In this document: one piece after another, positions 1 to 64,000 of the stretch
Layout: every line of letters starts with the position of its first letter
Numbering within the stretch: position 1 is the stretch's first letter
Assembly (NCBI GenBank): GCA_000004985.1
Contig: GG738925.1
Length of the DNA stretch: 64,000 bases
Direction: 5' to 3' (one strand)
Origin: Naegleria gruberi
Taxonomy: Eukaryota
Notes under the pieces: model-generated
What the model saw: the letters and a program-made list of their open reading frames with translations, nothing else
Told to the model about the DNA's origin: nothing
Database searches by the model: none
Made by a program: the position numbers and the translations under genes

Positions 1-91
1 TTTCTTGATTACTGACTGTGGGTGGTTGATAAATGTTAGAGGTTGCAGTTTGTTGTGTTTTTTCTTGAGGTTGGGATAATTGTGTGCTCAT
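1..91 (-). CDS. 5' end of a gene running off the left edge (partial, MSTQLSQPQEKTQQ...)
   Basis: ATG at 91..89 (minus strand) opens a frame that stays open to position 1. There is no domain evidence, only an open frame. Confidence 0.2.
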   Translation of the reverse strand, partial: MSTQLSQPQEKTQQTATSNIYQPPTVSNQE

Positions 92-348
92 CTTTAAAAC
101 TGTTTTCTTCAATTTTTATTCTTTTTTATTCAGAAAGATTTGAATTTGTTGCCCTAATACTTGGAATGGTCAAATCAATAAAAGGATTCTTGGCATTTGG
201 GGATTGTGCGTGATTTTGTAAACTTACCGAAAGAAATGTGAAATCCAATCTAGTGATCTTGTAGTAGAGCTTACAAAAGAAGAAATTTCTTTGTTGTAAA
301 GATTAGTTGAATTAATTTACAAAAGAGGAAGTCCATGGATCTCGTGCC

Positions 349-1932
349 CTACCTTAGGCAAATAATGGACACATCTTTGGGGCATTTGACACTTATTTCA
401 AGAGCATTTTGAGAATTGATTTTGTAAAATTTACACCAACCCAACCCGAAATGACTCAAATCCAATTGAATAAATCCAAGAATCGTATCAATGAAAAAGC
501 TACTTTCACACAGCAGCGTTTCACCATTCGAAAGGAATTGTAAAGTGCCCTCAAAATGTCCAGTAATCACAAGTGGATTCACATAACTTAGTCTGTACAT
601 AATTTTTGGCCGTGTTTTAGTGAGCTTCAAAGCATCTCGACTAAATTCATAAATTTTGGAGAGAAATTTCAATTTCACTTTCTTAACGAGATGGATTTCT
701 TTTTTGTGGAAGGGAGTAATGGCGCCAAATCCTTCAAGTGGCAGATAATCATTCCTTGGCATTTTCGAATAGGATTCGTAGACAGCTGTTTCAAATCGGT
801 AAATGAATCTTTTTTCATCAAAGATTGATTTCTTTTTCTTTGCTCTTCCAATCCAAGTATTTTTCTTCACTTCCAATCCAATTGTTGCATTTCCTCTGCA
901 ATTAGTTACCATATTGTGATAGTTTAGAGCTAGCGATGGATGGAATTTGGACACTAGCTGACATGCCGAATAGAATGAAATGTTACTGAGACGTATTCTT
1001 TGAGCTTTCAGAGGGGGTTTAAGATAATTGTTGAAATCCACATAATACCTCATTGCATCAATCTTTTCATAATTCACATTTTCAACATTGTAAATGGCAT
1101 TTCCAAATATTACTTTGAAAAACATGAATAATATCTTGGAATTTGATAGAATGGCACCTCTTCCAGTCTTGATTGAGTAGGAAATCTTTTTCTCTTTCCA
1201 ATATTTAAATAACTTATCAGTTCCACCATAAATTTCAAAAACTCCATTCAGCAATCCATTAGAAACCTTTTCATCTGAAAATGTAATCAATTCTGTTAGA
1301 AATCCTTGCTTAAACCTCGTTGATATGTTATCTGGTTTGTCATATTTCCACTCAAGTGAACTATTCTCATTCCATCCTTTCAAATCAGATTTACAAATCA
1401 ATTTCATTCTCAGAACAGCTTGTTTAGAAATCCAAATTTCCAATCTGTGAATTAACATATTTGTCTTGATTGGTTCCCAACACATTACCTCACATTCCAC
1501 TGGCATTTGAATTACAAATTCTGCTTCAATAGTCAACCCCAGAGACTCCTCAATTTTAACTCTTTTCAATTGTGAATCCAAAATTTCATTTCTAAATTCC
1601 TTCTTTAATTTGCCGACAAGATTTTCGACATTTTCAATTTGTGGTGGATGTCTCTTGATGAATAGCAATATTTCATCCAGTGTTATTAATTTGGATCGGG
1701 TGATGCTATTCCACAATGAACCAAGAAAGGAATCTTGAAATTGTTTCTTTAATTCAATCGTGAATGTGTCATAATCGATAATTTGATTTTTAGCATCTTT
1801 GCTAATTGATGATGATGCCTCCGATAGTGCAAATTTGCTAATAACTGATGTGAATATTATTGTAAACAATTCTACAAGTCTATTGTGATTACAACAGAAG
1901 AAACCCATCACTAACGATGAACACTTCGGCAC
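349..1932 (-). CDS. hypothetical protein (~520 aa)
   Basis: Long ORF with coding-like composition. The track start at 1932 is GTG; the first ATG is about 24 nt downstream (MGFFCC...). No domain recognised. Confidence 0.5.
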   Translation of the reverse strand: MPKCSSLVMGFFCCNHNRLVELFTIIFTSVISKFALSEASSSISKDAKNQIIDYDTFTIELKKQFQDSFLGSLWNSITRSKLITLDEILLFIKRHPPQIENVENLVGKLKKEFRNEILDSQLKRVKIEESLGLTIEAEFVIQMPVECEVMCWEPIKTNMLIHRLEIWISKQAVLRMKLICKSDLKGWNENSSLEWKYDKPDNISTRFKQGFLTELITFSDEKVSNGLLNGVFEIYGGTDKLFKYWKEKKISYSIKTGRGAILSNSKILFMFFKVIFGNAIYNVENVNYEKIDAMRYYVDFNNYLKPPLKAQRIRLSNISFYSACQLVSKFHPSLALNYHNMVTNCRGNATIGLEVKKNTWIGRAKKKKSIFDEKRFIYRFETAVYESYSKMPRNDYLPLEGFGAITPFHKKEIHLVKKVKLKFLSKIYEFSRDALKLTKTRPKIMYRLSYVNPLVITGHFEGTLQFLSNGETLLCESSFFIDTILGFIQLDLSHFGLGWCKFYKINSQNALEISVKCPKDVSIICLR

Positions 1933-2071
1933 TTATTTCAGGATGCAACACAAAATGCTGAAACTTCCAGCAATTTCTGGTTTGGCGCCATAATTATGAA
2001 AGATGATGAAAATCTCACACGTCCTAACCATATCTTCACACAAAACAAAAAAACCACACAACAACCACACA

Positions 2072-2512
2072 ATGGCCACCAATTTTTTAACCATCACCAA
2101 GGAACAACTCCAAACTTCACCGAATGGCCGTGAATATTCAGCACAAGTTTCCGGAAGAGGCATTCCATTCCTCTTGAAAAAGGTTCATATTAACATTGAA
2201 TTGGAAAATGATGAAGATCCATCCATTGTTGATTCACTCCTCACTATTGCTAATGACATGTTACAAAAATTGGATGTGTATGCTGCCAAGGCCACTGAAG
2301 AATTGTACGAACTTTTCAATGATGAGTGGAATGAGGAAGGAGAAGAAGTTTCCAAGGAAGATTTTGCAAAGAGATTAAAGTTGGAATCTTTAATCGTCAA
2401 AAGTTCATCAAGATTGGTCTATTTTGATGATGGAGAACTTTTCTGTGGTCACGTTATTGAAGTCAATATTGATAATGAAGGAAATGTTGAAAGTGCTGAC
2501 ATTGCTGGATAA
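2072..2512 (+). CDS. hypothetical acidic protein (MATNFLTITKEQ..., ~146 aa)
   Basis: ORF 2003..2512. The true ATG is most likely at 2072 (cacaATGG context). The gene is divergent from the 349..1932 gene. Confidence 0.45.
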   Translation: MATNFLTITKEQLQTSPNGREYSAQVSGRGIPFLLKKVHINIELENDEDPSIVDSLLTIANDMLQKLDVYAAKATEELYELFNDEWNEEGEEVSKEDFAKRLKLESLIVKSSSRLVYFDDGELFCGHVIEVNIDNEGNVESADIAG

Positions 2513-2613
2513 ATTTCAAGAGATTGATTCCAAAACACTTTCAAAGTGCATTACAAAGTACAATATTAAAGAAGATTTCTTATTTTACAAAGTATAAATA
2601 CATTTGGTTCCAA

Positions 2614-3431
2614 TTATTCTTGTTGTTGTTTCTTGGCCAAAGCTACGATATTGTACAAATATTGTTCAGGATTCAAACTCATATAATTCTTGACAACCTT
2701 GATTGCATCCTTCAATAAATCACCAGAAGAAGCTCCTCTATTCATTGGGAACTTTCTTCTACCATCCAATTCAAATACATGGCCATTCTTTTCGACGAAA
2801 CAAACAAAATGCAAATCTGTTACTTCCACAACTTCACTTTGATTTTGTTCGGAAAGGGCACTACTTTCGTGAGCTTCCTCAACTCTCTTATCACCTTCCA
2901 ATGATTTGGCAATTTCTTCAGAACTCTTTCCTACATTTCCATTGATGAAATCTTGCAAAAAGCTTGAACTTGCAACTTGTAATGATTTGATATTGTTGGC
3001 CAAGGAGTGAATAATGGCAACAGTACCACATGCATTTCCTATTCATTGATTCTTAGATTAGACTTCTTCTTCAATAATTACTTACCAATAGTTTGCTTCA
3101 TAAAGAATAATTCCTTTGGAATGGAGTCTTGATTCTTTTCCATTTCTTCATCTTCCTTTTGTTGGAGGTTTTGATTTTCCTTGGTCAAAGGAAACAACAA
3201 CAAGACGGAAATCACAGGCTTTGGAACCATATCCAACAATTCATCATCCAACCCGAAAACATCACAATATTCATAATCGCCTCCCAAGCCTAATTTATTA
3301 GCATAATTATTCATGAGCTCTGGATTTGACTCCAATGGAAACCAAGCTTTTAGATTTTAAGCACAAGAAGTAATAATTTAAGATCAAAATAAATAAATTT
3401 CATCAAGCCTCTTTGATAACATACTCTTCAT
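2614..3431 (-). CDS. ubiquitin C-terminal hydrolase, UCH-L1/L3 family (peptidase C12). Exons: complement(join(2614..3038,3086..3346,3425..3431)).
   Basis: Translation MKT|WFPLESNPELMNNYANKLGL...FFMKQTIG|NACGTVAIIHSLANN... matches the UCH-L3 N-terminus (WLPLEANPEV...MKQTISNACGT) with the catalytic Cys in NACGT. The ORF-track pieces 3078..3335 and 2614..3003 are joined by a 47-nt GTAAGT...AATAG intron. A 7-nt first exon (ATGAAGA) is joined by a 78-nt GTATGT...AAAAG intron. Confidence 0.85.
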
Positions 3432-3534
3432 TTTTTTTTTAATGATTTATTTTTAGAATTATTTTCCAGATTTGAATTGAACCAAACAAATTTTTTGTAA
3501 CAAGTTCATACTGTATTGTAATTAATAATTTATT

Positions 3535-4587
3535 TTAGTTCAATAATTCACTAAGGGAAAGTCGTGTTCTACCTTTCCTCATGTTTTCTATTTTTTTTGG
3601 TTTTTCAATTTTCAATTTCTTGTAAGAGTTTCGTCCATAGGTTTGTTTAATATCCGAAATGAGATCTTTCATTAAGGGAACTTGAAAAAAACTGTATTCT
3701 AATGTATCAATATCCGTTTTCAATTCATTTTTCACTGAGGTTGGCAAATAGGTTAAAATCTGTTGAAAGAATTCAACAAGAATAATTTCCAAAATAGAAT
3801 CGTGATTGAATGTTTCGTCTATTCCACAATATCCAACTGGTTCATATTTGTAATTGAAAATAGATTCAATTATGTTAAACCGAGAATGGTGGGTCAATGA
3901 TAGAGAGTATTTTTCCATTTCAAAGAATTGTAAATCATTAATATAAATTCCATATTTATCAACTTTCACTAATAATGGATATCCACAAAATGTAAATAAA
4001 ACAAACTCCCATTCCTTTTGTTCAGATCCAACGTCCTTGGTATAAACTATTCCTCTACAATTCTTAATCCTAAATAATATATCGTCCATATCTAAGAATG
4101 AAATTTCCATCTCTGGAATAATTTGGTTATGGCTATCATATATTAAATTAATATCTTTCAATGTATTTTTCACATATTGCTCATTAACAAGCATTCTTTT
4201 ATCCAAAGAATTTATAATCTTTTGAAATTTGTCAATATTCTCATCGAAACCATAATAAACTAAACTCAATATTTCCAACACATGTTTGTACTTATTCACA
4301 AGTTTAAATTTCTTCCCAAAAGAACCACTATAATTTTTTGTAAATATATTAACAATCTCCTCGAATGACACAGGATTAGCAAATAAATATTCCAAATAGC
4401 CTTGTCCATACAAATCCAATTTAAAAAACAAGCAAATATATTCCTTGCAAAAACTCTCTCGATTCAACACTTGCCTCCATATTTTACAGACTTGAGAGGA
4501 GTGAACAAAGGTATCGGGTGTCGTATACAATAGAATACTATGCACCAGATCGGCATAGAGGTTATTGCCACTTCTTTGTGCTGACAT
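3535..4587 (-). CDS. F-box-like protein (hypothetical)
   Basis: ORF 3535..4608. The true ATG is at 4587 (aaaaaaaaATG). The N-terminal segment LYADLVHSILLYTTPDTFVHSSQVCKIWRQVL resembles an F-box. Confidence 0.5.
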   Translation of the reverse strand: MSAQRSGNNLYADLVHSILLYTTPDTFVHSSQVCKIWRQVLNRESFCKEYICLFFKLDLYGQGYLEYLFANPVSFEEIVNIFTKNYSGSFGKKFKLVNKYKHVLEILSLVYYGFDENIDKFQKIINSLDKRMLVNEQYVKNTLKDINLIYDSHNQIIPEMEISFLDMDDILFRIKNCRGIVYTKDVGSEQKEWEFVLFTFCGYPLLVKVDKYGIYINDLQFFEMEKYSLSLTHHSRFNIIESIFNYKYEPVGYCGIDETFNHDSILEIILVEFFQQILTYLPTSVKNELKTDIDTLEYSFFQVPLMKDLISDIKQTYGRNSYKKLKIEKPKKIENMRKGRTRLSLSELLN

Positions 4588-4727
4588 TTTTTTTTGTAAC
4601 AAAGTCAATTAACAACAGGTTGATTCAAGACAACTAAAGTTATCCATTATGATTCAAATCTTGTTTAGAAACTTTGCCATCAATGTAGTCAACTCGTCAA
4701 TCATAAATAGAATTTCATTGTAAAAAA

Positions 4728-6062
4728 ATGGCACAACATGAAAATGTAATCCTTCTTCTCGATATCAGCATTTCATCATTTCTCTGGGTAGGAAAGTTTG
4801 TTATGCATCGGAAAATTCTAAAACTCATTCCAAACTATCCGTGTCTAGCGTGTGTCTTTACTCCGAATGAAATTGCACTTCGGAAAGAAGCAATTAGAAG
4901 GATGATGGGAAAAGTTCCACCAATGCTCGTTCCCAAGTGTTTTTCTTTTGGAAAAAATGAAAAGGAAGAGGAAAATATATTAGAAATTATATTGGAAAGG
5001 GATATTTCAATATTTGATGGAACATTGATATTTTCATTAAGAAACAATGAAAGAATTTGTGAGGAAATTGTAAAGAAGGATGGATTGAAATTGGCCATGA
5101 TGAGTTTGAATTTAAAAAGTAATGAAAATATTGTAAGAAATGCAGTTCAGCAAAATGGAATGGCTTTACAATTTGCTCATTACAAATTGAGGAGGAATAG
5201 AGAAATAGTTTGTTTAGCTCTAGATCAGAATGGAATGGCTTTACAATATGCTGCCAAAGAATTGAGACAGGAGTTGGAAATTGTATTGAGAGCTGTTTCA
5301 CAAAATGGTAGTGCTTTTTCATACGCCATGTGTCACAGGACCAAAAAAACAAGAAGTAGACGAAAGGTTTCTCTTAAACTCGATCCTCAAGTGATTGAAA
5401 CAGCTGTTAAAAGTGGAGCTGCACTATCAGGATACACCAAACAAGTCAGAGAGTTGAGAGAAAATCCAAATGTTGCCTTGCAATGCATAAGAAATGGTAA
5501 TTCAATCTTTTCAGTTAGTGTCAGACTAAGGGAAGACCCAGAATTTAAAACACTTGCCGATCAAGCTCGTAATGAATTTGTTCAAAAGATTATACTTTCA
5601 AAAAGTTCTCAATTTTTGAATCATGTTTCTCCTCCACGAACTAAAACTCCATACGAATCCTTAAAGGAATTATATATCAATAGTGGATTCGATTACAGGA
5701 AAGATCCAGAAATGATTGCTTATGCTTCACGATTTTCAGGCTCAATAGACAGAGAACGAGTTCTAAAATCAATTAGGAAAATTCCACTGACATTAGTTTT
5801 CATGGATTATTATGCAGATGAAGACGAATTTCTTGAAACAGCTTTGAAATATTTGGATGGTTCACATGTTTCATTGTTCGAAACGTTTTTTGCTAAAGTT
5901 TTTAATTCAAAGTCCAGAATGGATTTACTACTGAGATCAGTTGAGGAAAATATTGAGATTGTGAAATATCTCAGCACTACAAAGATTGTTGGACAATATG
6001 AATTTATGGAAAAGGTTATTCGAATCATACTGAAAAAGATGACTAAGAAACCATACCATTGA
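4728..6062 (+). CDS. repeat protein with tandem ~35-aa repeats (NGMALQFA...ELRxxxEIVLxAVxQNG...), DUF4116-like
   Basis: 444-aa ORF with ATG in A-rich context and several copies of an ALQYAxxELRxxxEIV repeat. The family name is from memory and unverified. Confidence 0.5.
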   Translation: MAQHENVILLLDISISSFLWVGKFVMHRKILKLIPNYPCLACVFTPNEIALRKEAIRRMMGKVPPMLVPKCFSFGKNEKEEENILEIILERDISIFDGTLIFSLRNNERICEEIVKKDGLKLAMMSLNLKSNENIVRNAVQQNGMALQFAHYKLRRNREIVCLALDQNGMALQYAAKELRQELEIVLRAVSQNGSAFSYAMCHRTKKTRSRRKVSLKLDPQVIETAVKSGAALSGYTKQVRELRENPNVALQCIRNGNSIFSVSVRLREDPEFKTLADQARNEFVQKIILSKSSQFLNHVSPPRTKTPYESLKELYINSGFDYRKDPEMIAYASRFSGSIDRERVLKSIRKIPLTLVFMDYYADEDEFLETALKYLDGSHVSLFETFFAKVFNSKSRMDLLLRSVEENIEIVKYLSTTKIVGQYEFMEKVIRIILKKMTKKPYH

Positions 6063-6146
6063 ACAAAAGATATTAGAAAGGCAGTAGATAAAGAATATGA
6101 ATATTAGTTCAAAGTTCCTGACATTCGAATAAAACACATCAAAAAA

Positions 6147-8754
6147 ATGGGCAAAGTATTTGTATGGGGAGGCACCATTCTCACGAAACCAACTCTCGTT
6201 TCTTTTCTCTCACACATGAACGTGATTCAAGTGGGAACAAATAATAGGGATCACTTTTATGTGTTAACAGATATCGGAGAAGTTTTAACATTTACAATTC
6301 ATGATGTTTCTCGTGAGAGTAGTAAATTTACAAAGATTGATTTTGAATTGGGAGTAAAGGAAAAAATCATCATGATTGCACCATCTGATTATGGAGTTTT
6401 TGCCTTGACGAATTTTGGGAAAATTGTAACGTATTTGGCTAAGAATGGAAATTCATTCAATCGTTATGAAAAACAGATTTTCAATCCGATGGTTACATTG
6501 GATGCATCTAAAATTGTAAAGATTAGTTCAGGAGGACATGATTCATTGATTTTGGAAAGAGGTTAGTTTAGTTTGAATAAGCTTTTAACGAAGAGATATC
6601 AGAAAGTGGAATGAAAACAGTTGTTTCAACTCGTAATACTACATCCGATGAACCGTATTCCTCTGCACCTTTATTAGAAATGAAAGTTCCTTTTGTAACT
6701 TCATCGAATTATGCAACATATTACACAGATGGAAATGATGATTCAGTGTTGCATCAGATGACTGATAATCAATATTCACTTTATTATTCGAGTAACAGAA
6801 CTATAATAGATCATATTGGAATTAATAATTGGGTGGGAGGTTCTGCCAGACATCATCACTCCCTCTTTATTTCCTGTAAGTTTTAAATTTAGTGAAATTA
6901 TGGAGTGATTGGAATTTCTGTATAATAGCTGATGGATTAGTTTATTCTTTGGGAAAAAATTACGAAACCTTACTGTGTGGAGAGACAATGATGGAAGATA
7001 AAAAGATTACCAAATTGAGTGTGCTAAGGAATGTGGAAAATGTCTATCAATGCAAAGACTATTTAGAAATTCATGGAAAGAATAAGCATTACTTTTCACT
7101 TGCTAGAACCAAGACAGGGCAATTGTTTTCATGGGGAGGAAATGCTGAAAAGCAATTAGGGATATCGTCAGATAGGAAATATGCGATATTCCCTTGTTTA
7201 ATTACAGCTCTATATGGAATGAGTAAGTTTCATTTTTATAGCAGACTTTTAATCTTTCGTATAGAAATTGCACAAGCAGACTGTGGATATAGTGTAGCTA
7301 TTGCTCTGTCAGAGAATTACTCAACTGCCTTTTCAGAACTGTTAAATAAGGAAACACTTAGTGATTTGAAAATTGAGCTCTATGCTAACAACACATCAGA
7401 AACAAAAGTAATTTATTTACACAAATGTATATTATTGGCTAGATGCCCTACCTTACTAAGTTTAATTTTGAGCGGTAAACTAAACTATTTCTTGAGGAAA
7501 CTATTGATAGATTCACAAGCAAATTATGAAAATTACCAAAACAGAGAGAACCTTAAAAATTCAGAACAAGTCACTTCGAGAATAGATTGTACAGATCCTG
7601 AGGACAATGAGGATCATATTGCGAATGTTTACAATTCTTTTTTAGTTGTGCTACACTACCTATATGTTGATGATTTGGATTTTTTATCAATGGATTTAGA
7701 TAAGAATAGAGAAAATGTGGCAATGGTACAAGAGCTCATTAATTTTTTCTACTTCCTCGAGCTGAATTATTTCAATGATGAAACTTTTGTGAGTTATAGT
7801 ATGGCACTGAGTTGTAATATTGATCATTCTCTTTTGAAATCATTTAAGGAATGGAACTTTTCATCGAGGAAATTGGAAAATATGTCTCAAAACAATAGAA
7901 TGATGAGAGCATTTGCTTTGGATAGTTCCAATTCAAATATTGATACAAAGTTTGCTGAGCAGAGAATTGGAGCTCACATGCTTTCAATTATGGGAAAAGA
8001 GGATACTTGTGATGATTACAAATTATCGCTTCAGAGCAAAGATGGTTCACTCAATGTTTCCCTACCACTTCACAAGGTCATTCTAACAAATTCCATTGAA
8101 TTTTTCAAGGGAGTATTCGAATCCAATATGGAAGAGGAAAAGAGAGGTGAAATGCATTTGACCATGGATTCAAGTGAAGATTTATATCTATTCCAATTAG
8201 AAAATGTCATTCCTCTCCTTTATCATGCTTATTGTGGATCCAATTCTGAGAATGTGCAATACCTATTCATGGATCAATTCGATGCCAACCTCACATTATC
8301 AAATGCATGTGAATGCTTGGCAGTGGCCAATTATTTTGCATCACGAGAGTTTAAAGCTTCATGTGAAACTTTCATTTCCAAATTTATAGCAGTTGAGAAT
8401 GCAATTCCTCTTCTCCTTGTCTGTGAAACACACGAAGCATACAGTCTCAAAGAGCTTGTCATTGATTTTGCAGCTTCACATTTCGAATCGATTCAATTAA
8501 TTCAAGAGTTTCATGATGAAATTTCTGAGGAAATTCGAGAACATGTCAAGAAATTGGCTAGAAAGAGATCCAAGAAGATTTTGGACAGAAATATTTTGGA
8601 AAAGTATTGGAGGAATGAAATTAAGGAACAGGAGCTTTTTTATGAACCGAAACCTGCCACATCAAGTAGCTCATCTACAACTTCTACCACTCAATCCTCG
8701 AATAGAACAAGAAAACCTTCGATATTTTCCCGACTTTTCAAAGCATTCCAATAA
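6147..8754 (+). CDS. RCC1-repeat plus double BTB/POZ protein (IBtk/RCBTB-like). Exons: join(6147..6561,6603..6875,6929..7222,7265..8754).
   Basis: RCC1-type beta-propeller motifs (VFVWGG, DGLVYSLGKN, GQLFSWGGNAEKQLG). Two BTB cores (DLKIELYANN...KCILLARCPTL; DDYKLSLQSKDG...HKVILTNSIEFF). Three ORF-track pieces are joined by GTTAGT/GTAAGT introns of 41, 53 and 42 nt. The 53-nt acceptor was chosen because it restores the RCC1 consensus HSLFISSDGLVYSLGKN. Confidence 0.65.
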
Positions 8755-8984
8755 TTTTGTCACTTTGGAATTAGAAATAATTCGAAAGGAATCGAATGAG
8801 ACCTTAGTTGATAATATTAATACTAATCTTCAATTAACAAGAAAATTCAAAACTTTTTGAATCAATAATAGGCAAAGTTCTTTCACTTTCTACAGTCTTG
8901 AAAAGACTTTTGATTTAATATTTCATTAAAGATTGAAAATTATGAAATTTTACTTTTTCAAAATTTTGAAAAATCTAAAAAAAA

Positions 8985-10569
8985 ATGTCAGCATCACAAA
9001 TAGAAGCAAAAGAGGATCAGAGAGCACAAATCGTGATTCCTATTAATAAAAACTTGAGTAAACACGTTTGGATTAGAGGCTTTACCAATTACAACATCAG
9101 TAGACAGACAACAAATGCAGGAATGATTTTTCTTCCCTCTCCGATTTCATCAAGAAGGAAAACCAAAGTAGCCTTCGGATCAACAGATTATTTTGAGAAA
9201 TTAAATGTTGAACGGTTATATTCATTCATGGGATATGATACTTGGTATTCTAATATAGTAGAGGTTCCGTTTATTGAATTTTCAAGATTGTCATTGTTTG
9301 ATGATTCGGAATCTTCAGAAGAAATGAATGATCAAGCAGTAGAGAATGTAGATAATGTAAAGAATGTAGAGAATGTAATGGTTGATGATCTTGTTGAGGA
9401 TGAATATTTGAATGATGATGATGAATGGATGGACGATGATGTTGATGATGAATCATCTGTAATAGAGATTGTGCCAGTTAATGTTGAAGCAAGTGTGGCT
9501 GAACAAGTTAAGGAAATGAGAGCCGAGCAAGAGAAAATTAGATTTAGAAAATTAATACAGCCAAAACAATTGCTGTCGACAAATTTCAGTGGTACATATT
9601 ATCCACCTGGAAGAATATTTCAATCAGTTTGTATTGATGAAAGGAATAATAATGTTTATGTTTATGGAGGATTTTCAGGGAATAGATCTCCTTGTTCTCT
9701 CATTACAAGATTTTCAATTGAAGGTAACGAATTAAAAGTTGAGGATTTAACTGATTCTTTCCAATTAGTAGAAGCAACAGAAGCCAAAGACAAGCTTGGT
9801 AAAACACCTTTCAGAGAGGGACATACGGCAGTAATAAGGAAAGGAAAAATGTATGTTTTGGCAGGAAATGCTCAACGAACAGGAACTTTTGAAAAGGAAT
9901 TGTTGGAATTTGATTTGGAAAAAGGAAATATCAAACCCTACCAGACAATTTGCCTAGGAAAACCATTCACACCAAGAGCTTATCACTCTGCTACATATAT
10001 TGAAAAACGAGATGTCATGTGTGGTACGTTTTTTATTCCTTGTCAAGGTATATTAATTTTAATCTGGACAATATTCATCAATAGTTTATGGAGGTAAGAT
10101 GAAGCCAGGATTACAGTCAGGGGTTTCGAATGAACTATTCTTGTTTCATTTTCAAACTCATACTTGGGAAAATATTGAGCTTAGAGATTTCATTTTCCCA
10201 CCTCTTTCAGGTCATTACATTTTCAAAATTAATAATGATAATATAGGGATCATAGGAGGAGTGTCAAAACCATACTCGGAAGAAAAAGAAGATTTAAATT
10301 CAAATCTATTTGTTTACAACTTGGAGTATAATTCATTTTCGGCCATAGATTTGGGACCTTATGGATTCAATGGGAGATATAGCATGCCAGCAGCTTTCAG
10401 TGCATCAAATCAACTATTAGCTATTGGGGCTGGAAACACCAGTTACAGAGAGGGTGATTTTACAGTCATTTATTTTGAAACTGTGGAAACCAATAGCGAA
10501 CATTTTGTCAAACCATTGTTGTTGAATTCCTTTGACGATGTATCAATAATTTGTCAAACTATGGAATAA
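8985..10569 (+). CDS. Kelch-repeat (galactose-oxidase-like beta-propeller) protein. Exons: join(8985..10023,10085..10569).
   Basis: Kelch hallmarks VYVYGGFSG, KMYVLAGN and DVMC|VYGGK restored across a 61-nt GTACGT...CAATAG intron. There is an acidic low-complexity N-terminal half. Confidence 0.7.
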
Positions 10570-10646
10570 ATTCATCTGTACAGTTTGGAATCAGTGACAA
10601 TTTATGAAGGACAATTTACTTTAGACACTAGTTCATGCTGTAATTT

Positions 10647-11752
10647 CTAAATATCACTTTCTCCAGCAACGAGTTTAGTTAATTGTTTCATTTCGAGAAT
10701 GTAATTGAGTCCTTCATCACGAAACTTATTTGCAGAAATATCAAGATTCCTTAATTGTTTCATGAGACTAATATACTTAGCTCCCTCATTACCAATAGAA
10801 TTAAAGGAAATATCAAGTTTTGTTAATTGGTTCATATCACTAACATGCTTTGCTCCTTCATCACCAATATAATTATCACAAATGTTGAGATTAGTCAATT
10901 GTTTCATTTGTTGACTAATAACTCTTGCTCCTTCATCACCAATATCATTCGTGAAACACGAAAGTTTGGTCAACTGTTTCATTCCACAAATGTATTCCAT
11001 TCCATTCACCAAAATTATTGGCACCGATATTTAGAACAGTCAATTGTTTCATTTCACTAACGAGTTTCACTCCGTCATCATCAAATATATTTGCAGAAAT
11101 ATTGAGATTGGTCAATTGTTTCATACCACTAAGATGTACCACTCCTTGATTACCAATCTTATTGATACAAACATTGAGTTTTGTTAATTGATCCAATTCA
11201 GAAATATATTTTGATCCCTTGTCACGAATATTATTTCCAGAAATATTGAGACTGGTTAATTGTTTCATTGTACTAATATATTCAGCTCCAAAATCATTAA
11301 TTCTGTTATATGCAATTTTAAGCACTCTCAGTTGTTTCATTTCACATATGGATTTAGCTCCCTGATCACATATATCATGATTACTAATATCTAGCATTGT
11401 TAATCCTTTCAAATTCTTAATGGAATAAGACAGTTTCTTATAAACTTTTTCATTATTAATGGAAGACCTTGCAACTTTTAATTTGTAAATATTTTGTAAA
11501 AATCTTCCCTCCATTTTCTTGATACAATCACTTTTACAAATTAATGAAAGTTTCATTCTTTCCAAAATAACAGTCAACCACTGTTTGGAAACGAGTGCAC
11601 AATTCAACACTAGAAAATTAAAATCATGAAAAGAAAATATTTCACACAAAATATCGGCATAGAAAAGTGGAATATCTTCCTTCAGCTTTTTTGTTTCGGG
11701 TGATGATTGATTACAGTTTGATGGATCGAATACTTCTCTTGTTCGTTTGCTC
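10647..11752 (-). CDS. F-box/leucine-rich-repeat protein (ribonuclease-inhibitor-type LRRs, MKQLTxLxIxxNxIGDEGAKxIS) with an apparent frameshift near 10990-11025
   Basis: N-terminal F-box (IPLFYADILCEIFSF...). At least 10 regular 24-25-aa LRRs continue seamlessly from the 10945..11799 frame into the 10647..11024 frame. The frame change falls in a GGAATGGAATGGA run with no splice signals. The true ATG is at 11752 (MSKRTREVF). Confidence 0.6.
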
Positions 11753-12255
11753 ATTTTTTTTTGATTGTAATTGATCAAACCTTTTTGTAATTGACTCACG
11801 AATAATCGTGTTAAATGACTGATGATAAAATTGCAAGATCTAATGTTCTGTTCTTTGAGTTAAAGCTTCCGAATAAACAGAATTAACAGAGTATGGGTTG
11901 GAGGACCTCTCTAATTATGATGATAGTATTGGGAATTGTTGTTAGGTATTTAGCTTAGTATGTTGCGGAACTTCTCTTAATTCTTTTGCGACCAAAATCA
12001 GTAATTTGTCAATTTGGATTTGATTGGAAGATGCAAACAACATTCAAGAAAATTGTGACTATTAATTCAACAATCTAATTGAATCTTAAATATTGTAAAA
12101 ACAGATTGGATTGTTGAACAAGAAAAACAACATTAAAAAAATCACACAACTACGATCAAACCCTCTATCTGAACCAAAACTCAAAATCATCGAGTGCATT
12201 GTTTATACCATATTTGGAATATTACTATTCTTGCAAGTTAAAAGTTATTGTAAAA

Positions 12256-14163
12256 ATGTTATCTCATTACTCTAAATTAAGTATCATAACCTTCGTGGTC
12301 TTTCTCCGCCTTGTTATGATCACCAATGCTTACTTGCCTTACACTGAGACTCATCCAATGAAATTTGACACACAATTCTCCATTTCCCTTACTAGCTCAA
12401 ACACTATACTAAAGCCAGGTCCAATTACTAGATATTCTGATGCATACGAAAAGGCAATTGCTTTCTTTAGAAATCAGTATGGTCTCGATATTGCTGGAAA
12501 TGGCACTCGTTTGCCATCTGGTTGTGGGCTATTTACAGGAACCAATTCTGAATATGTTGTCAATTATGCCAAAGTTCGTGGTTTTCAAATTGTGGCTGGT
12601 AGTCAGGATGTTGGAGTCCATGAGGATTCGTTCAGAATTGTGGTAAGTGGGCCGATTGTTTCGAATGGAAATTATGGAAAGAATGGCGCCTTAATTGATT
12701 CAAATTCAGTTTTACATTTTGGATTTTATACCTTCTTTTGGAGAAGTAATGGAACAGTTCTATTTCCAAGAGTAATTTACTCTGGAATGATGCCAATCAA
12801 GGTCAATTCTAATTCTTCCATGATTAATTTCCAATTGACGTCCAGTTTATTTGGTCAAGGATATGCTCGTGGTTCTATTTTACAAAGAACTAATCCACAA
12901 AATGGAAAATTGTTTACAACCATTATCAGTTCTCATTCCTACCAAATGTCAATCACTGATTTCTCTCCAAAATGTTCAGTAATTACCTCTGAAAAGGATA
13001 TCTTCAATGAGGATATTGTAATCAAGTGGAATAATGTGCTATTGAGTGTGATTCGTGATTTGAAGGTATCTGCTCCAATAGCTTCAAGACAATTGGCTAT
13101 TCTTCACTCTGCTATTGATGATTCGCTGGTTGACTGTAAGAATTTCTCTTCAAATTGCTCTCGTTCCACTTTAGTGTCCATTATTTCACATGCTGCTAGT
13201 CGAGTATTGAAAAGTTTATACCCAACTCAAATAGATTGTTTCAATGCTGCTTTGAAAAGTGCTTTAGAATGCAATGAATGCAAAGAAGTATCCATTCCTT
13301 ATTTGGAAAATATCGGAAAGCCAGGAATTTTGGCAGCTGACAGAATATTAAAAGAAAGACAAGATGATGGAAGTTTGGACTTTACAGAATATCATTTCTC
13401 TGATGGTTTTATGAATTATCAATCACATGCTCCAAACTTTGTAAGAATTCCACTACTTCCTCATTGGTCAACTGTAAAACCATTTGTCATTCAAAATGCT
13501 TCATTGTATGATCAAGGACCACCTCCACCAATTGACTCACCAATATTTGAAAAAGATTACAATGAAACTCTTCATTTTGGAAGAGAAGATTCGAGTGTGA
13601 GAACTCAAGATCAAAGAAAAATTGCGTTATTTTGGGCTGATGGAGCTGGAACGAGTACTTCACTCGGACATTGGCTCATTATTTTACAAAACATTATTCG
13701 AAATCAGAATATTAAGGATACCTTTCGAATATCTACCTTATTTAAAGTATTGACAATTACAATGGCAGATGCTGCAATTGTTTGTTGGAATCACAAGTAT
13801 AAGTACAATGCCTTTCGTCCAATCACAGTCATAACTGAAAGAGAAAGCAATGAATGGTCACCACTCTTGTCAACTCCTGCATTTCCTGAATATTCTTCAG
13901 GTCACTCAACTCTATCTGCTGCTGCTTCGACAGTATTGAGCTTATTATTTGGCTCTGACGAAATATCCTTTGAGAGCGTTTCTGAGGGTCTAATTCACAC
14001 CATTCGAAAGTTCACTAAATTATCAGAGGCAGCCAAAGAAGCTGGCAAGTCAAGAATTTATGGTGGAATTCACTTTGAATATGCCAATCAAGCAGGGTTC
14101 GGTTCTGGCATTGCCATTGCTCAAACCGTCTTTCACAAATTATGCAATTTTACCACGTGTTAA
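12256..14163 (+). CDS. secreted PAP2-superfamily / vanadium-dependent haloperoxidase-like (acid-phosphatase-like) protein
   Basis: Signal peptide MLSHYSKLSIITFVVFLRLVMITNA. C-terminal PAP2/haloperoxidase motifs KYKYNAFRP...PEYSSGHS...SRIYGGIHFEYAN (KxxxxxxRP / PSGH / SRxxxxxH). Confidence 0.7.
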   Translation: MLSHYSKLSIITFVVFLRLVMITNAYLPYTETHPMKFDTQFSISLTSSNTILKPGPITRYSDAYEKAIAFFRNQYGLDIAGNGTRLPSGCGLFTGTNSEYVVNYAKVRGFQIVAGSQDVGVHEDSFRIVVSGPIVSNGNYGKNGALIDSNSVLHFGFYTFFWRSNGTVLFPRVIYSGMMPIKVNSNSSMINFQLTSSLFGQGYARGSILQRTNPQNGKLFTTIISSHSYQMSITDFSPKCSVITSEKDIFNEDIVIKWNNVLLSVIRDLKVSAPIASRQLAILHSAIDDSLVDCKNFSSNCSRSTLVSIISHAASRVLKSLYPTQIDCFNAALKSALECNECKEVSIPYLENIGKPGILAADRILKERQDDGSLDFTEYHFSDGFMNYQSHAPNFVRIPLLPHWSTVKPFVIQNASLYDQGPPPPIDSPIFEKDYNETLHFGREDSSVRTQDQRKIALFWADGAGTSTSLGHWLIILQNIIRNQNIKDTFRISTLFKVLTITMADAAIVCWNHKYKYNAFRPITVITERESNEWSPLLSTPAFPEYSSGHSTLSAAASTVLSLLFGSDEISFESVSEGLIHTIRKFTKLSEAAKEAGKSRIYGGIHFEYANQAGFGSGIAIAQTVFHKLCNFTTC

Positions 14164-14310
14164 AAAAACGCATTGTAAAAACAATAACTCTGTTTTGTAA
14201 CATTCTATTTTTTTCCAGCATTTTCTAGATTCCCGCCAAAACGGTGAACTTACAATTTTTTGTTCATCGGTATTGCGTTGTTTCTAACTCTCAACTTCAC
14301 TTTTTAAAAA

Positions 14311-17300
14311 ATGTCTGCAACATCAGCTGCCTCAACATCCGACAATACAAAGAAGAGAAAAACATCATTGATGATGGAAGCCTCGGAGGCTACTGAAATT
14401 TTTGAAAATGATCAGAATGAAAAGTTGATTGATGAAATTTCTGATGCGTTGCATAGATTGTCCCTCCAGAAGCAAACTGAAGAAATGATCAAGAAATTGG
14501 TCGAGCAAAAAGATCAAACAAGTGGTGAGAGTAAGAAATCATCCACTTTTGATAAACTTGCAATTCTTCAACAAATGCAACAGGAAGAGATGGTAGTGTT
14601 AAAAGTTGGTGGTATGTTGTGTGAAATTGTATTTTTAACAATCAATTTATTATGATGATTGACAGGTAAATTCTTTTATACAACAATGAAAACTTTGATG
14701 GGTGAAAGAGGTAACTCTAAAGTTCAAACAAAGAAAATTATTATTGCTGATAAAGTTGGTAAAGCAACTGCTGGTAAGAAGAGAGGTGAAGATGAAGAAG
14801 ATGAAGAAATGGATGAAGGTGGCGATGAAGAAGGTGGTGATGAAATGGATGAAGATGGTGAAAGACCAAAAGAAGACGGTATCTCATCACTTGAATATGT
14901 TTGTGCTCAAGATAACTTGTTTAAAGTCATGTTTGATTCTGGTTTTGGTATTGAAAGAGATGAAGCAAACAAGTCTGCAATTTCATTCCCTGACAGAAAT
15001 CCAGATTATTTCGAATATATTTTAGAACACTTAAGACAAGGTGGTAAAGTTAAATCTTTGGGTATTGAAAAGTTGAATGCTGACGAATTAGAAAATATTT
15101 TAGAAGAATCAAGATATTTTGCAACTGAAAAGTTATCAGAATATATCTTATTCTTACTTGACAAGTATCACAAATATGATTCAAATTTATCTAATTATGC
15201 TGAAATTGAAGAAATTTTGAATGATTCTGTACAAAATTTGAAAAAGGTTGAAATTCCACTCGAACAAATTCAACAAAGACTCAAATCATTTGAAGATTCA
15301 ATCAACGAATCCAAGAAGAGTGTTGGTGAATATTCACGCAAATTGGTTGAACAATATCAAAACTTTATTTTAGGTACTGATTTAGAAAGTGATTTATCTG
15401 TAAAGATTGATGTTTCAGGTCAAATTTTCACAATTCCATTCACAAGTTTGAGAAAGTATGAGAATTTCCTCCTTTCAAAATACATCTTATCACCAAACTT
15501 TGGTTTAAATGAAAATGGTTGTGTATTTATTGATAGAAATCCAAAGTTATTTGCCCTTATTCATGGTTACATTATCAGTGGTGGTAAATTTAATCATTTC
15601 CCAAAGAATCTTTCACAAGAAAAGAAACTTCAATTGAAACAAGAAGCTGAATTCTATGGTTTGACAACACTTGTTCAAGAATATCTTGATCCACTTCGTT
15701 ATCCAGTTGAAAAGATTGGTAAAGATAATATTGAATTGAAAGAAAAGGAAGATAAATTGAGAGAAATCTTTGCAAAGGAAAGAGAATCACCATTATTGAA
15801 TGATCCATATCTTTTATTATCACCCCTCTTCCAAAATTTAGAAGAAATTAAGAATCAAGAAAAGTATAGAATTGATATTGGTCACTGTCCAAAATTATTA
15901 GATTTAACAGATAAGACTAGATATTCTAGACAAGTTTCTAAACCAAGACTTGTTAATAATTTGAATGGTTTCAAATTGAATTGGCATAGATTCACTCAAG
16001 GTGCTTTGGATGGTCTTGATTGGAATAATGTTTTTGCTGCAGGTGGCGGTATTCTTGGTTGTTGTTTGAAAGATGATAATTTTGATAATAATACTGCAGT
16101 CTCAACAATTTATCCAACTTCTGTTAATGAAAGAACTGAAACAAATACTTCAAGAGCAGTATCAGTCATTGATGATGAAAATGATGAAAATGAAGCTGCT
16201 GATTTTGGTTTTTGGAGAAGATTTTCAAAGAAGGCAACAACTAAATCTACAGGTGAAGAAGGAGATGAAGAAGAGGAAGAAGAAACAGAACAAAAACAAG
16301 AAGTTATTAGCAAGTATCCAATTGGTAGATTCCACAATTTAGATTCTATGGGTAATTCTACTTTATACAGTCAATATAGCAGTCATTCCTATGCAAGTCT
16401 TGATCAAAGAAAGGCCCGTTCCTCTGAACTTGCTAAAACTATTTCTGAATCCACTACCTCAAACAAGGAAAATGCTCGTTTTATCCCTGATGCCAACATT
16501 CCTGCTCCATTTAAAAAATCAGATATCGATCTTTTCTTATATGCTTTGAGTGAAGAAGAAGCTGAAGAAAAGATTAAACATATTTATCAAACTATCAAGA
16601 AGAATATGAGTAGAAGATTATTAATGAATTATGCTGGAGATAAGATGGAACATAAGGGCTACTATTCTCATTTGAAGGATGAAGAGAAAGCTAAATGTAT
16701 TTATCAAGATGGTATTATTAGAACTGAAGAAGGTACTTTGATCAATGATGACGTTTTGGTTGTTAGAACTAAATTTGCTGTCACATTCTATTGTTACAAA
16801 CTCAGACCAATTCAAGTTGTTTTGAGAATTTACAAATCACCTGCAGAAGTTTTGTTAGGTTTTGATATTGATTGTGCAACTATGGGTTTTGATGGAAATC
16901 AAGTTTGGTCAAGTGCAAGAGCAAGAAGAGCTTTAATGTATCATACTAATCTTGTTGATGTTGATAGACAATCTACAACTTATGAATATAGATTGTACAA
17001 GTATAGTAAGAGAGGTTTCTCTGTTTCAATTCCAGGTTATGATACTGCTAAAGTTCAAAATCAATTGTTACAATATCCACGTAGATTCCCATTCACTTCA
17101 ACTGAATATTTGTTGCACGGTTTAGCAAGACTTATTGCTTTTGATAATTCTTGTCGTGCTAAGAATCCAAAACATATTTTAGGTGTTTATGATGATCGTG
17201 ATCCAAATGCAGCTCAATTAAGAGAAGAAAATAAGGCTCTCATCCTTTCTGGTGAATTGAATGTAAAGTCAGACTATCTTGATTTGAATATTATCAAATC

Positions 17301-18225
17301 ATATAAGTATCCTCCAAGCTTTATCTTTACTACTTTAGAAAAGACTCGTCAGATTGTATCACTTATTAATTTGAAACCTGAAGAACAAAGAGACATTAAG
17401 AATTGGCGTGATAGAGAAAAGATTAGAAGAACTTTCAGAAAAGGAGAAAGTGTTAAATTTGATAGTAGATTGAAAAATAATACTAATATCAAAATGGAAA
17501 GAGATCCAGATTGGAAACCTCACTTTATTTATTCTTTGAATGATATTGATACTGTTCTCAATAGTGAAAAGTTTGATGCAAGAATCTCCAACAAGATTCA
17601 ATTCCTTACCGTTGATCCAGGAACTCAGAAAATTGGTTCCTTCCATCCAAAGGATATTAACTTTTATAGAGATGCCTATCAACCAGTTCCATTCTCTAAA
17701 TTACCAATTTTGAAGGAAGCCAAGATGAGAACTGTTTGGTTCAAGGCAATGACTGAACTCCCTCCTCAACATGTTATCGACGAAAGAGAAAAACATGTTA
17801 AGGAAAATACAAACCAATACGGTTTTTATAATGATAATAAGGATTACACCAAGGATCCATTCGAAGAAAGATATCAAAAATTCTCAATGTCCAGACCAAA
17901 TCCAAATTCACAAAACATCTATGACAAGTGGGTTCAAGAAGAAATTTGGTTTGAAGCATTCACACCAGAAGAAAGCAACAAGATTGAACAAGAGTTTAGA
18001 AAGTTTATTGTTTATGGAAATCCTGAAAGCTTTGCAATTTCAGGATCTGAACTTATTGACTTCTCCTATTGGAGACTCTTCCTTGATAGTAACCATCCAA
18101 CTCATCCAAACACTGCTGCTGCCTTGCATAGAAAGAATTTCTGTGAATCTGGTCATTACTTTGGAGGAATTGATGAAGATCAAGTTGGTACTGTTACAAC
18201 CCTCTCTTACAGATCTTTCTATTAA
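14311..18225 (+). CDS. large protein with two BTB/T1 (KCTD-like) domains and a C-terminal region carrying a nucleotidyltransferase-like D-x-D signature. Exons: join(14311..14611,14666..18225), proposed.
   Basis: Two T1/BTB-like segments (ISSLEYVCAQDNLFKVMFDSGF...NPDYFEYILEHLRQG; SVKIDVSGQIFTIPFTSLRKYENFLLS...NPKLFALIHGYIISG). Acidic tracts. Downstream ...AAGGGILGCC... and ...KKSDIDLFLY... The upstream ORF 14311..14655 joins in frame through a 54-nt GTATGT...GACAG intron; that join is an inference. Confidence 0.55.
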
Positions 18226-18317
18226 ACAACTCAATAAATATTGATATTATCCAATATTATATAAATTATTTAAATATTAAATATTGTGCAGTCCAATTTT
18301 GATTGATTTATGTTAAA

Positions 18318-18956
18318 TTAGTCTAAAATATGGAACACTTCAATTTCCTTAACCATAAAATCATCTCCGCTGAAATATCTCTGCTTCTTACCAGGTAATC
18401 TATTCTGAGGAAGAATGTGCAACTCAACATCCTCTTGACTCGATGAATATTTCACATCTGACTGATCAGAAATCCAAAAACAATAAGCATATGAAAGTAA
18501 CAATGTACTATCATAGGTAACAAGTGGACATTCTGCCTTATCCTCTTCTAAATGAAAGATATAACACTTGTCATTCTCTAATCTGAAAGTAAACGATTAA
18601 TCATCCCTTATAAGAATTCCCTTCTCAAAATCATCACAATTCGAAGCCAAATCTCTTGTAGCATAAAAACCAAATAAATCATCCTGGTCTGATTTGATGA
18701 TTGTAACAGTTTTCAATTTTCCATCACAATGTCTATGAAAATCAGCACTTCGGAAACCATCTCTAGTGGCTCTGAAAAGAAGCTTTGGCATTAACATTGT
18801 ACAATTATTTAATTCTGCAGACATGCGAAATAATTGTAAATATTGAGAATGAGTGATGATTTGACTATCTAGTTTTGTTTTTAAATGATCTTTCAAAAGG
18901 CTTGATTTAAAATTTGCGTCGAGAGAAAGGGAAACACTGCTGTCATTTAATTCCAT
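18318..18956 (-). pseudogene. TLDc-domain protein with an in-frame TAA (18597..18599) interrupting the domain
   Basis: TLDc motifs LLFRATRDGFRSADFHRHCDGKLKTVTIIKSDQDDLFGFY then, in the same frame after the TAA, SFTFRLENDKCYIFHLEE...YFSGDDFMVKEIEVFHIL. No usable splice signals flank the stop. Confidence 0.5.
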
Positions 18957-19252
18957 TTTTTTTTAAAATTCCAATTGTTGAACTACAGTCTTCACCACCC
19001 CTTGAGAGATACTAAAGAAATGAGATAAAAAATTAGTGTGAAATATGTGCGAAAAGCTAAAGAGAATCATTTCCAAAAATCCTTGCTTAAGGTACAACAA
19101 TTGGGATATATTAATAAATATGACTTCTCTAGTTTTTCACCACACTAATCGCTTTCATACCTACCTAATTCGTACTGTTAGCACAATATTCGGTTGATTA
19201 AATCACCTGTGCACTTTTCTAAAATATCATTAACTGGCTCCAAAAGTCAACA

Positions 19253-21355
19253 ATGAAAGAAATACCTATTTCAAACGACAGGATGTCACTTCAAAAAAAA
19301 ATGGTCAACAAGGTTTGCCTATTAATTCTGCTTGCTGTGTCTCTGTTGCTCTTTGCTTCAGTCACTTGTGAGAATATTGTCTATTCTACTACAACCTACA
19401 TGGATGGAACGCTCGTTCCTTCATTCGAAACTAATGTTGAAACTAACCTATTCAACTCTACCAATCCAAACTCCAGATCCCTCCAAGAAGATTGTACATT
19501 GTGTCCAGTTGGTGGTGATTGCACATGTGCAGGTACTTGTCCAGTTTCTTCATATGATTACAAGGACTTTTTCATCAAGACAACTTGTCCAAATGGTTTC
19601 TACTTGACTTCCTTGAGTCTTCAATGTAGAACAAGTGTTATTGGTGATTCAAAAGTTTTTATTCTTTCTCCAAGTGAATTTGATATTTACAAGGCAGATG
19701 ATACGAAACTTCCAGCTATTCGATTCAACACTAATAATTGTATTGATTATCGTTTTAACATTACAGAAGATCAAACTCTTGTTTACTATTGGTTAGATTT
19801 AAGACCTGCTGTGTATACAGCAAAGTGGTGGTTTAAATTTGTTGGAACTTGCAACAAAATTCAAGCTGGTCAACCTGTCAGAATGGATGTTCAGCCGTCA
19901 GTTGTTACCTTAACAAACACAACATTTTTTGACATTTCAACAACTCTATACGATAGAAACAATATCATCGCTGGTAATGCAGAAGGAGAAATGCGTCTTG
20001 TTGTTGATCCAGCTCAAAATCAAGGTTTCCAATTAACAAGTAGCTCACCAGTTTTGTGGGGAAACTCAACTTTTAAATTAATGAAATTCAAAACAGCTCT
20101 TCCACAAGTTGTGTACCAAGTGTTCTATACGAATGGTAACTATTCCATTAACGAAACAAGAACCATGAATATGACAGGAGATCAAGTTACATTCATTTGT
20201 AACATTCCAAAATATATGATTATTAATCAAGTAGTGAATGTTGATTTCGCTCTTGTGGATAGTCAAAATCAAGTAGTCCAATCTGTGAGTTCTAATTTTG
20301 CTAAACTTGGTTCTCCACAACTTGGTTCAGATTGCATGTATTATTTAACAACTGAAGGTATCTTTCGATATGTTTCACCAGCAGAAAGAGATATTCCATT
20401 AACAAGAGGAAGAGGCTCAATGACTTTGAGAGCTCCAATGACTGTAAGAAGTAATAGTTTTTACATTGATCTCTATTACATGCTACGTACGAAAACTTAT
20501 TTCACATTCGAAACAACTGGACCTCCATATGATGCACAAATCACTATTATTGATGGAGAGTTTGGAAGTGGAACAGATACTGCATTCTCAGTTTCAATTT
20601 ATGATGGAAAAATGGAATATAGTCCCTCACTTGTTAAGGCATGTTCAGATGTTGTGAAAATTGTTTCAGATCCTCCATTAGAAGGGTTTCCAGTGGAAAG
20701 TAAGGCAGTGGAGGGAGTTGCTTTGTTTAATACCATGTTAATTAGTGATCCTAGAAATATCAAGTTGCAAATACTTGTCAATAATCAAGCATTGACAAGT
20801 AAGAATGTTAGAGTTGGAGATAATGTCAAGTTAGCTCTTTCAGTTGACAAGTATTTGATATCACCAGGTGATTCATTCTATGGAAATATCTCAATTTATG
20901 ACATGTTTGATAACTTTTTAAACATGTCTACTGGAAATGCATTCCTTAACATTACCTATAATGGAAATCAATTCATGAAAATTAATTCCAAAGTTGTTAA
21001 TGGATTTTGCATGTTTTCACCAAGTTCAATTCCAAAAATTTACACTTCTCGAGTTTACATTCAAGCTGGATTCTACAGTCAATTCAACCAATTATTCCTA
21101 TCAGAAACATTTGAAATGCAAGTTTACAATTTGTCACCTTACCCTACTCCAAAACCAACCATTAGTCCAATGATGAGTAAAAAGGCAGAACACTCAAGTG
21201 GTGGTAATAATCCAACAAATCCATCTAAACCTTTGAATTCTGTTCAAATTCCAGCCATCAAATCCAATAATCAAAGAATTAACAATGCCAATTCTGTTAA
21301 CATTGGTTCTGTAATTCTTCTTGTGTTCTTCCTCTTTTTGATAAGCATGCATTAA
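19253..21355 (+). CDS. secreted or surface Cys-rich glycoprotein (hypothetical) with a C-terminal hydrophobic tail
   Basis: Signal peptide MVNKVCLLILLAVSLLLFASVTC, an N-terminal Cys cluster, many N-x-S/T sites and a terminal hydrophobic stretch IGSVILLVFFLFLISMH (GPI-like or TM). Confidence 0.55.
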   Translation: MKEIPISNDRMSLQKKMVNKVCLLILLAVSLLLFASVTCENIVYSTTTYMDGTLVPSFETNVETNLFNSTNPNSRSLQEDCTLCPVGGDCTCAGTCPVSSYDYKDFFIKTTCPNGFYLTSLSLQCRTSVIGDSKVFILSPSEFDIYKADDTKLPAIRFNTNNCIDYRFNITEDQTLVYYWLDLRPAVYTAKWWFKFVGTCNKIQAGQPVRMDVQPSVVTLTNTTFFDISTTLYDRNNIIAGNAEGEMRLVVDPAQNQGFQLTSSSPVLWGNSTFKLMKFKTALPQVVYQVFYTNGNYSINETRTMNMTGDQVTFICNIPKYMIINQVVNVDFALVDSQNQVVQSVSSNFAKLGSPQLGSDCMYYLTTEGIFRYVSPAERDIPLTRGRGSMTLRAPMTVRSNSFYIDLYYMLRTKTYFTFETTGPPYDAQITIIDGEFGSGTDTAFSVSIYDGKMEYSPSLVKACSDVVKIVSDPPLEGFPVESKAVEGVALFNTMLISDPRNIKLQILVNNQALTSKNVRVGDNVKLALSVDKYLISPGDSFYGNISIYDMFDNFLNMSTGNAFLNITYNGNQFMKINSKVVNGFCMFSPSSIPKIYTSRVYIQAGFYSQFNQLFLSETFEMQVYNLSPYPTPKPTISPMMSKKAEHSSGGNNPTNPSKPLNSVQIPAIKSNNQRINNANSVNIGSVILLVFFLFLISMH

Positions 21356-21493
21356 TAAACTTTATGAATTCGAATAATATTTCAATAGTTGCATTGTAAT
21401 CATTTTCATTTTCCTTCGAATTAACGAAACTTTCTGTTTTTGGGATTATTGTTAATCACTAAAATACAAATTTACTAGAAATATATCAATAAA

Positions 21494-22671
21494 TTAAGGA
21501 GAAAGTAAATACTTGAGTAAGGCACAATACCAAATAATATTTTTAGGTTCTTCCAATTTAGTATTAGTAATATCCAAATGTAAACTTTCAAAATTATCAT
21601 AGGCAAATTTATCAGCTTGCTTATTTGAAATTATTCTCTTTTCTTTCTTATCTTTCTTGGTTGAGATTAGAATAACTTCTGCCTTTGAAGCATGCTTCTT
21701 GATTGTTTCTGCTTTTTCTTTCATTGATTCAGATGCAAAATTATTAGAAGGATCGATCAGTAATAGAACAACTGATGCATTTCTGTAAAATGACAAAGAA
21801 ACTCGACTATAACGCTCTGGTCCAGATTGATCCCACAATTGCTATAATTGACTTGATTGATTTAAGAGCTAATGTTACTTACCATCTTGATTTTGGTAGT
21901 ATCTCCAAATTGGAAATTCTTGATTCCAAAATCAACTCCAATTGTTGGGATGTGATGATTTCTTGAAGCATTCACTGGTATTTCATTCATTGCACAATTA
22001 AACAATGAAGTCTTTCCACTTGCATAATCACCATCCAAAACTACCTTTGTCAGAAAATCATACTCTGGTCTGGGTTTAGATTCAGCAGTTACCTTGGTCT
22101 CAGGAATACTATTAGTACTATTAGATATAGTAGTACTTGAACTACTTGCAGGATTCTTTGCAAACATTGATCCAATAAATGATAAGGCACCACTGAAAAA
22201 TCCTCTTGATGATGAATTGCTCTCATCAACTTTCTGGACTGGTTTTGGAGGTGGAATCATTGGTTGATCTGTCAAATCAGAGAATCTTTTAAAACATTCC
22301 TTCAAAACACTCAATTCCACATCAACCCACTTTTCTTTGATTGAACATGATCGAATATCTTCAGAAACTGATGAAATCTTTGCCAATTTACAAGCAAAAT
22401 CATAAACCCCTTTACGTAATAAATATCTAATAAATTTCCTTCCTTGTTTTGAATGTAAAAATTGATCCAAATCAGCAAATTGTAATTTCGGATTTAAATT
22501 CGTTAATTGTAAAATTGATTTTTCATAATAATCCCAAATTAATTCATAGCAAATTCGTTGCCAATATTTACAAACTCGAGAGAAGGTAACAAGCAATTCT
22601 ACATGACTGATATGAGAGAGAATTTCTCCGATCAAATCGTTGGGTAAAACTTCAAAGATGTTTTGTGCCAT
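21494..22671 (-). CDS. F-box–Rab-like small GTPase fusion protein. Exons: complement(join(21494..21841,21883..22671)).
   Basis: N-terminal F-box (LPNDLIGEILSHISHVELLVTFSRVCKYW). C-terminal Rab-like G domain: GDYASGKTSL (G1), TIGVDF (switch I), KIKM|QLWDQSGPERY (G3, restored across a 41-nt GTAAGT...TTATAG intron), then ISTKKD (divergent NKxD). No C-terminal prenylation cysteines. Confidence 0.7.
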
Positions 22672-22976
22672 TTTTTTTTTTTAGAAACTTTTTTGTAAAG
22701 TTTTATTAGGTCTTGATCGTTGAATATTCAAATAGTTGACAATATTCAATACACAGTTGGGAAAAAACACAAAAACCTATAAAATAAAAATTGGTTTCCA
22801 GTGGAAACAAATGAGATTTGATTTTTGGAAATCGAACCGAACACCAAATAATGGAAGGAACATTTAAGAACATTTAAGCAATTGAAGAAATTGAATCAAA
22901 ACAATGAAACATTTCAAAAAATCAATAAATTTGATAAGGCTGAGTTGCTCTCAATTTCACAATTTACAAAAAAAAA

Positions 22977-24935
22977 ATGCCGTGTGATACCAATAATGAC
23001 GCCTCTGACACCGTTGCCTCCGCACCAGCATCATTCATGTACGAAGAAATAACATGTAATGAGCTTCTACTGCTTCATTCATATAATTCACAAATTAAAA
23101 AGTGGATAAAAACTGACGCTCATGAAAATACTCATGAATTTTATATGGAACGGGAAGATTCCGATGATGATGATGATGATGAAGATGATGAAGATTATGT
23201 AGAGGATAATCAAGTTGATGATGAAGAAAAGGTTGATAATGAAAAGAATTTATTCGAAAGAAGAATGATATTTAATTCTGTGAGGGGTAGAACTACAGAA
23301 CTTGGATATTTGGATCCGTGTGATGATTATCACATCAGAGAATATAATGATGATTGGGGACGTGTGGAGGAAGTTGAGGAAATTAATATTGGACTATTTT
23401 ATAATCACCTTTCGAATGAAAATTTTGTAGAGGAGAGGGAAAAGTTTACCTATGAATGGAAAGATAACATTCTCTGTTTTAGAATAATGCCATATGATTT
23501 TGACTCTTTGGGAAAATATGACATGATGAAAGTTATTGGTGAGATTGAGAATGAAAATTATGCGAAACAATTTGTTGAGGAACAGATTGAATATACGAAA
23601 TCACCAGAAACAAAGGTCAATTATATGGAATTTGTGAATAATCATGCCATTGTTTCAGTATTTGATTATCTTGATACATGTTTCTTGTTGAAAACATGCT
23701 CAAAAGTTTCTTCGGAATGGCACAAAATGTTGTTTTACAATTCACATATTCAAAATCATATTTTCAAAGGTAGATTACTGGATTTATTCGATGGACAATT
23801 TGACCATTTGAGTCGCTTGAATGAGTTTTATAATTTGAATTGGTTGGAAACTTATCTGATGAGTGGTGCGTTCGTTTTTGAAATGTTTCAAGAGGGATTG
23901 TTAGGTCAATTGGAACACTTTGCTCATTTAAATGCAGTTGAAGTAGAGCAATTCTTTTACATTGTTCTCAAATTAGATCCTCTTCCTCATCTGGTTGATG
24001 ATTTGAAGGATGATCATCCACTGATTAATAGATTGAAACTCTTACCCCCAAAGAGAGTACTGTTCAGTGTTAATACTCTACCAGAGGTAAAGAGAATGGT
24101 ATTCAAAAGAGGATTTTTAACACATCTTTTGAGTGTGGAAGATAATTGTGATCCTGAAGTAGTGATGGAAAAAATTCTTATGGCCAAATGTGTAATTCCA
24201 ATTCAAGATTGCGAATTTTCAGTAGATTTCAAGAAGGGAATTTCTTTATATGACGAATTTTTGAAAGAACTTTCTTCAAAATTATTATCATTTAGAATAC
24301 CATCAAAAAAGACAGATTCAGAATTGGATTGGGCTGCCAATTGTCTCTGTGAAATGAGAGAAAAGGCTAGCTATTTCATTCACAATATTATTCCCGCCCA
24401 TCCATTTACCAAGCTTTGTGTGGATGATGATATTCTCATTGGACTCCATCTACTCTTACTCGATAACATTTATTCTAAAATTGACTTTCTAACAAACATT
24501 CCAATCCTCAACTTTTTGGAATTATTGGAAAATAGAAAGAGGAATGAATTGACCAATATCAAATCCCTCCTTCCTGAAAAATTCCAATCCAACCTATTTG
24601 AAATGATGTTACAAGAACCATCACCATATCAATTTACATCTGATTCTCTCACTCCATTTAATCAACCATCAAATTTATTAGAATTTTTAACAGAACATGT
24701 TATTGAACCGAGTGAAATTTATCAAGAAAATAGAAAATTCTCTGAATGGATTGATAGGGATATTGAGGAATATTTGAAATTCATTAAAACATTCCACACC
24801 AAGTCAATTACACCACCTAAACATGTTGACATGTTATTTCACTTTCACATGTTACATCCAAACAATTACATGCCAGATTGTTTGAGAATTGCAAGATCAA
24901 TCAAGAATCACAAATTTAACTTTATTAAAAATTAA
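22977..24935 (+). CDS. hypothetical protein with an acidic tract and an F-box-like segment
   Basis: 652-aa ORF, aaaaaaaaATG start, D/E run, F-box-like VSVFDYLDTCFLLKTCSKVSSEWHKMLF. Confidence 0.5.
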   Translation: MPCDTNNDASDTVASAPASFMYEEITCNELLLLHSYNSQIKKWIKTDAHENTHEFYMEREDSDDDDDDEDDEDYVEDNQVDDEEKVDNEKNLFERRMIFNSVRGRTTELGYLDPCDDYHIREYNDDWGRVEEVEEINIGLFYNHLSNENFVEEREKFTYEWKDNILCFRIMPYDFDSLGKYDMMKVIGEIENENYAKQFVEEQIEYTKSPETKVNYMEFVNNHAIVSVFDYLDTCFLLKTCSKVSSEWHKMLFYNSHIQNHIFKGRLLDLFDGQFDHLSRLNEFYNLNWLETYLMSGAFVFEMFQEGLLGQLEHFAHLNAVEVEQFFYIVLKLDPLPHLVDDLKDDHPLINRLKLLPPKRVLFSVNTLPEVKRMVFKRGFLTHLLSVEDNCDPEVVMEKILMAKCVIPIQDCEFSVDFKKGISLYDEFLKELSSKLLSFRIPSKKTDSELDWAANCLCEMREKASYFIHNIIPAHPFTKLCVDDDILIGLHLLLLDNIYSKIDFLTNIPILNFLELLENRKRNELTNIKSLLPEKFQSNLFEMMLQEPSPYQFTSDSLTPFNQPSNLLEFLTEHVIEPSEIYQENRKFSEWIDRDIEEYLKFIKTFHTKSITPPKHVDMLFHFHMLHPNNYMPDCLRIARSIKNHKFNFIKN

Positions 24936-25002
24936 ACTTACAATTATTGTAAAATGACGTTTACAAAAAAGTGCAAATTCAAAATTTCTCAAATTAAAAA
25001 AA

Positions 25003-25905
25003 ATGCCACAACAAGAACTCACCATTCCTTTGCCACTCATTGCATTATACTTAGGCAGCGCCTCGGAAGTGAGTAAATTAATGTTCCTCTGTAGAAATTC
25101 TCGTAAAATTTTACAAGAATCGGAACAAGTTGATCTTGAAATCTTTCATCCAATCGTTGAAGATTTAATTATTCGAAAATTGGGAGGAAACAGCAAAGAA
25201 TTACTCGAACACTCGCCAACTAAGAGTTGGTATGAAATATTGATGGAATTTTACAATTTTCCATTTAAATACTCGGAAGAAATTGATCTATTTAATCATG
25301 ATGAATATTTAACATTTAAGAATTGTGGAGGAGTTACAATGATTTTCATATACGAACCATGTGAATTGATGGAAATTGTGTTGAGAAAGGTGAATGAAAG
25401 TAAAATGATGGAATTTCACAAAATTCTATTCGCACTCTCAGTATTACAACAAGAAGACATTCCTGAACTAGCTCCATTGAGTGTGAAATTGAGTAGTAAT
25501 GATTCGAATCAGCCAATTTCGTATGGAAAATTATTCCTCTTAATGATGAATGACAAATTGAAATATTGTGAAATTTCCAATACTTTTGAAACTATTCGAT
25601 TTGATTCGTTTCCAAAATTCAAACCTCAAAAAACTAAACTCTCTCCAGCCAATGATATTTTCAAATTATGTGAAAATCCTCCATACGGAATCAAAAATAA
25701 GAATTCACTCAATTTGACAAAAATAAGAAGTGACATTTATGGAGATTACAAAAGTTTGGAATCGTATAATTGGGAATCTCATTTGGAAACTGAATGGAGT
25801 TCATTTTGGGAAGCAGGTAAAGAATGGTGGGGAACCTATGCACATTCTTCCTACTTTCCTATTCGAAACCTTTTCATTATTGCATTTGCCTCAACCACTG
25901 ACTAA
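25003..25905 (+). CDS. hypothetical protein (300 aa)
   Basis: ORF with aaaaaaATG start. There is a weak F-box-like N-terminus. No recognised domain. Confidence 0.45.
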   Translation: MPQQELTIPLPLIALYLGSASEVSKLMFLCRNSRKILQESEQVDLEIFHPIVEDLIIRKLGGNSKELLEHSPTKSWYEILMEFYNFPFKYSEEIDLFNHDEYLTFKNCGGVTMIFIYEPCELMEIVLRKVNESKMMEFHKILFALSVLQQEDIPELAPLSVKLSSNDSNQPISYGKLFLLMMNDKLKYCEISNTFETIRFDSFPKFKPQKTKLSPANDIFKLCENPPYGIKNKNSLNLTKIRSDIYGDYKSLESYNWESHLETEWSSFWEAGKEWWGTYAHSSYFPIRNLFIIAFASTTD

Positions 25906-25967
25906 ATTTTCACACACAGACTTTCAAACACAAATTAGAGAAGAAACTATTTAATATTTACAATTTT

Positions 25968-27369
25968 TTAACTTCTCTTTGGATTAAAATGAAAGAAAAC
26001 CAAATTTTCTGATTGATTTCTCTTTCCCTCGCTATAAGTGTGAAATTGCCATGGAGATTCTTTTGAGAATGAATTTGAATTCGAAACATGACCTCTATAA
26101 ATGGAAGTATTTGTGGAGTTTGATGAAGTGGTCTTTTTGGTTGGTGAATCTGAAACTGAATTGTTTCGATCTCTCTTTTTGGAAACCTTTTTGGTGTTTA
26201 TGGGAGGTGGACCAAGTACTTTCGAATAATTATTATTGTGATTGGATTGTTGATGAGATGAAGTATTATTTTGCATCGTCATCATTGGTGTGGAATCTAC
26301 AGAGGTGGACATAAGTGGTCGTTTCTTCCTTTTTGGTAGACGTGCTTGTTTTGGAAGGTGGAATGAGTTATTCGAAACAGCCGAAGATTCTTGAGATTTG
26401 CTTGGAGAGTTCCAGCACAGTGTTTGGTGGTTCATTGTTTGCACAGGTAACAAGTTATTAGAAACTTGACTTGATTGCATCTCGAGCTTTGGTTGGTTTC
26501 GAATAGAATTTCCCACAGCAGTAGCATGATCATCTGCTGCTGTTGAAGAATTAGCAGAAACTTTCTGATAAATTTGTTGTTGCTGGTCAACCTTCTCTTG
26601 TTTAATGTTCTGAGCAAGTTTCGAATAGAGTCCATTCATAAATCTTTGTTCAATCATTTCCATTTCGTTCTCAGTGAACGACAACATTAAATTACATTCA
26701 CTTTCGTCTAGATTAGTTTTCACACAATTCACACAACCATCTTTCATTTCGAATAAATGTTGTAGCTGAGAAAGTGGTAACATTTGGCAATAATCGTCTT
26801 GGTTCTGTTTTTTCTGTGTGAAAATTAAATCTTCAGGGTCCTTTCGTACGGTTTCTTCCCCACAAATTTGGAAATTGTGTGAAGTTGACAAGGGCAAACT
26901 ATGAGGGTGAATTGGAGTTGAGCAATGTTGTGATCTATTCTCACCAATTGCTTCTTCTTCTTGTGATGGTAGTGATGGTGAGGAAGAAGAACTTTGCATT
27001 TGGTAGAAACTAGTTGGGTTTCCAATAGTATTATTCGAAAGTTGATGATTGGATTCTTGATGGCTTAACATTGATGCAAGAAACTCGTGGATTTTGTTAT
27101 TAATCATGTATGAAATTTGGTCTTTGTAAAATTTCAGATCGATATTATTCGAAACTTGATTACTTACCTTGTTGATGATCATCAGATTGAATATTAAACA
27201 ATGTTGGTAGTGGTGGTGATGAATAATCCTGTTGTTGATATTGTTGTTGATTATTTCTGTCAATTAATTCTGTCAAATGTTGTTGATAATTTTCCATGTC
27301 ATCTTTGGGTAAGATTAGGTTCATTGATTTGAAGAGTTTTTTTATGATTCTCCACAACGCAAACTCCAA
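25968..27369 (-). CDS. Q/N/S/H-rich low-complexity protein; possible 2-exon structure complement(join(25968..27121,27168..27369))
   Basis: ORFs 27160..27369 and 25968..27263 can be joined by a 46-nt GTAAGT...CAAAG intron. The alternative is a single exon starting at 27263. The sequence is heavily low-complexity. Confidence 0.35.
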
Positions 27370-28836
27370 ATATTAAACAGTATTGAAGGTTAAATTATTG
27401 CAACAGTTACAAACGGTTGGTATTTACCTCAGTTTCGTACAAGTTTCGTATAACAATTTTCACATGCTTGGAAGAGATTCTTTCCATTTCTTATCCACCT
27501 GTACCGAAATAACTCCTGCCACCGGCATTAGAATGATGACATGTGGTGGACAACTAAACAATTCTGTTCAAAGTTTTCTATTTTTAATGTTCATGATTTG
27601 CCGAAACTAGAAACCAAAAGAAAACTTTGCCGAATTCTTCTAGAAATCATCATAAATGTCAAGTCAAGAGAATTTCATGACTGTTTGATTGCGGAGAGCT
27701 TGTTCTTTAAATGTTATTAGAACCTGCTGTCGATGTGTTTGAAACATTTCAAGAAAGTATTTGAAACGAATCATATTTCGAATAAAGAAGAAATAAAGTT
27801 ACTTGTCTTTTTTATCGAGATTGAGTGGTTTTTTGATCAATCTACAATTAATTTGCAATATGTCTGGTTTCTTTCTTTTACAATTATTCCAAGAGATGAG
27901 AAAAAGATTGAGTGCACACTGCTACTACTGAAAATCTTATTCGAAACCATTCTAACAAATCAAGATTGTTAATTATCTTAATTCTATTGGCAACCAAAGC
28001 ACTAAAACAACAATCCATGAACACTTCACTGACTATTCTTCATTTCAAATATTTGCACTATCCAAATATATTAATTATAAAAGGAAAGTCAAAAACAAAT
28101 CAGTTGAATTAGTTGAAAATCTCAAAGACCCTGGTTACCTCTAAAATAAAGCTCAATGCTAAAATGAAGGAAAGCGATGAAGAGGGGTAAATTTAATCCT
28201 CATGGATGCAGAACTTTCGAATAAAAAAGATGTATGAGTTTCATCGCAAATTGTTCGTCATATTGGAAATTCAATATTGATTTAAGAAATTGATGATGAA
28301 TGTGGAATAATTGACCAATTTTAAATGTTATAGTTGTTTATCCATTTGATTAGTTATTTTGGTTGTCCTTGAAAATTATTCTAAACGAAACTGATTTACT
28401 GTTTCAACTACAGCTTCTCAATTTTACAAGAAATTGATAACGAGAAGGGAGGTTTATTCAATTTTCAAATAGGAAATAAAAAAATTAACAAATTGCAAAT
28501 TTTTAAATATTTAAATAACTTTTCAAATATATTTATAATTCTATATTGAAAATTCCTATTATTATTAATAGATGATAGATTATTTTTTACATGATTGAAA
28601 TTTATTTGATTTGAATAAAATAAATTAAACAAAATTCAAACTTGTCAAATTAAAATATTTAACATAATTTTATCTGATTAAAAGTTTTTCAATTTACTAC
28701 ATTGGTCTCTTTTGAGTAGAGTAGTAAGAAAGAAAACAAATCAAATGGAAAGTGATGATTCTTTACAAGCTTCTATTTTCCAGTCAGTTGTCATCAATCT
28801 GTCAAACTGATTTTTCATCAACTTTAAAAAAAATAA

Positions 28837-30453
28837 ATGAATATTTTCAAATGTTCAATCTCCTCCGATAAATCAAACAATAACCAACAACAAGAACATT
28901 TAGCAAGAGAAGATCCTGTCACTCATCAATTAATTGTAAATCAAAAGAAAAAAAAGAAAAATCAAACTTTACCGCCAAACAGTTTTACTTTAATTGGAAC
29001 GAATAATAAGAATTACATTTACAAACCATTAAAAAAATTAAGTAGTGGAGCATCAAATACAAGTGACGTTTGGCAGATTGAATTAATTGAACCACATGAT
29101 ATAAAAGGAATTTATGCCTTAAAAAGAATTAAATTAGATGATATAGATAATTATGATTATGGATCAAATTTATTACTAAAACAGACAATTGACATGAATA
29201 TTGATAAGAATTGTGTCAATTCAACAACTCTTTCAGATTTGGAACATTTAAATATTGTAAAATATTTTGATTCTTTCATTTCTCAAAATATTGGCGGGAA
29301 ATATTTAAATATTTTACAAGAATTTTGCATTACTTCATTACAAAAACTTTTTGATTTGAAACAGGACATTCCAATAAGTTATCAGATTCAATGGTCACTT
29401 CATATTGCACAAGCTTTGAAATATATTCATGACGAATGTAAAATAATTCACAGAGATGTTAAACCTGATAATATTTTATTGAAAAAAGTTATTTCTAATA
29501 ATTTACCTAATTTGGCAAATTTAAATAATAATAATTTGAATAATAATTCGAATAATAATAGTGCGAATAATGATGGTGGTGCAAATAATGAGAAACAGAA
29601 TAATTTATCAATTAATACAACAATTCAAGTGAATAATGGAAATTCCAATCAGAATTTTACAAATATTAATAATGAAAAGAGTCCTGCCTCTCCACAATCC
29701 AAACTCATTATCAAACTTGCTGATTTTGATTATGCAAAGAAGGTTGATTTGAGTAATGCCAAAACATTTGTTGGAAGTCAGGAATATTTTGCACCAGAAA
29801 TTATTAACAGTTTAAATAATTACAATCTCTCAAAGAGTAATGGAATGTATCAGTCATGTGGTAATAATGGAGTTGGCAGTAGTAGTACTACTACTAGTAG
29901 TAATGGTTCTAATCATACAAATGATAGATATTACTATACTCATAAGGTAGATATTTGGTCATTTGGAATTGTTGCCTTCCAGCTCATTAAACCAATTTAT
30001 CGATTGAACATTCCCAAATTTAGAGAAGAATTGCAAAAGAATCCAAATTATGTGAAGGAATTATTGAAAGATCACTTGAATATTTCCTCTTCAAATTTTG
30101 AAACTCAAAGAAAACCTCAATCTCTTCCCAACTCTAATAATCATCTCTATTTACAATGCCTGGCTCAGATCATTGTTGATTGTTTACAATTGGATCCAAC
30201 AGCAAGACCAGAAGCTAAAGATATTGTAAGAAATATTGAAATTATATATTATAGTACCTATACCAAATTCAATTCCCCTGTAAAACCACCAAATCAACAA
30301 CAACAAACTACTTTAGGTAGTTCAACAATTAATGAACCACCTCCAAATAGTGTTCTGACTCGAACGAGTCTGAGCAGTGATAAATCCTCCTCATCAACAC
30401 AAGAAGGAATCAATCATGATACAGCTTGTCTACTTAATAAATCATTGATGTGA
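28837..30453 (+). CDS. Ser/Thr protein kinase with a ~100-aa Asn-rich insert
   Basis: Kinase subdomains YALKRIKL (VAIK-like), HRDVKPDNILL, KLADFDYAK (DFD in place of DFG), YFAPE. Poly-N insert NLNNNNLNNNSNNNSANN... between subdomains VIb and VII. Confidence 0.8.
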   Translation: MNIFKCSISSDKSNNNQQQEHLAREDPVTHQLIVNQKKKKKNQTLPPNSFTLIGTNNKNYIYKPLKKLSSGASNTSDVWQIELIEPHDIKGIYALKRIKLDDIDNYDYGSNLLLKQTIDMNIDKNCVNSTTLSDLEHLNIVKYFDSFISQNIGGKYLNILQEFCITSLQKLFDLKQDIPISYQIQWSLHIAQALKYIHDECKIIHRDVKPDNILLKKVISNNLPNLANLNNNNLNNNSNNNSANNDGGANNEKQNNLSINTTIQVNNGNSNQNFTNINNEKSPASPQSKLIIKLADFDYAKKVDLSNAKTFVGSQEYFAPEIINSLNNYNLSKSNGMYQSCGNNGVGSSSTTTSSNGSNHTNDRYYYTHKVDIWSFGIVAFQLIKPIYRLNIPKFREELQKNPNYVKELLKDHLNISSSNFETQRKPQSLPNSNNHLYLQCLAQIIVDCLQLDPTARPEAKDIVRNIEIIYYSTYTKFNSPVKPPNQQQQTTLGSSTINEPPPNSVLTRTSLSSDKSSSSTQEGINHDTACLLNKSLM

Positions 30454-30468
30454 ATAGTGTGTAAATTA

Positions 30469-31134
30469 TTATTTATTCATCTTTAATTTCAATTCATTCA
30501 CTTGTTTAATCAGAGTTTCCTTAACACTTTGTGAACTTTCCAATTCAATTGCCTTTTCATAATTTCTAATTGCTTCTTCATATTTGTTAAGAGTTTCTTT
30601 CACTTTTGCCATTCTGGAATAAGCTTTGGAATAATTTGGATCTAACATGATTGCAAATGAACAAGCTTGTTCACTTTCTTCCACTCTCTTACAAAAGAAC
30701 AATGCCGAAGCTAAATTACTATAATAAACAGCTTGTTCAGGAGCAATTAAACAAGCAGAAATATAAAGATCAACAGCTGTTGCAAATTTCTTATTCTTCA
30801 AATATTTGTTTCCTTCTTCCTTGTATAAATTAGCTAATTGCTTATTAAATAATTCAACAGCTTGTCCTTGTTCCTTCTTTTTATATCCAGCTTGTTCCAA
30901 TTTTTCCAAATATCTATAGACTTGATATTGAATATCCTGCTGACTCAGCAAGACTGTATGTCCAGTTAATTTAGAATTATATTCATATAATGAATAAATA
31001 TAACGGGATGCTTGTGCCACTATAAATTCATTGGGTTTGTTTTTTTGAGTTGTTGTCGGTGTTGTTGGTGTTGTTGGAGTATTGCTGATGGCTTCTTGAA
31101 TGGTTGGAGTTGATGGTTCTTGTTGTTGTTGCAT
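30469..31134 (-). CDS. TPR-repeat protein
   Basis: Three consecutive TPR-like 34-aa units (KYLKNKKFATAVDLYISACLIAPEQAVYYSNLASALFF...DPNYSKAYSRMAKV...YEEAIRNYEKAIELE). The N-terminus is T/P-rich. The gene is convergent with the kinase, with a 15-nt gap. Confidence 0.65.
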   Translation of the reverse strand: MQQQQEPSTPTIQEAISNTPTTPTTPTTTQKNKPNEFIVAQASRYIYSLYEYNSKLTGHTVLLSQQDIQYQVYRYLEKLEQAGYKKKEQGQAVELFNKQLANLYKEEGNKYLKNKKFATAVDLYISACLIAPEQAVYYSNLASALFFCKRVEESEQACSFAIMLDPNYSKAYSRMAKVKETLNKYEEAIRNYEKAIELESSQSVKETLIKQVNELKLKMNK

Positions 31135-31369
31135 TTTTCTTATATTAAATTGTTATCTTCACAATCAATAATATTTTGATTGAATTAATTATTCGGATGG
31201 TAACATGAGGTAATTTAATATTATATTTAATATTATATTTAATTGTTTTTCATCATGAATAGGATGAGGAAATTTAGATTTTATTATTCAAGCCTAATTA
31301 AAATGTTTTTATACATGTGTGTTGTTTGTTGATAAGATGTGTAAATGTTATTGTTGGTAAGTTCAAAAT

Positions 31370-31942
31370 TTACTTTTGGAGAGCTTCTTCGTTTTGCTTC
31401 ATGGCACTTTCCAGTATCCAATTATTGTATTCGGATTCAATTCTTTTAGTTTCATATTGTTCGAGTTGAACTTCAGAAATACCCTTCCACAAATCCTTCT
31501 TCAAAGCTCCGTGAATCTTTTCTGGTGTTTCCTTGGTTGGTTTTCCATTATAATAAAAGAGACCCCAAACTGAACCGTGTTTACCATCCTATTAGTATTA
31601 TTAAATTATTATTATGAAGATGATGACATCCGCAATCATTGTCCAAATATTAAATTCCAATATTAATTTTGTTAGTATAATTTCATCCACCATTAAATAT
31701 AATATTCCAGTCAGCAATTCCTAAAAACTTTCGGAAAGAATACGTACAGCTGAGAGGTTAACTTTAGAAATTCTATAGTATGAATCAAACTTCCACGTCT
31801 TTCTCTTAAAGCACAAATCAATACCATTTCTAGGGGATCTTGAGAGTAAATCATACAAGTTAGTACCCTTCTTGTTCAACTTTTCTGTTGTTTGAAGAGC
31901 GGCTTTGATATATTCAGTGGCTGGTTTAAGACTCTTGCTCAT
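31370..31942 (-). CDS. small conserved-looking protein (~137 aa). Exons: complement(join(31370..31588,31748..31942)).
   Basis: The 65-aa first exon (MSKSLKPATEYIKAAL...KVNLSA) is joined via a 159-nt GTACGT...CTAATAG intron to a 72-aa exon (DGKHGSVWGLFYYNGKPTKETPEKIHGALKKDLWKG...). Identity not recognised. Confidence 0.45.
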
Positions 31943-32254
31943 TTTTTATTAATTCATTTCTTTTCTTCATCATGATGAAAGAAGTGCTCTAGCGAAAATT
32001 TATCATTGCATAGAAAACAATTATTAGTAATAAGGATTCTAAACATGATGCCATTCAATAAATTAATTTATTCTTCAACATTTTCAAACCTTCCGATCAC
32101 AGCATGAAAGATGTGAAGAATATTTAATTTTAGCCTTGTATTTTGCAAAAATTCAATCAATTTAAAAAATAAGACCTTGACTTGATTGGAAAATCATCAT
32201 CAGCCTTTGAAGATTTATTAATCATTTTGAAAACAACACAAACACAAACGGAAA

Positions 32255-33175
32255 ATGCAAGACTTTGATGCACAAAAATTTGCTAAACAAATAACACAAT
32301 ATATGAATAATAGAGGAAGTGGTGGAAGTGGAGGTAGAGCTTCAAAAGGATTCGGATTACTTGCATCAGGATTGGCCCTCATGGGTATTGCTGGTTTTTC
32401 TCTTTATAATTCAGTATTTGTTGTTGAAGGAGGTTTTAAAGCAATTAAATTTAATAGATTTACAGGAGTTGGTGATAGAGTTTATGGAGAAGGTTATCAC
32501 TTACTTATTCCTGGTATTGAAAGACCAATTATTTATGATCAAAGAGCAACACCAAAGGTTATTTCTTCAAATACTGGTTCTAAAGATTTGCAAACAGTCA
32601 ATTTGAGTATTCGTGTTCTTTTTAAACCTGATGTTAATAGATTGGATCAAATATATAGAAGTTTGGGAATGAATTATTCTGATAGAGTTATGCCAAGTAT
32701 TGTCACTGAAGTTTTAAAGAGTGTTGTAGCTCAATTTACTGCTGCTGAATTGCTTACAAAACGTCCAGATGTCAGTGCCAGAATTAGAGATTCATTAGTT
32801 GCTCGTGCCAGAGATTTCAATATTATCATTGATGATGTTGCTATTACTCATTTAAGATTTGGTGATGAATACAGTGCTGCTGTTGAAAGAAAACAAGTTG
32901 CTCAACAAGAAGCTGAACGTGCCAAGTTTATTGTTGAAAAGGCAAAGGAAGAAAAGAAATCAATGGTTTTGAAAGCTGAAGGTGAAAGTGAAGCTATTAG
33001 ATTGGTTGGTGATGCTACCAAAAACAATACTGCCTTCTTGGATTTGAGAAAAATTGAAGCTGCTCAACAAATTGCTGACACAATTAGTCAATCACAAAAC
33101 AGAATTTTCCTCTCATCTGACACTTTGCTCTTGAACTTGCAAAGTTTGGCTCAAACAACCAACATTGATAAATAA
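32255..33175 (+). CDS. prohibitin (PHB2-like, SPFH/band-7 domain)
   Basis: Strong family match across the whole ORF: FNRFTGVGDRVYGEGYHLLIPGIERPIIYD...TAAELLTKRPDVSARIRDSLVARARDFNIIIDDVAITHLRFGDEYSAAVERKQVAQQEAERAKFIVEKA. Confidence 0.9.
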   Translation: MQDFDAQKFAKQITQYMNNRGSGGSGGRASKGFGLLASGLALMGIAGFSLYNSVFVVEGGFKAIKFNRFTGVGDRVYGEGYHLLIPGIERPIIYDQRATPKVISSNTGSKDLQTVNLSIRVLFKPDVNRLDQIYRSLGMNYSDRVMPSIVTEVLKSVVAQFTAAELLTKRPDVSARIRDSLVARARDFNIIIDDVAITHLRFGDEYSAAVERKQVAQQEAERAKFIVEKAKEEKKSMVLKAEGESEAIRLVGDATKNNTAFLDLRKIEAAQQIADTISQSQNRIFLSSDTLLLNLQSLAQTTNIDK

Positions 33176-33427
33176 ATTATTTCATTGACTCTCACTATTA
33201 AATCTTAATCCATTCAATCTATATACGATAGAATCCCTTAATTAGAGATGGAATTGCATTGGAGATTAAACTTTTAATCTTCGATCGCAGTAAAATGGCT
33301 AGTCCGCCAAAATCGGACAGGAACTTGCTTTTATTTTAAAATAAAAAAAAATTATCATCACAAGATTATAAATTGATTCCAATTTCATCATCTAACTAAA
33401 TTCATAGTAAAATAATAATTAAATAGG

Positions 33428-34432
33428 ATGGTTGAATTTGCCACTCATACACCAGAAGCAGCGCTTCTCCATTTTTTGGAACCTTTTGATCGTGTATTAT
33501 TCTCATGGTTGGAAAATTATGTTGATAATTTGGAGTTTGTGAAGGCTAATTTTCACTATTGCTACATGCATAATTATCCAAACGGAATTGTTGATGATGT
33601 TAATCATGGAAGACAACCATTCCCATTCCTTGTTGCTGGATTGTCATTATTCTCTTGTTTCCTTCTCTTTGTTTTATCTAAAGTGTTATCTCCACTCCTT
33701 TTTAAAGCCTACAGAAATTTAAGAGATGATTCCGATAGAGAAAAGTGGAATGTTAAATTTGTTAGTGCTCTTCATGCAGCATTTGTTTTCCAAGGAGCTT
33801 TTCGTTGTTTATTATATGGAGGAGGTTTATTCTTTAATTCTGATCCCATCGATGATGGTTTGGTTGGTTTCCAAAAATTTTCTTGTGGATATTATACTGA
33901 TTTGAGTAGATTTTACATGGCAATTACTTTTGGATATATGTTTTATGATTTCTGGGTTTGTATTAGAGCTTACGGATTAACATTGGAAGGTATTTTCCCA
34001 TCTCTTGTGATTCACCATTTCAATATTATCATTTCCTTCTTGTTGGCTCTCAAACTTGGAATGGGTCACTATTATTCTTTAAGTTTCATGACTAATGAAA
34101 TCAGTCAACCATTCTTGCATTTGAGTTGGTTCTTAATTAAGAGTAAGGTTCCACAATTGCATCCTGTTTCAATTGTGAATGGTTTAATGTTGGTTCTCAC
34201 ATTCCTGGGAAGTAGATTCTTCTTTAATGCTTACATTTTCTATCACTTTATTGAAAAGACTTTTTCATTCCAACTTACTAACTGTTTGGGAATTGGTACA
34301 TGGACTTGTTTGATCCATGTTGCTTGTAACTGGGATTGGTGTTGGTTGATGGTTAAGCAAATTAAGGGAATGATTGGAAAGAAGAAGGCACCACCAGCCA
34401 AAACTGAAGACGCAAAGGTTAAATCCGAATAA
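33428..34432 (+). CDS. TLC-domain (TRAM/LAG1/CLN8) multi-pass membrane protein
   Basis: Multiple TM helices and the TLC core HHFNIIISFLLALKLGMGHYYSLSFMTNEISQPFLHLSWFL. The C-terminus is basic. Confidence 0.7.
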   Translation: MVEFATHTPEAALLHFLEPFDRVLFSWLENYVDNLEFVKANFHYCYMHNYPNGIVDDVNHGRQPFPFLVAGLSLFSCFLLFVLSKVLSPLLFKAYRNLRDDSDREKWNVKFVSALHAAFVFQGAFRCLLYGGGLFFNSDPIDDGLVGFQKFSCGYYTDLSRFYMAITFGYMFYDFWVCIRAYGLTLEGIFPSLVIHHFNIIISFLLALKLGMGHYYSLSFMTNEISQPFLHLSWFLIKSKVPQLHPVSIVNGLMLVLTFLGSRFFFNAYIFYHFIEKTFSFQLTNCLGIGTWTCLIHVACNWDWCWLMVKQIKGMIGKKKAPPAKTEDAKVKSE

Positions 34433-34492
34433 ATTTATGGCCATCTAAGTAAACAATCTTTTATTGCAGGGAGAATCAGTAATTTTCACTCA

Positions 34493-37400
34493 CTACTCGT
34501 TTAGTATTCTGTAGGAGAGCTTTGGGAAGAGAACAGTTTCCAAAAACCATGAGCTCAAAACAATTTCAATGAAAAGAATGGAGAAGAGAGAGAATGAAAG
34601 TAGAATGAGGGTTCCACACAGCAACGTTCCTACCATACCAAAGATGTCTGAACCTCTGATAACTACCGATTTGAATTCACTCCTAGGGCACAAAATAACA
34701 GCATTATTAATACCTTTGGAAGGTTTGTCAAGGATTGGAATAACAAAGAAAGGTTTTGGAGCAGGAGTGATACGTTTGTTAGATTGTTGCACTTGTGAAA
34801 TGTCATAATAATTTGAGGAAATGAAACATTTTGTTGAGGCGGATCCTAAGGCATAAAGACCATACTTATCAAATTCAGCTGAATATTCTGATGTTTGAGG
34901 ATAATAATTGTTTTGATTGAATTGATAGATAACATCACCTGCCTGTGAGCAACAAACCAAGTGATCACTATAACTCAATGCCAACACAAGGAAAGTTACA
35001 ACCGATACAACAGCAATAAAGAGTAAAATTAGAGCTGGTATAAGAATTTGAAGTTGTCTTGCTCTTCTACTCTTGGTTCTGGATCCAAACAAGCTGAACC
35101 AAAATGTAAGTCCAAAACAAAATGGATCATTGTCTCGAAGTGTTTCAAATGTTGTGAGTTTCCTCTTCTTAATCTTTTCATAAAACTTGCAAGAAAATCC
35201 AATCATTAGAATGATGGCAACAAAACAAACCAAAGCAGTTATTGAAATAAGAGCATAGGTAGTAAATGGAAGGAATGTAAGCTCATTTGAAATTTTACCA
35301 TCAGCCACAATAAAAGATATAATTTCGTGATGATAACTCTCATCTTGATTCCACACAGCCAAATACAAAGAGCTATTGACTGACTTTTGGTTTGCTGCCA
35401 ATCCTGAAATATTGTTATAAGAAGAATAGTTATGAATAGAATTCAATGGGAATGTTAAGGAGTATTTGATCATAAAGAGTGAGGCAGACTCTGTGGCTGA
35501 TTTAGAGTATTTGTATACTTCCTTTTCTAATTTTGAATCTTTTGGTAGTATTTCATCAACATTCTCCACAGATAATTTTTCGAAAGCACATGTCAAAGAG
35601 AGATGGTCAAAGTTTGTTAAATTAGTTATATCCCAAAAGGTAAGTTCAATACGGAAGTTAGTTGTGGCCAAGTAATCATTTGGATTCAAAGTTGTTTCCT
35701 TAATTAAGCCTTCATTTTCTGCGGCTTTTTCACTAAAGTTCTTATAAAAAGCTCTCAAAATTTCATCAAGGTCAAAAGAGAAAAAGAATGGAATTCCTCT
35801 CTTTCTCTTTTTGGTTGAGCTTAAGGACTTGGAGATTTGTAATATTGAATCAGTAGTACCATTAACTCCTGTAGAATTATCGTTACCAACTAGCAAAACC
35901 GGATTTAATCCATCATAACGTTTGGTTAGACTAACTACTGATGGGAAGGAGTTATATGAAACAACTGTGAGATCAATGTATGTTGAATTACATGTATTCC
36001 TGGTATTATTCCCTTCATAAATCGACTGATAAATAATTCTATCCAATGAACTAGTATAATAGTTATATTGAGGTACAGTGATAAGTAGATTGGAAAATGC
36101 ATCGGCAACCAAATTACCTTCCTCAATGAAATTAATAGCTGTTTCATTGTATCCTACTATATTTGGAATAACATAAGGTTCCCTTCTATAAATTATGTGA
36201 GTTCCTCCATTATTCGTGCTGGCTACATAATTCAATGTAAGAAGCATGTCTGTATAGAATGTTGAATTGGGAAAATTGAAGGAATTGTCAAAGGATGTAT
36301 CGTAGTCATCAGTATAGGGAGCTTCTCCAACTTTTGAATAAAATAATAATGGATTATCTGAGGTGTTTCTAATCAAAACTACAGAAGTATGGATGACATG
36401 ATATGGAAGAATATAATCTGAGCTTGATATTTTGGCTCCTGTGCTCAATAAATCAAAATCAGAAGAGTACATCTTTGAATTCAAGGTGTCAGTGTAGATT
36501 TGAGGGGTATCTATCCAGAAATCAACTTTGACACTTGATGTATATTCTACATCATCTTTTTCAACTTTGTAAATAAATCCAAAATACCACTCATACTCAT
36601 ATATTGTGTTGACAAGCTCAATATGGCCACTAATCTCATAACAGTCTCCTGTTTGCTTGAAATCATAGAGCTGGGTACTTGGAAATAAGCTCTTTCTAAT
36701 ATATACTTCCATGGAAGTAATTGGGACATGGTCGAGTAATTTAAAGGAGTATCTTAAAAGATTGCCCAAAAATTTTGTACTATTGGAAGCTCTTTCAATT
36801 TTGAGTTTTGTTGAATAATGAATAGTGTTTGGCTCCTTCTTAACATATGTGACTGAATACTGTGTATTTCCATAACTTAAGAGAATTCTTTCATCATCAG
36901 TCAAATAGGATCTGACCTTGTAGTAACACTTAAATGGACAAGCCTTTCCGTAGACAGCTATGTAGTAAGCTTGTTTTGTGTTCGACACATCCTTGTACAA
37001 CCAAGCATTCTTCTTTTCTGTATCCAATTTAAAGGATGTAGGAAGTGTAAAATAGGATGAAGATGGTAATTTTGTCATTTGCCAATCATAAGGATAATTT
37101 GGTGTTTGAGAAGAGCTACTTTGGGCAGATGAAATCAAAATGTTGACAGAGTTTGCGTAAATGTCTGTAGTTTCAAATAAAACATTCAGAATGGCACTAT
37201 CAGAATATGAAGTAACGTAATAATAACGCCATTGATAGAGCTGCAAATCTGAATCCACAATTTGGTCACTGTTAATGGCAGTGTTAATCATATTGGTAAT
37301 CTTTGAATATACTGTGTAGGATATACTATCACTTGTCTGGGAAAAGGAGGTAAACACAATTGAGAATGTGTTAGATATACTCGATTCAAATTTAGAGGAG

Positions 37401-38956
37401 AAATATGGGATTGAAAGAGTATATTGGTATTGAGCTGAAACTACAATCAACTCCTCAGGTAATACCTTTCTACTATATAAATCTTGACCATTGTTTGATA
37501 TCTTGATATTAAATCCTATCTTGTCTGAAAATAGATAGTTTATCATTACTATAGGATTTGAAAAAGTATCTACATCAGATGGTGATATTGTTATTTTGAA
37601 CTTGTAACTATCTAGAGAGTAGTGGGATATTCTATCGGCAAGATTAGAACCAAGTGTTAATACTCTAGTAATAGCATTTGAAAAAATATTTAGAGAAACT
37701 GATCCAGATAATGAAGTAGAAGTATCAATAGACTGAGAAGCAGTGTGAGGGCTCAGTGAATAACTCAAAGTTGTTGAGGAAACAGTGGTATTATCAATTG
37801 TGAAATACATCCTCAAGTAAAGGTAACTCAAATATGAAGGAGAAACAGTAACATTAATAGTTCTATTATTATTATCGTCGTAATAAGAATCTATTATAAT
37901 ATTATCAAATGTGCATGAATAAACTAAATTGCTTTTAATGCAATAAGTAGGATAAACAGGACATTTTAAAAACCCATTGTTATATGTACATGAGCTATTT
38001 GACAAAAATGTATATTCATAAGGAAATATAATTGAAAGATTTTGTAATGTCAAATGAGATAATGAAGAAAATTGAAAATTAAAAGTAAAACTAGACGTAG
38101 AATCTGGTCCATTATTTGCTACTAGTAAATCAAAGAAATATATATCCTTTGTGGCAAGTGTTACATCAATATTCCAATTACTACCATTTCTTGAAGATAT
38201 GGCATAATTTGTTATATTTACATTATTACTAACATAACAGTAATTCAATAATATTTCTGTTATACAAATATTACCTCCAGCACTAATGTAATTTGGTTTA
38301 AATATTGTTGTTGATGATTTTGTAAGTTGATTCAAAATATCATACTTTCTCGATAAAAATGAAAATTGTGAACATCCTCCACAAGAACATCCTCCTGATA
38401 CAACGTTTGTGTCTGTCATATCGTAATTATTCAAACTAATTGTCATATTTCCAGTTTGGGAAACATCATTCAGTTTGCATTTATCATACTGATAATAAAC
38501 TACTCCATGCATGGAATAAAGCTTATTTGATGATTGAATTGGATTTGAAAATGTAATTTCTCCATCATTCCAATTATTGCTGCCTGAACATGTGTATAAA
38601 CTTTGATCACAAATCTTACAAGTTGATGGAAGTGCATTTGTATTAGAGTATGAAAGAAGAACGTAATATTGAGAAAATCCATTTGGGCATCTATATGTAC
38701 TACCTTCAACACCATATGGGAATATAACACCACAAAGAAGGAAAATCAAACAAATCATAATACAATTTTTTAAATCCAATTTAGACTTTTTAAATATTTC
38801 CACACCATCAAAAAGAAATTCTGTAATATAATCAAACTCTCGCACCACTAAACTATTGTCAAATAATAATAAATGTTTGTTTTGAAGTCGGTGCTCCATT
38901 TCCGTTCGTTTTGTTAATGGTTGTAGTTGTGAGGCAACAACACCATTCTCATGCAT
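34493..38956 (-). CDS. giant (1487 aa) surface glycoprotein: N-terminal signal-anchor, ~1150-aa N/S/T/Y-rich ectodomain with an N-terminal Cys cluster, C-terminal ~4-TM region
   Basis: Single uninterrupted ORF with aaaaaaaaATG start. Hydrophobic segments at ~aa 60-80, ~1195-1217, ~1300-1325 and ~1440-1470. Dozens of N-x-S/T sites. No recognised catalytic domain. Confidence 0.65.
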   Translation of the reverse strand: MHENGVVASQLQPLTKRTEMEHRLQNKHLLLFDNSLVVREFDYITEFLFDGVEIFKKSKLDLKNCIMICLIFLLCGVIFPYGVEGSTYRCPNGFSQYYVLLSYSNTNALPSTCKICDQSLYTCSGSNNWNDGEITFSNPIQSSNKLYSMHGVVYYQYDKCKLNDVSQTGNMTISLNNYDMTDTNVVSGGCSCGGCSQFSFLSRKYDILNQLTKSSTTIFKPNYISAGGNICITEILLNYCYVSNNVNITNYAISSRNGSNWNIDVTLATKDIYFFDLLVANNGPDSTSSFTFNFQFSSLSHLTLQNLSIIFPYEYTFLSNSSCTYNNGFLKCPVYPTYCIKSNLVYSCTFDNIIIDSYYDDNNNRTINVTVSPSYLSYLYLRMYFTIDNTTVSSTTLSYSLSPHTASQSIDTSTSLSGSVSLNIFSNAITRVLTLGSNLADRISHYSLDSYKFKITISPSDVDTFSNPIVMINYLFSDKIGFNIKISNNGQDLYSRKVLPEELIVVSAQYQYTLSIPYFSSKFESSISNTFSIVFTSFSQTSDSISYTVYSKITNMINTAINSDQIVDSDLQLYQWRYYYVTSYSDSAILNVLFETTDIYANSVNILISSAQSSSSQTPNYPYDWQMTKLPSSSYFTLPTSFKLDTEKKNAWLYKDVSNTKQAYYIAVYGKACPFKCYYKVRSYLTDDERILLSYGNTQYSVTYVKKEPNTIHYSTKLKIERASNSTKFLGNLLRYSFKLLDHVPITSMEVYIRKSLFPSTQLYDFKQTGDCYEISGHIELVNTIYEYEWYFGFIYKVEKDDVEYTSSVKVDFWIDTPQIYTDTLNSKMYSSDFDLLSTGAKISSSDYILPYHVIHTSVVLIRNTSDNPLLFYSKVGEAPYTDDYDTSFDNSFNFPNSTFYTDMLLTLNYVASTNNGGTHIIYRREPYVIPNIVGYNETAINFIEEGNLVADAFSNLLITVPQYNYYTSSLDRIIYQSIYEGNNTRNTCNSTYIDLTVVSYNSFPSVVSLTKRYDGLNPVLLVGNDNSTGVNGTTDSILQISKSLSSTKKRKRGIPFFFSFDLDEILRAFYKNFSEKAAENEGLIKETTLNPNDYLATTNFRIELTFWDITNLTNFDHLSLTCAFEKLSVENVDEILPKDSKLEKEVYKYSKSATESASLFMIKYSLTFPLNSIHNYSSYNNISGLAANQKSVNSSLYLAVWNQDESYHHEIISFIVADGKISNELTFLPFTTYALISITALVCFVAIILMIGFSCKFYEKIKKRKLTTFETLRDNDPFCFGLTFWFSLFGSRTKSRRARQLQILIPALILLFIAVVSVVTFLVLALSYSDHLVCCSQAGDVIYQFNQNNYYPQTSEYSAEFDKYGLYALGSASTKCFISSNYYDISQVQQSNKRITPAPKPFFVIPILDKPSKGINNAVILCPRSEFKSVVIRGSDIFGMVGTLLCGTLILLSFSLFSILFIEIVLSSWFLETVLFPKLSYRILNE

Positions 38957-39196
38957 TTTTTTTTATTGTAGCAGCAAGGCTTGTTTTTAGTCCTACAGAA
39001 TTGGAGCGAGGGTGATACGAACATCGTACAAAGGAGTCGTTGTTAGAAGTGAGTTCGGGGGAGAGAATTGTTTTCTAATTATTAATAGTCTATCTCTCAA
39101 ATGTAAGATATGAACAATTTGATAAGGGTTTTTTATTTGTAATAATTTTATTCAATACCAAGATATTTTCATTTTACAATTTAAATATTTAAAAAA

Positions 39197-39385
39197 ATGG
39201 AAGGATGTTGTGGAGGTGGAATATTTAAAGAAGATATTATTTTAAAGATGAAACAATTTGCTGCCTCGTCATCGGGATCGGAAAGTATGAGCATTATGGA
39301 TATGATGCATTTTGTAGCATCTGTTATTTTCCCAGTTCTATTATTTGTGTTTTGTTTGTACATTGTTTTAAAGAGAAAAGATTAA
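39197..39385 (+). CDS. possible small tail-anchored membrane protein (62 aa)
   Basis: aaaaaaATGG start, C-terminal TM VASVIFPVLLFVFCLYIVL. It sits in the gap between two minus-strand genes. A small ORF could be spurious. Confidence 0.3.
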   Translation: MEGCCGGGIFKEDIILKMKQFAASSSGSESMSIMDMMHFVASVIFPVLLFVFCLYIVLKRKD

Positions 39386-42151
39386 TTGGCCTTCTCAACA
39401 TCTTCTTGGATTCTTTTGTAGGCATTCATCCACTTAATTTCAGCAAATATATATCCAATTGTTTTGCTTGAAAGACCTAACCCTGCCCTAGTCAAGTTGG
39501 TGATGAGTGTGAGAGTACTACTATTGTGTGGATTATTAGCTTCTTTAACTTCCGATTCCTTGAATCTCTTTTTCCAAATATCCTTATTTGAGTTTGGATC
39601 AATTTCTAGCATAAATGGAACAAATTCTTCTAATTGTAGTCTATCTTTCTCGAATTTAACGAGAACTTTACTTTCTCCCATTTCTGTCCAATATTCTGTT
39701 ACATCTCTGAATGCAATAATGAAGAAAGTGTTCAATTTGGAAAGGAAATATTGATTGCTCTCAAAACAAACAGGATCGGCCATAATAATGTCATTAATAA
39801 GAGTTTCTCTTTCTTCTGTTGGAACTTCTTGATAGATAGATCCTAAAATTTCAATAACAGCTTCTCTCTTCAGAGGTGATTTGGAGTCCTTAGCATAATT
39901 GTTCCATTTTGCTCTTAATGCATGTAAGGCAAGTGAAACACTTGCACCGAATGCTGGATCATTAAGACCCTCCATAGATTTACAAAATTCCAGAATATCC
40001 TTAGCATTGTTAGTAAACTTGTTTGAATGGAATTAAATACTTACAGCGTACTTGGCTCTAAACTCTTCGCAAGCAGTCAAAAACTCAAAGCTGACCTTAT
40101 GTACAATCTCAGGTAATACAAACAATTGATCCAAAACATCATACAGCAGATAATCAATGCTTTTTACCTCCTTTTGAGGCTGTCTATAATCTTTGTAGTG
40201 TTGTACATATGTATCTAAAATAATCTCTCTCACTTCCTTTAAGGTCATCTTTCTTGTTGTCACATCTGTAATAATCTTATTTCCATATCTCGATTTATAA
40301 ACATCCCATATTTTGCTCATTGCTTGAGTATTTGGTGAAATACCAATTCTGCTTAGGGTTGGTTTGAGGAAAGTGAACTTCTCATCTTCTTCAAGAGGGT
40401 CTACAACTTCACATTCAAGAGGAAGAATAGGATCGAAATTAGGATTGTTAATGGCGTCCTGCATATTTGGATGGTTTTTGTAATAATGCAATTGAGAGTG
40501 AATAAGTTTCATATGAGTAACACCATGGGGTACTTCAACCACTTCTGGAGTGTACTGAGGTGTGATTGTTGAACGATGAGCAAGTTTGAATTTACCATCA
40601 CTTTTAGAAAAGAATACTTCTATTGAAGATCTCAAACTCAAAGCATCCAGGCCCATCATTGGTGAAGTTGTATCATTACTCACACAAAATGCAAGTTTTG
40701 GCTTTTTCTTTTGTTGATCTTCGGCTTTTGTTTTGATTCTAAGAGTGTTTTCGTCCAACTTATTCACTTTTTCGTGAATTATCATCATTTCATTATTCAG
40801 TAACTGAGCATCAGAAACAAATTCTGTCTTTATGGTCGATTTCTGTAAAATGGATTAGTTAGAATGGCCACACATTTCAACTTACATCTACTTGCTTAGC
40901 TTGATGGATTTCAAATGAGTAGTCTTCAATCCTTCTATTTTCAAGCATTTCCAATTGCTCGTGTAACTTTGTGAGTACTGATAGATCTTCTTGTATATCA
41001 TGCATATCTTTCTTATCTTTCATCTGGAAACGTTTCATTACAAAGTATCTCTTCTTCTTTGTTTCGTTGTCTTCCTTATAGGATCTTAAAAACTTAATTT
41101 CAGTTCTTAATTTAGTATTGTTCTTTTCAGTTTCGTCGAGTTTTGCTCTTAATTCCTTATAGGATTGCTCAGTACTCTTTTTAAGATTTGAACACTCCTC
41201 TTTCAGTTTCTCATGAGCTGCAGTAAGCTTTTTTAATTCTTCTCTACAGTCGCTGTGTACTCGTTTTTCATTAGACAATTCTTTTACAAGCTTTCCCTTT
41301 TCAAGCTCACTCTCTGAAATGAGTTCATAATCTGCTGCAGCTTTTTTCATTTCATCCAGCAGTCCAATATCTCTGTCGTTCACTACTAACGAATAAAAAG
41401 GTACTTTAAATCTATCATCCACCTCTGATTTAACAAATAGACATTCCTCAAATACTCTTCTTATGGAAGAAAATATATAAGCTTCACCTCCAATAGAATT
41501 ATTTTCCAATTCTTTCAATATTGAAAGACAGTAGTCTATTAAGGTTACACTTTTAAATCTATCTCTCGAATCCTCTGCTTTATCAATTAATTCCTTCAGT
41601 CCTACTTCCATCAGAATCAGAGATGATCTCCACTTTTTCATATTCCCAGCTACTAATAACTCTGCATCTTCATTTAATGTTGCTTTTGCATATTTTGGAT
41701 TTCTATCGGAATGGAGTGAACCATATCTTGGTCTTGCCTTCAGAGAAACATATTTATCCCTAAAAACATTCTTTTTAACAAGAGAATTTGTTGATGAAAT
41801 ATCGTGATCATCCGATATTGGGTGATCCACAAAATTTAAAGCAGAAATGGCTTTCCTTCCATACATTATTGATGAAACTTTGATGATCAAAAGTTTGGAT
41901 GAAAATTTTCGTAGTTTTTTTTGGAGGGAGTATTTATACTCTTTTAGTGTGTTGCCAGCGGACAGAGAGTCAGTTTTCCAGTAAAGTACAACCTTAAGAA
42001 CGGCATTAATTAACTTCGTTAAGTTAGTTAACTTGACTGTTAATACTAATATCAAAAATTTGTTATCATCATAATTAAACTCAACACGACATTGATTTCG
42101 TCCTTCTCGAAACTCTTCATTACAAATTACCACAAAAAAACACCAACACAC
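39382..42151 (-). CDS. large coiled-coil protein (hypothetical). Exons: complement(join(39382..39999,40045..40842,40886..42151)); start likely near 41866.
   Basis: Three ORF-track pieces join in frame through 43-nt (GTAAGT...TTTTACAG) and 45-nt (GTAAGT...TTTACTAACAATGCTAAG, TACTAAC branch) introns. There is a central coiled coil (ELEKGKLVKELSNEKRV...). The first ATG in the 5' ORF is MYGRKAIS. Confidence 0.55.
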
Positions 42152-42287
42152 TCATCATAAGGGCTCATTTTTGCGATTCAACAGATTGCTTCGTCATCAT
42201 AAAGGTAGCCTTTTTTATCATCATTAGTGATTATTATTATCATTTGTAATAATAATTAAATTATATATTTATTTAAATATCTAGGAA

Positions 42288-43400
42288 ATGCCAGTAGAAG
42301 AAAAGAAAAAGAAGGCTAAAAAAGCAAGTAAAGCTAGCAATAAGTCAACCGATCAAACAATATCAACACCAACAAATGGTTGCTATGTTTGCCATAAAAC
42401 AAATGAAGGAACAGACAAACAAACAATGCTGACTTGTAAAACTTGTGGATTAAAAGTTCACGCTGGGTGCTATGAAAATACACACTTCTCTCTAAAGTAT
42501 GCCGATTCTTGGGAATGTGTGGATTGTAAAAAGTGTGAGGTCTGTAAAGATGCTAATTATAGAGAAGGAAATGAAATATTAATGTGTAACAGATGTGATA
42601 AGGGATACCATCAACTTTGTTGTTCAGAGAAATTCCGAACAGTGCCTGAAGGTGATAAACCATGGTTTTGTGAGTCTTGTGTAGATTATTTGAAGGAAAA
42701 GAAGCAAAAAAAGAAGAGGAAAGTTGAAAAACCTGTCACTAAATCAGAGTCAGCAGAATCATTGTTCAAGTTAAAACCTGGTAAGCATCAAAAGGTTGAG
42801 GATAAGCAAGCTCCAATAGCAACAACAACACCATCATCTAACGAAACAACCTCAACAATTAAATCATCAACTCCTCCACCACCACCATCATCATCAGTAT
42901 CATCAACAAATGGAAGTACAAATGATAAGGAACCAGTCTTGGAATCAAATGGTCACAAAAAAGAACAACACGCTCAAACAGAAGTAGCTAAGGAAAATAT
43001 TAACATTTTCATCATTTACAAAACTCAACAATCTACTCTCTATTCATGCTCTTTCCCATTTCCTTCACTCGATGGTCCAACATCTCAAAATCGCTCATTG
43101 TGGTCTGACAAGTACTTTAAGCAATTATGTACTGTGATCTTCAATCGATTGTCAAACAAAATGAAGGACCTGATAGAAGATAAATGTGTCAATGCAGAAA
43201 TCAAGAAAATGGTCAAGGAAAATACATTTATCATTGATCGTGTTGCATTAAAAGAAAAGGACAGATTTGGTGGAGACATTTTGGTTGATTTGGATAGAAT
43301 TTACTTTGAAGATTATGAGTTACGTAGTGGAGACACATTGGTTGTGGATTTGTCAATCGAAACAAAAAGCAATGGTCAAACTATTAGATGGAGCCAATAA
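42288..43400 (+). CDS. PHD-finger (tandem Cys4-His-Cys3 zinc finger) protein
   Basis: CYVCHK...CKTCGLKVHAGCY...WECVDCKKCEVCKD...LMCNRCDKGYHQLCC...WFCESC gives two PHD-type fingers. Basic, S/T-rich linker. Confidence 0.7.
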   Translation: MPVEEKKKKAKKASKASNKSTDQTISTPTNGCYVCHKTNEGTDKQTMLTCKTCGLKVHAGCYENTHFSLKYADSWECVDCKKCEVCKDANYREGNEILMCNRCDKGYHQLCCSEKFRTVPEGDKPWFCESCVDYLKEKKQKKKRKVEKPVTKSESAESLFKLKPGKHQKVEDKQAPIATTTPSSNETTSTIKSSTPPPPPSSSVSSTNGSTNDKEPVLESNGHKKEQHAQTEVAKENINIFIIYKTQQSTLYSCSFPFPSLDGPTSQNRSLWSDKYFKQLCTVIFNRLSNKMKDLIEDKCVNAEIKKMVKENTFIIDRVALKEKDRFGGDILVDLDRIYFEDYELRSGDTLVVDLSIETKSNGQTIRWSQ

Positions 43401-43706
43401 AAGGAGGTTCTGTCTATTCTAGTGATTTTAAATTCTAAACTGATATTTCAAAAGGAGCAGTTTAAGGAACTGTTATTCAACACAATAACCGTGCCGTAAT
43501 AATATTATATCGCTCACTTTCATTATATATTGGAAAATGTTCTCACATAGAGTAGATGAGAGTAATTACAAACACAACATGTCCAACCTCATATATAAAT
43601 TGTTATCTGAGATGATAATATCATTCCATGATGAGGAGAGGAGTTTGCCTTCCAAGTAACGTTGCAAACTTTGAAATTATAAAAAAACATTTAAAGCCTT
43701 ATTAAA

Positions 43707-44645
43707 ATGAATCCTCGTCAAGTCTTGGATGAGCCATTTTTAACCTCAGACAAAAAAATGAGCAAACAAACACCAAGCCCAGGCTATTACGATGAAGAAA
43801 TTGAGGAGGCTTGCAGGGATCTCTCTCGAAAGATCTTGAAATTAAATAAGGGTCAAGTAGATGCTAAACAAAAACAAGCTTTCTTTGATAGTGTTGATGA
43901 GGACTTTAAGTCTCTTCAAAAAATTTATAAGGGCATGTTTAGAAGTGTTCAAATGGAAGGTGTTGATGCATCTTGGAAGAAGAAACTTTCTCAACACAAG
44001 AGTGAAATTGCTAAATTACTTCAAAACTTCCAAACTGCCAAAGAAAAATCCAATAAGGATGAATTACTAGGAGCAACAACAGAAAAGAAGAAGGAAACTT
44101 CTAAGAAAAAAACTAACAAGACAAAAGATGATGATGATGAAGTCGTTGAGGTTGTAGCATCGGAGAAGAGTGCCTCAAACAAAACAAAGAATGAGCAAAT
44201 TGCTGATGAATTATTTAAAGAAATTTATGAAACTCAAGGTGATTCATTGGATATTGTTAAAAGACTTATTGATAAAGCAGATGAAACCAAAGCAATTGCT
44301 GCTGAATCAATGGAAATGCTCAAACGACAAAGAGAACAATTAGAAAGAATAGATAAGGAGATGGATGAGTTGGGAAGCAACATCACCAGAGGTTCAAATG
44401 AACTCAAATCCTTCATGAGAAGATTAGCCACAGACAAACTCATCATGGTTTTGATCTTGTTGGTTGTTTTGGCTGTTCTTGGTATTATCATTTGGAGAAT
44501 TGTAGATTATTGTGTTAACAAATTCATGCCAAAACAGAATAATAATAACTCTGGTAATACTACCCCACAAAAATCAACAACAAAAACAACGGAAATGGAT
44601 ATGTATGAACAATATAATCCAAGTGATTATGTAAGGTTGTTCTAA
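43707..44645 (+). CDS. SNARE protein (t-SNARE, Qb/Qc-like) with a ~55-aa post-TM tail
   Basis: Heptad SNARE motif ...MLKRQREQLERIDKEMDELGSNITRGSNELKSFMRRL followed by TM LIMVLILLVVLAVLGIIIW. N-terminal helical region. The extracytoplasmic tail after the TM is unusually long. Confidence 0.65.
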   Translation: MNPRQVLDEPFLTSDKKMSKQTPSPGYYDEEIEEACRDLSRKILKLNKGQVDAKQKQAFFDSVDEDFKSLQKIYKGMFRSVQMEGVDASWKKKLSQHKSEIAKLLQNFQTAKEKSNKDELLGATTEKKKETSKKKTNKTKDDDDEVVEVVASEKSASNKTKNEQIADELFKEIYETQGDSLDIVKRLIDKADETKAIAAESMEMLKRQREQLERIDKEMDELGSNITRGSNELKSFMRRLATDKLIMVLILLVVLAVLGIIIWRIVDYCVNKFMPKQNNNNSGNTTPQKSTTKTTEMDMYEQYNPSDYVRLF

Positions 44646-44831
44646 ATCTTGATCCCTTCTCTTTCTCTATTAATTCACATTGTACAAATACTATACTCTT
44701 AATAAAATAAAATCATAATTATGTAATCAAATTGAATATTAATCAATTGTTATTAACAAAGCTTACGTGTAACAATATTTAACAAATGATTGTGATGACA
44801 ATTTAATAATCATCAAATAAAAATTCTCCAA

Positions 44832-47800
44832 ATGAATACACGACCAAGGAGAAACTCAACCCTCCTAAAATCACAACAACAACTATCTGGTGTTAGTCAA
44901 ACAACATCAGAGACAACAATTGGTACTTCATTGAACGATCTATTCAGAAATCAAACCGTAAAGCAAATTAAAGTCATCAAGGAAAAATCAGAGTATGTAC
45001 ATGAGACTCTATACCATTTCACTCATAAAATAATAATTTAAATAATTTAAATAATTATAAATTACGATCGGAAAAGTGAGGAAATTACAATTAAACAAAA
45101 TCAATTGAGAAATCTTGTCGGAGAAAGATATCGAGATATTATTGAAGCAGCAGGTTTGTTTTAAATATAATAATGAAAATATTGATCATTGAATTATTAG
45201 ATTGTATGGATTCTATTCAACAATTATGTTTGGCATCTACAAATCAATTTATTGAAATGACAAGACTAATTGATGATTATAAGAATAATACACAAGAAAG
45301 TATTATCTTGACAGGTGGTGATTCATCATTGGATGTTAATTTGTTATTGAAACATTTTTCTCAAATTGTGGATTGGGTAAGTATTAAATTTTATAGAGTT
45401 TTCTAGAGTTTTATTTTTTGGTTTAGATGTTGAATTGTGTTAATAGTGGATTATATTTCTATGCTGCTATTTGTTTCTTGGCATGTAATAATATCTTGAA
45501 ACAATTAAATATGAAACATTCACATTCTATTCATGTGAAAATTAGAGAATTAAATCAATTGAAAGCTAAATTAATCAAATCATGTAAAAATATTATAGCT
45601 AATCAAACTAATAATTTGGTAAGTTCCAAATAATATTTAATGTGAATATTCATAAAATTAGAGTTTCATTCAATGTGTATGTGCACTATTGGTTTGTGAT
45701 AATTTGACTGAAATAGAATTGGAGAATTTAATTTTGAAAGAGAGGAGAATATTTATGGAAAAGATTAAATATAACACTCTTGAGGAAAAACTAAATGCAA
45801 TAGAGTTAATTTTTGATATATTTTATGATACTGTATTTGTGATTAATAATTTATTTAAAAAGTCAAATGACAAATTATTTATTAACATATTTTTAGAAAA
45901 ATTGATTGAATTTAATTTTATGAATTCAAATTTTAAAATTACAACACTTAAAAAACAAGAATATCATTTTGATTTATTACAAAATAGTAATATAATACCA
46001 ATTCTGTATAAGGGATCTTTTTCTAAAATATATGAAATGTACATTAAAGAAGTAAAGCTTTCAAATGAATCACAACCTGAGAAAATTAAGGAATGGATTA
46101 AAGATTCTTTAAAGTTTATGAACAGTTTTGTTACAAGAATAATTAATGAAACTGATAACATTCATGATTTGATAGAAATTAAGAAAAAGGTAAAGGACAT
46201 GTCCTTCAGTGATTCATTAAAAGATATTCAAAACAGATTCAAGATTATATTGGAATATTGTTGCGGATTTTCTATTGATTTTGACTCGGAAAGAACAGTT
46301 AAGAAGATATGGAAGGAAAATGCAGCAATTTTTTATGATATGAATTTATCTTGGCACACTTTGAATTTAGTTTGTAAACAACAAAAGTATGAAATTATCA
46401 AGAAGAGATTTAAAGAATTAACATTTGATATGTGTATTTCTGAGAATATTTCATTTTCAAATATTGGTGAAGAAATATGGAAGACTCCAATGTTAGATTC
46501 CAATATTTTGTTTGATAGATTCTTGTCAAATCACAAATCTTCAAGCAAGACAGATAATATCTTTTTACAATCTATCACAATATATGGTAGTACAAGAGAG
46601 GTGAGAAGAAAAATAAGAAAGGAAGTTTTTGAATCACAAATTGTTCCATTATGCAAGGAAATTTTCCTTCTCATTCAAGATTTACAAAACAAGGAAGAAC
46701 ATGCTGAACTTGAAGAATTGATAATGACACAATATTTCAATTTCTATAATAGTGCCACTGAAATTGTAAAGAAATTCATTCGTGATCCTTCACAATTTAA
46801 TAAGGATACAAATAATAGCTTTTCAGATATGGACATTAAGTTATATTGTGGTAGAATAATACAATCTATGAGAAAATTGTTTACAGATATTTTCATTGAA
46901 TTGAATGTTAAATTCTCAATGTTCAGTAATGATGAAAGCTTTTTAACAATTATAAGAAAGCTTAGAGCTCAAATAACAAATCTCAAACAAAAGAAGAAAA
47001 CAGATACTTCTCCATACTTGACGAAATATTTGGAAATTGACCAAATATTCGAGTCACTTTACTTGGAAGCATTCAATGAATGGATAGAACAGCAAACTGA
47101 TAGTTTTGTAACTCAAGTTAAATCAGAGTTATTAAATACTGATCAATGGAAGAAGGGTAGAAAGGATACATTTGTTAGTTACAATGAGCTTAATCTGCCT
47201 TTTAAGACTTCATTCTCAATTTACAATGCAATTTATGAACTTTCTCTTGCCATTTATGCCGTTGGTGATTTTAATGTAGACAACAATGTGATTGAAAAAT
47301 TATCAAACAAAATCTGCACACGTGTATTTGGTGATTATAATGAATGGATTAATTCTCTTATTGAAAAATCTAAAAAACAGGAAAAATCCAACGAATCAAA
47401 AGTTGAAGAAACTTCAGCAGAGGAATCAACAGAATCTCAACTATCATTGGAAGAGTTTATTTGTGAGGATGGATTTTTACAATTATTGTTTGATGTTAAA
47501 TATTTAGGATATGCCTTATTGGGAGGTAATCAACAAGTTATTGAAAAATTGAACTTGAAATCACAACTTGAACCTAATGAACAACTCTATGTCAAGGCAG
47601 TTTCCTTAATTTTATCATTTATTGATCCAATCAATTGGGAAACCTATGAAAAGTCATTTAATGCACTTGTATTACAATGTGTAAATAGAAATAATCTTTT
47701 CACATGTAATTTAAATAAGAATTCATCAATTCATGGAAGTGCCACAAACCTTGGTGGTGAATCTCCACTCACGAACACAACAGAACAAGACAATTTTGTC

Positions 47801-48085
47801 AAGTTAGTGAAACCAGAAACCATCAATATCCCACTTTTACCAATTCCAAAGAGAGATTTAAAGAGCTATACATTGGCTGCTTCATATAATCATTTGGAAT
47901 TCACAGAGAAGGATATTCAACTCAATCTCTCTACCAAATCTAATGGAACTCATTCTTCAAAAACATCCCTGAATGACAGTACAGTCTTTGGCAGTTTTGT
48001 TGGTAGTTTACAAAATCTAATTTCCAATCAAGAAGAAGTGGAGAAGGAAACACCTTCCAGAACATTTGCATTCAACTGGTTCTAA
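44832..48085 (+). CDS. conserved oligomeric Golgi complex subunit 1 (COG1). Exons: join(44832..44992,45077..45153,45201..45376,45427..45618,45662..48085).
   Basis: Spliced N-terminus ...LRNLVGERYRDIIEAADCMDSIQQLC... matches the COG1 signature (ELRQMVGERYRDLIEAAD). Four 5' introns of 84, 47, 50 and 43 nt (GTATGT/GTTTGT/GTAAGT...AG) link the small ORF-track pieces to the 798-aa ORF. Confidence 0.75.
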
Positions 48086-48409
48086 TTGAAAAACAGTAAA
48101 TATTGTAATTTCTGTAAATTTCACAAATAGTAACCAATAATCCTTTTACATGTTTGTTCATTGTTCTAAGTACTTCACTTAAGCGTTAACCAAATGATTT
48201 CCTTGGATTTCAAGTTCCTCATAGATTTGTCCTCTGCTTGTTCCTCAATCAGCGGATAAATACTAGGTGCTGACCTGTATTTTAGCTGTTGGAAATAAGG
48301 ATAAGTGCTAAGGATATGCTACCTGTATCGGCTGATAGCAACATTTCTGCTCTTGGGTCTTTATCAAAAATATCTAGTTCTTGAAAGAGAATAACTTTGA
48401 AAAAAAAAG

Positions 48410-50063
48410 ATGATGGTTCGTTCAGCCTCGGCAGCATCACCAACTGTGATGAAGGCTTGCCTGGCACTTCTTGTTATTGTTGCAACAATAACATCCTTAT
48501 CGTGCATTCATGGAGCATCCGCATCAACAAAGGCTTTAAAGTACACTCAAGTGAATAATATTATTGTGATAATGCTTGAAAATTGGTCCTATGATGGACT
48601 GTTTGGAACGTATGTTTCATCTCAATTTTACTATTATATCCTGATTGATGAATTTATTATTACTGCTATGATGCTAATATTTGCTACATGAATACAACTA
48701 CTAGTTATTCCAAGGGTAATGGTATTGCTAAAGCATCAAGTGAAGCCAAAACACAATTAGATGACAACGACCAAGCCTATTCAACACTGCCCCAAGTACA
48801 AGCAGGTCTTCCACAAAACATTTCAAATGGTCCCTTTGATTTGGCTCAATATTTTGGTCTAAATGCCAAGACAATGGATGTTACTCATGCTTTCTATACT
48901 CATCAATATCAAATGAATGGTGGTAAAATGAATAAGTATGTTCCATACAGTGCTGCTAAAGGTTTAGTCATGTCATATTATGATCTTGTTGGACAAGGTC
49001 ACTATATGGCTCAATTGGCTCAAAATTACACACTTTTTGATTATTGGTTTCAAGGTGCTTTTGGTGGAAGTATGCTCAATCACCAATGGTTAATTACTCC
49101 TGGTTGTCCATATTTCCCAAATCCTCCTTCATCAATGGTTAATAGTATAAGTGGAACAACTGGTAAAATTATTTATCCAGAAAAGGCAATTACACCTGAT
49201 AATTATGTTGTTAACACAGCTTACTCTGTTAACAAACCATATCCTGTTACAATGCCACCACTTGCAAATTTAGTTCCATCTCAAAATACAACAACCATTG
49301 GTGATTTATTAACTAGTGCTGGAATTTCTTGGAAATGGTATTCTGGAGGATATAATGATGCTATGAATGGAACTCAAGATTCATCTTGGCAAGCTCATCA
49401 TCAACCTTTTGTCTTTTTCAAGAATTATGAAGTTGGTACTGAAGGAAGAAATCATTTGAAGGATGAAACTGATTTATTCAATGATTTGAAGAATAATCAA
49501 TTACCATCTGTTTCTTTCTACAAACCATTGGGAAAGGACAATATGCATCCAGGTTATTCTACTGTTGGAGGTAGTTCTGAAGAAAAATTGAAACAAGTTA
49601 TTGAGGCTGTTCAGGCCAGTAAATATTGGAATAATTCTATGATTTTCATTACATTTGATGAATATGGTGGAAGATGGGATCACGTAGCTCCACCTAAAGT
49701 TGATAGTAAGTATTTGAATTTGAATAATTAACACTATATTTCACATTAGAATGGGGACCAGGTTCTAGAATTCCAACCATTGCAGTTTCACCACTCGTTA
49801 AGAAAGCCAATGTTAATTCAGTTTATCATGATACTACTTCAATTATGAAATTCATTCAAGATAGATTTGGATTACCAAGTATCTCAACAAGAGATGCTGC
49901 TCAAAATCCATTAGATGATATTTTCCAACCAATTGTTCAACCAAGTGTTGTTACAAGTTCAGCTATTTTCCAACCAAGTGTTATTACAAGTTCAGCTTCA
50001 ACTTTGAGCATTCTTACATTCACTGCTTTAATTTCTTTCCTTTTTGCTTTCATTACTTTCTAG
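48410..50063 (+). CDS. phosphoesterase-family protein (bacterial AcpA / non-haemolytic phospholipase C type, PF04185-like), secreted with a GPI-like C-terminus. Exons: join(48410..48609,48705..49705,49750..50063).
   Basis: Signal peptide. IIVIMLENWSYDGLFGT|YSKGNGI (AcpA-like FGTYP.NGI) restored across a 95-nt GTATGT...CTACTAG intron. ITFDEYGGRWDHVAPP and, after a 44-nt GTAAGT...CATTAG intron, WGPGSRIPTIAVSPL...IMKFIQDRFGLP. C-terminal hydrophobic tail LSILTFTALISFLFAFITF. Confidence 0.8.
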
Positions 50064-50133
50064 AAATCATGTTTGAATCAAAATAAATAATACATCTTTC
50101 TGAAATGATGACATTATAATCATAAGAAAAAAA

Positions 50134-51972
50134 ATGAAACGAAATCAAATTGATGATAGATGTGATGATGATCATGGTGATATTATTAAACAAGCAACAC
50201 AATGTAAAAAGATGAAAATGACTAGTAAAACATTCTCCGATCTTCCACAAGATGAATTATCTGTTGTTTTACAATATTTACCGATCGGAAGCCTATTAAT
50301 GTTTTCATTGGTTTCAAAGGCTAATTATGACTTTGTTCGTGATCAAGTGAAGAATAATATTTGCAAATATGTTGTCTATGAAAATAACTCTTGGTCATTG
50401 GTGGATGCTTTAAGGTTAGTAATGAAAAAATCATAATGACATCATTTCCTTTGTTCAATAGACAAAAGAAATCAATGCGGTTATCAGAGTGTTCTAATGA
50501 AATTGAAGGATTTATGAATGAGATTGCAGAAAGAAATGGATCCATTTCAGAAATTACAAGTCATTTCAAAGCAGATAATATTTCCTTTCCAGATTTATAT
50601 CATTTATTGGATATTAGAAAAGGTAGTGAAGAGGAAGAATTCCAACAAGTCCAAGTTGAAACTATATGTTTAGAAAATACACCAGATAATAAGCCACCTC
50701 AATTAGTTGGAAATGATGAAAAAGGATATCACTTTGAAAAAAAGATGAAAACTATTGAGGGAGAGCCCCTTACTTATGATTTGAAAAGTCTCTCAATTGA
50801 CATGACTCTTACTAGATCTAAGCTTTTAAAGATTATGACCAAATTGAAGAATTTAGAGAGCTTGAATCTAATTGTTGAGCAAGAATATTACAGACCAAAA
50901 ACAAGTCGTGGAGGAAGAGGTCTTGGCGGAGGATTGTTCAGTATATCAAGTGGAGAAGATGATACACAAGATGGGAAGGGAGAAGCCTTCGATGATGAAT
51001 TTATCTATGTACCAATTATGAAGAAACTCAAAAAATTGGTGATTGAAAGGGGTTTTGATGATGATAGATTTATATTTGAAATTAGTTCATTTTGTCCAAA
51101 TCTTGAACATTTGCATTTTGTTTGCAGAGAATCTGTTGATGATAATATGTTAGAGCATCTTGCCAAATACTGTCCTAAAATGAAGTATCTAAAGATTAAA
51201 AGCGATGATGGTGCAACTCAATTCGAGTTGGAAATTACAGATAAGGGATTGGAGCATTTTTTGGAGAAGGAAACTCAAATTGAAGTTATTGATCTTGAAC
51301 CAGCAGCTAATATTTCAGGGTCCATATTTAAAAGACTTGGAGATTTCCCAACATTGAAGAGCTTTAGAACTCAAAGAGTTTCTTATAATGGAGATTGTTC
51401 AGATCAAGAGGAAGATATCTTCTTTGGTGGTAATACAAATCCAAACTTGGAATATTTAGATATTGGACCAGGTTTTAGCTTTACTAAGGAGGAATTTGAG
51501 AAGTTATTCATTTCTTTGAAGAAATTTGCTCCAAACCTAAAAGGATTTGGTGAGATTGGACAAGTGTCTGAATGACTATTCACAAACGTCAAATTGTTGG
51601 GAGATCATTTTTGACGACTATCGAGAAAAAATTGAAACTTTGGAACTAGATTCGTGTGAATACTCAGACCTACACCTTTACACAAATCTAAAGAGAGTTA
51701 TTGGACGTGATCTGGAAAGATCTGAGGGAGACAAATTAATTCCCAATCCTAATGTGGTTGAACTCACTGAACTCTCCAATGTATCCAAAGAATCTACCTT
51801 ATCCAATCTTGCAGATATTTTCCCAAATATTAAGATTATCAAAGATGCAACAAGCAAGACACTTGATTTCTTGGTCAATAATCCAAATGCTTGGCCTCAT
51901 CTTGTACATATAGAGTGGTCTGAGTATGAATTCAAGTCAACAAAAAAGAATATGAAGAATTATGCAAATTAA
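50134..51972 (+). CDS. F-box/LRR-like protein. Exons: join(50134..50414,50462..~51550) plus a frame-broken continuation to 51972.
   Basis: F-box (LPQDELSVVLQYLPIGSLLMFSLVSKANYDF). A 47-nt GTTAGT...CAATAG intron joins the first two ORF pieces. The 51547..51972 ORF continues the same protein (LELDSCEYSDLHLYTNLKRV...) but sits in a different frame, with only a 15-nt GTGAGA...AAG candidate 'intron' to bridge it. Confidence 0.45.
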
Positions 51973-52190
51973 GACCACACATATTTATGGAAAATTCCAA
52001 AGTTAACAAATGAAAAAGTATCACCACAAGCATTCTATTATCAATGGTTAGAAAGAGAGCAAGATCTGATTTAAATTGTGCAATCATCCAAAACCTTAGC
52101 ATTATGATCTTTAGTTAAATTGTTTATATTGTTGGAATAATCATCTGCATTGTTTATTTAAAAAGAAAGCAAATGTTGATGATAACTGAG

Positions 52191-53633
52191 TTATTCCAAA
52201 TCTCTCAAATTTTTAAGAGCCTTTCTAATTGATTTGATAAGCTTTCCATTGAATGACTTTTTTTCAACAATTCTATCAATAAATTCATTCAAATTCAATT
52301 CTTGATCAGCAGCTTCTTCAAATGGATTCTTTTGAACAATTGTGCATTTACCAGTTTTAGTATTTGGAACTGAACCCTTTGGACATCTTGAAAGTTTACC
52401 ATAACCAGTCTTTTCAATGAAATATAAATCACCATTTGGAGCAAATTCCAAATAAGTTGGAAAATCCAATCTAGCCAAAGCAGCATAACCACCATCTTGA
52501 CTAAAACCTTCACCTTTCATTTTATCATGAACTACATTATCAACACCAGCAACAGTTGTAATAATACCACTCTTACTATCAACCTTTCTAATTCTATTAT
52601 TATAGGAATCTAGTTTACAATTGTAATAGTTATTGTAAATATTTTGTAAATAACAATTTGAATTACGTACCAGAAATATAAATATCATTAGTATAACTAT
52701 CAATGGCGATACCACTTGGAACGTTTACCAGAGCTTGAATAGCTGGTAATTTATCACCAGAAAAACCTGAACTTCCAGTACCAATAACAGTTGAAATTTC
52801 ACCAGTTTTCAAATCAACTTTTCTAATACGATTAGCACTAGTTTCAGCAATGTACAATTCCTTTCCATCTTTAGTAATGGTAAATTGTTGGAATGCTGCT
52901 AATTTAGTACCAGATGCCTTTCTATCCTTTGATGAAATAGTTCCTTCCTTATCACCAGCAACATGATAAATTAAACCATCAGCTGTAATTTTGAAAATAT
53001 CAGTTGGATAATAAGAAGTTGAAGTGCATGGATCAGTTGAGAAGTAAATTTCTTGACCAACTGAATGAACTTGAACAATGCATGGAAGTGGTGATCCAAA
53101 GGCACGTTTACCATCAACAATTTGACTTGATCTAACACCTGTTTCAGCACCTGCAATTGTTGAAATGATACCTCTTGTATCTACTTTACGAATTCTTCTA
53201 TTTCTTGTATCTATATTGTTTCGAATAGTTTCGAATAAATAGTTTAGTTTTTAAATACATTCAATAACAATAATAAACACAATAAAAACATACCAGCAAT
53301 GATCAATTCACCCTTTGAAGTAACAACAGCAGATTGAACATCAAACATTTGAGCCAAAGCAGCAGGAATATCTTCACCAGAGAAATAAGGTTGTGAAAGA
53401 GGTAAACCATTACCAGCAATTCTAAACTTTTCACCAGCAGCATTGATCTTTACAATGGCATTTGGATTTACAGGACAAATTAAATCACCACCACTTGTAA
53501 ATGTGAATGAAACTGTTTTTGGAAGAATGACTTTAGTCTTGTACAAGGCTGTGTCAAGTGAGGCTCCATGGACAATACATGCAAACATCATGATGCACAT
53601 GGTAGCAGCAAACAAAAGAATTGAGTTTCTCAT
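52191..53633 (-). CDS. secreted NHL-repeat beta-propeller protein. Exons: complement(join(52191..52609,52671..53210,53294..53633)).
   Basis: Signal peptide MRNSILLFAATMCIMMFACIVHG. The NHL-type motif recurs as N(R)IRKVD (DTRNRRIRKVD, TSANRIRKVD, NNRIRKVD). Introns of 83 nt (GTATGT...CAATATAG) and 61 nt (GTACGT...AAACTAG) restore one 432-aa frame across four ORF-track pieces. Confidence 0.75.
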
Positions 53634-54612
53634 TTGTTTCGAATATTGTTATTTTTTTCAAAGATGATTTAGTCCAATTTCAGACTTTTTTACAATACAA
53701 CAACAAATTTTCTACTGGAAACAAACATGTTTGGACTCTTTGAAATTCTCTCTCGCTGAGAAAATCAGGACACAATTACCCCGATGTGATGGATGCAAAT
53801 TGAATTTGAAAAGAGAATGCATTTGAGGAATTTTTTGGAGTGTTTCTTAGTTTTGAAATTGTAAACAGAGTTACAAAATGTTCCTTGGCGCCAAAAAAAT
53901 GTTGAAAAGTTTGGTGATAATTTAAATTTTAATGTATTCACTGAATGATATTATTACTGAATAGATGCTGAATCCAATGACAAACAAATTATCATAACCA
54001 CCAATTGATCAATCAAATCATGTTGTCAGAAATGGTCATCACACAACTCAAAACCAAAAATAATCATAAAAAGACAACTTTTTAATATTAAACGATCATT
54101 ATGCTCGCCACAAAACTGGCAATGCCAATTAGTGAAGTCAGATTATGAAACTGAGAAGTATTTATCGAAAAATGCAATATATTTTATTGTTAAAATAAAA
54201 TTCAAAATTTTTTACAAGTCTAAAACGGGACGTGAAATTGTTGGAGTCTCAAGGTGTTGTTTCACAAATAGTGAATGATGGAAAAAACAACCAAAAGTGA
54301 AGAGAGGTACTACTTCAAAAGTTGTGCCTGGCTACATCAATATTGATTGAAAATATTTTACAATAAATTGAAAATAATTGTAAACTGTTGCTCTTAAAAG
54401 GAAATTTACAAGCCATCACAATTTTTAATTGAACAAGTAGTAATCACAACCAATACAACCTCTCAAAATGGTCATTCTCAAACCTGTAGCGCTCAATTTC
54501 CTCCTCCACGCACTCCATCCCAATAATTTGTCCATTCACTTCAATTTCCATATAAATACTCTCAATTCATTTGCAAAAATAAAAATTTTCAAAATCAAAA
54601 ATCAAAAAAAAA

Positions 54613-55557
54613 ATGTCCAACAATCAAACACCCTCCTCCTCATCTGCCTCTACTACCACTTCCGATAATACCAATTTTCAAGATAAGAGTCATTGGGAAA
54701 ACAAGGTAAAATTCATGGAACATTCCAAAATTTTTCTAAATTTCTTTGCCTCTGATTTAATTCAACGATCACTTGATTTGTACTTGAAAAAATCAACTAC
54801 ACAAGAAAATTTAGTGAGCATTCTTGATGTGGCTACTGGAACTGGACTTGTTCCATTCAAATTTATTGATGAAAATATAGTATCATTCGATAGGATTTCC
54901 TCTTTGAATGGAATTGATTTTGCTCCAAATATGATTGAAGGAGCTGAATATAAGAAACAAGCAAGAATGGAAGAAAAGAAGGATGAATTTGATTGGGATA
55001 AATTGAAATTTCAAGTAATGGATGGTCAAGATTTGAAATTCTCAGATGAATCATTTGATATTGTCTATTCAAATATGGGAGTTTTATTTTATCCTAAAAT
55101 GGTACAAGGTTTATCTGAAATTAGAAGAGTTTTAAAAAAAGGAGGAATGGCATTCTTAAATGCATGGACTGGTGATTTTCCAACACGTGTAGGATTCCAT
55201 GCAGTGTTTGATGTATTACAAAAAGATGATAGATATGCATTACCTGTATTTTCACTTCAAGATCCAAAGATTTTTGAAGAACGTTGTAAAGAAGCTGGAT
55301 TTGAAAATGTTGAAATCAAACAAGTTACTCAATCACTTAAATTGAAATATTCTGAATTACAATATATTATTAATACTGGTGCTCAATTTGTTGCTGTAGT
55401 TCAGAAATATCTTTTAGAAAATCCTCACATTACAACAACTGAAAAGGAATTATTGGATAGAATTGATCAACTTTCTAGAAAGGCTTTTAATATTGTAAAT
55501 GAAGATGAAGAAATTCAAGTTGTATCCACTGCCAATGTTGCCATCCTTACTAAATAA
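54613..55557 (+). CDS. class I SAM-dependent methyltransferase (Methyltransf_11-like)
   Basis: Motif I ILDVATGTGLVP. Post-I acidic loop. Motif II/III region VYSNMGVLFYPKMVQGLSEIRRVLKKGGMAF. aaaaaaaaaATG start. S/T-rich N-terminus. Confidence 0.8.
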   Translation: MSNNQTPSSSSASTTTSDNTNFQDKSHWENKVKFMEHSKIFLNFFASDLIQRSLDLYLKKSTTQENLVSILDVATGTGLVPFKFIDENIVSFDRISSLNGIDFAPNMIEGAEYKKQARMEEKKDEFDWDKLKFQVMDGQDLKFSDESFDIVYSNMGVLFYPKMVQGLSEIRRVLKKGGMAFLNAWTGDFPTRVGFHAVFDVLQKDDRYALPVFSLQDPKIFEERCKEAGFENVEIKQVTQSLKLKYSELQYIINTGAQFVAVVQKYLLENPHITTTEKELLDRIDQLSRKAFNIVNEDEEIQVVSTANVAILTK

Positions 55558-55708
55558 AATATCATAGCTATCCAATTTGTTTTTTTATTTGGTGGTCCAT
55601 CTTTTTAGATTCCTGCTCTCTTTGCTGATGAACTTTGTGACTAATTATGGTTCTTGACAAGTTCATCGCCATAGGTTAGATTGTAGGCTTGATTTTCTCA
55701 GAAAAAAA

Positions 55709-56160
55709 ATGGAAGAACTTCACAAGCAAGCTATTGCTCAACTCTCTCTTCTCAAAATGGATGCAGATGATACCTATACTACAAAGGCTATTAGTGATGT
55801 AGCATGTCTTCAGGGAGTTGATTTGTCCAATGATGAAACATTGTTAGCCTTGATGCCAACTTTAATTAAAGAAATTGGTGGTGAATATTCGGAAATTAAT
55901 TGGGTAAAGAATGATCCAATTAGATTTAAAGATGAATTACAAAAGATTTATGGAACCACTGATTTGACTAAAATTGTTAAGGAATTTAGTTTTTCTGATG
56001 GTATGTAGTGAAAATTGTAAAAAAACATCTCAATATTAATGTATGATCAATAACAATAGGAATTAGAACATGGGGAGGTGGTTATTCTAGAGGATCATAT
56101 GTATTTATATTTGGAAAGGAATTAGTATTTGTTCATTCTACAATGTCATACACTGATTAA
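55709..56160 (+). CDS. small protein (~130 aa), two exons join(55709..56000,56060..56160)
   Basis: The 99-aa ORF ends in GTATGT. A 59-nt intron ending CAATAG joins an in-frame 33-codon exon (GIRTWGGGYSRGSYVFIFGKELVFVHSTMSYTD). Identity not recognised. Confidence 0.45.
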
Positions 56161-56290
56161 TACTCATCACAGTTAATCGATATTTGTTTTTTCTTAGAAG
56201 AAGGACTTTATAGCCTTGATTGGTCAATAGATTACAAAATCATGTATAATACTTAATGTTCAATAATAAAAACAGCAACAATAGAAAAAA

Positions 56291-57242
56291 ATGTTAATAG
56301 ATTACAAACAAGACAATGAAGGCTTTAAATTATCATCTTCGGAGGATATCAATTCAATATTAACAACATCACCTTCATCTACAACTACCACTAATACAAA
56401 TAATAATAATAATACAATTAATAATAATAGAATTGATTTTGCTAAACAATTTTCAATGAATGATTTCTTTGATAAAGAGAAGAGGCTTGAATTTTTAGAA
56501 TTAGCCTTTCATAGAGAGGGTTTATTTGCAACAAGTCATCGGATTGGATTAAATGAAAAATGTGGACTTACCTATGATGGTTAGTTTTTATATCAATATT
56601 GACTATTTGATGATGAATAATATTGTTTACAATGTATTTAATATTTAATAATATTTAATATAATATATTTAATAATAATATTTAAAAATAGGACATCAAA
56701 TTAATTTGGATAATTCATCAATACATGAACCACTTCATGATTTTTCATCACCTGCTAAAGAATCAATACATTTAAATATGATAACATTAGCCTTAGATGG
56801 TAATGAATTAGCTAGAAAATTCTTTTTATTACCTCTACTTTCTAAAAGTAATAATTTACTAAATATAGATAAATTGAATGAAAATGGAAAGAGACTATAT
56901 CAAGAAAATGAAAATATACTATTAATTGAATATTTAATTGATATTTTAGAAAAGAAATTTAAAAGTTATGAAGATTTTGATAGAAAATTTCCAGCCTTCG
57001 GATCAATGTTACCTTGGTTTAGAGTTAATGATGATGGTGCTGATAGAATGCCTGATTGGTTATTAAGAATTCCATCTTTAGATAATGGTCAATTTATATG
57101 GTCATTAATAGCACTTGAACATATTTTATTAAAAGTATTCAATAATAATAACAATACTACTACCAATAACAACAATACTACTAATAATAATACTACTAAT
57201 AATGGAAATTCTAATAATAGTATAATAATAATAATAATATAG
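56291..57242 (+). CDS. hypothetical protein with poly-N/T tracts, exons join(56291..56579,56692..57242)
   Basis: A 112-nt GTTAGT...AAAAATAG, AT-only intron joins two ORF-track pieces in frame (…LTYDG|HQINLDNSS…). The C-terminal N/T-rich tail is low complexity. Confidence 0.5.
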
Positions 57243-57307
57243 ATAATTGTAAATATTTTAAAAGTAGAGCAATTTCAATTGTAAAGAAAATTCAACAAAA
57301 AATTGAA

Positions 57308-58255
57308 ATGATTAAATCAACATCATTGATATTATTTTATCATGGTGATGGTAAAGTGAGAGCAATAAGTTATATTAAAGATATAAATGTAAATCCATTA
57401 TTAAATTATTCAAGAAATAATTATAAAGGAAATGGTAAATCATTTATTGATGATACCTATGAAGGTGAAATGATGGTCATGTTCATGTTATTATTTGGAA
57501 ATTGGAAAATATTGGGAATTGAAGTATCATCTAAATGTGAATGTGAAAAGATTTGGAAGTTTAAATCGAGGAGAATTAAAAAAGTAAATTACAAATCTAA
57601 AAATTATGGAGAAATAGCTGTTGAAGAGTGTTATTGGGCATCATCACATGAGAAATGGAAATATTTAATATTACCTTATATAGATTCTGATATAAATAGG
57701 AAAATATTTGAAAATGGAGAGAAGGTACGATTAATTAATTCAATAGAAAATTCAATTCCTGGTTTATTTGCAAGTGTTACAAAACCACATACTAAATATA
57801 ATCCAAAATATGCAAGTGAATGTGGAATACCTTCCATTTCAAGAGAGAAGGTAATTTATGAAAATATTGTAACTCCCTATGCATCATTTCCTACAATTTT
57901 AGCAAATTATGAAATTGGAATGATTTGGTATTGGAATATGTTAAATGCAAGTAGAATGCAAGGTATTTATGGAAGTACTGAATCAATTCACATAAATGGT
58001 AAAAAGATATGTCCTGTATTAACATGGGATTCAAAAATTACAACAATTGTAGCATTATGTGGAGGAATATTTAACTATACAAGAGAATATATGAAAAAAC
58101 ATAATGTTTACAATGAATTTATTCAATCAATAGATAGAGAATGGAGTAGAGTATTTTCATTAAATGATGAAGCAAGTCACATTTCATTTACTAATTTACT
58201 ACCTTCAAAATCAATACCTAAAATTAAACTTGAATTTGATTGGAAGAGTATTTAA
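57308..58255 (+). CDS. hypothetical protein (315 aa)
   Basis: ORF with aaaaaattgaaATG start and coding-like composition. Not recognised. Same strand as, and 65 nt downstream of, the previous gene. Confidence 0.5.
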   Translation: MIKSTSLILFYHGDGKVRAISYIKDINVNPLLNYSRNNYKGNGKSFIDDTYEGEMMVMFMLLFGNWKILGIEVSSKCECEKIWKFKSRRIKKVNYKSKNYGEIAVEECYWASSHEKWKYLILPYIDSDINRKIFENGEKVRLINSIENSIPGLFASVTKPHTKYNPKYASECGIPSISREKVIYENIVTPYASFPTILANYEIGMIWYWNMLNASRMQGIYGSTESIHINGKKICPVLTWDSKITTIVALCGGIFNYTREYMKKHNVYNEFIQSIDREWSRVFSLNDEASHISFTNLLPSKSIPKIKLEFDWKSI

Positions 58256-58306
58256 ATAAATAATTAATTTAATTTGAATTTATAATAATTTAATTTTTTA
58301 TTATTT

Positions 58307-61005
58307 TTAATTTTTAATAATTTTTAAAAATAAATTTTTTGCATATTTTGCAATAACATCTGGAACATCAATTGGTAAATCGTATGAACTTTCAATTAAA
58401 TCCCATTTAGCATTATAAAAAGAAGCCAAATCAGAATGTAATTTTTTAATAGCTTGTCCTCTACCTTCCTTCCACATGTTGAAATTATTACACATATTAC
58501 TACCCTCTGTAAAATGATTACTTTCACAATTACCATCTATTAAATTTTTAGCTGTTAAAATAATGGTTGGTATTTTCTTATATGATTCATCATCATCATC
58601 ATCGTCATCATTATTAACTAGAGTTGAATTGGATTGATTATTGATAATCATATTACCAGCAGTATTACCACCACTATTACCACTACTACTACTAGTAGTA
58701 TTATTATTTTGATTAATAGATGATTTAAATCTTAAATATTTAATTGATTCAGCAGTATCAGATTGAAAATGTTTTAATTCACTCCAAACACAACCAGTAT
58801 ACTTATTTTGAAAAATAACTTTTCTATTAATAGAAGTATTAGTTAAATTTAAAATATGATCAAAATAAGATTTCCATCCATTCATATAATATAATTCATA
58901 GGGATCTTCATATTCTAATAAAAATTCAAAATGAAAATATTTAAATAAACGTGGTAATGCAATTGGATTAACATATCTAATAACATCATCAATATAATCA
59001 CGTGTATCTTTTCTCAATTGAATATCATTATCTGTTAAATTTTTAACTTGTTTTAGTAAAATTAATTCTTGATCTTCATGTGATGGATGTAATAATATCA
59101 TTCCACTTAATAATTCTGGATATTCAGATGCTAATGCACGTGCTGTAAATGATGCACTTGAATGTGCAATATATAAAAATGGTGTTCTCATTCTACTTTC
59201 ATAAATGGTTGAAACAATTTCATTCAATGTATGATTACCATCACGTGGTAATGGTCCTGTATCACTAAATCCATATCCACCTCTCTCTAAAACACATGCT
59301 CTAATATTTTGTTTAGAGAGTGATCGTATCAGTGGTTTCATATATTCATAGGGTGATGGTATTCCAATATCTGCATCTAACAATGCAACATATGGACTTT
59401 TTAAATTACCCTCACAATACATGTGAATATTATATTGATGATGATCTATGGAAATGGAATATTTAATACCCGGTGGTTTTTCAATATCATTCACCAATGC
59501 TATAGCCTGTATGGTAAATAGTATCATCATGGTACCAATCATTGAAAAAGCCACCAATGAAATCAATTTTAAAAGCATTCCAATGGAGAAACACAGAAAA
59601 TTTCTAGCATTTAAATGAAAGAGTGAAATAATTTCACCATCAAAATCCATTGGTCTATCATTTTTAAAAACATTATACTGATTATAGGAAATTAAAATAA
59701 ATGATATTAATGGTACTAGACCATAACATGATATCCAACCTGCTAAATGATCTCTTGATTCTACAAATAAGGAATAACAAGTAAAATTAATTAAAAATAA
59801 AATTCCAAAAAATAAAAATACAACCATTCTATATACAAATATACTAAAATAAGAATCAATATTTACAATTTCTTTAGGTTTTTCTTTTTTTATCAATGTA
59901 TATATTCTTAATATAAAAACAGATGTAAATAATTCAAATATAATTACTAAAACAAGTAATAAATCTAATCCACTTATCCATAATAAGGTTGTTGGTGATC
60001 CATTTGTATAATAACCTGAATCATCTGATGAATTAACTGTTGATACTGTAAAAAATACAAATATAGATAATAAAAAAAATATTAATGAAAATATTGATGA
60101 TTTGTATAAAAAGGTTAATAATCTCTTTCTTAATTTCTTCTTTTCTTTTCCATCTCCTTTTTTAGGTTTTTCTAAATCAAAAAATACACTTTTTTAAAAT
60201 TATTAAATTAAAATTAATATTAAAAAATATTTAAATTATAATAAATATTAAAATATAAAATAAAAACTCACTTGCTTTCCATATTTTCATCATCACCTAC
60301 TAAATTAATAGATGGAAATAATTTAAAACTAGCCTTTTTAGTAATAGTATAACCAGGTGCAATAGCTGAAATAGAAGTTAAAGAAGCAGATTGTGTAATT
60401 TCACCAACTTTATGAGATCTAAAAAAGCTTCCATCAAAACTTTTCCTAGAAGATTGATTACTATCATCAAGTTTTCTAATATCAGATCTTCCTTCTCCCT
60501 TAACATTATATGAAGATGTAAATTGTTTTGAATAGTGAAATGTTTTTGATTGTTTTAGGCTTGGTTTTGTTATGAATTGAATAGGACTAGTAGAACCATT
60601 GGGTGAATGAATTAATCGTATATTATCATCATTAATACCACTACTATTATTACTATTATTATTATCATCATTGAAGGCTGAAATATTTACACCACTTTCA
60701 TCTATTGTTTTAGCTCCTATAATATCCATATCAGAACTATAGGATGAATGTGTTATTACTTTATGATTTTTTACATCTCCAAAATCACTTATAATTCCTC
60801 TCAGAGGTTCTTTACCATCATATTCATGAATAGGTGTTGGTGCTGATGGAAATTCATCATCATCATCATCAGAAAATGATACTCCATCATCATCCGATAA
60901 TGTATCTTGAAGTATGTGTTGATTAGAACCTCCTCCACTTTTATCAAAACGATCATATTGATTCTTCTTGTAGAGTGATGAAAATTTCTGTCGAAATGAT
61001 GGCAT
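58307..61005 (-). CDS. membrane-anchored alpha/beta-hydrolase-fold (lipase/esterase-like) protein with an S/D/N-rich N-terminal region. Exons: complement(join(58307..60188,60272..61005)).
   Basis: The downstream exon encodes ~5 TM helices, then a hydrolase-like region (…LYIAHSSASFTARALASEYPELLSGMILLHPSHED…), in a frame that stays open upstream to 60196 with no ATG. An 83-nt GTGAGT...AAAAAAG intron (100% A/T after the donor) joins it in phase to the ATG-initiated exon 60272..61005 (MPSFRQKF...). Confidence 0.6.
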
Positions 61006-61278
61006 TCAATATTCTATTGTTGTAATTGTTATTATTATTATGAAGATGAAGCTATTTTTTTTCTTCTTTCTGTTGTCTAATGATGCATTGTCCTTCTTCT
61101 ACTTTCGGGCTAATTAGAGTATCTCAAGTCGTACATTTAGGTATGTACCAAACAAGCCTTCAAAAAAATATCTGTACACTTATTAATAGATATTTTGGAG
61201 GGAAAACAAATGCTTTTGTTTCAAAGGCTGAAGAATGTTCACAAAACAAAGCCTTTTGTTGAATTCAAGTTTTAAAAA

Positions 61279-62238
61279 ATGTTTCTACCAAAACATCCAT
61301 CAAAGCCTTCAGTTACTTCCTCTTCTTCACTTGGAGTTGATCAACGACAAGGCTCTGTATCATCATCATCTTCAACAATTGTCTCACACCCTAAAAGGAG
61401 AATTACACCAACTCTTGTAGATCCCTCAACAGCTACAACAACTACCACATCGGGATTGACCACTCAACAACCAATAACATCATCGGAAGGATATTCTCAT
61501 AGTAATAGTAGTGGTAGTAGTAGTTTATTTAAAAATCTAAATGATGATGAAGAATCAATTAATAGTTCATCTGATGATGATGATTATGATGATTATAATG
61601 ATGAAGATGGACAATTAACAGATGGAGGAGAATATGAAGAATATGAAGAGGATAATGATGAAGAAATGATTCATAATATTAATGAATCCATTCAATTACA
61701 ACAACCTCCTTCATCAAAAAGAGTTAAAAGATCAACATCAACATCTTTATCATCTGGTCAAAAAAAACCAATCATAACCAGAATTATTGAAGAATATTCT
61801 GAAAATGAAATTCAACAAGATACTAACTTTTTAACAAATTATGATATATCAGCAATATTTTCATCATTATCATCTACTAAAAGAACCATATCATCTATTA
61901 ATTCTTCATCTATTAATAATTCTAATAATTCTAATAATTCTAATACATATTCATTCTATTATTTAAAAGATGATATAGTATTATATGAAATGAAAAATAG
62001 ATTACATTTTGGTAAATTAAATGAAACTGAAAAGTTTGAAAAGAAATTAACTAATGATATTATTAATAAATTAAATAATAGTATAGATTTAAATTTATAT
62101 CCACAAATAAGTAGAGGTGATATTAAAATTACACAAATTAAATTAAAAACAACGATTGAAATTATAACACCCATTGAAATTAATTGTTATTATTCATATA
62201 ATAATATTGAATATATTATTATTACAAAACGATTCTAA
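61279..62238 (+). CDS. S/N/D-rich hypothetical protein; 3' end runs into the assembly gap
   Basis: ORF with aaaaaATG start, poly-S, poly-D/E-Y and N-rich tracts. The ORF 62174..63223 spanning the N-run suggests the gene continues across the gap; the track reading frame across Ns is arbitrary. Confidence 0.4.
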   Translation: MFLPKHPSKPSVTSSSSLGVDQRQGSVSSSSSTIVSHPKRRITPTLVDPSTATTTTTSGLTTQQPITSSEGYSHSNSSGSSSLFKNLNDDEESINSSSDDDDYDDYNDEDGQLTDGGEYEEYEEDNDEEMIHNINESIQLQQPPSSKRVKRSTSTSLSSGQKKPIITRIIEEYSENEIQQDTNFLTNYDISAIFSSLSSTKRTISSINSSSINNSNNSNNSNTYSFYYLKDDIVLYEMKNRLHFGKLNETEKFEKKLTNDIINKLNNSIDLNLYPQISRGDIKITQIKLKTTIEIITPIEINCYYSYNNIEYIIITKRF

Positions 62239-62243
62239 TATAT

Positions 62244-62801
62244 NNNNNNNNNNNNNNNNNNNNNNNNNNNNNNNNNNNNNNNNNNNNNNNNNNNNNNNNN
62301 NNNNNNNNNNNNNNNNNNNNNNNNNNNNNNNNNNNNNNNNNNNNNNNNNNNNNNNNNNNNNNNNNNNNNNNNNNNNNNNNNNNNNNNNNNNNNNNNNNNN
62401 NNNNNNNNNNNNNNNNNNNNNNNNNNNNNNNNNNNNNNNNNNNNNNNNNNNNNNNNNNNNNNNNNNNNNNNNNNNNNNNNNNNNNNNNNNNNNNNNNNNN
62501 NNNNNNNNNNNNNNNNNNNNNNNNNNNNNNNNNNNNNNNNNNNNNNNNNNNNNNNNNNNNNNNNNNNNNNNNNNNNNNNNNNNNNNNNNNNNNNNNNNNN
62601 NNNNNNNNNNNNNNNNNNNNNNNNNNNNNNNNNNNNNNNNNNNNNNNNNNNNNNNNNNNNNNNNNNNNNNNNNNNNNNNNNNNNNNNNNNNNNNNNNNNN
62701 NNNNNNNNNNNNNNNNNNNNNNNNNNNNNNNNNNNNNNNNNNNNNNNNNNNNNNNNNNNNNNNNNNNNNNNNNNNNNNNNNNNNNNNNNNNNNNNNNNNN
62801 N
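62244..62801. other. assembly gap (558 N)
   Basis: Run of n characters. Confidence 1.
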
Positions 62802-63223
62802 TATTAACTTGTAAATATATTTATGTACATAATAATACATTTATTAAATATAGAAATAAATATTATGATATTATAAATGATAGAGATTTATTCATGGAAG
62901 ATGATGAAGATGATTCTGAATATTTTATTAAAATGGCAATTAGACAATTTTCAAATTATTATTTAATATGTACATTAACAAATAAGGGAATTGTTGATAT
63001 TTATAAATTTGATGATTCAATTAAACAAGAAAATGAAAAAATTTCATTAGAATTTAGATTTTCATTAAAAAAATTGAATTTTATAACTCAATATAAAAAT
63101 AATGAAAATAATTTTGAATGTGAATATTTAAATTTTATAAATTCACAAATAATAATTATTTGTTTAAAAAATGGTGATTTAATTAGATTTGAACCTATTT
63201 TATATTTTAATTATAATATTTAA
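62802..63223 (+). CDS. 3' coding fragment downstream of the gap (…KYIYVHNNTFIKYRNKYYDII…FEPILYFNYNI*), possibly the end of the 61279 gene
   Basis: Open frame from the gap edge to a TAA at 63221..63223. The frame relation across the gap is unknown. Confidence 0.3.
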
Positions 63224-63249
63224 TAAATAATATTCCAAATATAGTAATA

Positions 63250-63896
63250 TTATTTTAAAGCCATTGTTAAATAATCTGAAAAACTATTTTGATAAGTTTC
63301 ATAATATTCACTATAACTACATCTATCACAACTTAATGTAATAAACATTCTATTTTGTACATTAAATATTTGTGATAATAATCCACCTGATTCTCTTACT
63401 TGTCCTTTATGTAATTCTTTATATCCACATTTTTTCTATTATTTTTTTTTATATTTAAATAGTATTTATATTGTAAATAGTATTTAACAGTATTTAATAG
63501 TATTTATATTGTAATAATTATTTAATAAATAGTACTTACACATTTCTGATGATGTTGTTTTAATATTTCTTCTTGTTTGGGAAATATTTTGTTACTAGTA
63601 TTAGTAGATGAAGAATCAACAATTGATAATCCAATATTATTTAAAGTATTTAAAGTTAATTGTTTAAAATCATCCTTTTCCGATGTTAATGATGGTGTAT
63701 CTAATATTAATTTATTAATTATTGAATTATTTGATGATTGTGATGGTGATGATATTATTGTAGGTGATGATGAATTGTGATGTGTAATTGATTGTAAAAT
63801 ATTATTAATTCTACCCTTCCTAATTACATAAACCATCAATAATCTAAATAAATATAATATTACTCCTTTATTAACTAGTGTTGTTAATACTACCAT
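63250..63896 (-). CDS. small membrane protein with a C-terminal Cys4 zinc-ribbon. Exons: complement(join(63250..63435,63540..63896)).
   Basis: N-terminal TM (GVILYLFRLLMVYVI) and an S-rich linker. Exon 1 ends ...HHQKC|, then a 104-nt GTAAGT...AATAATAG intron, then KKCGYKELHKGQVRESGG...LSCDRCSYSEYYE. Splicing assembles CKKC...(36)...CDRC. Confidence 0.5.
63440..63530. repeat. short tandem AT-rich repeat (AGTATTTAAYAGTATTTATATTGTAAAT-like units) inside the intron of the preceding gene
   Basis: Direct repetition of 'atagtatttatattgtaaat' / 'agtatttaacagtatttaatagtatttatattgtaat'. Confidence 0.5.
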
Positions 63897-64000
63897 TTTT
63901 TTATTAGTTTATTAATTTTAATTGATTTGAATATCATCTAATGCATTTGAATGAATAGCAATTAAAGGAAGCACTTCAATTTATAATAATATTCATATTG

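What the first reader, a model, noticed from the sequence alone, without database searches (positions are those of the whole stretch)
12256..14163. Secreted PAP2 / vanadium-haloperoxidase-like protein
The C-terminal third carries the three PAP2/vanadate-binding motif blocks (KYKYNAFRPITVI; PEYSSGHSTLSAAAS; SRIYGGIHFEYANQAG) behind a ~450-aa N-terminal region and a signal peptide. The long N-terminal extension resembles vanadium chloroperoxidases more than simple lipid phosphatases, which raises the possibility of a secreted halogenating or phosphatase enzyme.
Basis: partly seen in the sequence, partly recalled or inferred. Interest (0 to 1): 0.5.

Follow-up and report, generated by a model that had tools for sequence, protein, structure and literature searches.

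The report
Amoeba secreted vanadium haloperoxidase-like enzyme
This is an intact Naegleria gruberi gene for a probably secreted enzyme: a bacterial-type vanadium haloperoxidase core with every catalytic residue in place, fused to a previously undescribed beta-rich domain. It is a credible but untested halogenating enzyme in a lineage where none has been described.

Summary
Window 12256-14163 (+) is an intronless 635-aa ORF, 100% identical to the Naegleria gruberi protein NAEGRDRAFT_75530 / XP_002669540.1, which is named only "predicted protein". It sits among eukaryote-type genes.

Residues 253-635 are a two-helical-bundle vanadium haloperoxidase (VHPO) core:
- Family profile against solved structures: Zobellia iodoperoxidase E=1.6e-70, Curvularia chloroperoxidase E=5e-39, acid phosphatases only E~6e-3.
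- The model has pLDDT above 90 for most of the core, and its best fold match is 4usz/4cit (TM 0.76).
- All ten Curvularia active-site positions are identical here and in all seven Naegleria-clade homologues.

The nearest relatives of the core are bacterial (about 40% identity), and the Naegleria clade is monophyletic, which suggests an old bacterial acquisition.

The most likely function is a secreted vanadate-dependent haloperoxidase. Acid phosphatase activity is the main rival. Nothing has been tested biochemically. This is a new variant of a known kind, of moderate interest.

The parts
12256..14163 (+). Complete intronless CDS (635 aa plus stop) of Naegleria gruberi NAEGRDRAFT_75530 / XP_002669540.1 / UniRef D2W2B5
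   Evidence: ORF list and translation. It is 100% identical over 100% of its length to P0001; accessions come.
12256..12330 (+). Predicted signal peptide, residues 1-25 (MLSHYSKLSIITFVVFLRLVMITNA|Y)
   Evidence: This stretch has the highest hydropathy in the protein. Paralogues carry an equivalent hydrophobic leader that ends just before the conserved YSPTTET. This is inferred; no SignalP-type tool was run.
12331..12951 (+). Orphan N-terminal domain, residues 26-232: one helix (AYEKAIAFFRNQYG) plus about 10 beta strands, modelled as an up-and-down barrel
12952..13011 (+). Linker, residues 233-252, containing the invariant Cys240
   Evidence: pLDDT is low in both models. C240 is invariant in the Naegleria clade.
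13012..13455 (+). VHPO N-terminal helical bundle, residues 253-400
   Evidence: Bacterial homologues begin aligning here. The A1 profile matches CiVCPO residues 17-420. There is a sub-threshold Pfam VCPO_N hit. The AF2 model is helical here, with block-mean pLDDT 74-98 (most blocks above 90) as far as residue 390 and 58 for residues 391-400.
13456..14160 (+). VHPO C-terminal (catalytic, PAP2) helical bundle, residues 401-635
   Evidence: Pfam PAP2 covers residues 499-627. 4cit aligns over residues 399-629 at E=8.9e-36. Foldseek gives TMt 0.76 to 4usz.
13639..13641 (+). Asp462, equivalent to CiVCPO Asp292
   Evidence: Mapping from the HMMER alignment. Identical in 7 of 7 Naegleria proteins and in 35 of 38 bacterial-like homologues.
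13786..13821 (+). Motif 1, WNHKYKYNAFRP: Trp511, Lys514 and Arg521, equivalent to CiVCPO W350/K353/R360 and Zg-VIPO1 W321/K324/R331
13882..13905 (+). Motif 2, FPEYSSGH: Phe543, Ser548, Gly549 and His550, equivalent to CiVCPO F397/S402/G403/H404
14053..14073 (+). Motif 3, RIYGGIH: Arg600 and His606, equivalent to CiVCPO R490 and the vanadate-ligating H496

Best explanation
The locus is a functional nuclear gene of the amoeboflagellate Naegleria gruberi. It encodes a signal-peptide-bearing protein of two modules.

The C-terminal 380 aa are a bacterial-type vanadium-dependent haloperoxidase core made of two helical bundles. They are most like the Zobellia iodoperoxidase and Curvularia chloroperoxidase group.

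Inferred mechanism, from established VHPO chemistry. Vanadate binds covalently to His606 and is held by Lys514, Arg521, Ser548, Gly549 and Arg600. H2O2 forms a peroxovanadate, assisted by His550 and Lys514. A halide in the Trp511/Phe543 pocket is then oxidised to hypohalous acid. This happens outside the cell or inside a secretory or phagosomal lumen.

The N-terminal 207-aa orphan beta-rich domain is as conserved among paralogues as the core. It is probably an accessory binding module, possibly a small-molecule-binding barrel of the allene-oxide-cyclase/dirigent type.

The core was most likely acquired from bacteria before N. gruberi and N. lovaniensis diverged. It then fused to the beta-rich domain and duplicated to at least four copies in N. 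gruberi.

Shown here: gene identity, fold, residue conservation, distribution. Inferred: secretion, vanadate use, halide oxidation, the role of the N-domain, and the gene transfer.
For: Identity and context. The ORF is 100% identical to N. gruberi XP_002669540.1. Its neighbours are LRR, BTB, Kelch and RCC1 genes. Gene GC3 is 27%, like the neighbours at 21-29%.

VHPO core.
- Family profile against PDB: 4cit E=1.6e-70, CiVCPO E=5e-39, NapH1/NapH3 and other bacterial VHPOs E=1e-15 to 1e-25, acid phosphatases only E=6e-3.
- The AF2 model has pLDDT above 90 over most of residues 250-635.
- Foldseek top hits are 4usz/4cit (E=2e-17, TMt 0.76), then NapH1 and CiVCPO. Single-bundle acid phosphatases reach only E~1e-3.

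Active site. D462, W511, K514, R521, F543, S548, G549, H550, R600 and H606 match CiVCPO D292, W350, K353, R360, F397, S402, G403, H404, R490 and H496. They are invariant in all 7 Naegleria-clade proteins.

Activity of relatives. Zg-VIPO1 is an iodoperoxidase. The planctomycete RhobaVHPO, from the VIPO-related region of sequence space, chlorinates and brominates (PMC13519999).

Secretion.
- There is a hydrophobic leader with an A|Y site, conserved in position across paralogues.
- Six Cys are invariant within the clade, including a C-terminal CxxxxC.
- There are 8 N-x-S/T sequons.
- The bacterial homologues also carry signal peptides and extracellular modules such as PPC, CARDB, FG-GAP and dockerin.

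N-domain under constraint. Mean pairwise identity among paralogues is 66%, against 66-73% for the core.

Origin. The Naegleria clade is monophyletic in 200 of 200 NJ bootstraps and sits among bacterial sequences. The closest outside homologue, P0006 (43% identity), lies on a plainly bacterial contig.
Against: There is no biochemical evidence of any kind. The same residues catalyse phosphate-ester hydrolysis in PAP2 phosphatases, and apo-CiVCPO itself has phosphatase activity (PMC4859513; PDB 3bb0). Residue conservation therefore cannot separate the two activities.

The closest homologues, the bacterial proteins of about 415 aa, are themselves uncharacterised. Identity to the nearest characterised enzyme is only 31% over the core.

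No halogenated metabolite or haloperoxidase activity is reported for Naegleria in the searchable literature.

The signal peptide was judged by eye and hydropathy only.

The sister group of the Naegleria clade is unresolved. It was Zg-VIPO1 in 68 of 200 replicates and various bacterial groups otherwise, in a simple NJ tree of a limited sample. The donor and even the direction of transfer are therefore inferred from distribution alone.
Confidence: 0.6

Rival explanations
1. It is a secreted or lysosomal acid phosphatase. In this reading the VHPO-fold core uses His606 as a phospho-accepting nucleophile and His550 as general acid, as PAP2 phosphatases do, to scavenge phosphate from organic esters. 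It does not use vanadate in vivo.
For: Pfam PAP2 is the only above-threshold family. The active-site residues are shared with class A acid phosphatases, and CiVCPO apo-enzyme dephosphorylates (PDB 3bb0; PMC4859513). JGI annotates several homologues as 'membrane-associated phospholipid phosphatase'. Phosphate scavenging is a plausible need for a soil or freshwater bacterivore.
Against: Profile and fold matches to real acid phosphatases are 30-65 orders of magnitude weaker than to VHPOs. The protein has the two-bundle VHPO architecture, not the single bundle of acid phosphatases (PMC4859513). Trp511, Phe543 and Asp462 are retained, and in CiVCPO these line the halide/peroxide side of the site. 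The Asp four residues after the nucleophilic His is the His-Asp charge relay of PAP2 phosphatases (my own knowledge of the E. blattae enzyme). It is Ala or Gly in all Naegleria copies. This last point is weak, because CiVCPO has the Asp and Zg-VIPO1 does not.
Confidence: 0.25
2. It is a non-halogenating VHPO-fold protein. Examples would be an isomerase or rearrangement enzyme like NapH3/MarH2, or a vanadate- or phosphate-binding protein without redox chemistry.
For: Such non-halogenase homologues exist inside the VHPO family (8cxl; PMC13519999). The unusual N-terminal barrel-like domain could hint at a dedicated small-molecule substrate.
Against: Every vanadate-site and acid-base residue is retained and is invariant across seven paralogues and orthologues. 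The protein is much closer to Zg-VIPO1 (E=1.6e-70) than to NapH3 (E=2.7e-18).
Confidence: 0.08
3. It is not a Naegleria gene at all: either bacterial contamination of the assembly, or a decaying pseudogene.
For: The closest outside homologues are bacterial.
Against: The gene lies inside a 182-kb scaffold between LRR, BTB, Kelch and RCC1 genes. Its GC and GC3 match the neighbours. The reading frame is intact. At least three further paralogues sit on other N. gruberi scaffolds and one orthologue in N. lovaniensis, all with the same eukaryote-specific N-domain.
Confidence: 0.02

Closest known systems
Zobellia galactanivorans vanadium iodoperoxidase Zg-VIPO1 (PDB 4cit/4usz)
   Same: It is the best sequence match (phmmer E=8.9e-36, profile E=1.6e-70) and the best fold match (TMt 0.76). 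It has the same monomer-type two-bundle core of about 400 aa. W, K, R, F, S-G-H, R and H are identical, and both have Ala rather than Asp four residues after the vanadate His.
   Different: Identity is only 31% over the core. Zg-VIPO1 has no N-terminal beta domain. Tyr263 of Zg-VIPO1 (numbering from my own knowledge of Fournier et al. 2014, which fits chain index minus 8) aligns with Gly in the query. The FWADGAG loop follows the CiVCPO-like pattern, with Asp462. It is bacterial rather than eukaryotic. Halide scope cannot be transferred.
Curvularia inaequalis vanadium chloroperoxidase (PDB 1vnc/1idq)
   Same: All ten active-site positions are identical (D292, W350, K353, R360, F397, S402, G403, H404, R490, H496). 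It has the same two-bundle fold, and it is a secreted eukaryotic enzyme.
   Different: Identity is 23%. CiVCPO has long insertions (609 aa) and no beta-rich N-domain. It carries Asp at His+4 where the Naegleria proteins have Ala.
Uncharacterised bacterial VHPO-like proteins of about 415-535 aa (for example Thermoanaerobaculia P0010, Verrucomicrobia P0017, Gemmataceae P0036, Ca. Accumulibacter L004), and the assayed planctomycete RhobaVHPO
   Same: These are the closest homologues of the core: 35-41% by BLASTP, 37-43% in my alignment of the core, aligning end to end with residues 253-635. They are secreted and are often fused to extracellular accessory modules. RhobaVHPO shows that members of the VIPO-related region of sequence space can chlorinate and brominate.
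   Different: None carries the Naegleria N-domain; their accessory modules are PPC, CARDB, FG-GAP/VCBS, Big or dockerin. I did not align RhobaVHPO itself with the query.
Class A non-specific acid phosphatases and lipid phosphate phosphatases (PAP2 proper)
   Same: They share the KxxxxxxRP / SGH / SRxxxxxH motifs and the C-terminal helical bundle.
   Different: They are single-bundle proteins of about 220 aa or six-helix membrane proteins. Their matches are weak (E~6e-3 by profile, about 1e-3 by Foldseek). The query has no transmembrane segments beyond the leader and lacks the His+4 Asp.
Allene-oxide-cyclase-like / dirigent beta-barrels (Cyc15, Tsn15, PyrI4, AbnU, PloI4, AtDIR6, PsPTS2, AOC)
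   Different: Identity is 5-12%. There is no sequence-level signal, and Foldseek is not significant (best relevant hit PloI4, E=0.07). Only one of five models reached pLDDT 71, from a nine-sequence alignment. The query also has an extra N-terminal helix. This is a fold-level lead only.

Membership tests
Vanadium-dependent haloperoxidase, VCPO/VIPO-type (two-bundle) | Significant sequence similarity to experimentally characterised VHPOs across the whole core | tested here: met
   The A1 profile matches 4cit at E=1.6e-70 (profile positions 47-416) and CiVCPO at E=5e-39. The single sequence matches 4cit at E=8.9e-36.
Vanadium-dependent haloperoxidase, VCPO/VIPO-type (two-bundle) | Two consecutive helical bundles (N-terminal bundle plus catalytic C-terminal bundle) | tested here: met
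   The AF2 model is all-helical over residues 253-629, with pLDDT above 90 in most blocks. Foldseek aligns 408 columns to 4usz at TMt 0.76, then to NapH1 and CiVCPO.
Vanadium-dependent haloperoxidase, VCPO/VIPO-type (two-bundle) | Vanadate-ligating His plus the Lys, Arg, Ser-Gly-His, Arg anion cage | tested here: met
   H606, K514, R521, S548-G549-H550 and R600 align with CiVCPO H496, K353, R360, S402-G403-H404 and R490. They are invariant in 7 of 7 Naegleria proteins.
Vanadium-dependent haloperoxidase, VCPO/VIPO-type (two-bundle) | Halide/peroxide-side residues Trp350, Phe397 and Asp292 (CiVCPO numbering) | tested here: met
   W511, F543 and D462 are all identical and invariant in the Naegleria clade.
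Vanadium-dependent haloperoxidase, VCPO/VIPO-type (two-bundle) | Binds vanadate and oxidises halide with H2O2 | not testable with these tools
   This needs a recombinant enzyme assay (thymol blue or monochlorodimedone).
Pfam PAP2 superfamily (PF01569) | Score above the curated gathering threshold | tested here: met
   33.6 bits against a cut-off of 27.2, residues 499-627.
Class A acid phosphatase / lipid phosphate phosphatase | Single-bundle soluble protein of about 220 aa, or a six-transmembrane-helix architecture | tested here: not met
   The fold has two bundles. The only window with mean hydropathy above 1.7 over 19 residues is the N-terminal leader; the next is a buried core helix at residue 492. 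Acid phosphatase matches reach only E=6e-3 by profile and about 1e-3 by Foldseek.
Class A acid phosphatase / lipid phosphate phosphatase | Asp four residues after the nucleophilic His (SRxxxxxHxxxD) | tested here: not met
   The position is Ala610 in the query, and Ala or Gly in all seven Naegleria proteins. It is not fully diagnostic, because CiVCPO has Asp here.
NapH1-type regio/stereoselective chloroperoxidases | Ser in place of the acid-base His of the S-G-H motif (S427 signature cited in PMC13519999) | tested here: not met
   The query reads SSGH (H550), whereas NapH1, 9l8x and 9ptr read PSGS or PSAS at the aligned position. The mapping of S427 onto that column rests on a four-residue chain offset that I inferred.
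AOC-like / dirigent beta-barrel (N-terminal domain only) | Eight-stranded antiparallel barrel superposable on known members, with sequence or profile support | tested here: inconclusive

The most novel reading that the evidence does not exclude
The N-terminal orphan domain may be a dirigent/AOC-like small-molecule-binding barrel, physically coupled to an oxidant-generating haloperoxidase. Naegleria would then make a 'guided' halogenase or halocyclase: the barrel captures and orients a hydrophobic or aromatic substrate, and the VHPO core supplies the electrophilic halogen. That architecture has no described precedent. It would imply undiscovered halogenated metabolites, or halogen-mediated prey killing or cyst-wall cross-linking, in heterolobosean amoebae.
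Probability: 0.12. Interest if true: 0.75.

Novelty: new variant of a known kind. Interest (0 to 1): 0.42.

Why it matters
Characterised VHPOs come from algae, fungi and bacteria. I found no paper in the searchable library that links Naegleria or other Heterolobosea to a haloperoxidase.

If active, this small gene family would give a free-living bacterivorous amoeba a haem-independent way to turn H2O2 into hypohalous acid. That chemistry could serve prey killing, defence against competitors, quenching of bacterial signals, or wall cross-linking.

At least four copies were found in N. gruberi and one in N. lovaniensis. None was returned for the pathogen N. fowleri.

The fused domain is conserved but otherwise nearly unique. 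It is a clean target for structural and functional work, because it might be a selectivity module for an enzyme class usually regarded as unselective.

The locus is also a tidy example of a probable bacterial gene that was fully adapted in base composition, fitted with a eukaryotic signal peptide and extra cysteines, fused to a new domain and then duplicated.

Tried and rejected
Searches and checks that led nowhere:
- NCBIfam scan of the protein: no hit.
- tRNA scan and Rfam scan of the window: nothing.
- Pfam at E<=10 on seven N-domain sequences: only scattered single-member noise.
- PDB profile search with the N-domain: only a designed TPR protein. It matches the AYEKA..F..YG helix, like the spurious TPR/NB-ARC hit P0045.
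- Foldseek of the N-domain model against PDB: nothing significant.
- The afdb50 fold library was not available.
- Locus scans for the N-domain found no confirmed relative. I scanned viral contigs once and metagenome contigs twice, first with the Naegleria-led alignment and then with the stand-alone family.
- I spent the single genome-contig scan on one sequence rather than an alignment. It returned one locus only, Ca. Accumulibacter contiguus at 37% identity.
- The Fournier et al. 2014 paper (PMC4249250) is not held. Zg-VIPO1 residue numbers therefore rest on my memory, cross-checked against the PDB chain index minus 8.

Ideas considered and rejected:
- I first considered a giant virus or an amoeba symbiont as the source of the window, because of low GC, long ORFs and LRR/BTB genes. 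The 100% match to N. gruberi ruled this out.
- I first planned to use absence of the His+4 Asp as a VHPO-versus-phosphatase discriminator. I downgraded it after seeing that CiVCPO and 10 of 38 bacterial homologues carry the Asp.
- The very low GC at 62-63 kb is largely an assembly gap of N characters, not biology.
Full report
**Observation.** The window contains one long ORF on the + strand at 12199..14163. Its first ATG is at 12256, which gives a 635-aa product ending in ...KLCNFTTC*. No competing ORF of 80 aa or more lies on the other strand within the interval. The translated product is 100% identical over its full length to a protein held by NCBI as 'predicted protein [Naegleria gruberi]'. 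Its identifiers are EFC36796.1, XP_002669540.1, NAEGRDRAFT_75530 and UniRef D2W2B5, and it sits on a 182,562-bp scaffold. The window is therefore nuclear DNA of the heterolobosean amoeboflagellate N. gruberi. This fits its roughly 32% GC, the absence of tRNA and Rfam hits, and neighbours that carry LRR, BTB, Kelch, RCC1, protein-kinase and DUF4116 domains. The gene's GC (36.6%) and GC3 (27%) are like those of five neighbouring genes, whose GC3 is 21-29%. It is not a contaminant.

**The catalytic core.** Pfam PAP2 is the only family above its curated threshold (33.6 bits against 27.2, residues 499-627). VCPO_2nd and VCPO_N hits are sub-threshold.
- By sequence, the best solved relative is the vanadium iodoperoxidase of Zobellia galactanivorans (4cit, E=8.9e-36, query residues 399-629).
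- A profile built from the query and 41 homologues (A1) matches 4cit at E=1.6e-70 over essentially the whole core. It matches Curvularia inaequalis chloroperoxidase at E=5e-39 (chain residues 17-420 plus 472-503) and other bacterial VHPOs at E=1e-15 to 1e-25. Algal bromoperoxidases score about E=1e-4 to 1e-5, and bacterial acid phosphatases only E=6e-3.
- An AlphaFold2 model from A1 is confidently helical from residue 253 to 629, with pLDDT above 90 in most blocks.
- Foldseek against PDB ranks 4usz/4cit first (E=2e-17, TM 0.76 normalised to the target). NapH1, CiVCPO, XhnO11 and NapH3 follow. Single-bundle acid phosphatases appear only at about E=1e-3.

The core is thus a two-bundle VHPO of the VCPO/VIPO type. 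It is not a lipid phosphate phosphatase: there is no hydrophobic segment beyond the leader and one buried helix.

**Active site.** I used the residue numbering printed in the HMMER alignments, which reproduces the literature numbers for CiVCPO. The query's D462, W511, K514, R521, F543, S548, G549, H550, R600 and H606 correspond to CiVCPO D292, W350, K353, R360, F397, S402, G403, H404, R490 and H496. All ten are identical in the query and in all seven Naegleria-clade sequences. They are nearly invariant in 38 bacterial-like homologues.

The same residues correspond to Zg-VIPO1 W321, K324, R331, F353, S358, G359, H360, R410 and H416. That numbering is from my own knowledge of Fournier et al. 2014, and it agrees with the chain index minus 8. 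The paper itself is not held.

The query keeps the acid-base His of the S-G-H motif. NapH1-type selective enzymes have Ser at the aligned position (signature cited in PMC13519999).

The Asp four residues after the vanadate His is part of the classical PAP2 phosphatase motif. It is Ala in the query and Ala or Gly in all Naegleria copies. This position is also Ala in Zg-VIPO1 but Asp in CiVCPO, so it is only a weak discriminator.

**The N-terminal region is two things.** Bacterial homologues start aligning at about residue 253, directly after their own signal peptides. Residues 253-400 are therefore simply the VHPO N-terminal bundle. Residues 26-232 are something else.
- They have no Pfam, NCBIfam or PDB sequence match.
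- An exhaustive phmmer search of 1.84 billion representative proteins found only two real relatives, P0043 (E=1.8e-18) and P0044 (E=6.9e-5). It also found a spurious TPR hit.
- A profile search of 5.8 billion clusters added only P0053 and P0054.
- All four are small (214-307 aa) proteins with signal-peptide-like N-termini. They sit on contigs of about 1 kb. The three contigs that were looked up (L001-L003, for P0043 and P0054) each carry a single gene, and the one read in full (L001) looks like a transcript. Their organisms are unknown, and none has a VHPO core.
- Within the Naegleria clade this domain is as conserved as the enzyme core: 66% mean pairwise identity against 66-73%. It is therefore under comparable constraint.
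- The full-length model failed on this domain (pLDDT 22-54 by 10-residue block). A domain-only model from nine sequences reached pLDDT 71 and pTM 0.71, with one helix followed by about ten strands. Only the best of the five models was that good.
- Foldseek finds nothing significant; the best relevant hit is PloI4 at E=0.07.

I treat the barrel assignment as a lead, not a result. No paper in the library mentions dirigent proteins together with vanadium haloperoxidases.

**Secretion.** The first 25 residues form the most hydrophobic stretch of the protein and end in TNA|Y. Paralogue P0055 has MSIPLTRLLLVFTLIFSPFLLINA|YSPTTET, and the N. lovaniensis orthologue has ...LLVHA|QQDF. In both, the leader comes immediately before the conserved mature N-terminus. 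Six cysteines are invariant in the clade: C240, C294, C301, C328, C630 and C635. There are eight N-x-S/T sequons. The bacterial homologues carry signal peptides and extracellular modules such as PPC, CARDB, FG-GAP/VCBS, Big and dockerin. Entry into the secretory pathway is therefore well supported by inference, but the final location is unknown.

**Family and origin.** The full two-module architecture was found only in the following proteins:
- four N. gruberi proteins: this one, XP_002679676.1, XP_002670991.1 and XP_002674918.1;
- one N. lovaniensis protein, XP_044555661.1;
- two unnamed environmental or run-assembly sequences, P0002 and P0003.

No N. fowleri protein was returned. That is suggestive but not proof of absence. 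All next-best hits cover only the C-terminal 59% of the query at 35-41% identity. Where they are named, they are bacterial: Thermoanaerobaculia, Verrucomicrobia, Gemmataceae and Ca. Accumulibacter. The closest, P0006 (43% over the core), lies on a contig with SpoIIE, ThiS/ThiF, Prok-JAB and MoaE genes.

I built a neighbour-joining tree from 415 trimmed columns, rooted on CiVCPO. The Naegleria clade was monophyletic in 200 of 200 bootstraps and sat within the bacterial radiation that also contains Zg-VIPO1. Its sister group is unresolved. The simplest history is one old acquisition of a bacterial VHPO gene before the N. gruberi / N. lovaniensis split. That was followed by fusion to the beta-rich domain, adaptation of base composition, and duplication. 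The query is the most divergent N. gruberi copy.

**Mechanism.** The best-supported reading is a secreted vanadate-dependent haloperoxidase (confidence about 0.6). Vanadate bound to His606 reacts with H2O2 to form peroxovanadate. A halide is then oxidised to hypohalous acid, which halogenates or oxidises nearby molecules. This step is inferred from the chemistry established for CiVCPO and its relatives.

Halide scope cannot be predicted. Zg-VIPO1 is iodide-specific, whereas the planctomycete RhobaVHPO, from the VIPO-related region of sequence space, chlorinates and prefers bromide (PMC13519999).

The main rival is acid phosphatase activity (about 0.25). The residues are shared and apo-CiVCPO dephosphorylates (PMC4859513; PDB 3bb0). 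A non-halogenating NapH3-like role (about 0.08) and contamination or pseudogene (about 0.02) are unlikely.

**Novelty and verdict.** One correction applies: the extension that looks 'VCPO-like' is only half of the N-terminal region. The catalytic part is a new member of a known family. One paralogue is already auto-annotated as 'PAP2_haloperoxidase domain-containing protein', while this copy is just 'predicted protein'.

What is new is the lineage and the fusion to a conserved, almost unique beta-rich domain. I found no published VHPO from Heterolobosea. I rate it a new variant of a known kind, interest about 0.4. The most novel reading the evidence does not exclude is a dirigent-like barrel guiding a haloperoxidase (probability about 0.12), which would deserve about 0.75.

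Noticed in passing
window 62244-62801, with flanks 56000-64000: A run of N characters (an assembly gap) spans 62244-62801. It explains the apparent 7-8% GC there and makes the ORFs listed across it (62174..63223 +, 62235..62840 -) artefacts. Separately, the real sequence from about 56 kb to the window end averages about 25% GC (500-bp windows 21-34%), against about 32% elsewhere. It encodes Asn/Ile/Lys-rich ORFs, one with an alpha/beta-hydrolase domain (58307-59896, -). The cause of this compositional shift is unexplained.
   Followed up: partly
window 10647-11799 (-): Two overlapping ORFs (10647..11024 and 10945..11799) both encode leucine-rich repeats, with a 72-bp tandem repeat at 10736-10949. 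This is probably one LRR gene split by a frame change or a small intron. It lies immediately upstream of the VHPO gene on the opposite strand.
   Followed up: partly
window 14311-18225 (+): A 1188-aa ORF carries two BTB_2 (potassium-channel-tetramerisation-type) domains and long acidic tracts. Directly ahead of it is a 114-aa ATG-initiated ORF (14311..14655) in another frame, possibly a first exon of the same gene.
   Followed up: no
proteins P0044, P0053, P0054 (loci L002/L003 for P0054): The stand-alone homologues of the N-terminal domain carry a methionine-rich tail (for example MEMDAEMMMMGHGMNDMGDLPMN) and a conserved C-terminal ...TQCKNL. Met-rich tracts of this kind are reminiscent of Cu(I)-binding segments. 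The source organisms are unknown.
   Followed up: no
bacterial homologues P0007, P0022, P0033, P0035-P0040: The bacterial VHPO-like core is repeatedly fused to different extracellular modules: PPC pre-peptidase, CARDB, FG-GAP/VCBS, Big_13, a haemolysin-type Ca-binding repeat, and dockerin. Accessory-domain shuffling therefore looks like a general habit of this uncharacterised clade.
   Followed up: no
window 34493-38956 (-), 19253-21355 (+), 22977-24935 (+), 45689-48085 (+): Several long ORFs (1487, 700, 652 and 798 aa) have no Pfam match at E<=0.001.
   Followed up: no
Naegleria genus: Four paralogues were found in N. gruberi and one orthologue in N. lovaniensis. No N. fowleri protein was returned by either search, which may mean the family was lost in the pathogenic species.
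   Followed up: partly

What the first reader, a model, noticed from the sequence alone, without database searches (positions are those of the whole stretch)
18318..18956. TLDc-domain gene interrupted by an in-frame TAA (pseudogene, recoding or sequence error)
The TLDc signature runs continuously in one frame on both sides of a TAA at 18597..18599: …DLASNCDDFEKGILIRDD*SFTFRLENDKCYIFHLEE…FMVKEIEVFHILD. The downstream half keeps intact TLDc C-terminal motifs. The gene therefore looks recently disabled, or the stop is a sequencing error or a read-through site. No GT…AG pair in the vicinity could remove it: the only candidate is 12 nt long.
Basis: seen in the sequence. Interest (0 to 1): 0.5.

Follow-up and report, generated by a model that had tools for sequence, protein, structure and literature searches.

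The report
Nonsense allele of a Naegleria TLDc gene
One copy of a small TLDc-domain gene in the Naegleria gruberi reference genome carries a single premature stop codon (GAA to TAA), while a second, about 97% identical copy on a small unplaced scaffold is intact, so this is an ordinary young null allele or pseudogene and not recoding.

Summary
On the minus strand, 18956..18318 is one 212-codon frame with a single in-frame TAA at 18599..18597 (codon 120). Pfam TLDc matches across the stop (E=1.8e-14). The window is the Naegleria gruberi NEG-M reference, on a 182,562-bp scaffold. The only close homolog among 5.8 billion proteins is N. gruberi XP_002668358.1 (NAEGRDRAFT_76729), on a separate 7,758-bp scaffold. 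It is 155/159 identical and has Glu exactly where the window has TAA, which fits one G-to-T change. That small scaffold also carries a 97%-identical partial copy of the window gene at 22977, so it is most likely the second haplotype of this locus. No credible intron encloses the stop. The truncated product would keep 4 of 11 beta-strands of the TLDc fold, and the downstream half has no usable ATG. The best reading is a recent, probably heterozygous, nonsense allele that was left unannotated on the main scaffold. A consensus base error cannot be excluded without reads. Nothing supports recoding. The finding is ordinary and of low interest.

The parts
18318..18956 (-). Complete TLDc-only gene frame: ATG at 18956..18954, 212 sense codons, terminal TAA at 18320..18318. 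Interrupted once.
   Evidence: The ATG at 18956 is the first in the open frame; an in-frame stop lies 2 codons upstream (span 18318..18962). Residues 1-53 are homologous to the N-termini of P0015 and P0018.
18597..18599 (-). Premature TAA at codon 120. It corresponds to Glu67 of XP_002668358.1 (P0001) and is one residue before the near-invariant SFxF motif.
18600..18956 (-). Upstream ORF of 119 codons, the only product expected from this copy. It covers TLDc profile positions 4-82 of 170.
   Evidence: In the model, 4 of 11 strands lie before the stop.
18321..18596 (-). Downstream 92 codons, still open and 89/92 identical to the intact copy. They encode the remaining 7 beta-strands, including the invariant NFxVKEIEVF end. 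The only in-frame ATG is 12 codons from the end.
22977..23537 (+). 5' part of the neighbouring 652-aa gene (EFC36799.1). Its 97%-identical partial twin (EFC35615.1) sits on the same 7,758-bp scaffold as the intact TLDc copy. This is the colinearity marker.

Best explanation
This is a genuine, recent G-to-T nonsense substitution (GAA Glu to TAA) at codon 120 of a small, lineage-specific, single-domain TLDc gene of Naegleria gruberi NEG-M. The reference 182-kb scaffold carries the disabled copy. A 7.76-kb unplaced scaffold carries the intact copy (NAEGRDRAFT_76729) and is most likely the other haplotype of this heterozygous diploid, assembled separately because the two haplotypes differ by a few percent here. 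Translation of the window copy ends after 119 residues. That fragment has 4 of the 11 beta-strands of the TLDc sandwich and lacks the invariant C-terminal strand, so it cannot fold as a TLDc domain (inferred). The downstream half cannot be made on its own. The copy is therefore a null allele, or young pseudogene, sheltered by the intact copy. What is shown: the stop, the frame continuity, TLDc membership, the existence and sequence of the intact twin, the twin of the neighbouring gene, and the absence of intron signals. What is inferred: that the two scaffolds are alleles rather than a recent duplication, that the base call is correct, and that the fragment is non-functional.
For: The window is N. 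gruberi NEG-M: six window ORFs match NCBI N. gruberi proteins exactly, all on a 182,562-bp contig. The only close homolog in 5.8 billion proteins is P0001 (EFC35614.1 / XP_002668358.1) on a 7,758-bp contig. It is 155/159 identical with no gaps and has E opposite the stop. The other three differences (I/T, G/E, M/L) all lie downstream of the stop. P0015 and P0104 also have Glu at that column. The same 7,758-bp contig carries EFC35615.1, which is 182/188 identical to the start of the window gene at 22977, with 2 substitutions and 2 short indels. The accession numbers of the two genes are consecutive. The window copy has no gene model on record. Intron excluded: no GTAAGT-type donor lies upstream of the stop and there is no ACTAAC branch site. 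The 60-nt in-frame GT..AG creates a TAG at the junction. The shortest viable candidate (93 nt) would delete 31 conserved codons that are colinear with P0001 and P0015. A real local intron shows GTAAGT..TACTAAC..AG. Youth of the lesion: the downstream 92 codons are still open (chance 4.9e-4) with a coding-like GC pattern. Loss of function: the AF2 model of the intact copy has pLDDT 86.7 and places strands 5-11 after residue 67. The fold is TLDc, with the top 16 PDB hits all TLDc domains at TM up to 0.74. The literature describes Naegleria as mainly a heterozygous diploid (PMC9928731). No syntenic ortholog exists at the N. fowleri or N. lovaniensis BTB loci, which fits a dispensable, lineage-specific gene.
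Against: No reads or quality values were available, so the base call is unverified. The DNA of the 7,758-bp scaffold could not be retrieved. As a result, synonymous divergence, exact colinearity and the G-to-T change itself are inferred from protein sequences only. My prediction that a partial BTB model from the small scaffold would be found was not met, so the extent of that scaffold on the 3' side of the TLDc gene is unknown. The 'intact' model P0001 starts at Met54 of the full frame and lacks the first ~24 residues of the Pfam domain. The second copy could therefore be damaged upstream or simply mis-modelled. There is no expression evidence for either copy.
Confidence: 0.72

Rival explanations
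1. Consensus base-call error: the true base at 18599 (minus strand) is G, both haplotypes encode Glu, and the gene is intact.
For: This is a draft Sanger-era scaffold with N gaps. If the haplotypes were assembled separately, each has about half the coverage (inference). A single base explains everything, and 5.9% of all point changes in this gene would create a stop. The rest of the frame is perfectly intact.
Against: The two copies differ at three other amino-acid positions within 159 codons, and the neighbouring gene differs by 2 substitutions and 2 indels. Real variation at about the percent level is therefore present, and that is far more frequent than typical consensus error (inference from general knowledge of Sanger consensus accuracy). 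No other unexplained in-frame stop occurs in the 64-kb window, which argues against poor local consensus quality.
Confidence: 0.13
2. The stop is real, but the 7,758-bp scaffold is a recent segmental duplicate (paralog) and not the allele. The window copy is then a duplicated pseudogene and may be homozygous.
For: The BTB neighbour has an 83%-identical paralog on the same scaffold, so duplications do occur here. No BTB fragment from the small scaffold was found. Allelism is inferred only from two colinear genes.
Against: The 97-99% identity is much higher than the 83% of the known paralog. Two consecutive genes keep their order and a spacing compatible with a 7.76-kb piece. Small unplaced scaffolds that duplicate part of a large one are the usual signature of uncollapsed haplotypes in a heterozygous diploid (general knowledge; PMC9928731).
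Confidence: 0.12
3. Programmed stop-codon read-through or recoding: TAA at codon 120 is decoded and a full-length TLDc protein is made.
For: The downstream half is fully intact. By coincidence the aligned residue is Glu, the amino acid assigned to UAR in Blastocrithidia nonstop (abstract of PMC12153298).
Against: TAA is the standard terminator in the window, ending 21 of 28 long ORFs, and it also terminates this same gene. There is no other unexplained in-frame stop in 64 kb. No tRNA gene, suppressor or otherwise, is in the window. The context TAA-TCG is not a known leaky motif (own knowledge). No paper held in the library reports recoding in Naegleria. A one-step GAA-to-TAA mutation explains the Glu coincidence.
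Confidence: 0.02
4. The stop lies in an unrecognised intron that is spliced out.
For: Ninety-three in-frame GT..AG pairs enclosing the stop restore an open frame. In-frame introns containing stops do exist nearby, for example 40044..40000.
Against: There are no GTAAGT-type donor or ACTAAC branch signals upstream of the stop. The shortest viable candidate removes 31 conserved codons, including near-invariant F95/G96 and F122/F124. The intact copy and the paralog are colinear through the site without any gap.
Confidence: 0.01

Closest known systems
NAEGRDRAFT_76729 (XP_002668358.1 / EFC35614.1), predicted protein of N. gruberi on a 7,758-bp scaffold
   Same: 155/159 identical with no gaps. It is the same gene, flanked by a twin of the same neighbouring gene.
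   Different: It has Glu where the window has TAA, plus three further substitutions (T/I, E/G, L/M). Its model starts at Met54 of the full 212-codon frame.
NAEGRDRAFT_73082 (XP_002671881.1, P0015), 222-aa single-domain TLDc paralog of N. gruberi
   Same: Same architecture: a ~60-residue N-terminal extension plus a TLDc domain, with homology over the full length including residues 1-53. Glu at the stop column. Pfam TLD E=4e-20.
   Different: Only ~38-43% identical, on a different scaffold (305,921 bp), and uninterrupted.
TLDc domains with solved structures: Skywalker/TBC1D24 (6r82), NCOA7 (7obp, 8ar6, 7uzg), mEAK-7 (7une, 7u4t), zebrafish OXR2 (4acj), yeast Oxr1 (7fde)
   Same: Same fold for the intact copy (Foldseek prob 1.00, TM 0.70-0.74) and a significant profile match. 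These proteins bind the V-ATPase (PMC8608904, PMC9263379), which is the likely ancestral role.
   Different: 12-17% sequence identity. The Naegleria protein is a stand-alone domain without TBC, LysM or other partner domains. V-ATPase binding was not tested here.
Heterozygous loss-of-function (nonsense) alleles and unitary young pseudogenes in diploid genomes
   Same: A single premature stop in an otherwise intact frame, with an intact second copy in the same genome.
   Different: Nothing unusual. Allelism is inferred and has not been shown.

Membership tests
TLDc domain family (Pfam PF07534) | Significant match to the TLD profile over most of its length | tested here: met
   The joined frame scores E=1.8e-14 and 54.5 bits (cut-off 24.5), covering profile positions 4-169 of 170 across the stop.
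TLDc domain family (Pfam PF07534) | TLDc beta-sandwich fold | tested here: met
   The AF2 model of the intact twin has pLDDT 86.7 and pTM 0.84. The top 16 PDB matches are all TLDc domains, with TM up to 0.74. This was tested on P0001, not on the interrupted copy.
TLDc domain family (Pfam PF07534) | Conserved family residues on both sides of the stop (LLYRATRDGF..FH..CD, FGG, SFxF, NFxVKEIEVF) | tested here: met
   Alignments A1 and A2: the invariant and near-invariant columns L59, D66, F68, F73, C77, G96, F122, F124, F200 and E206 are all present in the window frame.
TLDc domain family (Pfam PF07534) | Interaction with the V-ATPase | not testable with these tools
   Known for the mammalian and yeast members (PMC8608904, PMC9263379). 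There are no data for Naegleria.
Pseudogene / null allele | Disabling lesion in a frame that is intact in a close relative | tested here: met
   TAA opposite Glu67 of P0001, with 155/159 identity and no gaps.
Pseudogene / null allele | The lesion is not removed by splicing | tested here: met
   There is no donor or branch signal, and every in-frame GT..AG option deletes at least 31 conserved codons or creates a stop. No RNA data were available.
Pseudogene / null allele | The lesion is real in the DNA (not a base-call error) | not testable with these tools
   No reads or quality values were available. Only an indirect argument from the neighbouring divergence can be made.
Allelic haplotype pair (main scaffold versus small scaffold) | Colinear gene content at high identity on both sides of the gene | tested here: inconclusive
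   The 5' side is met: the twin of the 652-aa gene is 97% identical. On the 3' side, no BTB fragment from the small scaffold is on record. The scaffold DNA was not retrievable.
Programmed read-through / stop-codon reassignment | Recurrent in-frame stops in conserved genes, or a known read-through context | tested here: not met
   This is the only unexplained in-frame stop in 64 kb. TAA is the main terminator, and there is no known leaky context.

The most novel reading that the evidence does not exclude
The TAA is decoded at a useful level (programmed read-through or near-cognate decoding), so the main-scaffold copy still yields a full-length TLDc protein. This would be the first recoding event reported in a heterolobosean nuclear gene.
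Probability: 0.02. Interest if true: 0.55.

Novelty: new member of a known kind. Interest (0 to 1): 0.1.

Why it matters
It matters mainly for annotation. The N. gruberi reference carries the disabled copy of this TLDc gene on its main scaffold, where it has no gene model. The intact copy sits on a small unplaced scaffold, and its model appears N-terminally short, starting at Met54 of a 212-codon frame. Anyone counting TLDc genes, mapping reads or designing knock-outs in NEG-M should know that the two scaffolds probably represent one heterozygous locus with one null allele. Beyond that, it is one small example of a sheltered loss-of-function allele in a mostly clonal, heterozygous diploid amoeba. 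It does not bear on the genetic code or on TLDc biology.

Tried and rejected
1. Alternative genetic code or a ciliate-like origin was my first thought for an AT-rich eukaryote. I rejected it because the window is N. gruberi, its long ORFs are uninterrupted, and TAA is the main terminator.
2. Intron. An exhaustive GT..AG scan and a donor/branch motif search found nothing credible.
3. A general excess of in-frame stops. Only three candidates exist in the window. One is a 45-nt intron at 40044..40000 and one is a chance antisense frame at 1933.
4. Retrieving the DNA of the 7,758-bp scaffold or the deposited gene calls failed. The N. gruberi assembly is not in the gene-position index, so dN/dS and DNA-level colinearity could not be computed.
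5. I predicted a partial BTB model on the small scaffold. None was found, so this test is inconclusive.
6. Syntenic orthologs. The N. fowleri and N. lovaniensis loci around the BTB ortholog contain no TLDc gene and none of the window's 18-25 kb genes, so the mutation could not be polarised with an ortholog.
7. The Fritz-Laylin 2010 and 2011 genome papers are not held in the library. Heterozygous diploidy is therefore cited second-hand from PMC9928731.
8. A suppressor tRNA in the window. There are no tRNA genes at all.

Full report
**1. What is there.** The finding lies on the minus strand. Translating 18956..18318 gives one frame of 212 sense codons with a single internal TAA at 18599..18597 (codon 120, context GAT GAT TAA TCG) and a terminal TAA at 18320..18318. 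The ATG at 18956 is the first in the open frame, and an in-frame stop lies two codons upstream. Pfam TLDc (PF07534) matches the joined protein over residues 30-210, against profile positions 4-169 of 170, with E=1.8e-14. The N-terminal 119 residues alone score E=8.8e-11. The C-terminal 92 residues alone fall below threshold.

**2. Is it more than chance?** At the window's base composition, 92 codons stay open with probability 4.9e-4. Both halves show the codon-position GC pattern of confirmed genes in the window. A paralog (P0015) aligns in one tblastn HSP from 18959 to 18327, straight across the stop. Only three stops in the 64-kb window separate two open stretches of at least 80 codons. The one at 40033 lies in a textbook 45-nt intron (GTAAGT...TACTAAC...AG, 40044..40000). 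The one at 1933 is a chance frame antisense to the ORF at 2003..2512. The TLDc stop is the only unexplained one.

**3. Source of the window.** Six clean ORFs of the window are exact matches to NCBI Naegleria gruberi proteins (EFC36793, 36799, 36801, 36803, 36804, 36839). All are on one 182,562-bp contig. The window is therefore part of the NEG-M reference assembly, which is AT-rich (about 32% GC) and contains an N gap.

**4. The key comparison.** A search of 5.8 billion proteins with the joined sequence returned a single hit, P0001 = EFC35614.1 / XP_002668358.1 (NAEGRDRAFT_76729). It is 159 aa long and sits on a different contig of 7,758 bp.
- It is 155/159 identical to the window frame with no gaps, and it has Glu opposite the TAA.
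- The other three differences (T/I, E/G, L/M) all lie downstream of the stop.
- GAA to TAA is a single G-to-T change. This is inferred, because the DNA of that scaffold was not retrievable.
- The paralog P0015 and a more distant relative, P0104, also have Glu at that column.
- The window copy itself has no gene model in the collection.

**5. Allele or paralog?** The same 7,758-bp contig carries the protein with the next accession, EFC35615.1 (185 aa, partial). It is 182/188 identical to the start of the window gene at 22977, with two substitutions and two short indels. Two consecutive genes on the small scaffold thus map to window 18.3-18.8 kb and 22.98-23.54 kb, a span of 5.2 kb that fits within 7.76 kb.
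- This is the usual signature of an uncollapsed second haplotype. Naegleria is described as mainly a heterozygous diploid (PMC9928731). The original genome papers were not available to me.
- I predicted that the small scaffold would also carry a partial copy of the BTB gene lying 3' of the TLDc gene. No such model is on record, so colinearity on that side is untested.
- A recent segmental duplication remains possible, since the BTB gene has an 83%-identical paralog on the same big scaffold. However, 97-99% identity is much higher than that.

**6. Not an intron.**
- Ninety-three in-frame GT..AG pairs that enclose the stop would restore an open frame. The 60-nt pair (18637..18578) creates a TAG at the junction. 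The shortest viable pair (93 nt, 18670..18578) deletes 31 codons, including the near-invariant F95/G96 and F122/F124.
- There is no GTAAGT-type donor upstream of the stop and no ACTAAC branch site, in contrast to the real intron at 40 kb.
- P0001 and P0015 are colinear through the site.

**7. Not recoding.** TAA terminates 21 of 28 long ORFs in the window and also terminates this gene. No other unexplained in-frame stop exists. No tRNA gene is present in the window. No paper held in the library reports read-through or reassignment in Naegleria. The alignment of the stop with Glu is explained by a one-step mutation.

**8. Consequence for the protein.** The deep search found 1,676 relatives. The closest single-domain ones (P0015, an N. 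gruberi paralog, and P0018, from ENA) are 222-224 aa long and share the N-terminal 53 residues of the window frame. The true gene is therefore the 212-codon frame, and the deposited 159-aa model is N-terminally short.
- An AlphaFold model of the intact copy (pLDDT 86.7, pTM 0.84) is a TLDc fold. The top 16 PDB matches are all TLDc domains (Skywalker/TBC1D24, NCOA7, mEAK-7, OXR2, Oxr1, Rtc5p), with TM up to 0.74 (sequence-profile hits).
- The stop corresponds to residue 67 of that model. Four strands and two helices precede it. Seven strands follow it, including the invariant C-terminal NFxVKEIEVF strand.
- The only in-frame ATG downstream is 12 codons from the end, so the C-terminal half cannot be expressed separately.
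- The window copy should therefore yield only a 119-residue fragment that cannot form the domain. This is an inference.

**9. Age and context.** The downstream half has no further stops or frameshifts and differs from the intact copy at 3 of 92 residues, so the lesion is young. The gene has no syntenic counterpart at the N. fowleri or N. lovaniensis BTB-ortholog loci. Its nearest relative in the 1.84-billion-protein library, apart from its twin, is only 43-54% identical. It is a lineage-specific member of a large family and is plausibly dispensable.

**10. Error versus real.** Without reads this cannot be settled.
- For a real variant: the two copies differ at other positions here and in the neighbouring gene, so percent-level real variation is present, and the window shows no other sign of poor consensus quality.
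- For an error: 5.9% of point changes in this gene create a stop, and separately assembled haplotypes have reduced coverage.
- I put about 0.84 on a real nonsense change (0.72 allele, 0.12 paralog), 0.13 on a base-call error, 0.02 on read-through and 0.01 on an intron.

**11. Verdict.** This is an ordinary, recently disabled copy, most likely one allele, of a TLDc-only gene. It is unannotated on the main scaffold, and its intact twin is annotated on a small unplaced scaffold. It has low interest beyond annotation hygiene.

Noticed in passing
window 19253..21355 (+): A 700-codon ATG-started ORF with a signal-peptide-like N-terminus and a hydrophobic C-terminal tail. It has no Pfam hit and no homolog at E<=1e-10 among 5.8 billion proteins, not even an N. 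gruberi gene model. It is apparently an unannotated orphan surface or secreted protein gene, sharing a 296-bp divergent upstream region with the TLDc gene.
   Followed up: partly
window 40000..40044 (-): A 45-nt in-frame spliceosomal intron containing a TAA (GTAAGT...TACTAAC...AG). It joins ORFs 40033..40788 and 39382..39975. I used it as the local template for real intron signals.
   Followed up: yes
7,758-bp N. gruberi scaffold (EFC35614.1), corresponding to window 18797..18956: The deposited model of the intact TLDc copy starts at Met54 of the 212-codon frame and lacks about 24 residues of the Pfam domain, as well as the N-terminal region shared with the paralogs. Either the model is too short or that copy is interrupted upstream. 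If it is interrupted, both copies would be damaged.
   Followed up: partly
window 14311..18222 (+): The BTB_2 + PF26128 (Gad2) gene NAEGRDRAFT_82124 (1286 aa) has an 83%-identical paralog (P0172) elsewhere on the same 182-kb scaffold, and orthologs in N. fowleri and N. lovaniensis. In those species the downstream neighbour is an Rrn7-like gene, so the window block at 18-25 kb is not syntenic.
   Followed up: partly
window ~56000..64000: GC content drops from about 0.32 to about 0.25, and there is a 578-N gap at 62245..62822. ORFs there are mostly without Pfam hits, apart from an alpha/beta hydrolase at 58310..59896. I did not examine whether this is a natural AT-rich region or a scaffolding join.
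   Followed up: no
window 1933..1935 (-): A TAA between 83 and 527 open codons. The upstream stretch is antisense to the ORF at 2003..2512 and shows no coding continuity, so it looks like a chance event.
   Followed up: yes
clusters of window genes at 4728, 28837 and 33428: Proteins at least 90% identical to these N. gruberi genes occur on short ENA and Logan contigs (P0003-5, P0009, P0013). Other N. gruberi-like genomes or transcriptomes therefore exist in public data. None contains the TLDc gene.
   Followed up: no

What the first reader, a model, noticed from the sequence alone, without database searches (positions are those of the whole stretch)
48410..50063. Bacterial-type AcpA/phospholipase-C-family phosphoesterase, secreted and probably GPI-anchored
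The spliced product has the PF04185-type phosphoesterase motifs (ENWSYDGLFGTY.KGNGI; FDEYGGRWDHVAPP; WGPGSRIPTIAVSPL) typical of bacterial acid phosphatase AcpA, non-haemolytic PLC and plant NPC enzymes. It is placed between an N-terminal signal peptide and a C-terminal hydrophobic GPI-like tail. The gene carries two host-type short introns, so it is resident rather than contamination. This is a plausible ancient horizontal acquisition, repurposed as a surface phosphatase or phospholipase.
Basis: partly seen in the sequence, partly recalled or inferred. Interest (0 to 1): 0.55.

Follow-up and report, generated by a model that had tools for sequence, protein, structure and literature searches.

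The report
Bacterial-type acid phosphatase gene in Naegleria
This is a real, intact, already-annotated Naegleria gruberi gene for a membrane-tethered AcpA-type phosphoesterase, whose nearest relatives outside a few related amoebae are all bacterial, so it is an ordinary old bacteria-to-amoeba gene transfer.

Summary
Window 48410-50063 (+) holds a three-exon gene with introns of 95 and 44 nt. Its 504-aa product is identical to GenBank XP_002669551.1, 'phosphoesterase [Naegleria gruberi]'.

It matches Pfam PF04185 end to end (241 bits). All catalytic residues are present, including a serine nucleophile as in AcpA. The predicted structure is closest to Francisella AcpA.

The best subfamily model is the Burkholderia-type acid phosphatase, TIGR03397. 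The protein scores 334 bits, just under the cut-off of 362.75, which its bacterial relatives pass. The PC-PLC model and the plant and fungal PLCs are far more distant.

The gene is resident. It has host-like codon usage and eukaryotic neighbours, and a 98%-identical environmental strain shows purifying selection (dN/dS 0.15).

Its closest relatives (52-59% identity) lie on eukaryotic metagenome contigs, one of them acrasid-like, and form a clade with it (499/500). Everything else is bacterial (over 580 species, 40-47% identity). The donor is unresolved.

The protein has an N-terminal signal peptide. It ends exactly at a weak hydrophobic tail preceded by Ser/Ala, which fits a GPI signal but is untested. 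Its relatives instead carry a transmembrane helix plus a YxxΦ tail.

The finding is ordinary and of low interest.

The parts
48410..48609 (+). Exon 1. It encodes aa 1-66 and the first two bases of codon 67. It includes the signal peptide and the metal-binding E57-N58 of the ENWSYD motif.
   Evidence: The spliced product is identical to XP_002669551.1.
48410..48523 (+). Signal-peptide coding part, about aa 1-38. The hydrophobic core is aa 16-33, and the likely cleavage site is after ASA at 36-38. M14 aligns with the start Met of the orthologues and may be the real start.
   Evidence: Hydropathy, alignment A1, and the AlphaFold helix at 12-32 with low confidence. This is a heuristic; no dedicated predictor was available.
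48610..48704 (+). Intron 1: 95 nt, GTATGT...AG, phase 2, 26% GC.
   Evidence: It is identical in strain contig L001.
48705..49705 (+). Exon 2, the bulk of the catalytic domain. It carries D125, H128, the nucleophile S189, H298/H299, H348, D385/E386 and D392/H393.
49706..49749 (+). Intron 2: 44 nt, GTAAGT...AG, phase 1, 20% GC.
   Evidence: L001 has a 6-nt indel here while the exons have none.
49750..50063 (+). Exon 3. It encodes the end of the catalytic domain (WGPGSRIPTIAVSPL), the stalk, the hydrophobic tail and the TAG stop at 50061-50063.
49926..50000 (+). Disordered Ser/Thr/Pro/Gln-rich stalk, aa 460-484, with the duplicated unit IFQP(IVQP)SV(V/I)TSSA(S). The candidate GPI omega sites S481/S482 lie here.
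   Evidence: Sequence. pLDDT averages 45-59 across the 10-residue blocks covering aa 461-490. The omega-site assignment is a heuristic.
50001..50060 (+). C-terminal hydrophobic tail, aa 485-504 (TLSILTFTALISFLFAFITF). It ends at the stop codon with no cytosolic residues.
   Evidence: The 19-residue Kyte-Doolittle maximum is 2.24, against 2.6-3.3 for the transmembrane helices of the orthologues, which are followed by tails of 9-31 residues.

Best explanation
This is a functional Naegleria gruberi gene, already annotated as XP_002669551.1. It encodes an AcpA/Burkholderia-type member of the PF04185 phosphoesterase family.

Proposed mechanism, with shown and inferred steps marked:
- Targeting (inferred): an N-terminal signal peptide sends the protein into the ER.
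- Fold (shown by sequence and model): the ~400-residue catalytic domain has the AcpA fold.
- Catalysis (inferred from AcpA and NPC4 chemistry): Ser189 acts as nucleophile, activated by a centre formed by Glu57, Asn58, Asp385 and Glu386. His128, His298/299 and His348 bind and protonate the phosphate ester. A phospho-enzyme intermediate forms and inorganic phosphate is released.
- Anchoring (inferred): a flexible Ser/Thr-rich stalk leads to a weakly hydrophobic C-terminal peptide. This peptide is most likely exchanged for a GPI anchor at Ser481 or Ser482. The enzyme would then sit on the outer face of the plasma membrane and, after engulfment, on the inner face of phagosomes.
- Role (inferred): a broad-specificity acid phosphatase that frees phosphate from prey or environmental organic phosphates.

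Origin: the gene came from bacteria into an ancestor of at least Naegleria and an acrasid-like heterolobosean. It has since acquired lineage-specific introns, host codon usage and eukaryotic membrane anchors.
For: Gene model and organism:
- The spliced product is an exact match to the N. gruberi protein, and five window neighbours are also exact N. gruberi proteins.

Family:
- PF04185 at 241 bits over the full profile.
- Best PDB sequence hit is Francisella AcpA, 2d1g, E=5.6e-21.
- The AlphaFold model (pLDDT 85, pTM 0.83) has AcpA as top Foldseek hit, E=4e-25.

Subfamily:
- TIGR03397 acid_phos_Burk scores 334 bits. PC_PLC scores 108 bits against a cut-off of 580.
- The closest bacterial homologues pass TIGR03397 at 440-469 bits.

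Catalytic residues:
- E57, N58, D125, H128, S189, H298/299, H348, D385, E386 are present.
- S189, H298, H348, D385 and E386 are invariant, and D125, H128 and H299 are at least 90% conserved, in 25 sequences. E57 and N58 lie in the well-conserved ENWS motif but are not in either list.
- They align to AcpA E43, N44, H106, S175, H287/288, H350, D386/387.
- They also correspond to the NPC4 catalytic set E23, N24, D76, H79, T158, H264, D299, E300 (PMC9837106).
- That paper states the nucleophile is Ser in AcpA and Thr in NPC4.

Resident and under constraint:
- Two GT-AG introns.
- GC3 of 0.208 against neighbours at 0.252 +/- 0.056, and RSCU correlation of 0.94.
- A 98.1%-identical environmental contig has the same exon structure, with 9 synonymous and 5 non-synonymous changes: dN/dS 0.15, binomial p=8e-4.

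Bacterial origin:
- In two database searches the only hits above the bacterial ones are 10 unnamed sequences. Those whose contigs were inspected lie among eukaryotic genes.
- One such contig carries a DPP3 that is 74% identical to Acrasis kona DPP3.
- These sequences and N. gruberi form a clade in 499/500 NJ bootstraps.
- At least 582 bacterial species from many phyla carry relatives at 38-46% identity.
- Fungal RePLC and plant NPC4 match only short stretches, at E=7e-11 and 4e-6.

Anchor:
- The only hydrophobic segments are at the two termini.
- The tail is less hydrophobic than the transmembrane helices of the orthologues and has zero residues after it.
Against: - No enzymatic, expression or localisation data exist for this protein.
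- The family also contains phospholipases C and a glycerophosphodiesterase, so substrate cannot be read from sequence.
- The protein scores 29 bits below the curated TIGR03397 cut-off.
- No dedicated signal-peptide or GPI predictor was available, so the omega site is a heuristic. A tail-less transmembrane anchor is not excluded, and every orthologue uses a true transmembrane helix with a cytosolic tail.
- The tree is neighbour-joining only, rooted on one distant outgroup. The eukaryote clade is nested in a bacterial subgroup in about 63% of replicates and is sister to all sampled bacteria in about 23%. The direction and donor of the transfer are therefore inferred from distribution rather than proven.
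- Absence from N. fowleri, Willaertia and A. kona rests on their not appearing among the top hits, not on a genome search.
Confidence: 0.68

Rival explanations
1. The enzyme is a phospholipase C or phosphodiesterase acting on membrane phospholipids of prey or host cells, in the manner of PlcN or NPC, rather than a phosphomonoesterase.
For: PF04185 includes PlcH, PlcN, fungal RePLC, plant NPC4 and a glycerophosphoethanolamine phosphodiesterase, and all of them appear as structural neighbours. Many homologues are auto-labelled 'phospholipase C' by JGI. A membrane-proximal enzyme could plausibly reach lipid head groups.
Against: PC_PLC TIGR03396 scores only 108 bits against a cut-off of 580, while the acid-phosphatase model scores 334. 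The nucleophile is Ser as in AcpA, not Thr as in NPC4. There is no extra C-terminal domain: Pfam covers aa 49-443, and the rest is signal peptide, stalk and tail. The NPC4 paper reports that its C-terminal domain is indispensable. Sequence matches to PLCs cover only short stretches.
Confidence: 0.15
2. The gene is an ancient, vertically inherited eukaryotic gene lost from most lineages, or it passed from eukaryotes to bacteria. On this view it is not a bacterial acquisition.
For: The eukaryotic sequences form their own deep clade with about 55% internal identity. In about 23% of bootstrap replicates that clade is sister to all sampled bacterial sequences rather than nested among them. The rooting relies on a single long-branch outgroup.
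Against: No named eukaryote other than N. gruberi appears among the top hits of either search, although N. fowleri, Willaertia magna, Acrasis kona, fungi and animals are in the database. The bacterial relatives span at least 582 species and more than 10 phyla. Plant and fungal PF04185 proteins are far more distant than the bacterial ones. The clade shares indel and motif states with a bacterial subset, namely P0076, P0120 and P0086. Intron positions differ in every lineage and one copy has none, as expected for introns gained after transfer.
Confidence: 0.08
3. The C-terminal hydrophobic stretch is not a GPI signal but a tail-less transmembrane anchor, or the protein is simply shed. The protein would then be a type I membrane protein like its orthologues.
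For: All eight orthologues with a complete C-terminus carry a 23-29-residue transmembrane helix followed by a basic tail of 9-31 residues. In most of them the tail contains a YxxΦ motif. The N. gruberi tail aligns with those helices, and AlphaFold models it as a helix at aa 483-503.
Against: No residue follows the hydrophobic stretch. Its hydropathy is lower, 2.24 against 2.6-3.3. It is preceded by small residues (SSAS) at the spacing expected for an omega site. The same stop and tail are kept in a second strain.
Confidence: 0.3
4. The gene is bacterial contamination or an assembly artefact in the Naegleria scaffold.
For: The best named database hits are all bacterial.
Against: The gene has two spliceosomal introns. 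GC is 35.6% and GC3 20.8%, like the neighbours, whereas bacterial homologues reach 45-67% GC. It is flanked by eukaryotic genes on a 182-kb scaffold. An independent metagenome contig has the same flanks.
Confidence: 0.01

Closest known systems
Burkholderia-type acid phosphatase subfamily (NCBIfam TIGR03397, acid_phos_Burk), as found in soil Chloroflexota, Gemmatimonadota, Acidobacteriota, Bacteroidota, methanotrophs and others
   Same: The alignment is full-length at 38-48% identity. All catalytic residues are the same, including the Ser nucleophile. Both are secreted proteins of about 450 residues with an N-terminal signal peptide. Some Chloroflexi members are also surface-tethered, through LPXTG-like motifs followed by a transmembrane segment and an RRR signal.
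   Different: The N. gruberi protein scores 334 bits, below the curated 362.75 cut-off that the bacterial proteins pass. It lacks a loop of about 10 residues after 'LPQ'. It has NMHPGYS where the bacterial proteins have NEHPGY. It carries introns and a eukaryotic stalk with a GPI-like tail.
Francisella tularensis AcpA (PDB 2d1g), the structural prototype of the family
   Same: It is the best solved-structure match by sequence (E=5.6e-21) and by fold (Foldseek E=4e-25). Residues E43, N44, H106, S175, H287/288, H350 and D386/387 all have counterparts.
   Different: Identity is only about 23%, and several loops differ (TM-score about 0.6). AcpA is a soluble secreted or periplasmic virulence-associated enzyme without a membrane anchor.
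Heterolobosean/environmental eukaryotic clade (P0002-P0007, P0068, P0133, P0134, P0140)
   Same: Identity is 52-59%, and the clade is monophyletic in 499/500 bootstraps. The members share a signal peptide followed by the KY-x-NV start of the mature domain, and a C-terminal membrane segment.
   Different: These proteins end in a strongly hydrophobic transmembrane helix plus a basic cytosolic tail. The tail usually carries YxxΦ (YQLV, YSEI, YTTV, YYKV, YYRV, YQDM), which is a lysosomal or endocytic sorting-type signal. N. gruberi alone stops at the end of a weaker hydrophobic stretch. No intron position is identical between lineages.
PlcH/PlcN phosphocholine-specific PLCs (TIGR03396), fungal RePLC and plant NPC4
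   Same: They share the same Pfam family and core fold and an equivalent catalytic constellation.
   Different: Sequence matches cover only short stretches (E=3e-15 to 4e-6). NPC4 uses a Thr nucleophile, and extra C-terminal domains (about 650-700 aa in PlcH/N; the CTD in NPC4) are absent here.
Mammalian lysosomal acid phosphatase (ACP2): a type I membrane protein with a YxxΦ tail. This is a functional analogy recalled from general knowledge, not homology.
   Same: It has the architecture seen in the orthologues: a lumenal phosphatase domain, one transmembrane helix, and a short tail with YxxΦ.
   Different: It belongs to the unrelated histidine-acid-phosphatase fold. The analogy applies to the orthologues rather than to the tail-less N. 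gruberi protein, and it was not tested here.

Membership tests
Pfam PF04185 phosphoesterase family | Profile HMM score above the gathering threshold over the whole domain | tested here: met
   241.1 bits against a cut-off of 23, E=2.5e-71, profile positions 2-356 of 356, protein aa 49-443.
Pfam PF04185 phosphoesterase family | AcpA-like fold within the alkaline-phosphatase-like superfamily | tested here: met
   The AlphaFold2 model has pLDDT 85 and pTM 0.83. The top Foldseek PDB hits are 2d1g AcpA (E=4e-25), then PlcN, GPE-EP, PlcH, RePLC and NPC4, with sulfatases only at E~1e-6.
Pfam PF04185 phosphoesterase family | Catalytic constellation: a Glu-Asn pair, Asp-x-x-His, a Ser/Thr nucleophile, a His, and an Asp-Asp/Glu pair | tested here: met
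   E57, N58, D125, H128, S189, H348, D385 and E386 are present. They align to AcpA E43, N44, H106, S175, H350, D386/387 and correspond to the NPC4 catalytic residues listed in PMC9837106. In 25 sequences, S189, H348, D385 and E386 are invariant and D125 and H128 are at least 90% conserved; E57 and N58 are not in either list.
Pfam PF04185 phosphoesterase family | Phosphoesterase activity | not testable with these tools
   This needs an enzyme assay.
NCBIfam TIGR03397 acid_phos_Burk (Burkholderia-type acid phosphatase subfamily) | Score at or above the curated cut-off of 362.75 bits | tested here: not met
   The score is 333.9 bits. Eukaryotic clade members P0003 and P0002 score 351.8 and 361.0. 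The closest bacterial relatives score 440-469 and pass. The protein is best described as a diverged offshoot of this subfamily, not a certified member.
NCBIfam TIGR03397 acid_phos_Burk (Burkholderia-type acid phosphatase subfamily) | Serine nucleophile and a single-domain architecture of about 450 residues | tested here: met
   S189 lies in the FGGS motif aligned to AcpA S175. There is no further domain beyond the signal peptide, stalk and tail.
Phosphocholine-specific PLC (TIGR03396; PlcH/PlcN) | Score at or above 580.25 bits, length of about 700 aa with C-terminal domains | tested here: not met
   The score is 108.3 bits. The protein is 504 aa with no C-terminal domain. The PDB PLC chains that match are 432-686 residues long and match only in part.
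Plant/fungal non-specific PLC (NPC4, RePLC) | Thr nucleophile and the NPC C-terminal domain, with close sequence similarity | tested here: not met
   The nucleophile is Ser189. NPC4 matches only aa 347-399 (E=3.7e-6) and RePLC only aa 300-398 (E=6.9e-11). The C-terminal domain is described as indispensable in PMC9837106 and is absent here.
GPI-anchored protein | N-terminal ER signal peptide | tested here: inconclusive
   There is a hydrophobic core at aa 16-33 followed by an ASA motif. The orthologues have equivalent N-termini. This is a heuristic only; SignalP was not available.
GPI-anchored protein | A C-terminal moderately hydrophobic peptide that ends the protein, preceded by a short spacer and small omega and omega+2 residues | tested here: inconclusive
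   The tail TLSILTFTALISFLFAFITF is terminal, with Kyte-Doolittle 2.24 and nothing after it. S481-S482-A483-S484 lie just upstream. The features fit, but no GPI predictor was run.
GPI-anchored protein | Release by PI-PLC, or chemical detection of the anchor | not testable with these tools
   This requires an experiment.
Bacterium-to-eukaryote horizontally transferred gene | Closest relatives outside the recipient lineage are bacterial, and other eukaryotes are absent or much more distant | tested here: met
   
Bacterium-to-eukaryote horizontally transferred gene | Well-supported nesting of the eukaryotic clade inside a bacterial clade | tested here: inconclusive
   In the NJ tree of 65 sequences and 434 columns, the eukaryotic clade is recovered in 499/500 replicates. 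Its sister lies within a Methylacidiphilum/Methylococcaceae/P0076 group in about 63% of replicates and is all bacteria in about 23%.
Bacterium-to-eukaryote horizontally transferred gene | Integration in the host genome, not contamination | tested here: met
   The gene has introns, host-like codon usage, eukaryotic neighbours on a 182-kb scaffold, and a second strain contig.

The most novel reading that the evidence does not exclude
Heterolobosean amoebae may have recruited a bacterial AcpA-type enzyme as their membrane-bound phagolysosomal or surface acid phosphatase. It would have been fitted first with a type I transmembrane helix and a YxxΦ lysosomal-sorting tail, a convergent copy of the architecture of animal lysosomal acid phosphatase. 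In N. gruberi that anchor was then switched to a GPI signal by loss of the cytosolic tail, moving the enzyme to the cell surface. The C-terminal anchor might even descend from the transmembrane-plus-basic segment of the sortase-type signal seen in the closest Chloroflexi homologues.
Probability: 0.25. Interest if true: 0.4.

Novelty: new member of a known kind. Interest (0 to 1): 0.2.

Why it matters
It matters only modestly. The case is clean and well documented: a secreted bacterial hydrolase has been domesticated by bacterivorous amoebae, gaining introns, host codon usage and eukaryotic membrane anchors. The clade also shows a within-family switch between a transmembrane helix with a YxxΦ tail and a GPI-like tail. 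The finding adds one data point to a process already known to be common. About 2.7% of N. gruberi genes are reported as bacterial-like (PMC9928731), and 1253 HGT candidates are reported in Acrasis kona (PMC11589745). The gene and its family assignment are already in public databases. It opens no long-standing question.

Tried and rejected
- Synteny: tblastn of window 40-56 kb ORFs against L002-L004 found only the phosphoesterase itself, so there is no conserved gene order.
- Shared introns: none are at identical positions. The L006 intron lies 4 nt from N. gruberi intron 1, which is not enough to call it homologous.
- Rfam and tRNA scans of the window gave nothing that helps identify the organism. 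Identification came from an exact protein look-up instead.
- The first Biopython NJ bootstrap timed out and was replaced by a numpy NJ.
- The AcpA structure paper (PMID 16899453) and the N. gruberi genome paper (PMID 20211133) are not held. AcpA residue numbers were therefore derived from the alignment.
- Searches for the accession numbers, for Naegleria with PF04185, and of the supplements of the A. kona and Naegleria pangenome papers found no mention of this gene.
- Cluster look-ups gave no organism names for the environmental eukaryotic homologues. Only the L003/L004 organism could be placed, as acrasid-like.
- Contamination, pseudogene and PLC readings were considered and rejected or down-weighted, as set out under the rival explanations.
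Full report
**1. What is there**

The window is AT-rich (about 32% GC) and gene-dense. Splicing 48410-48609, 48705-49705 and 49750-50063 removes two GT-AG introns. These are 95 nt (GTATGT..AG, 26% GC) and 44 nt (GTAAGT..AG, 20% GC). The result is a 1515-nt ORF encoding 504 aa.

An exact-sequence look-up shows this product is identical to XP_002669551.1 / EFC36807.1 / UniProt D2W2D2, 'phosphoesterase [Naegleria gruberi strain NEG-M]'. Five other ORFs of the window are identical to N. gruberi proteins on the same 182,562-bp scaffold.

The gene is already annotated with the same family name.

**2. Family and catalytic machinery**

- Pfam PF04185 matches end to end: 241 bits against a cut-off of 23, E=2.5e-71, aa 49-443.
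- Among NCBIfam models the best is TIGR03397 'acid_phos_Burk', at 333.9 bits. This is just under its curated cut-off of 362.75.
- The phosphocholine-specific PLC model TIGR03396 reaches only 108 bits against 580.
- The closest bacterial homologues pass TIGR03397 at 440-469 bits. Two other members of the eukaryotic clade score 352 and 361. The eukaryotic proteins are therefore a slightly diverged offshoot of that subfamily.
- The best solved structure by sequence is Francisella AcpA, 2d1g (E=5.6e-21, aa 45-447). PLCs, fungal RePLC (E=6.9e-11) and plant NPC4 (E=3.7e-6) match only short stretches.
- An AlphaFold2 model built on a 25-sequence alignment has mean pLDDT 85 and pTM 0.83. Its best Foldseek PDB match is again AcpA (E=4e-25), followed by PlcN, a Streptomyces glycerophosphoethanolamine phosphodiesterase, PlcH, RePLC and NPC4.

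The catalytic residues E57, N58, D125, H128, S189, H298/H299, H348, D385/E386 and D392/H393 are all present. In the 25-sequence alignment, S189, H298, H348, D385, E386, D392 and H393 are invariant, and D125, H128 and H299 are at least 90% conserved. E57 and N58 lie in the well-conserved ENWS motif but appear in neither list. These residues align with AcpA E43, N44, H106, S175, H287/288, H350 and D386/387; the numbering was read from the alignment. They also correspond to the catalytic set described for NPC4: E23, N24, D76, H79, T158, H264, D299, E300 (PMC9837106).

That paper states that AcpA uses a serine nucleophile and NPC4 a threonine, and that NPC4 needs an extra C-terminal domain. The Naegleria protein has the serine and lacks any extra domain. 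An AcpA-like phosphomonoesterase is therefore the more likely activity. A PLC or phosphodiesterase activity cannot be excluded from sequence alone.

**3. Topology**

Only two hydrophobic segments exist, aa 6-38 and aa 482-504.

The N-terminal segment looks like a signal peptide, with a core at aa 16-33 and an ASA motif before S39. The orthologues start at the position of M14 and have equivalent signal peptides directly before a conserved K-Y-x-N-V.

After the catalytic domain comes a low-confidence Ser/Thr/Pro/Gln-rich stalk with a duplicated IFQP..SV.TSSA unit. Then comes TLSILTFTALISFLFAFITF, followed by the stop codon.

This tail is less hydrophobic than the transmembrane helices of the eight orthologues with complete C-termini. 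Its 19-residue Kyte-Doolittle maximum is 2.24, against 2.6-3.3 for theirs. Nothing follows it, whereas the orthologues have basic tails of 9-31 residues. Small residues (S481, S482, A483, S484) sit just upstream.

These are the textbook features of a GPI-attachment signal, but no dedicated predictor was available. A tail-less transmembrane anchor remains possible. The GPI transamidase is described as conserved among all eukaryotes (abstract of PMC9098846). The Naegleria pangenome paper mentions evidence of GPI-anchored proteins (PMC9928731).

**4. Resident, constrained gene**

- GC is 35.6%, GC3 is 20.8%, and the RSCU correlation with 23 neighbouring ORFs is 0.94. These values lie inside the neighbours' range: GC3 0.252 +/- 0.056, r 0.87 +/- 0.07.
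- Bacterial homologues reach 45-67% GC.
- An ENA metagenome contig (L001) is 98.1% identical over window 46985-51289 and has the same three ORF pieces and flanks.
- Between the two strains the CDS has 9 synonymous and 5 non-synonymous differences and no indels. The only indel in the gene is 6 nt in intron 2. dN/dS is 0.15, and the excess of synonymous changes has binomial p=8e-4.
- The stop codon and the hydrophobic tail are conserved.

Contamination and pseudogene readings are therefore rejected.

**5. Relatives and origin**

A search of 5.8 billion proteins gave 1232 hits at E<=1e-10:
- the strain variant;
- seven to eight unnamed JGI sequences at 52-59% identity;
- more than 110 clusters at 41-48% identity whose names are all bacterial, including Chloroflexia, Ktedonobacteraceae, Dormibacteraeota, Terriglobales, Thermomicrobiales and Mucilaginibacter.

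The contigs carrying several of the 52-59% group (P0003, P0005, P0068, P0140) were inspected and carry eukaryotic genes. These include PP2C, BTB, PARP, CRAL-TRIO, RCC1, DPP3, cathepsins, Nup84, DNA polymerase delta subunit and SNF2. Most of these copies contain introns.

The DPP3 next to P0068 is 74% identical to Acrasis kona DPP3 and at most 55% identical to any other. That organism is therefore an acrasid-like heterolobosean.

A profile built from the eukaryotic clade recovered only three more environmental fragments and again no named eukaryote. Yet N. fowleri, Willaertia magna and A. kona are in the database. The gene thus appears patchily distributed even within Heterolobosea.

A scan of one genome per bacterial species found at least 582 species with relatives. 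The best 80 are 38-46% identical and spread over Gemmatimonadota, Chloroflexota, Acidobacteriota, Bacteroidota, Methylococcales, Alphaproteobacteria, Verrucomicrobiota, Planctomycetota, Spirochaetota and others.

In neighbour-joining trees rooted on Francisella AcpA, the eukaryotic sequences form a clade in 199/200 and 499/500 bootstraps. Their sister lies within a Methylacidiphilum/Methylococcaceae/Magnetospirillaceae/P0076 group in about 63% of replicates. P0076 is on a clearly bacterial contig. In about 23% of replicates the sister is all sampled bacteria.

The donor is therefore unresolved and the nesting is only moderately supported. The distribution still argues for a single bacterial acquisition:
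- one small heterolobosean clade against hundreds of bacterial species in many phyla;
- plant and fungal family members far more distant;
- lineage-specific introns, none at identical positions across lineages;
- one intronless copy.

That acquisition would predate the split of Naegleria and the acrasid-like lineage, followed by losses. This fits what is already described for these amoebae. About 2.7% of N. gruberi genes are bacterial-like (PMC9928731). A. kona has 1253 supported HGTs, many of which gained signal peptides and introns (PMC11589745).

**6. A detail worth recording**

All eight other eukaryotic clade members with a complete C-terminus end in a strong transmembrane helix plus a short basic tail. 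In six of the eight the tail carries a YxxΦ motif: YQLV, YSEI, YTTV, YYKV, YYRV or YQDM. One further has FETL.

From general knowledge, this is the architecture of lysosome- or endosome-targeted type I proteins such as animal lysosomal acid phosphatase. It suggests a phagolysosomal membrane acid phosphatase. N. gruberi alone has lost the tail, giving a GPI-like signal.

Several of the closest Chloroflexi homologues carry LPXTG-like motifs (PTTG or LPRTG) followed by a transmembrane segment and an RRR sorting signal. Surface tethering is thus a recurring theme in this subfamily. Whether the eukaryotic anchor descends from the bacterial one is speculation.

**7. Verdict**

Refinements:
- The protein is AcpA/Burkholderia-type rather than PLC-type.
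- The acquisition is shared with other heteroloboseans.

Caveats:
- The GPI anchor, the substrate and the donor are inferences.

The gene and its family assignment are already public, and bacterial-to-amoeba transfer of secreted hydrolases is commonplace. Interest is low (0.2). I class it as a new member of a known kind.

Noticed in passing
window 62244-62801: There is an assembly gap, a run of 558 N. The ORFs listed across it (62174-63223 + and 62235-62840 -) are artefacts. Sequence beyond the gap is only 18% GC, and 56-62 kb is about 26% GC, clearly more AT-rich than the rest of the window at about 32%.
   Followed up: partly
P0002, P0003, P0004, P0007, P0068, P0140 (loci L002, L003/L004, L087): The eukaryotic orthologues end in a transmembrane helix plus a short basic tail with a YxxΦ motif (YQLV, YSEI, YTTV, YYKV, YYRV, YQDM). 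This is a lysosomal or endocytic sorting-type signal. The N. gruberi protein alone lacks any cytosolic tail.
   Followed up: partly
P0008, P0009, P0019, P0032 (bacterial homologues, alignment A1): The closest Chloroflexi-type homologues carry C-terminal LPXTG-like motifs (PTTG, LPNTG, LPRTG) followed by a hydrophobic segment and RRR. These are sortase-type cell-surface anchoring signals on an acid phosphatase.
   Followed up: no
L006 1262-3175 (P0005): One eukaryotic paralogue or orthologue has an extra segment of about 190 residues of unknown nature between the catalytic domain and the transmembrane helix. The same JGI sample (3300062135) also holds a second copy, P0140 on L087.
   Followed up: no
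L001 (ENA ERZ929261, run ERR1078381, project PRJEB11402): This environmental metagenome contig is 98.1% identical to window 46985-51289, so a close N. gruberi relative is present in that sample. The intergenic stretch just after the gene (window 50064-50133) is by far the most diverged part, at 26%.
   Followed up: partly
L003 and L004 (JGI 3300037860): Two contigs of about 21 kb have the same gene order (phosphoesterase, RCC1-like repeats, DPP3) but are not identical. They look like alleles or a recent duplication in an acrasid-like organism, whose DPP3 is 74% identical to that of Acrasis kona.
   Followed up: partly
window 12199-14163 (+): This ORF has a C-terminal PAP2-superfamily phosphatase domain (E=3.8e-8). 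It is another, unrelated, membrane phosphatase gene in the same window.
   Followed up: no
window 50134-51575 (+): The downstream neighbour looks like an F-box protein (weak PF00646 hit on the L001 copy). It has a probable short intron near 50416-50462 and a leucine-rich C-terminal part. It is an ordinary eukaryotic gene directly flanking the transferred one.
   Followed up: no
window 4728-6062 (+) and 6892-8754 (+), 14659-18225 (+): Neighbouring ORFs include a DUF4116-repeat protein (E=4e-33) and proteins with RCC1/BTB and BTB_2 domains.
   Followed up: no
window 50061-50090: Read past the TAG stop, the frame continues K-S-C-L-N-Q-N-K and then TAA. This could be the remnant of a lost basic cytosolic tail, but eight codons in AT-rich DNA are not significant.
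   Followed up: no
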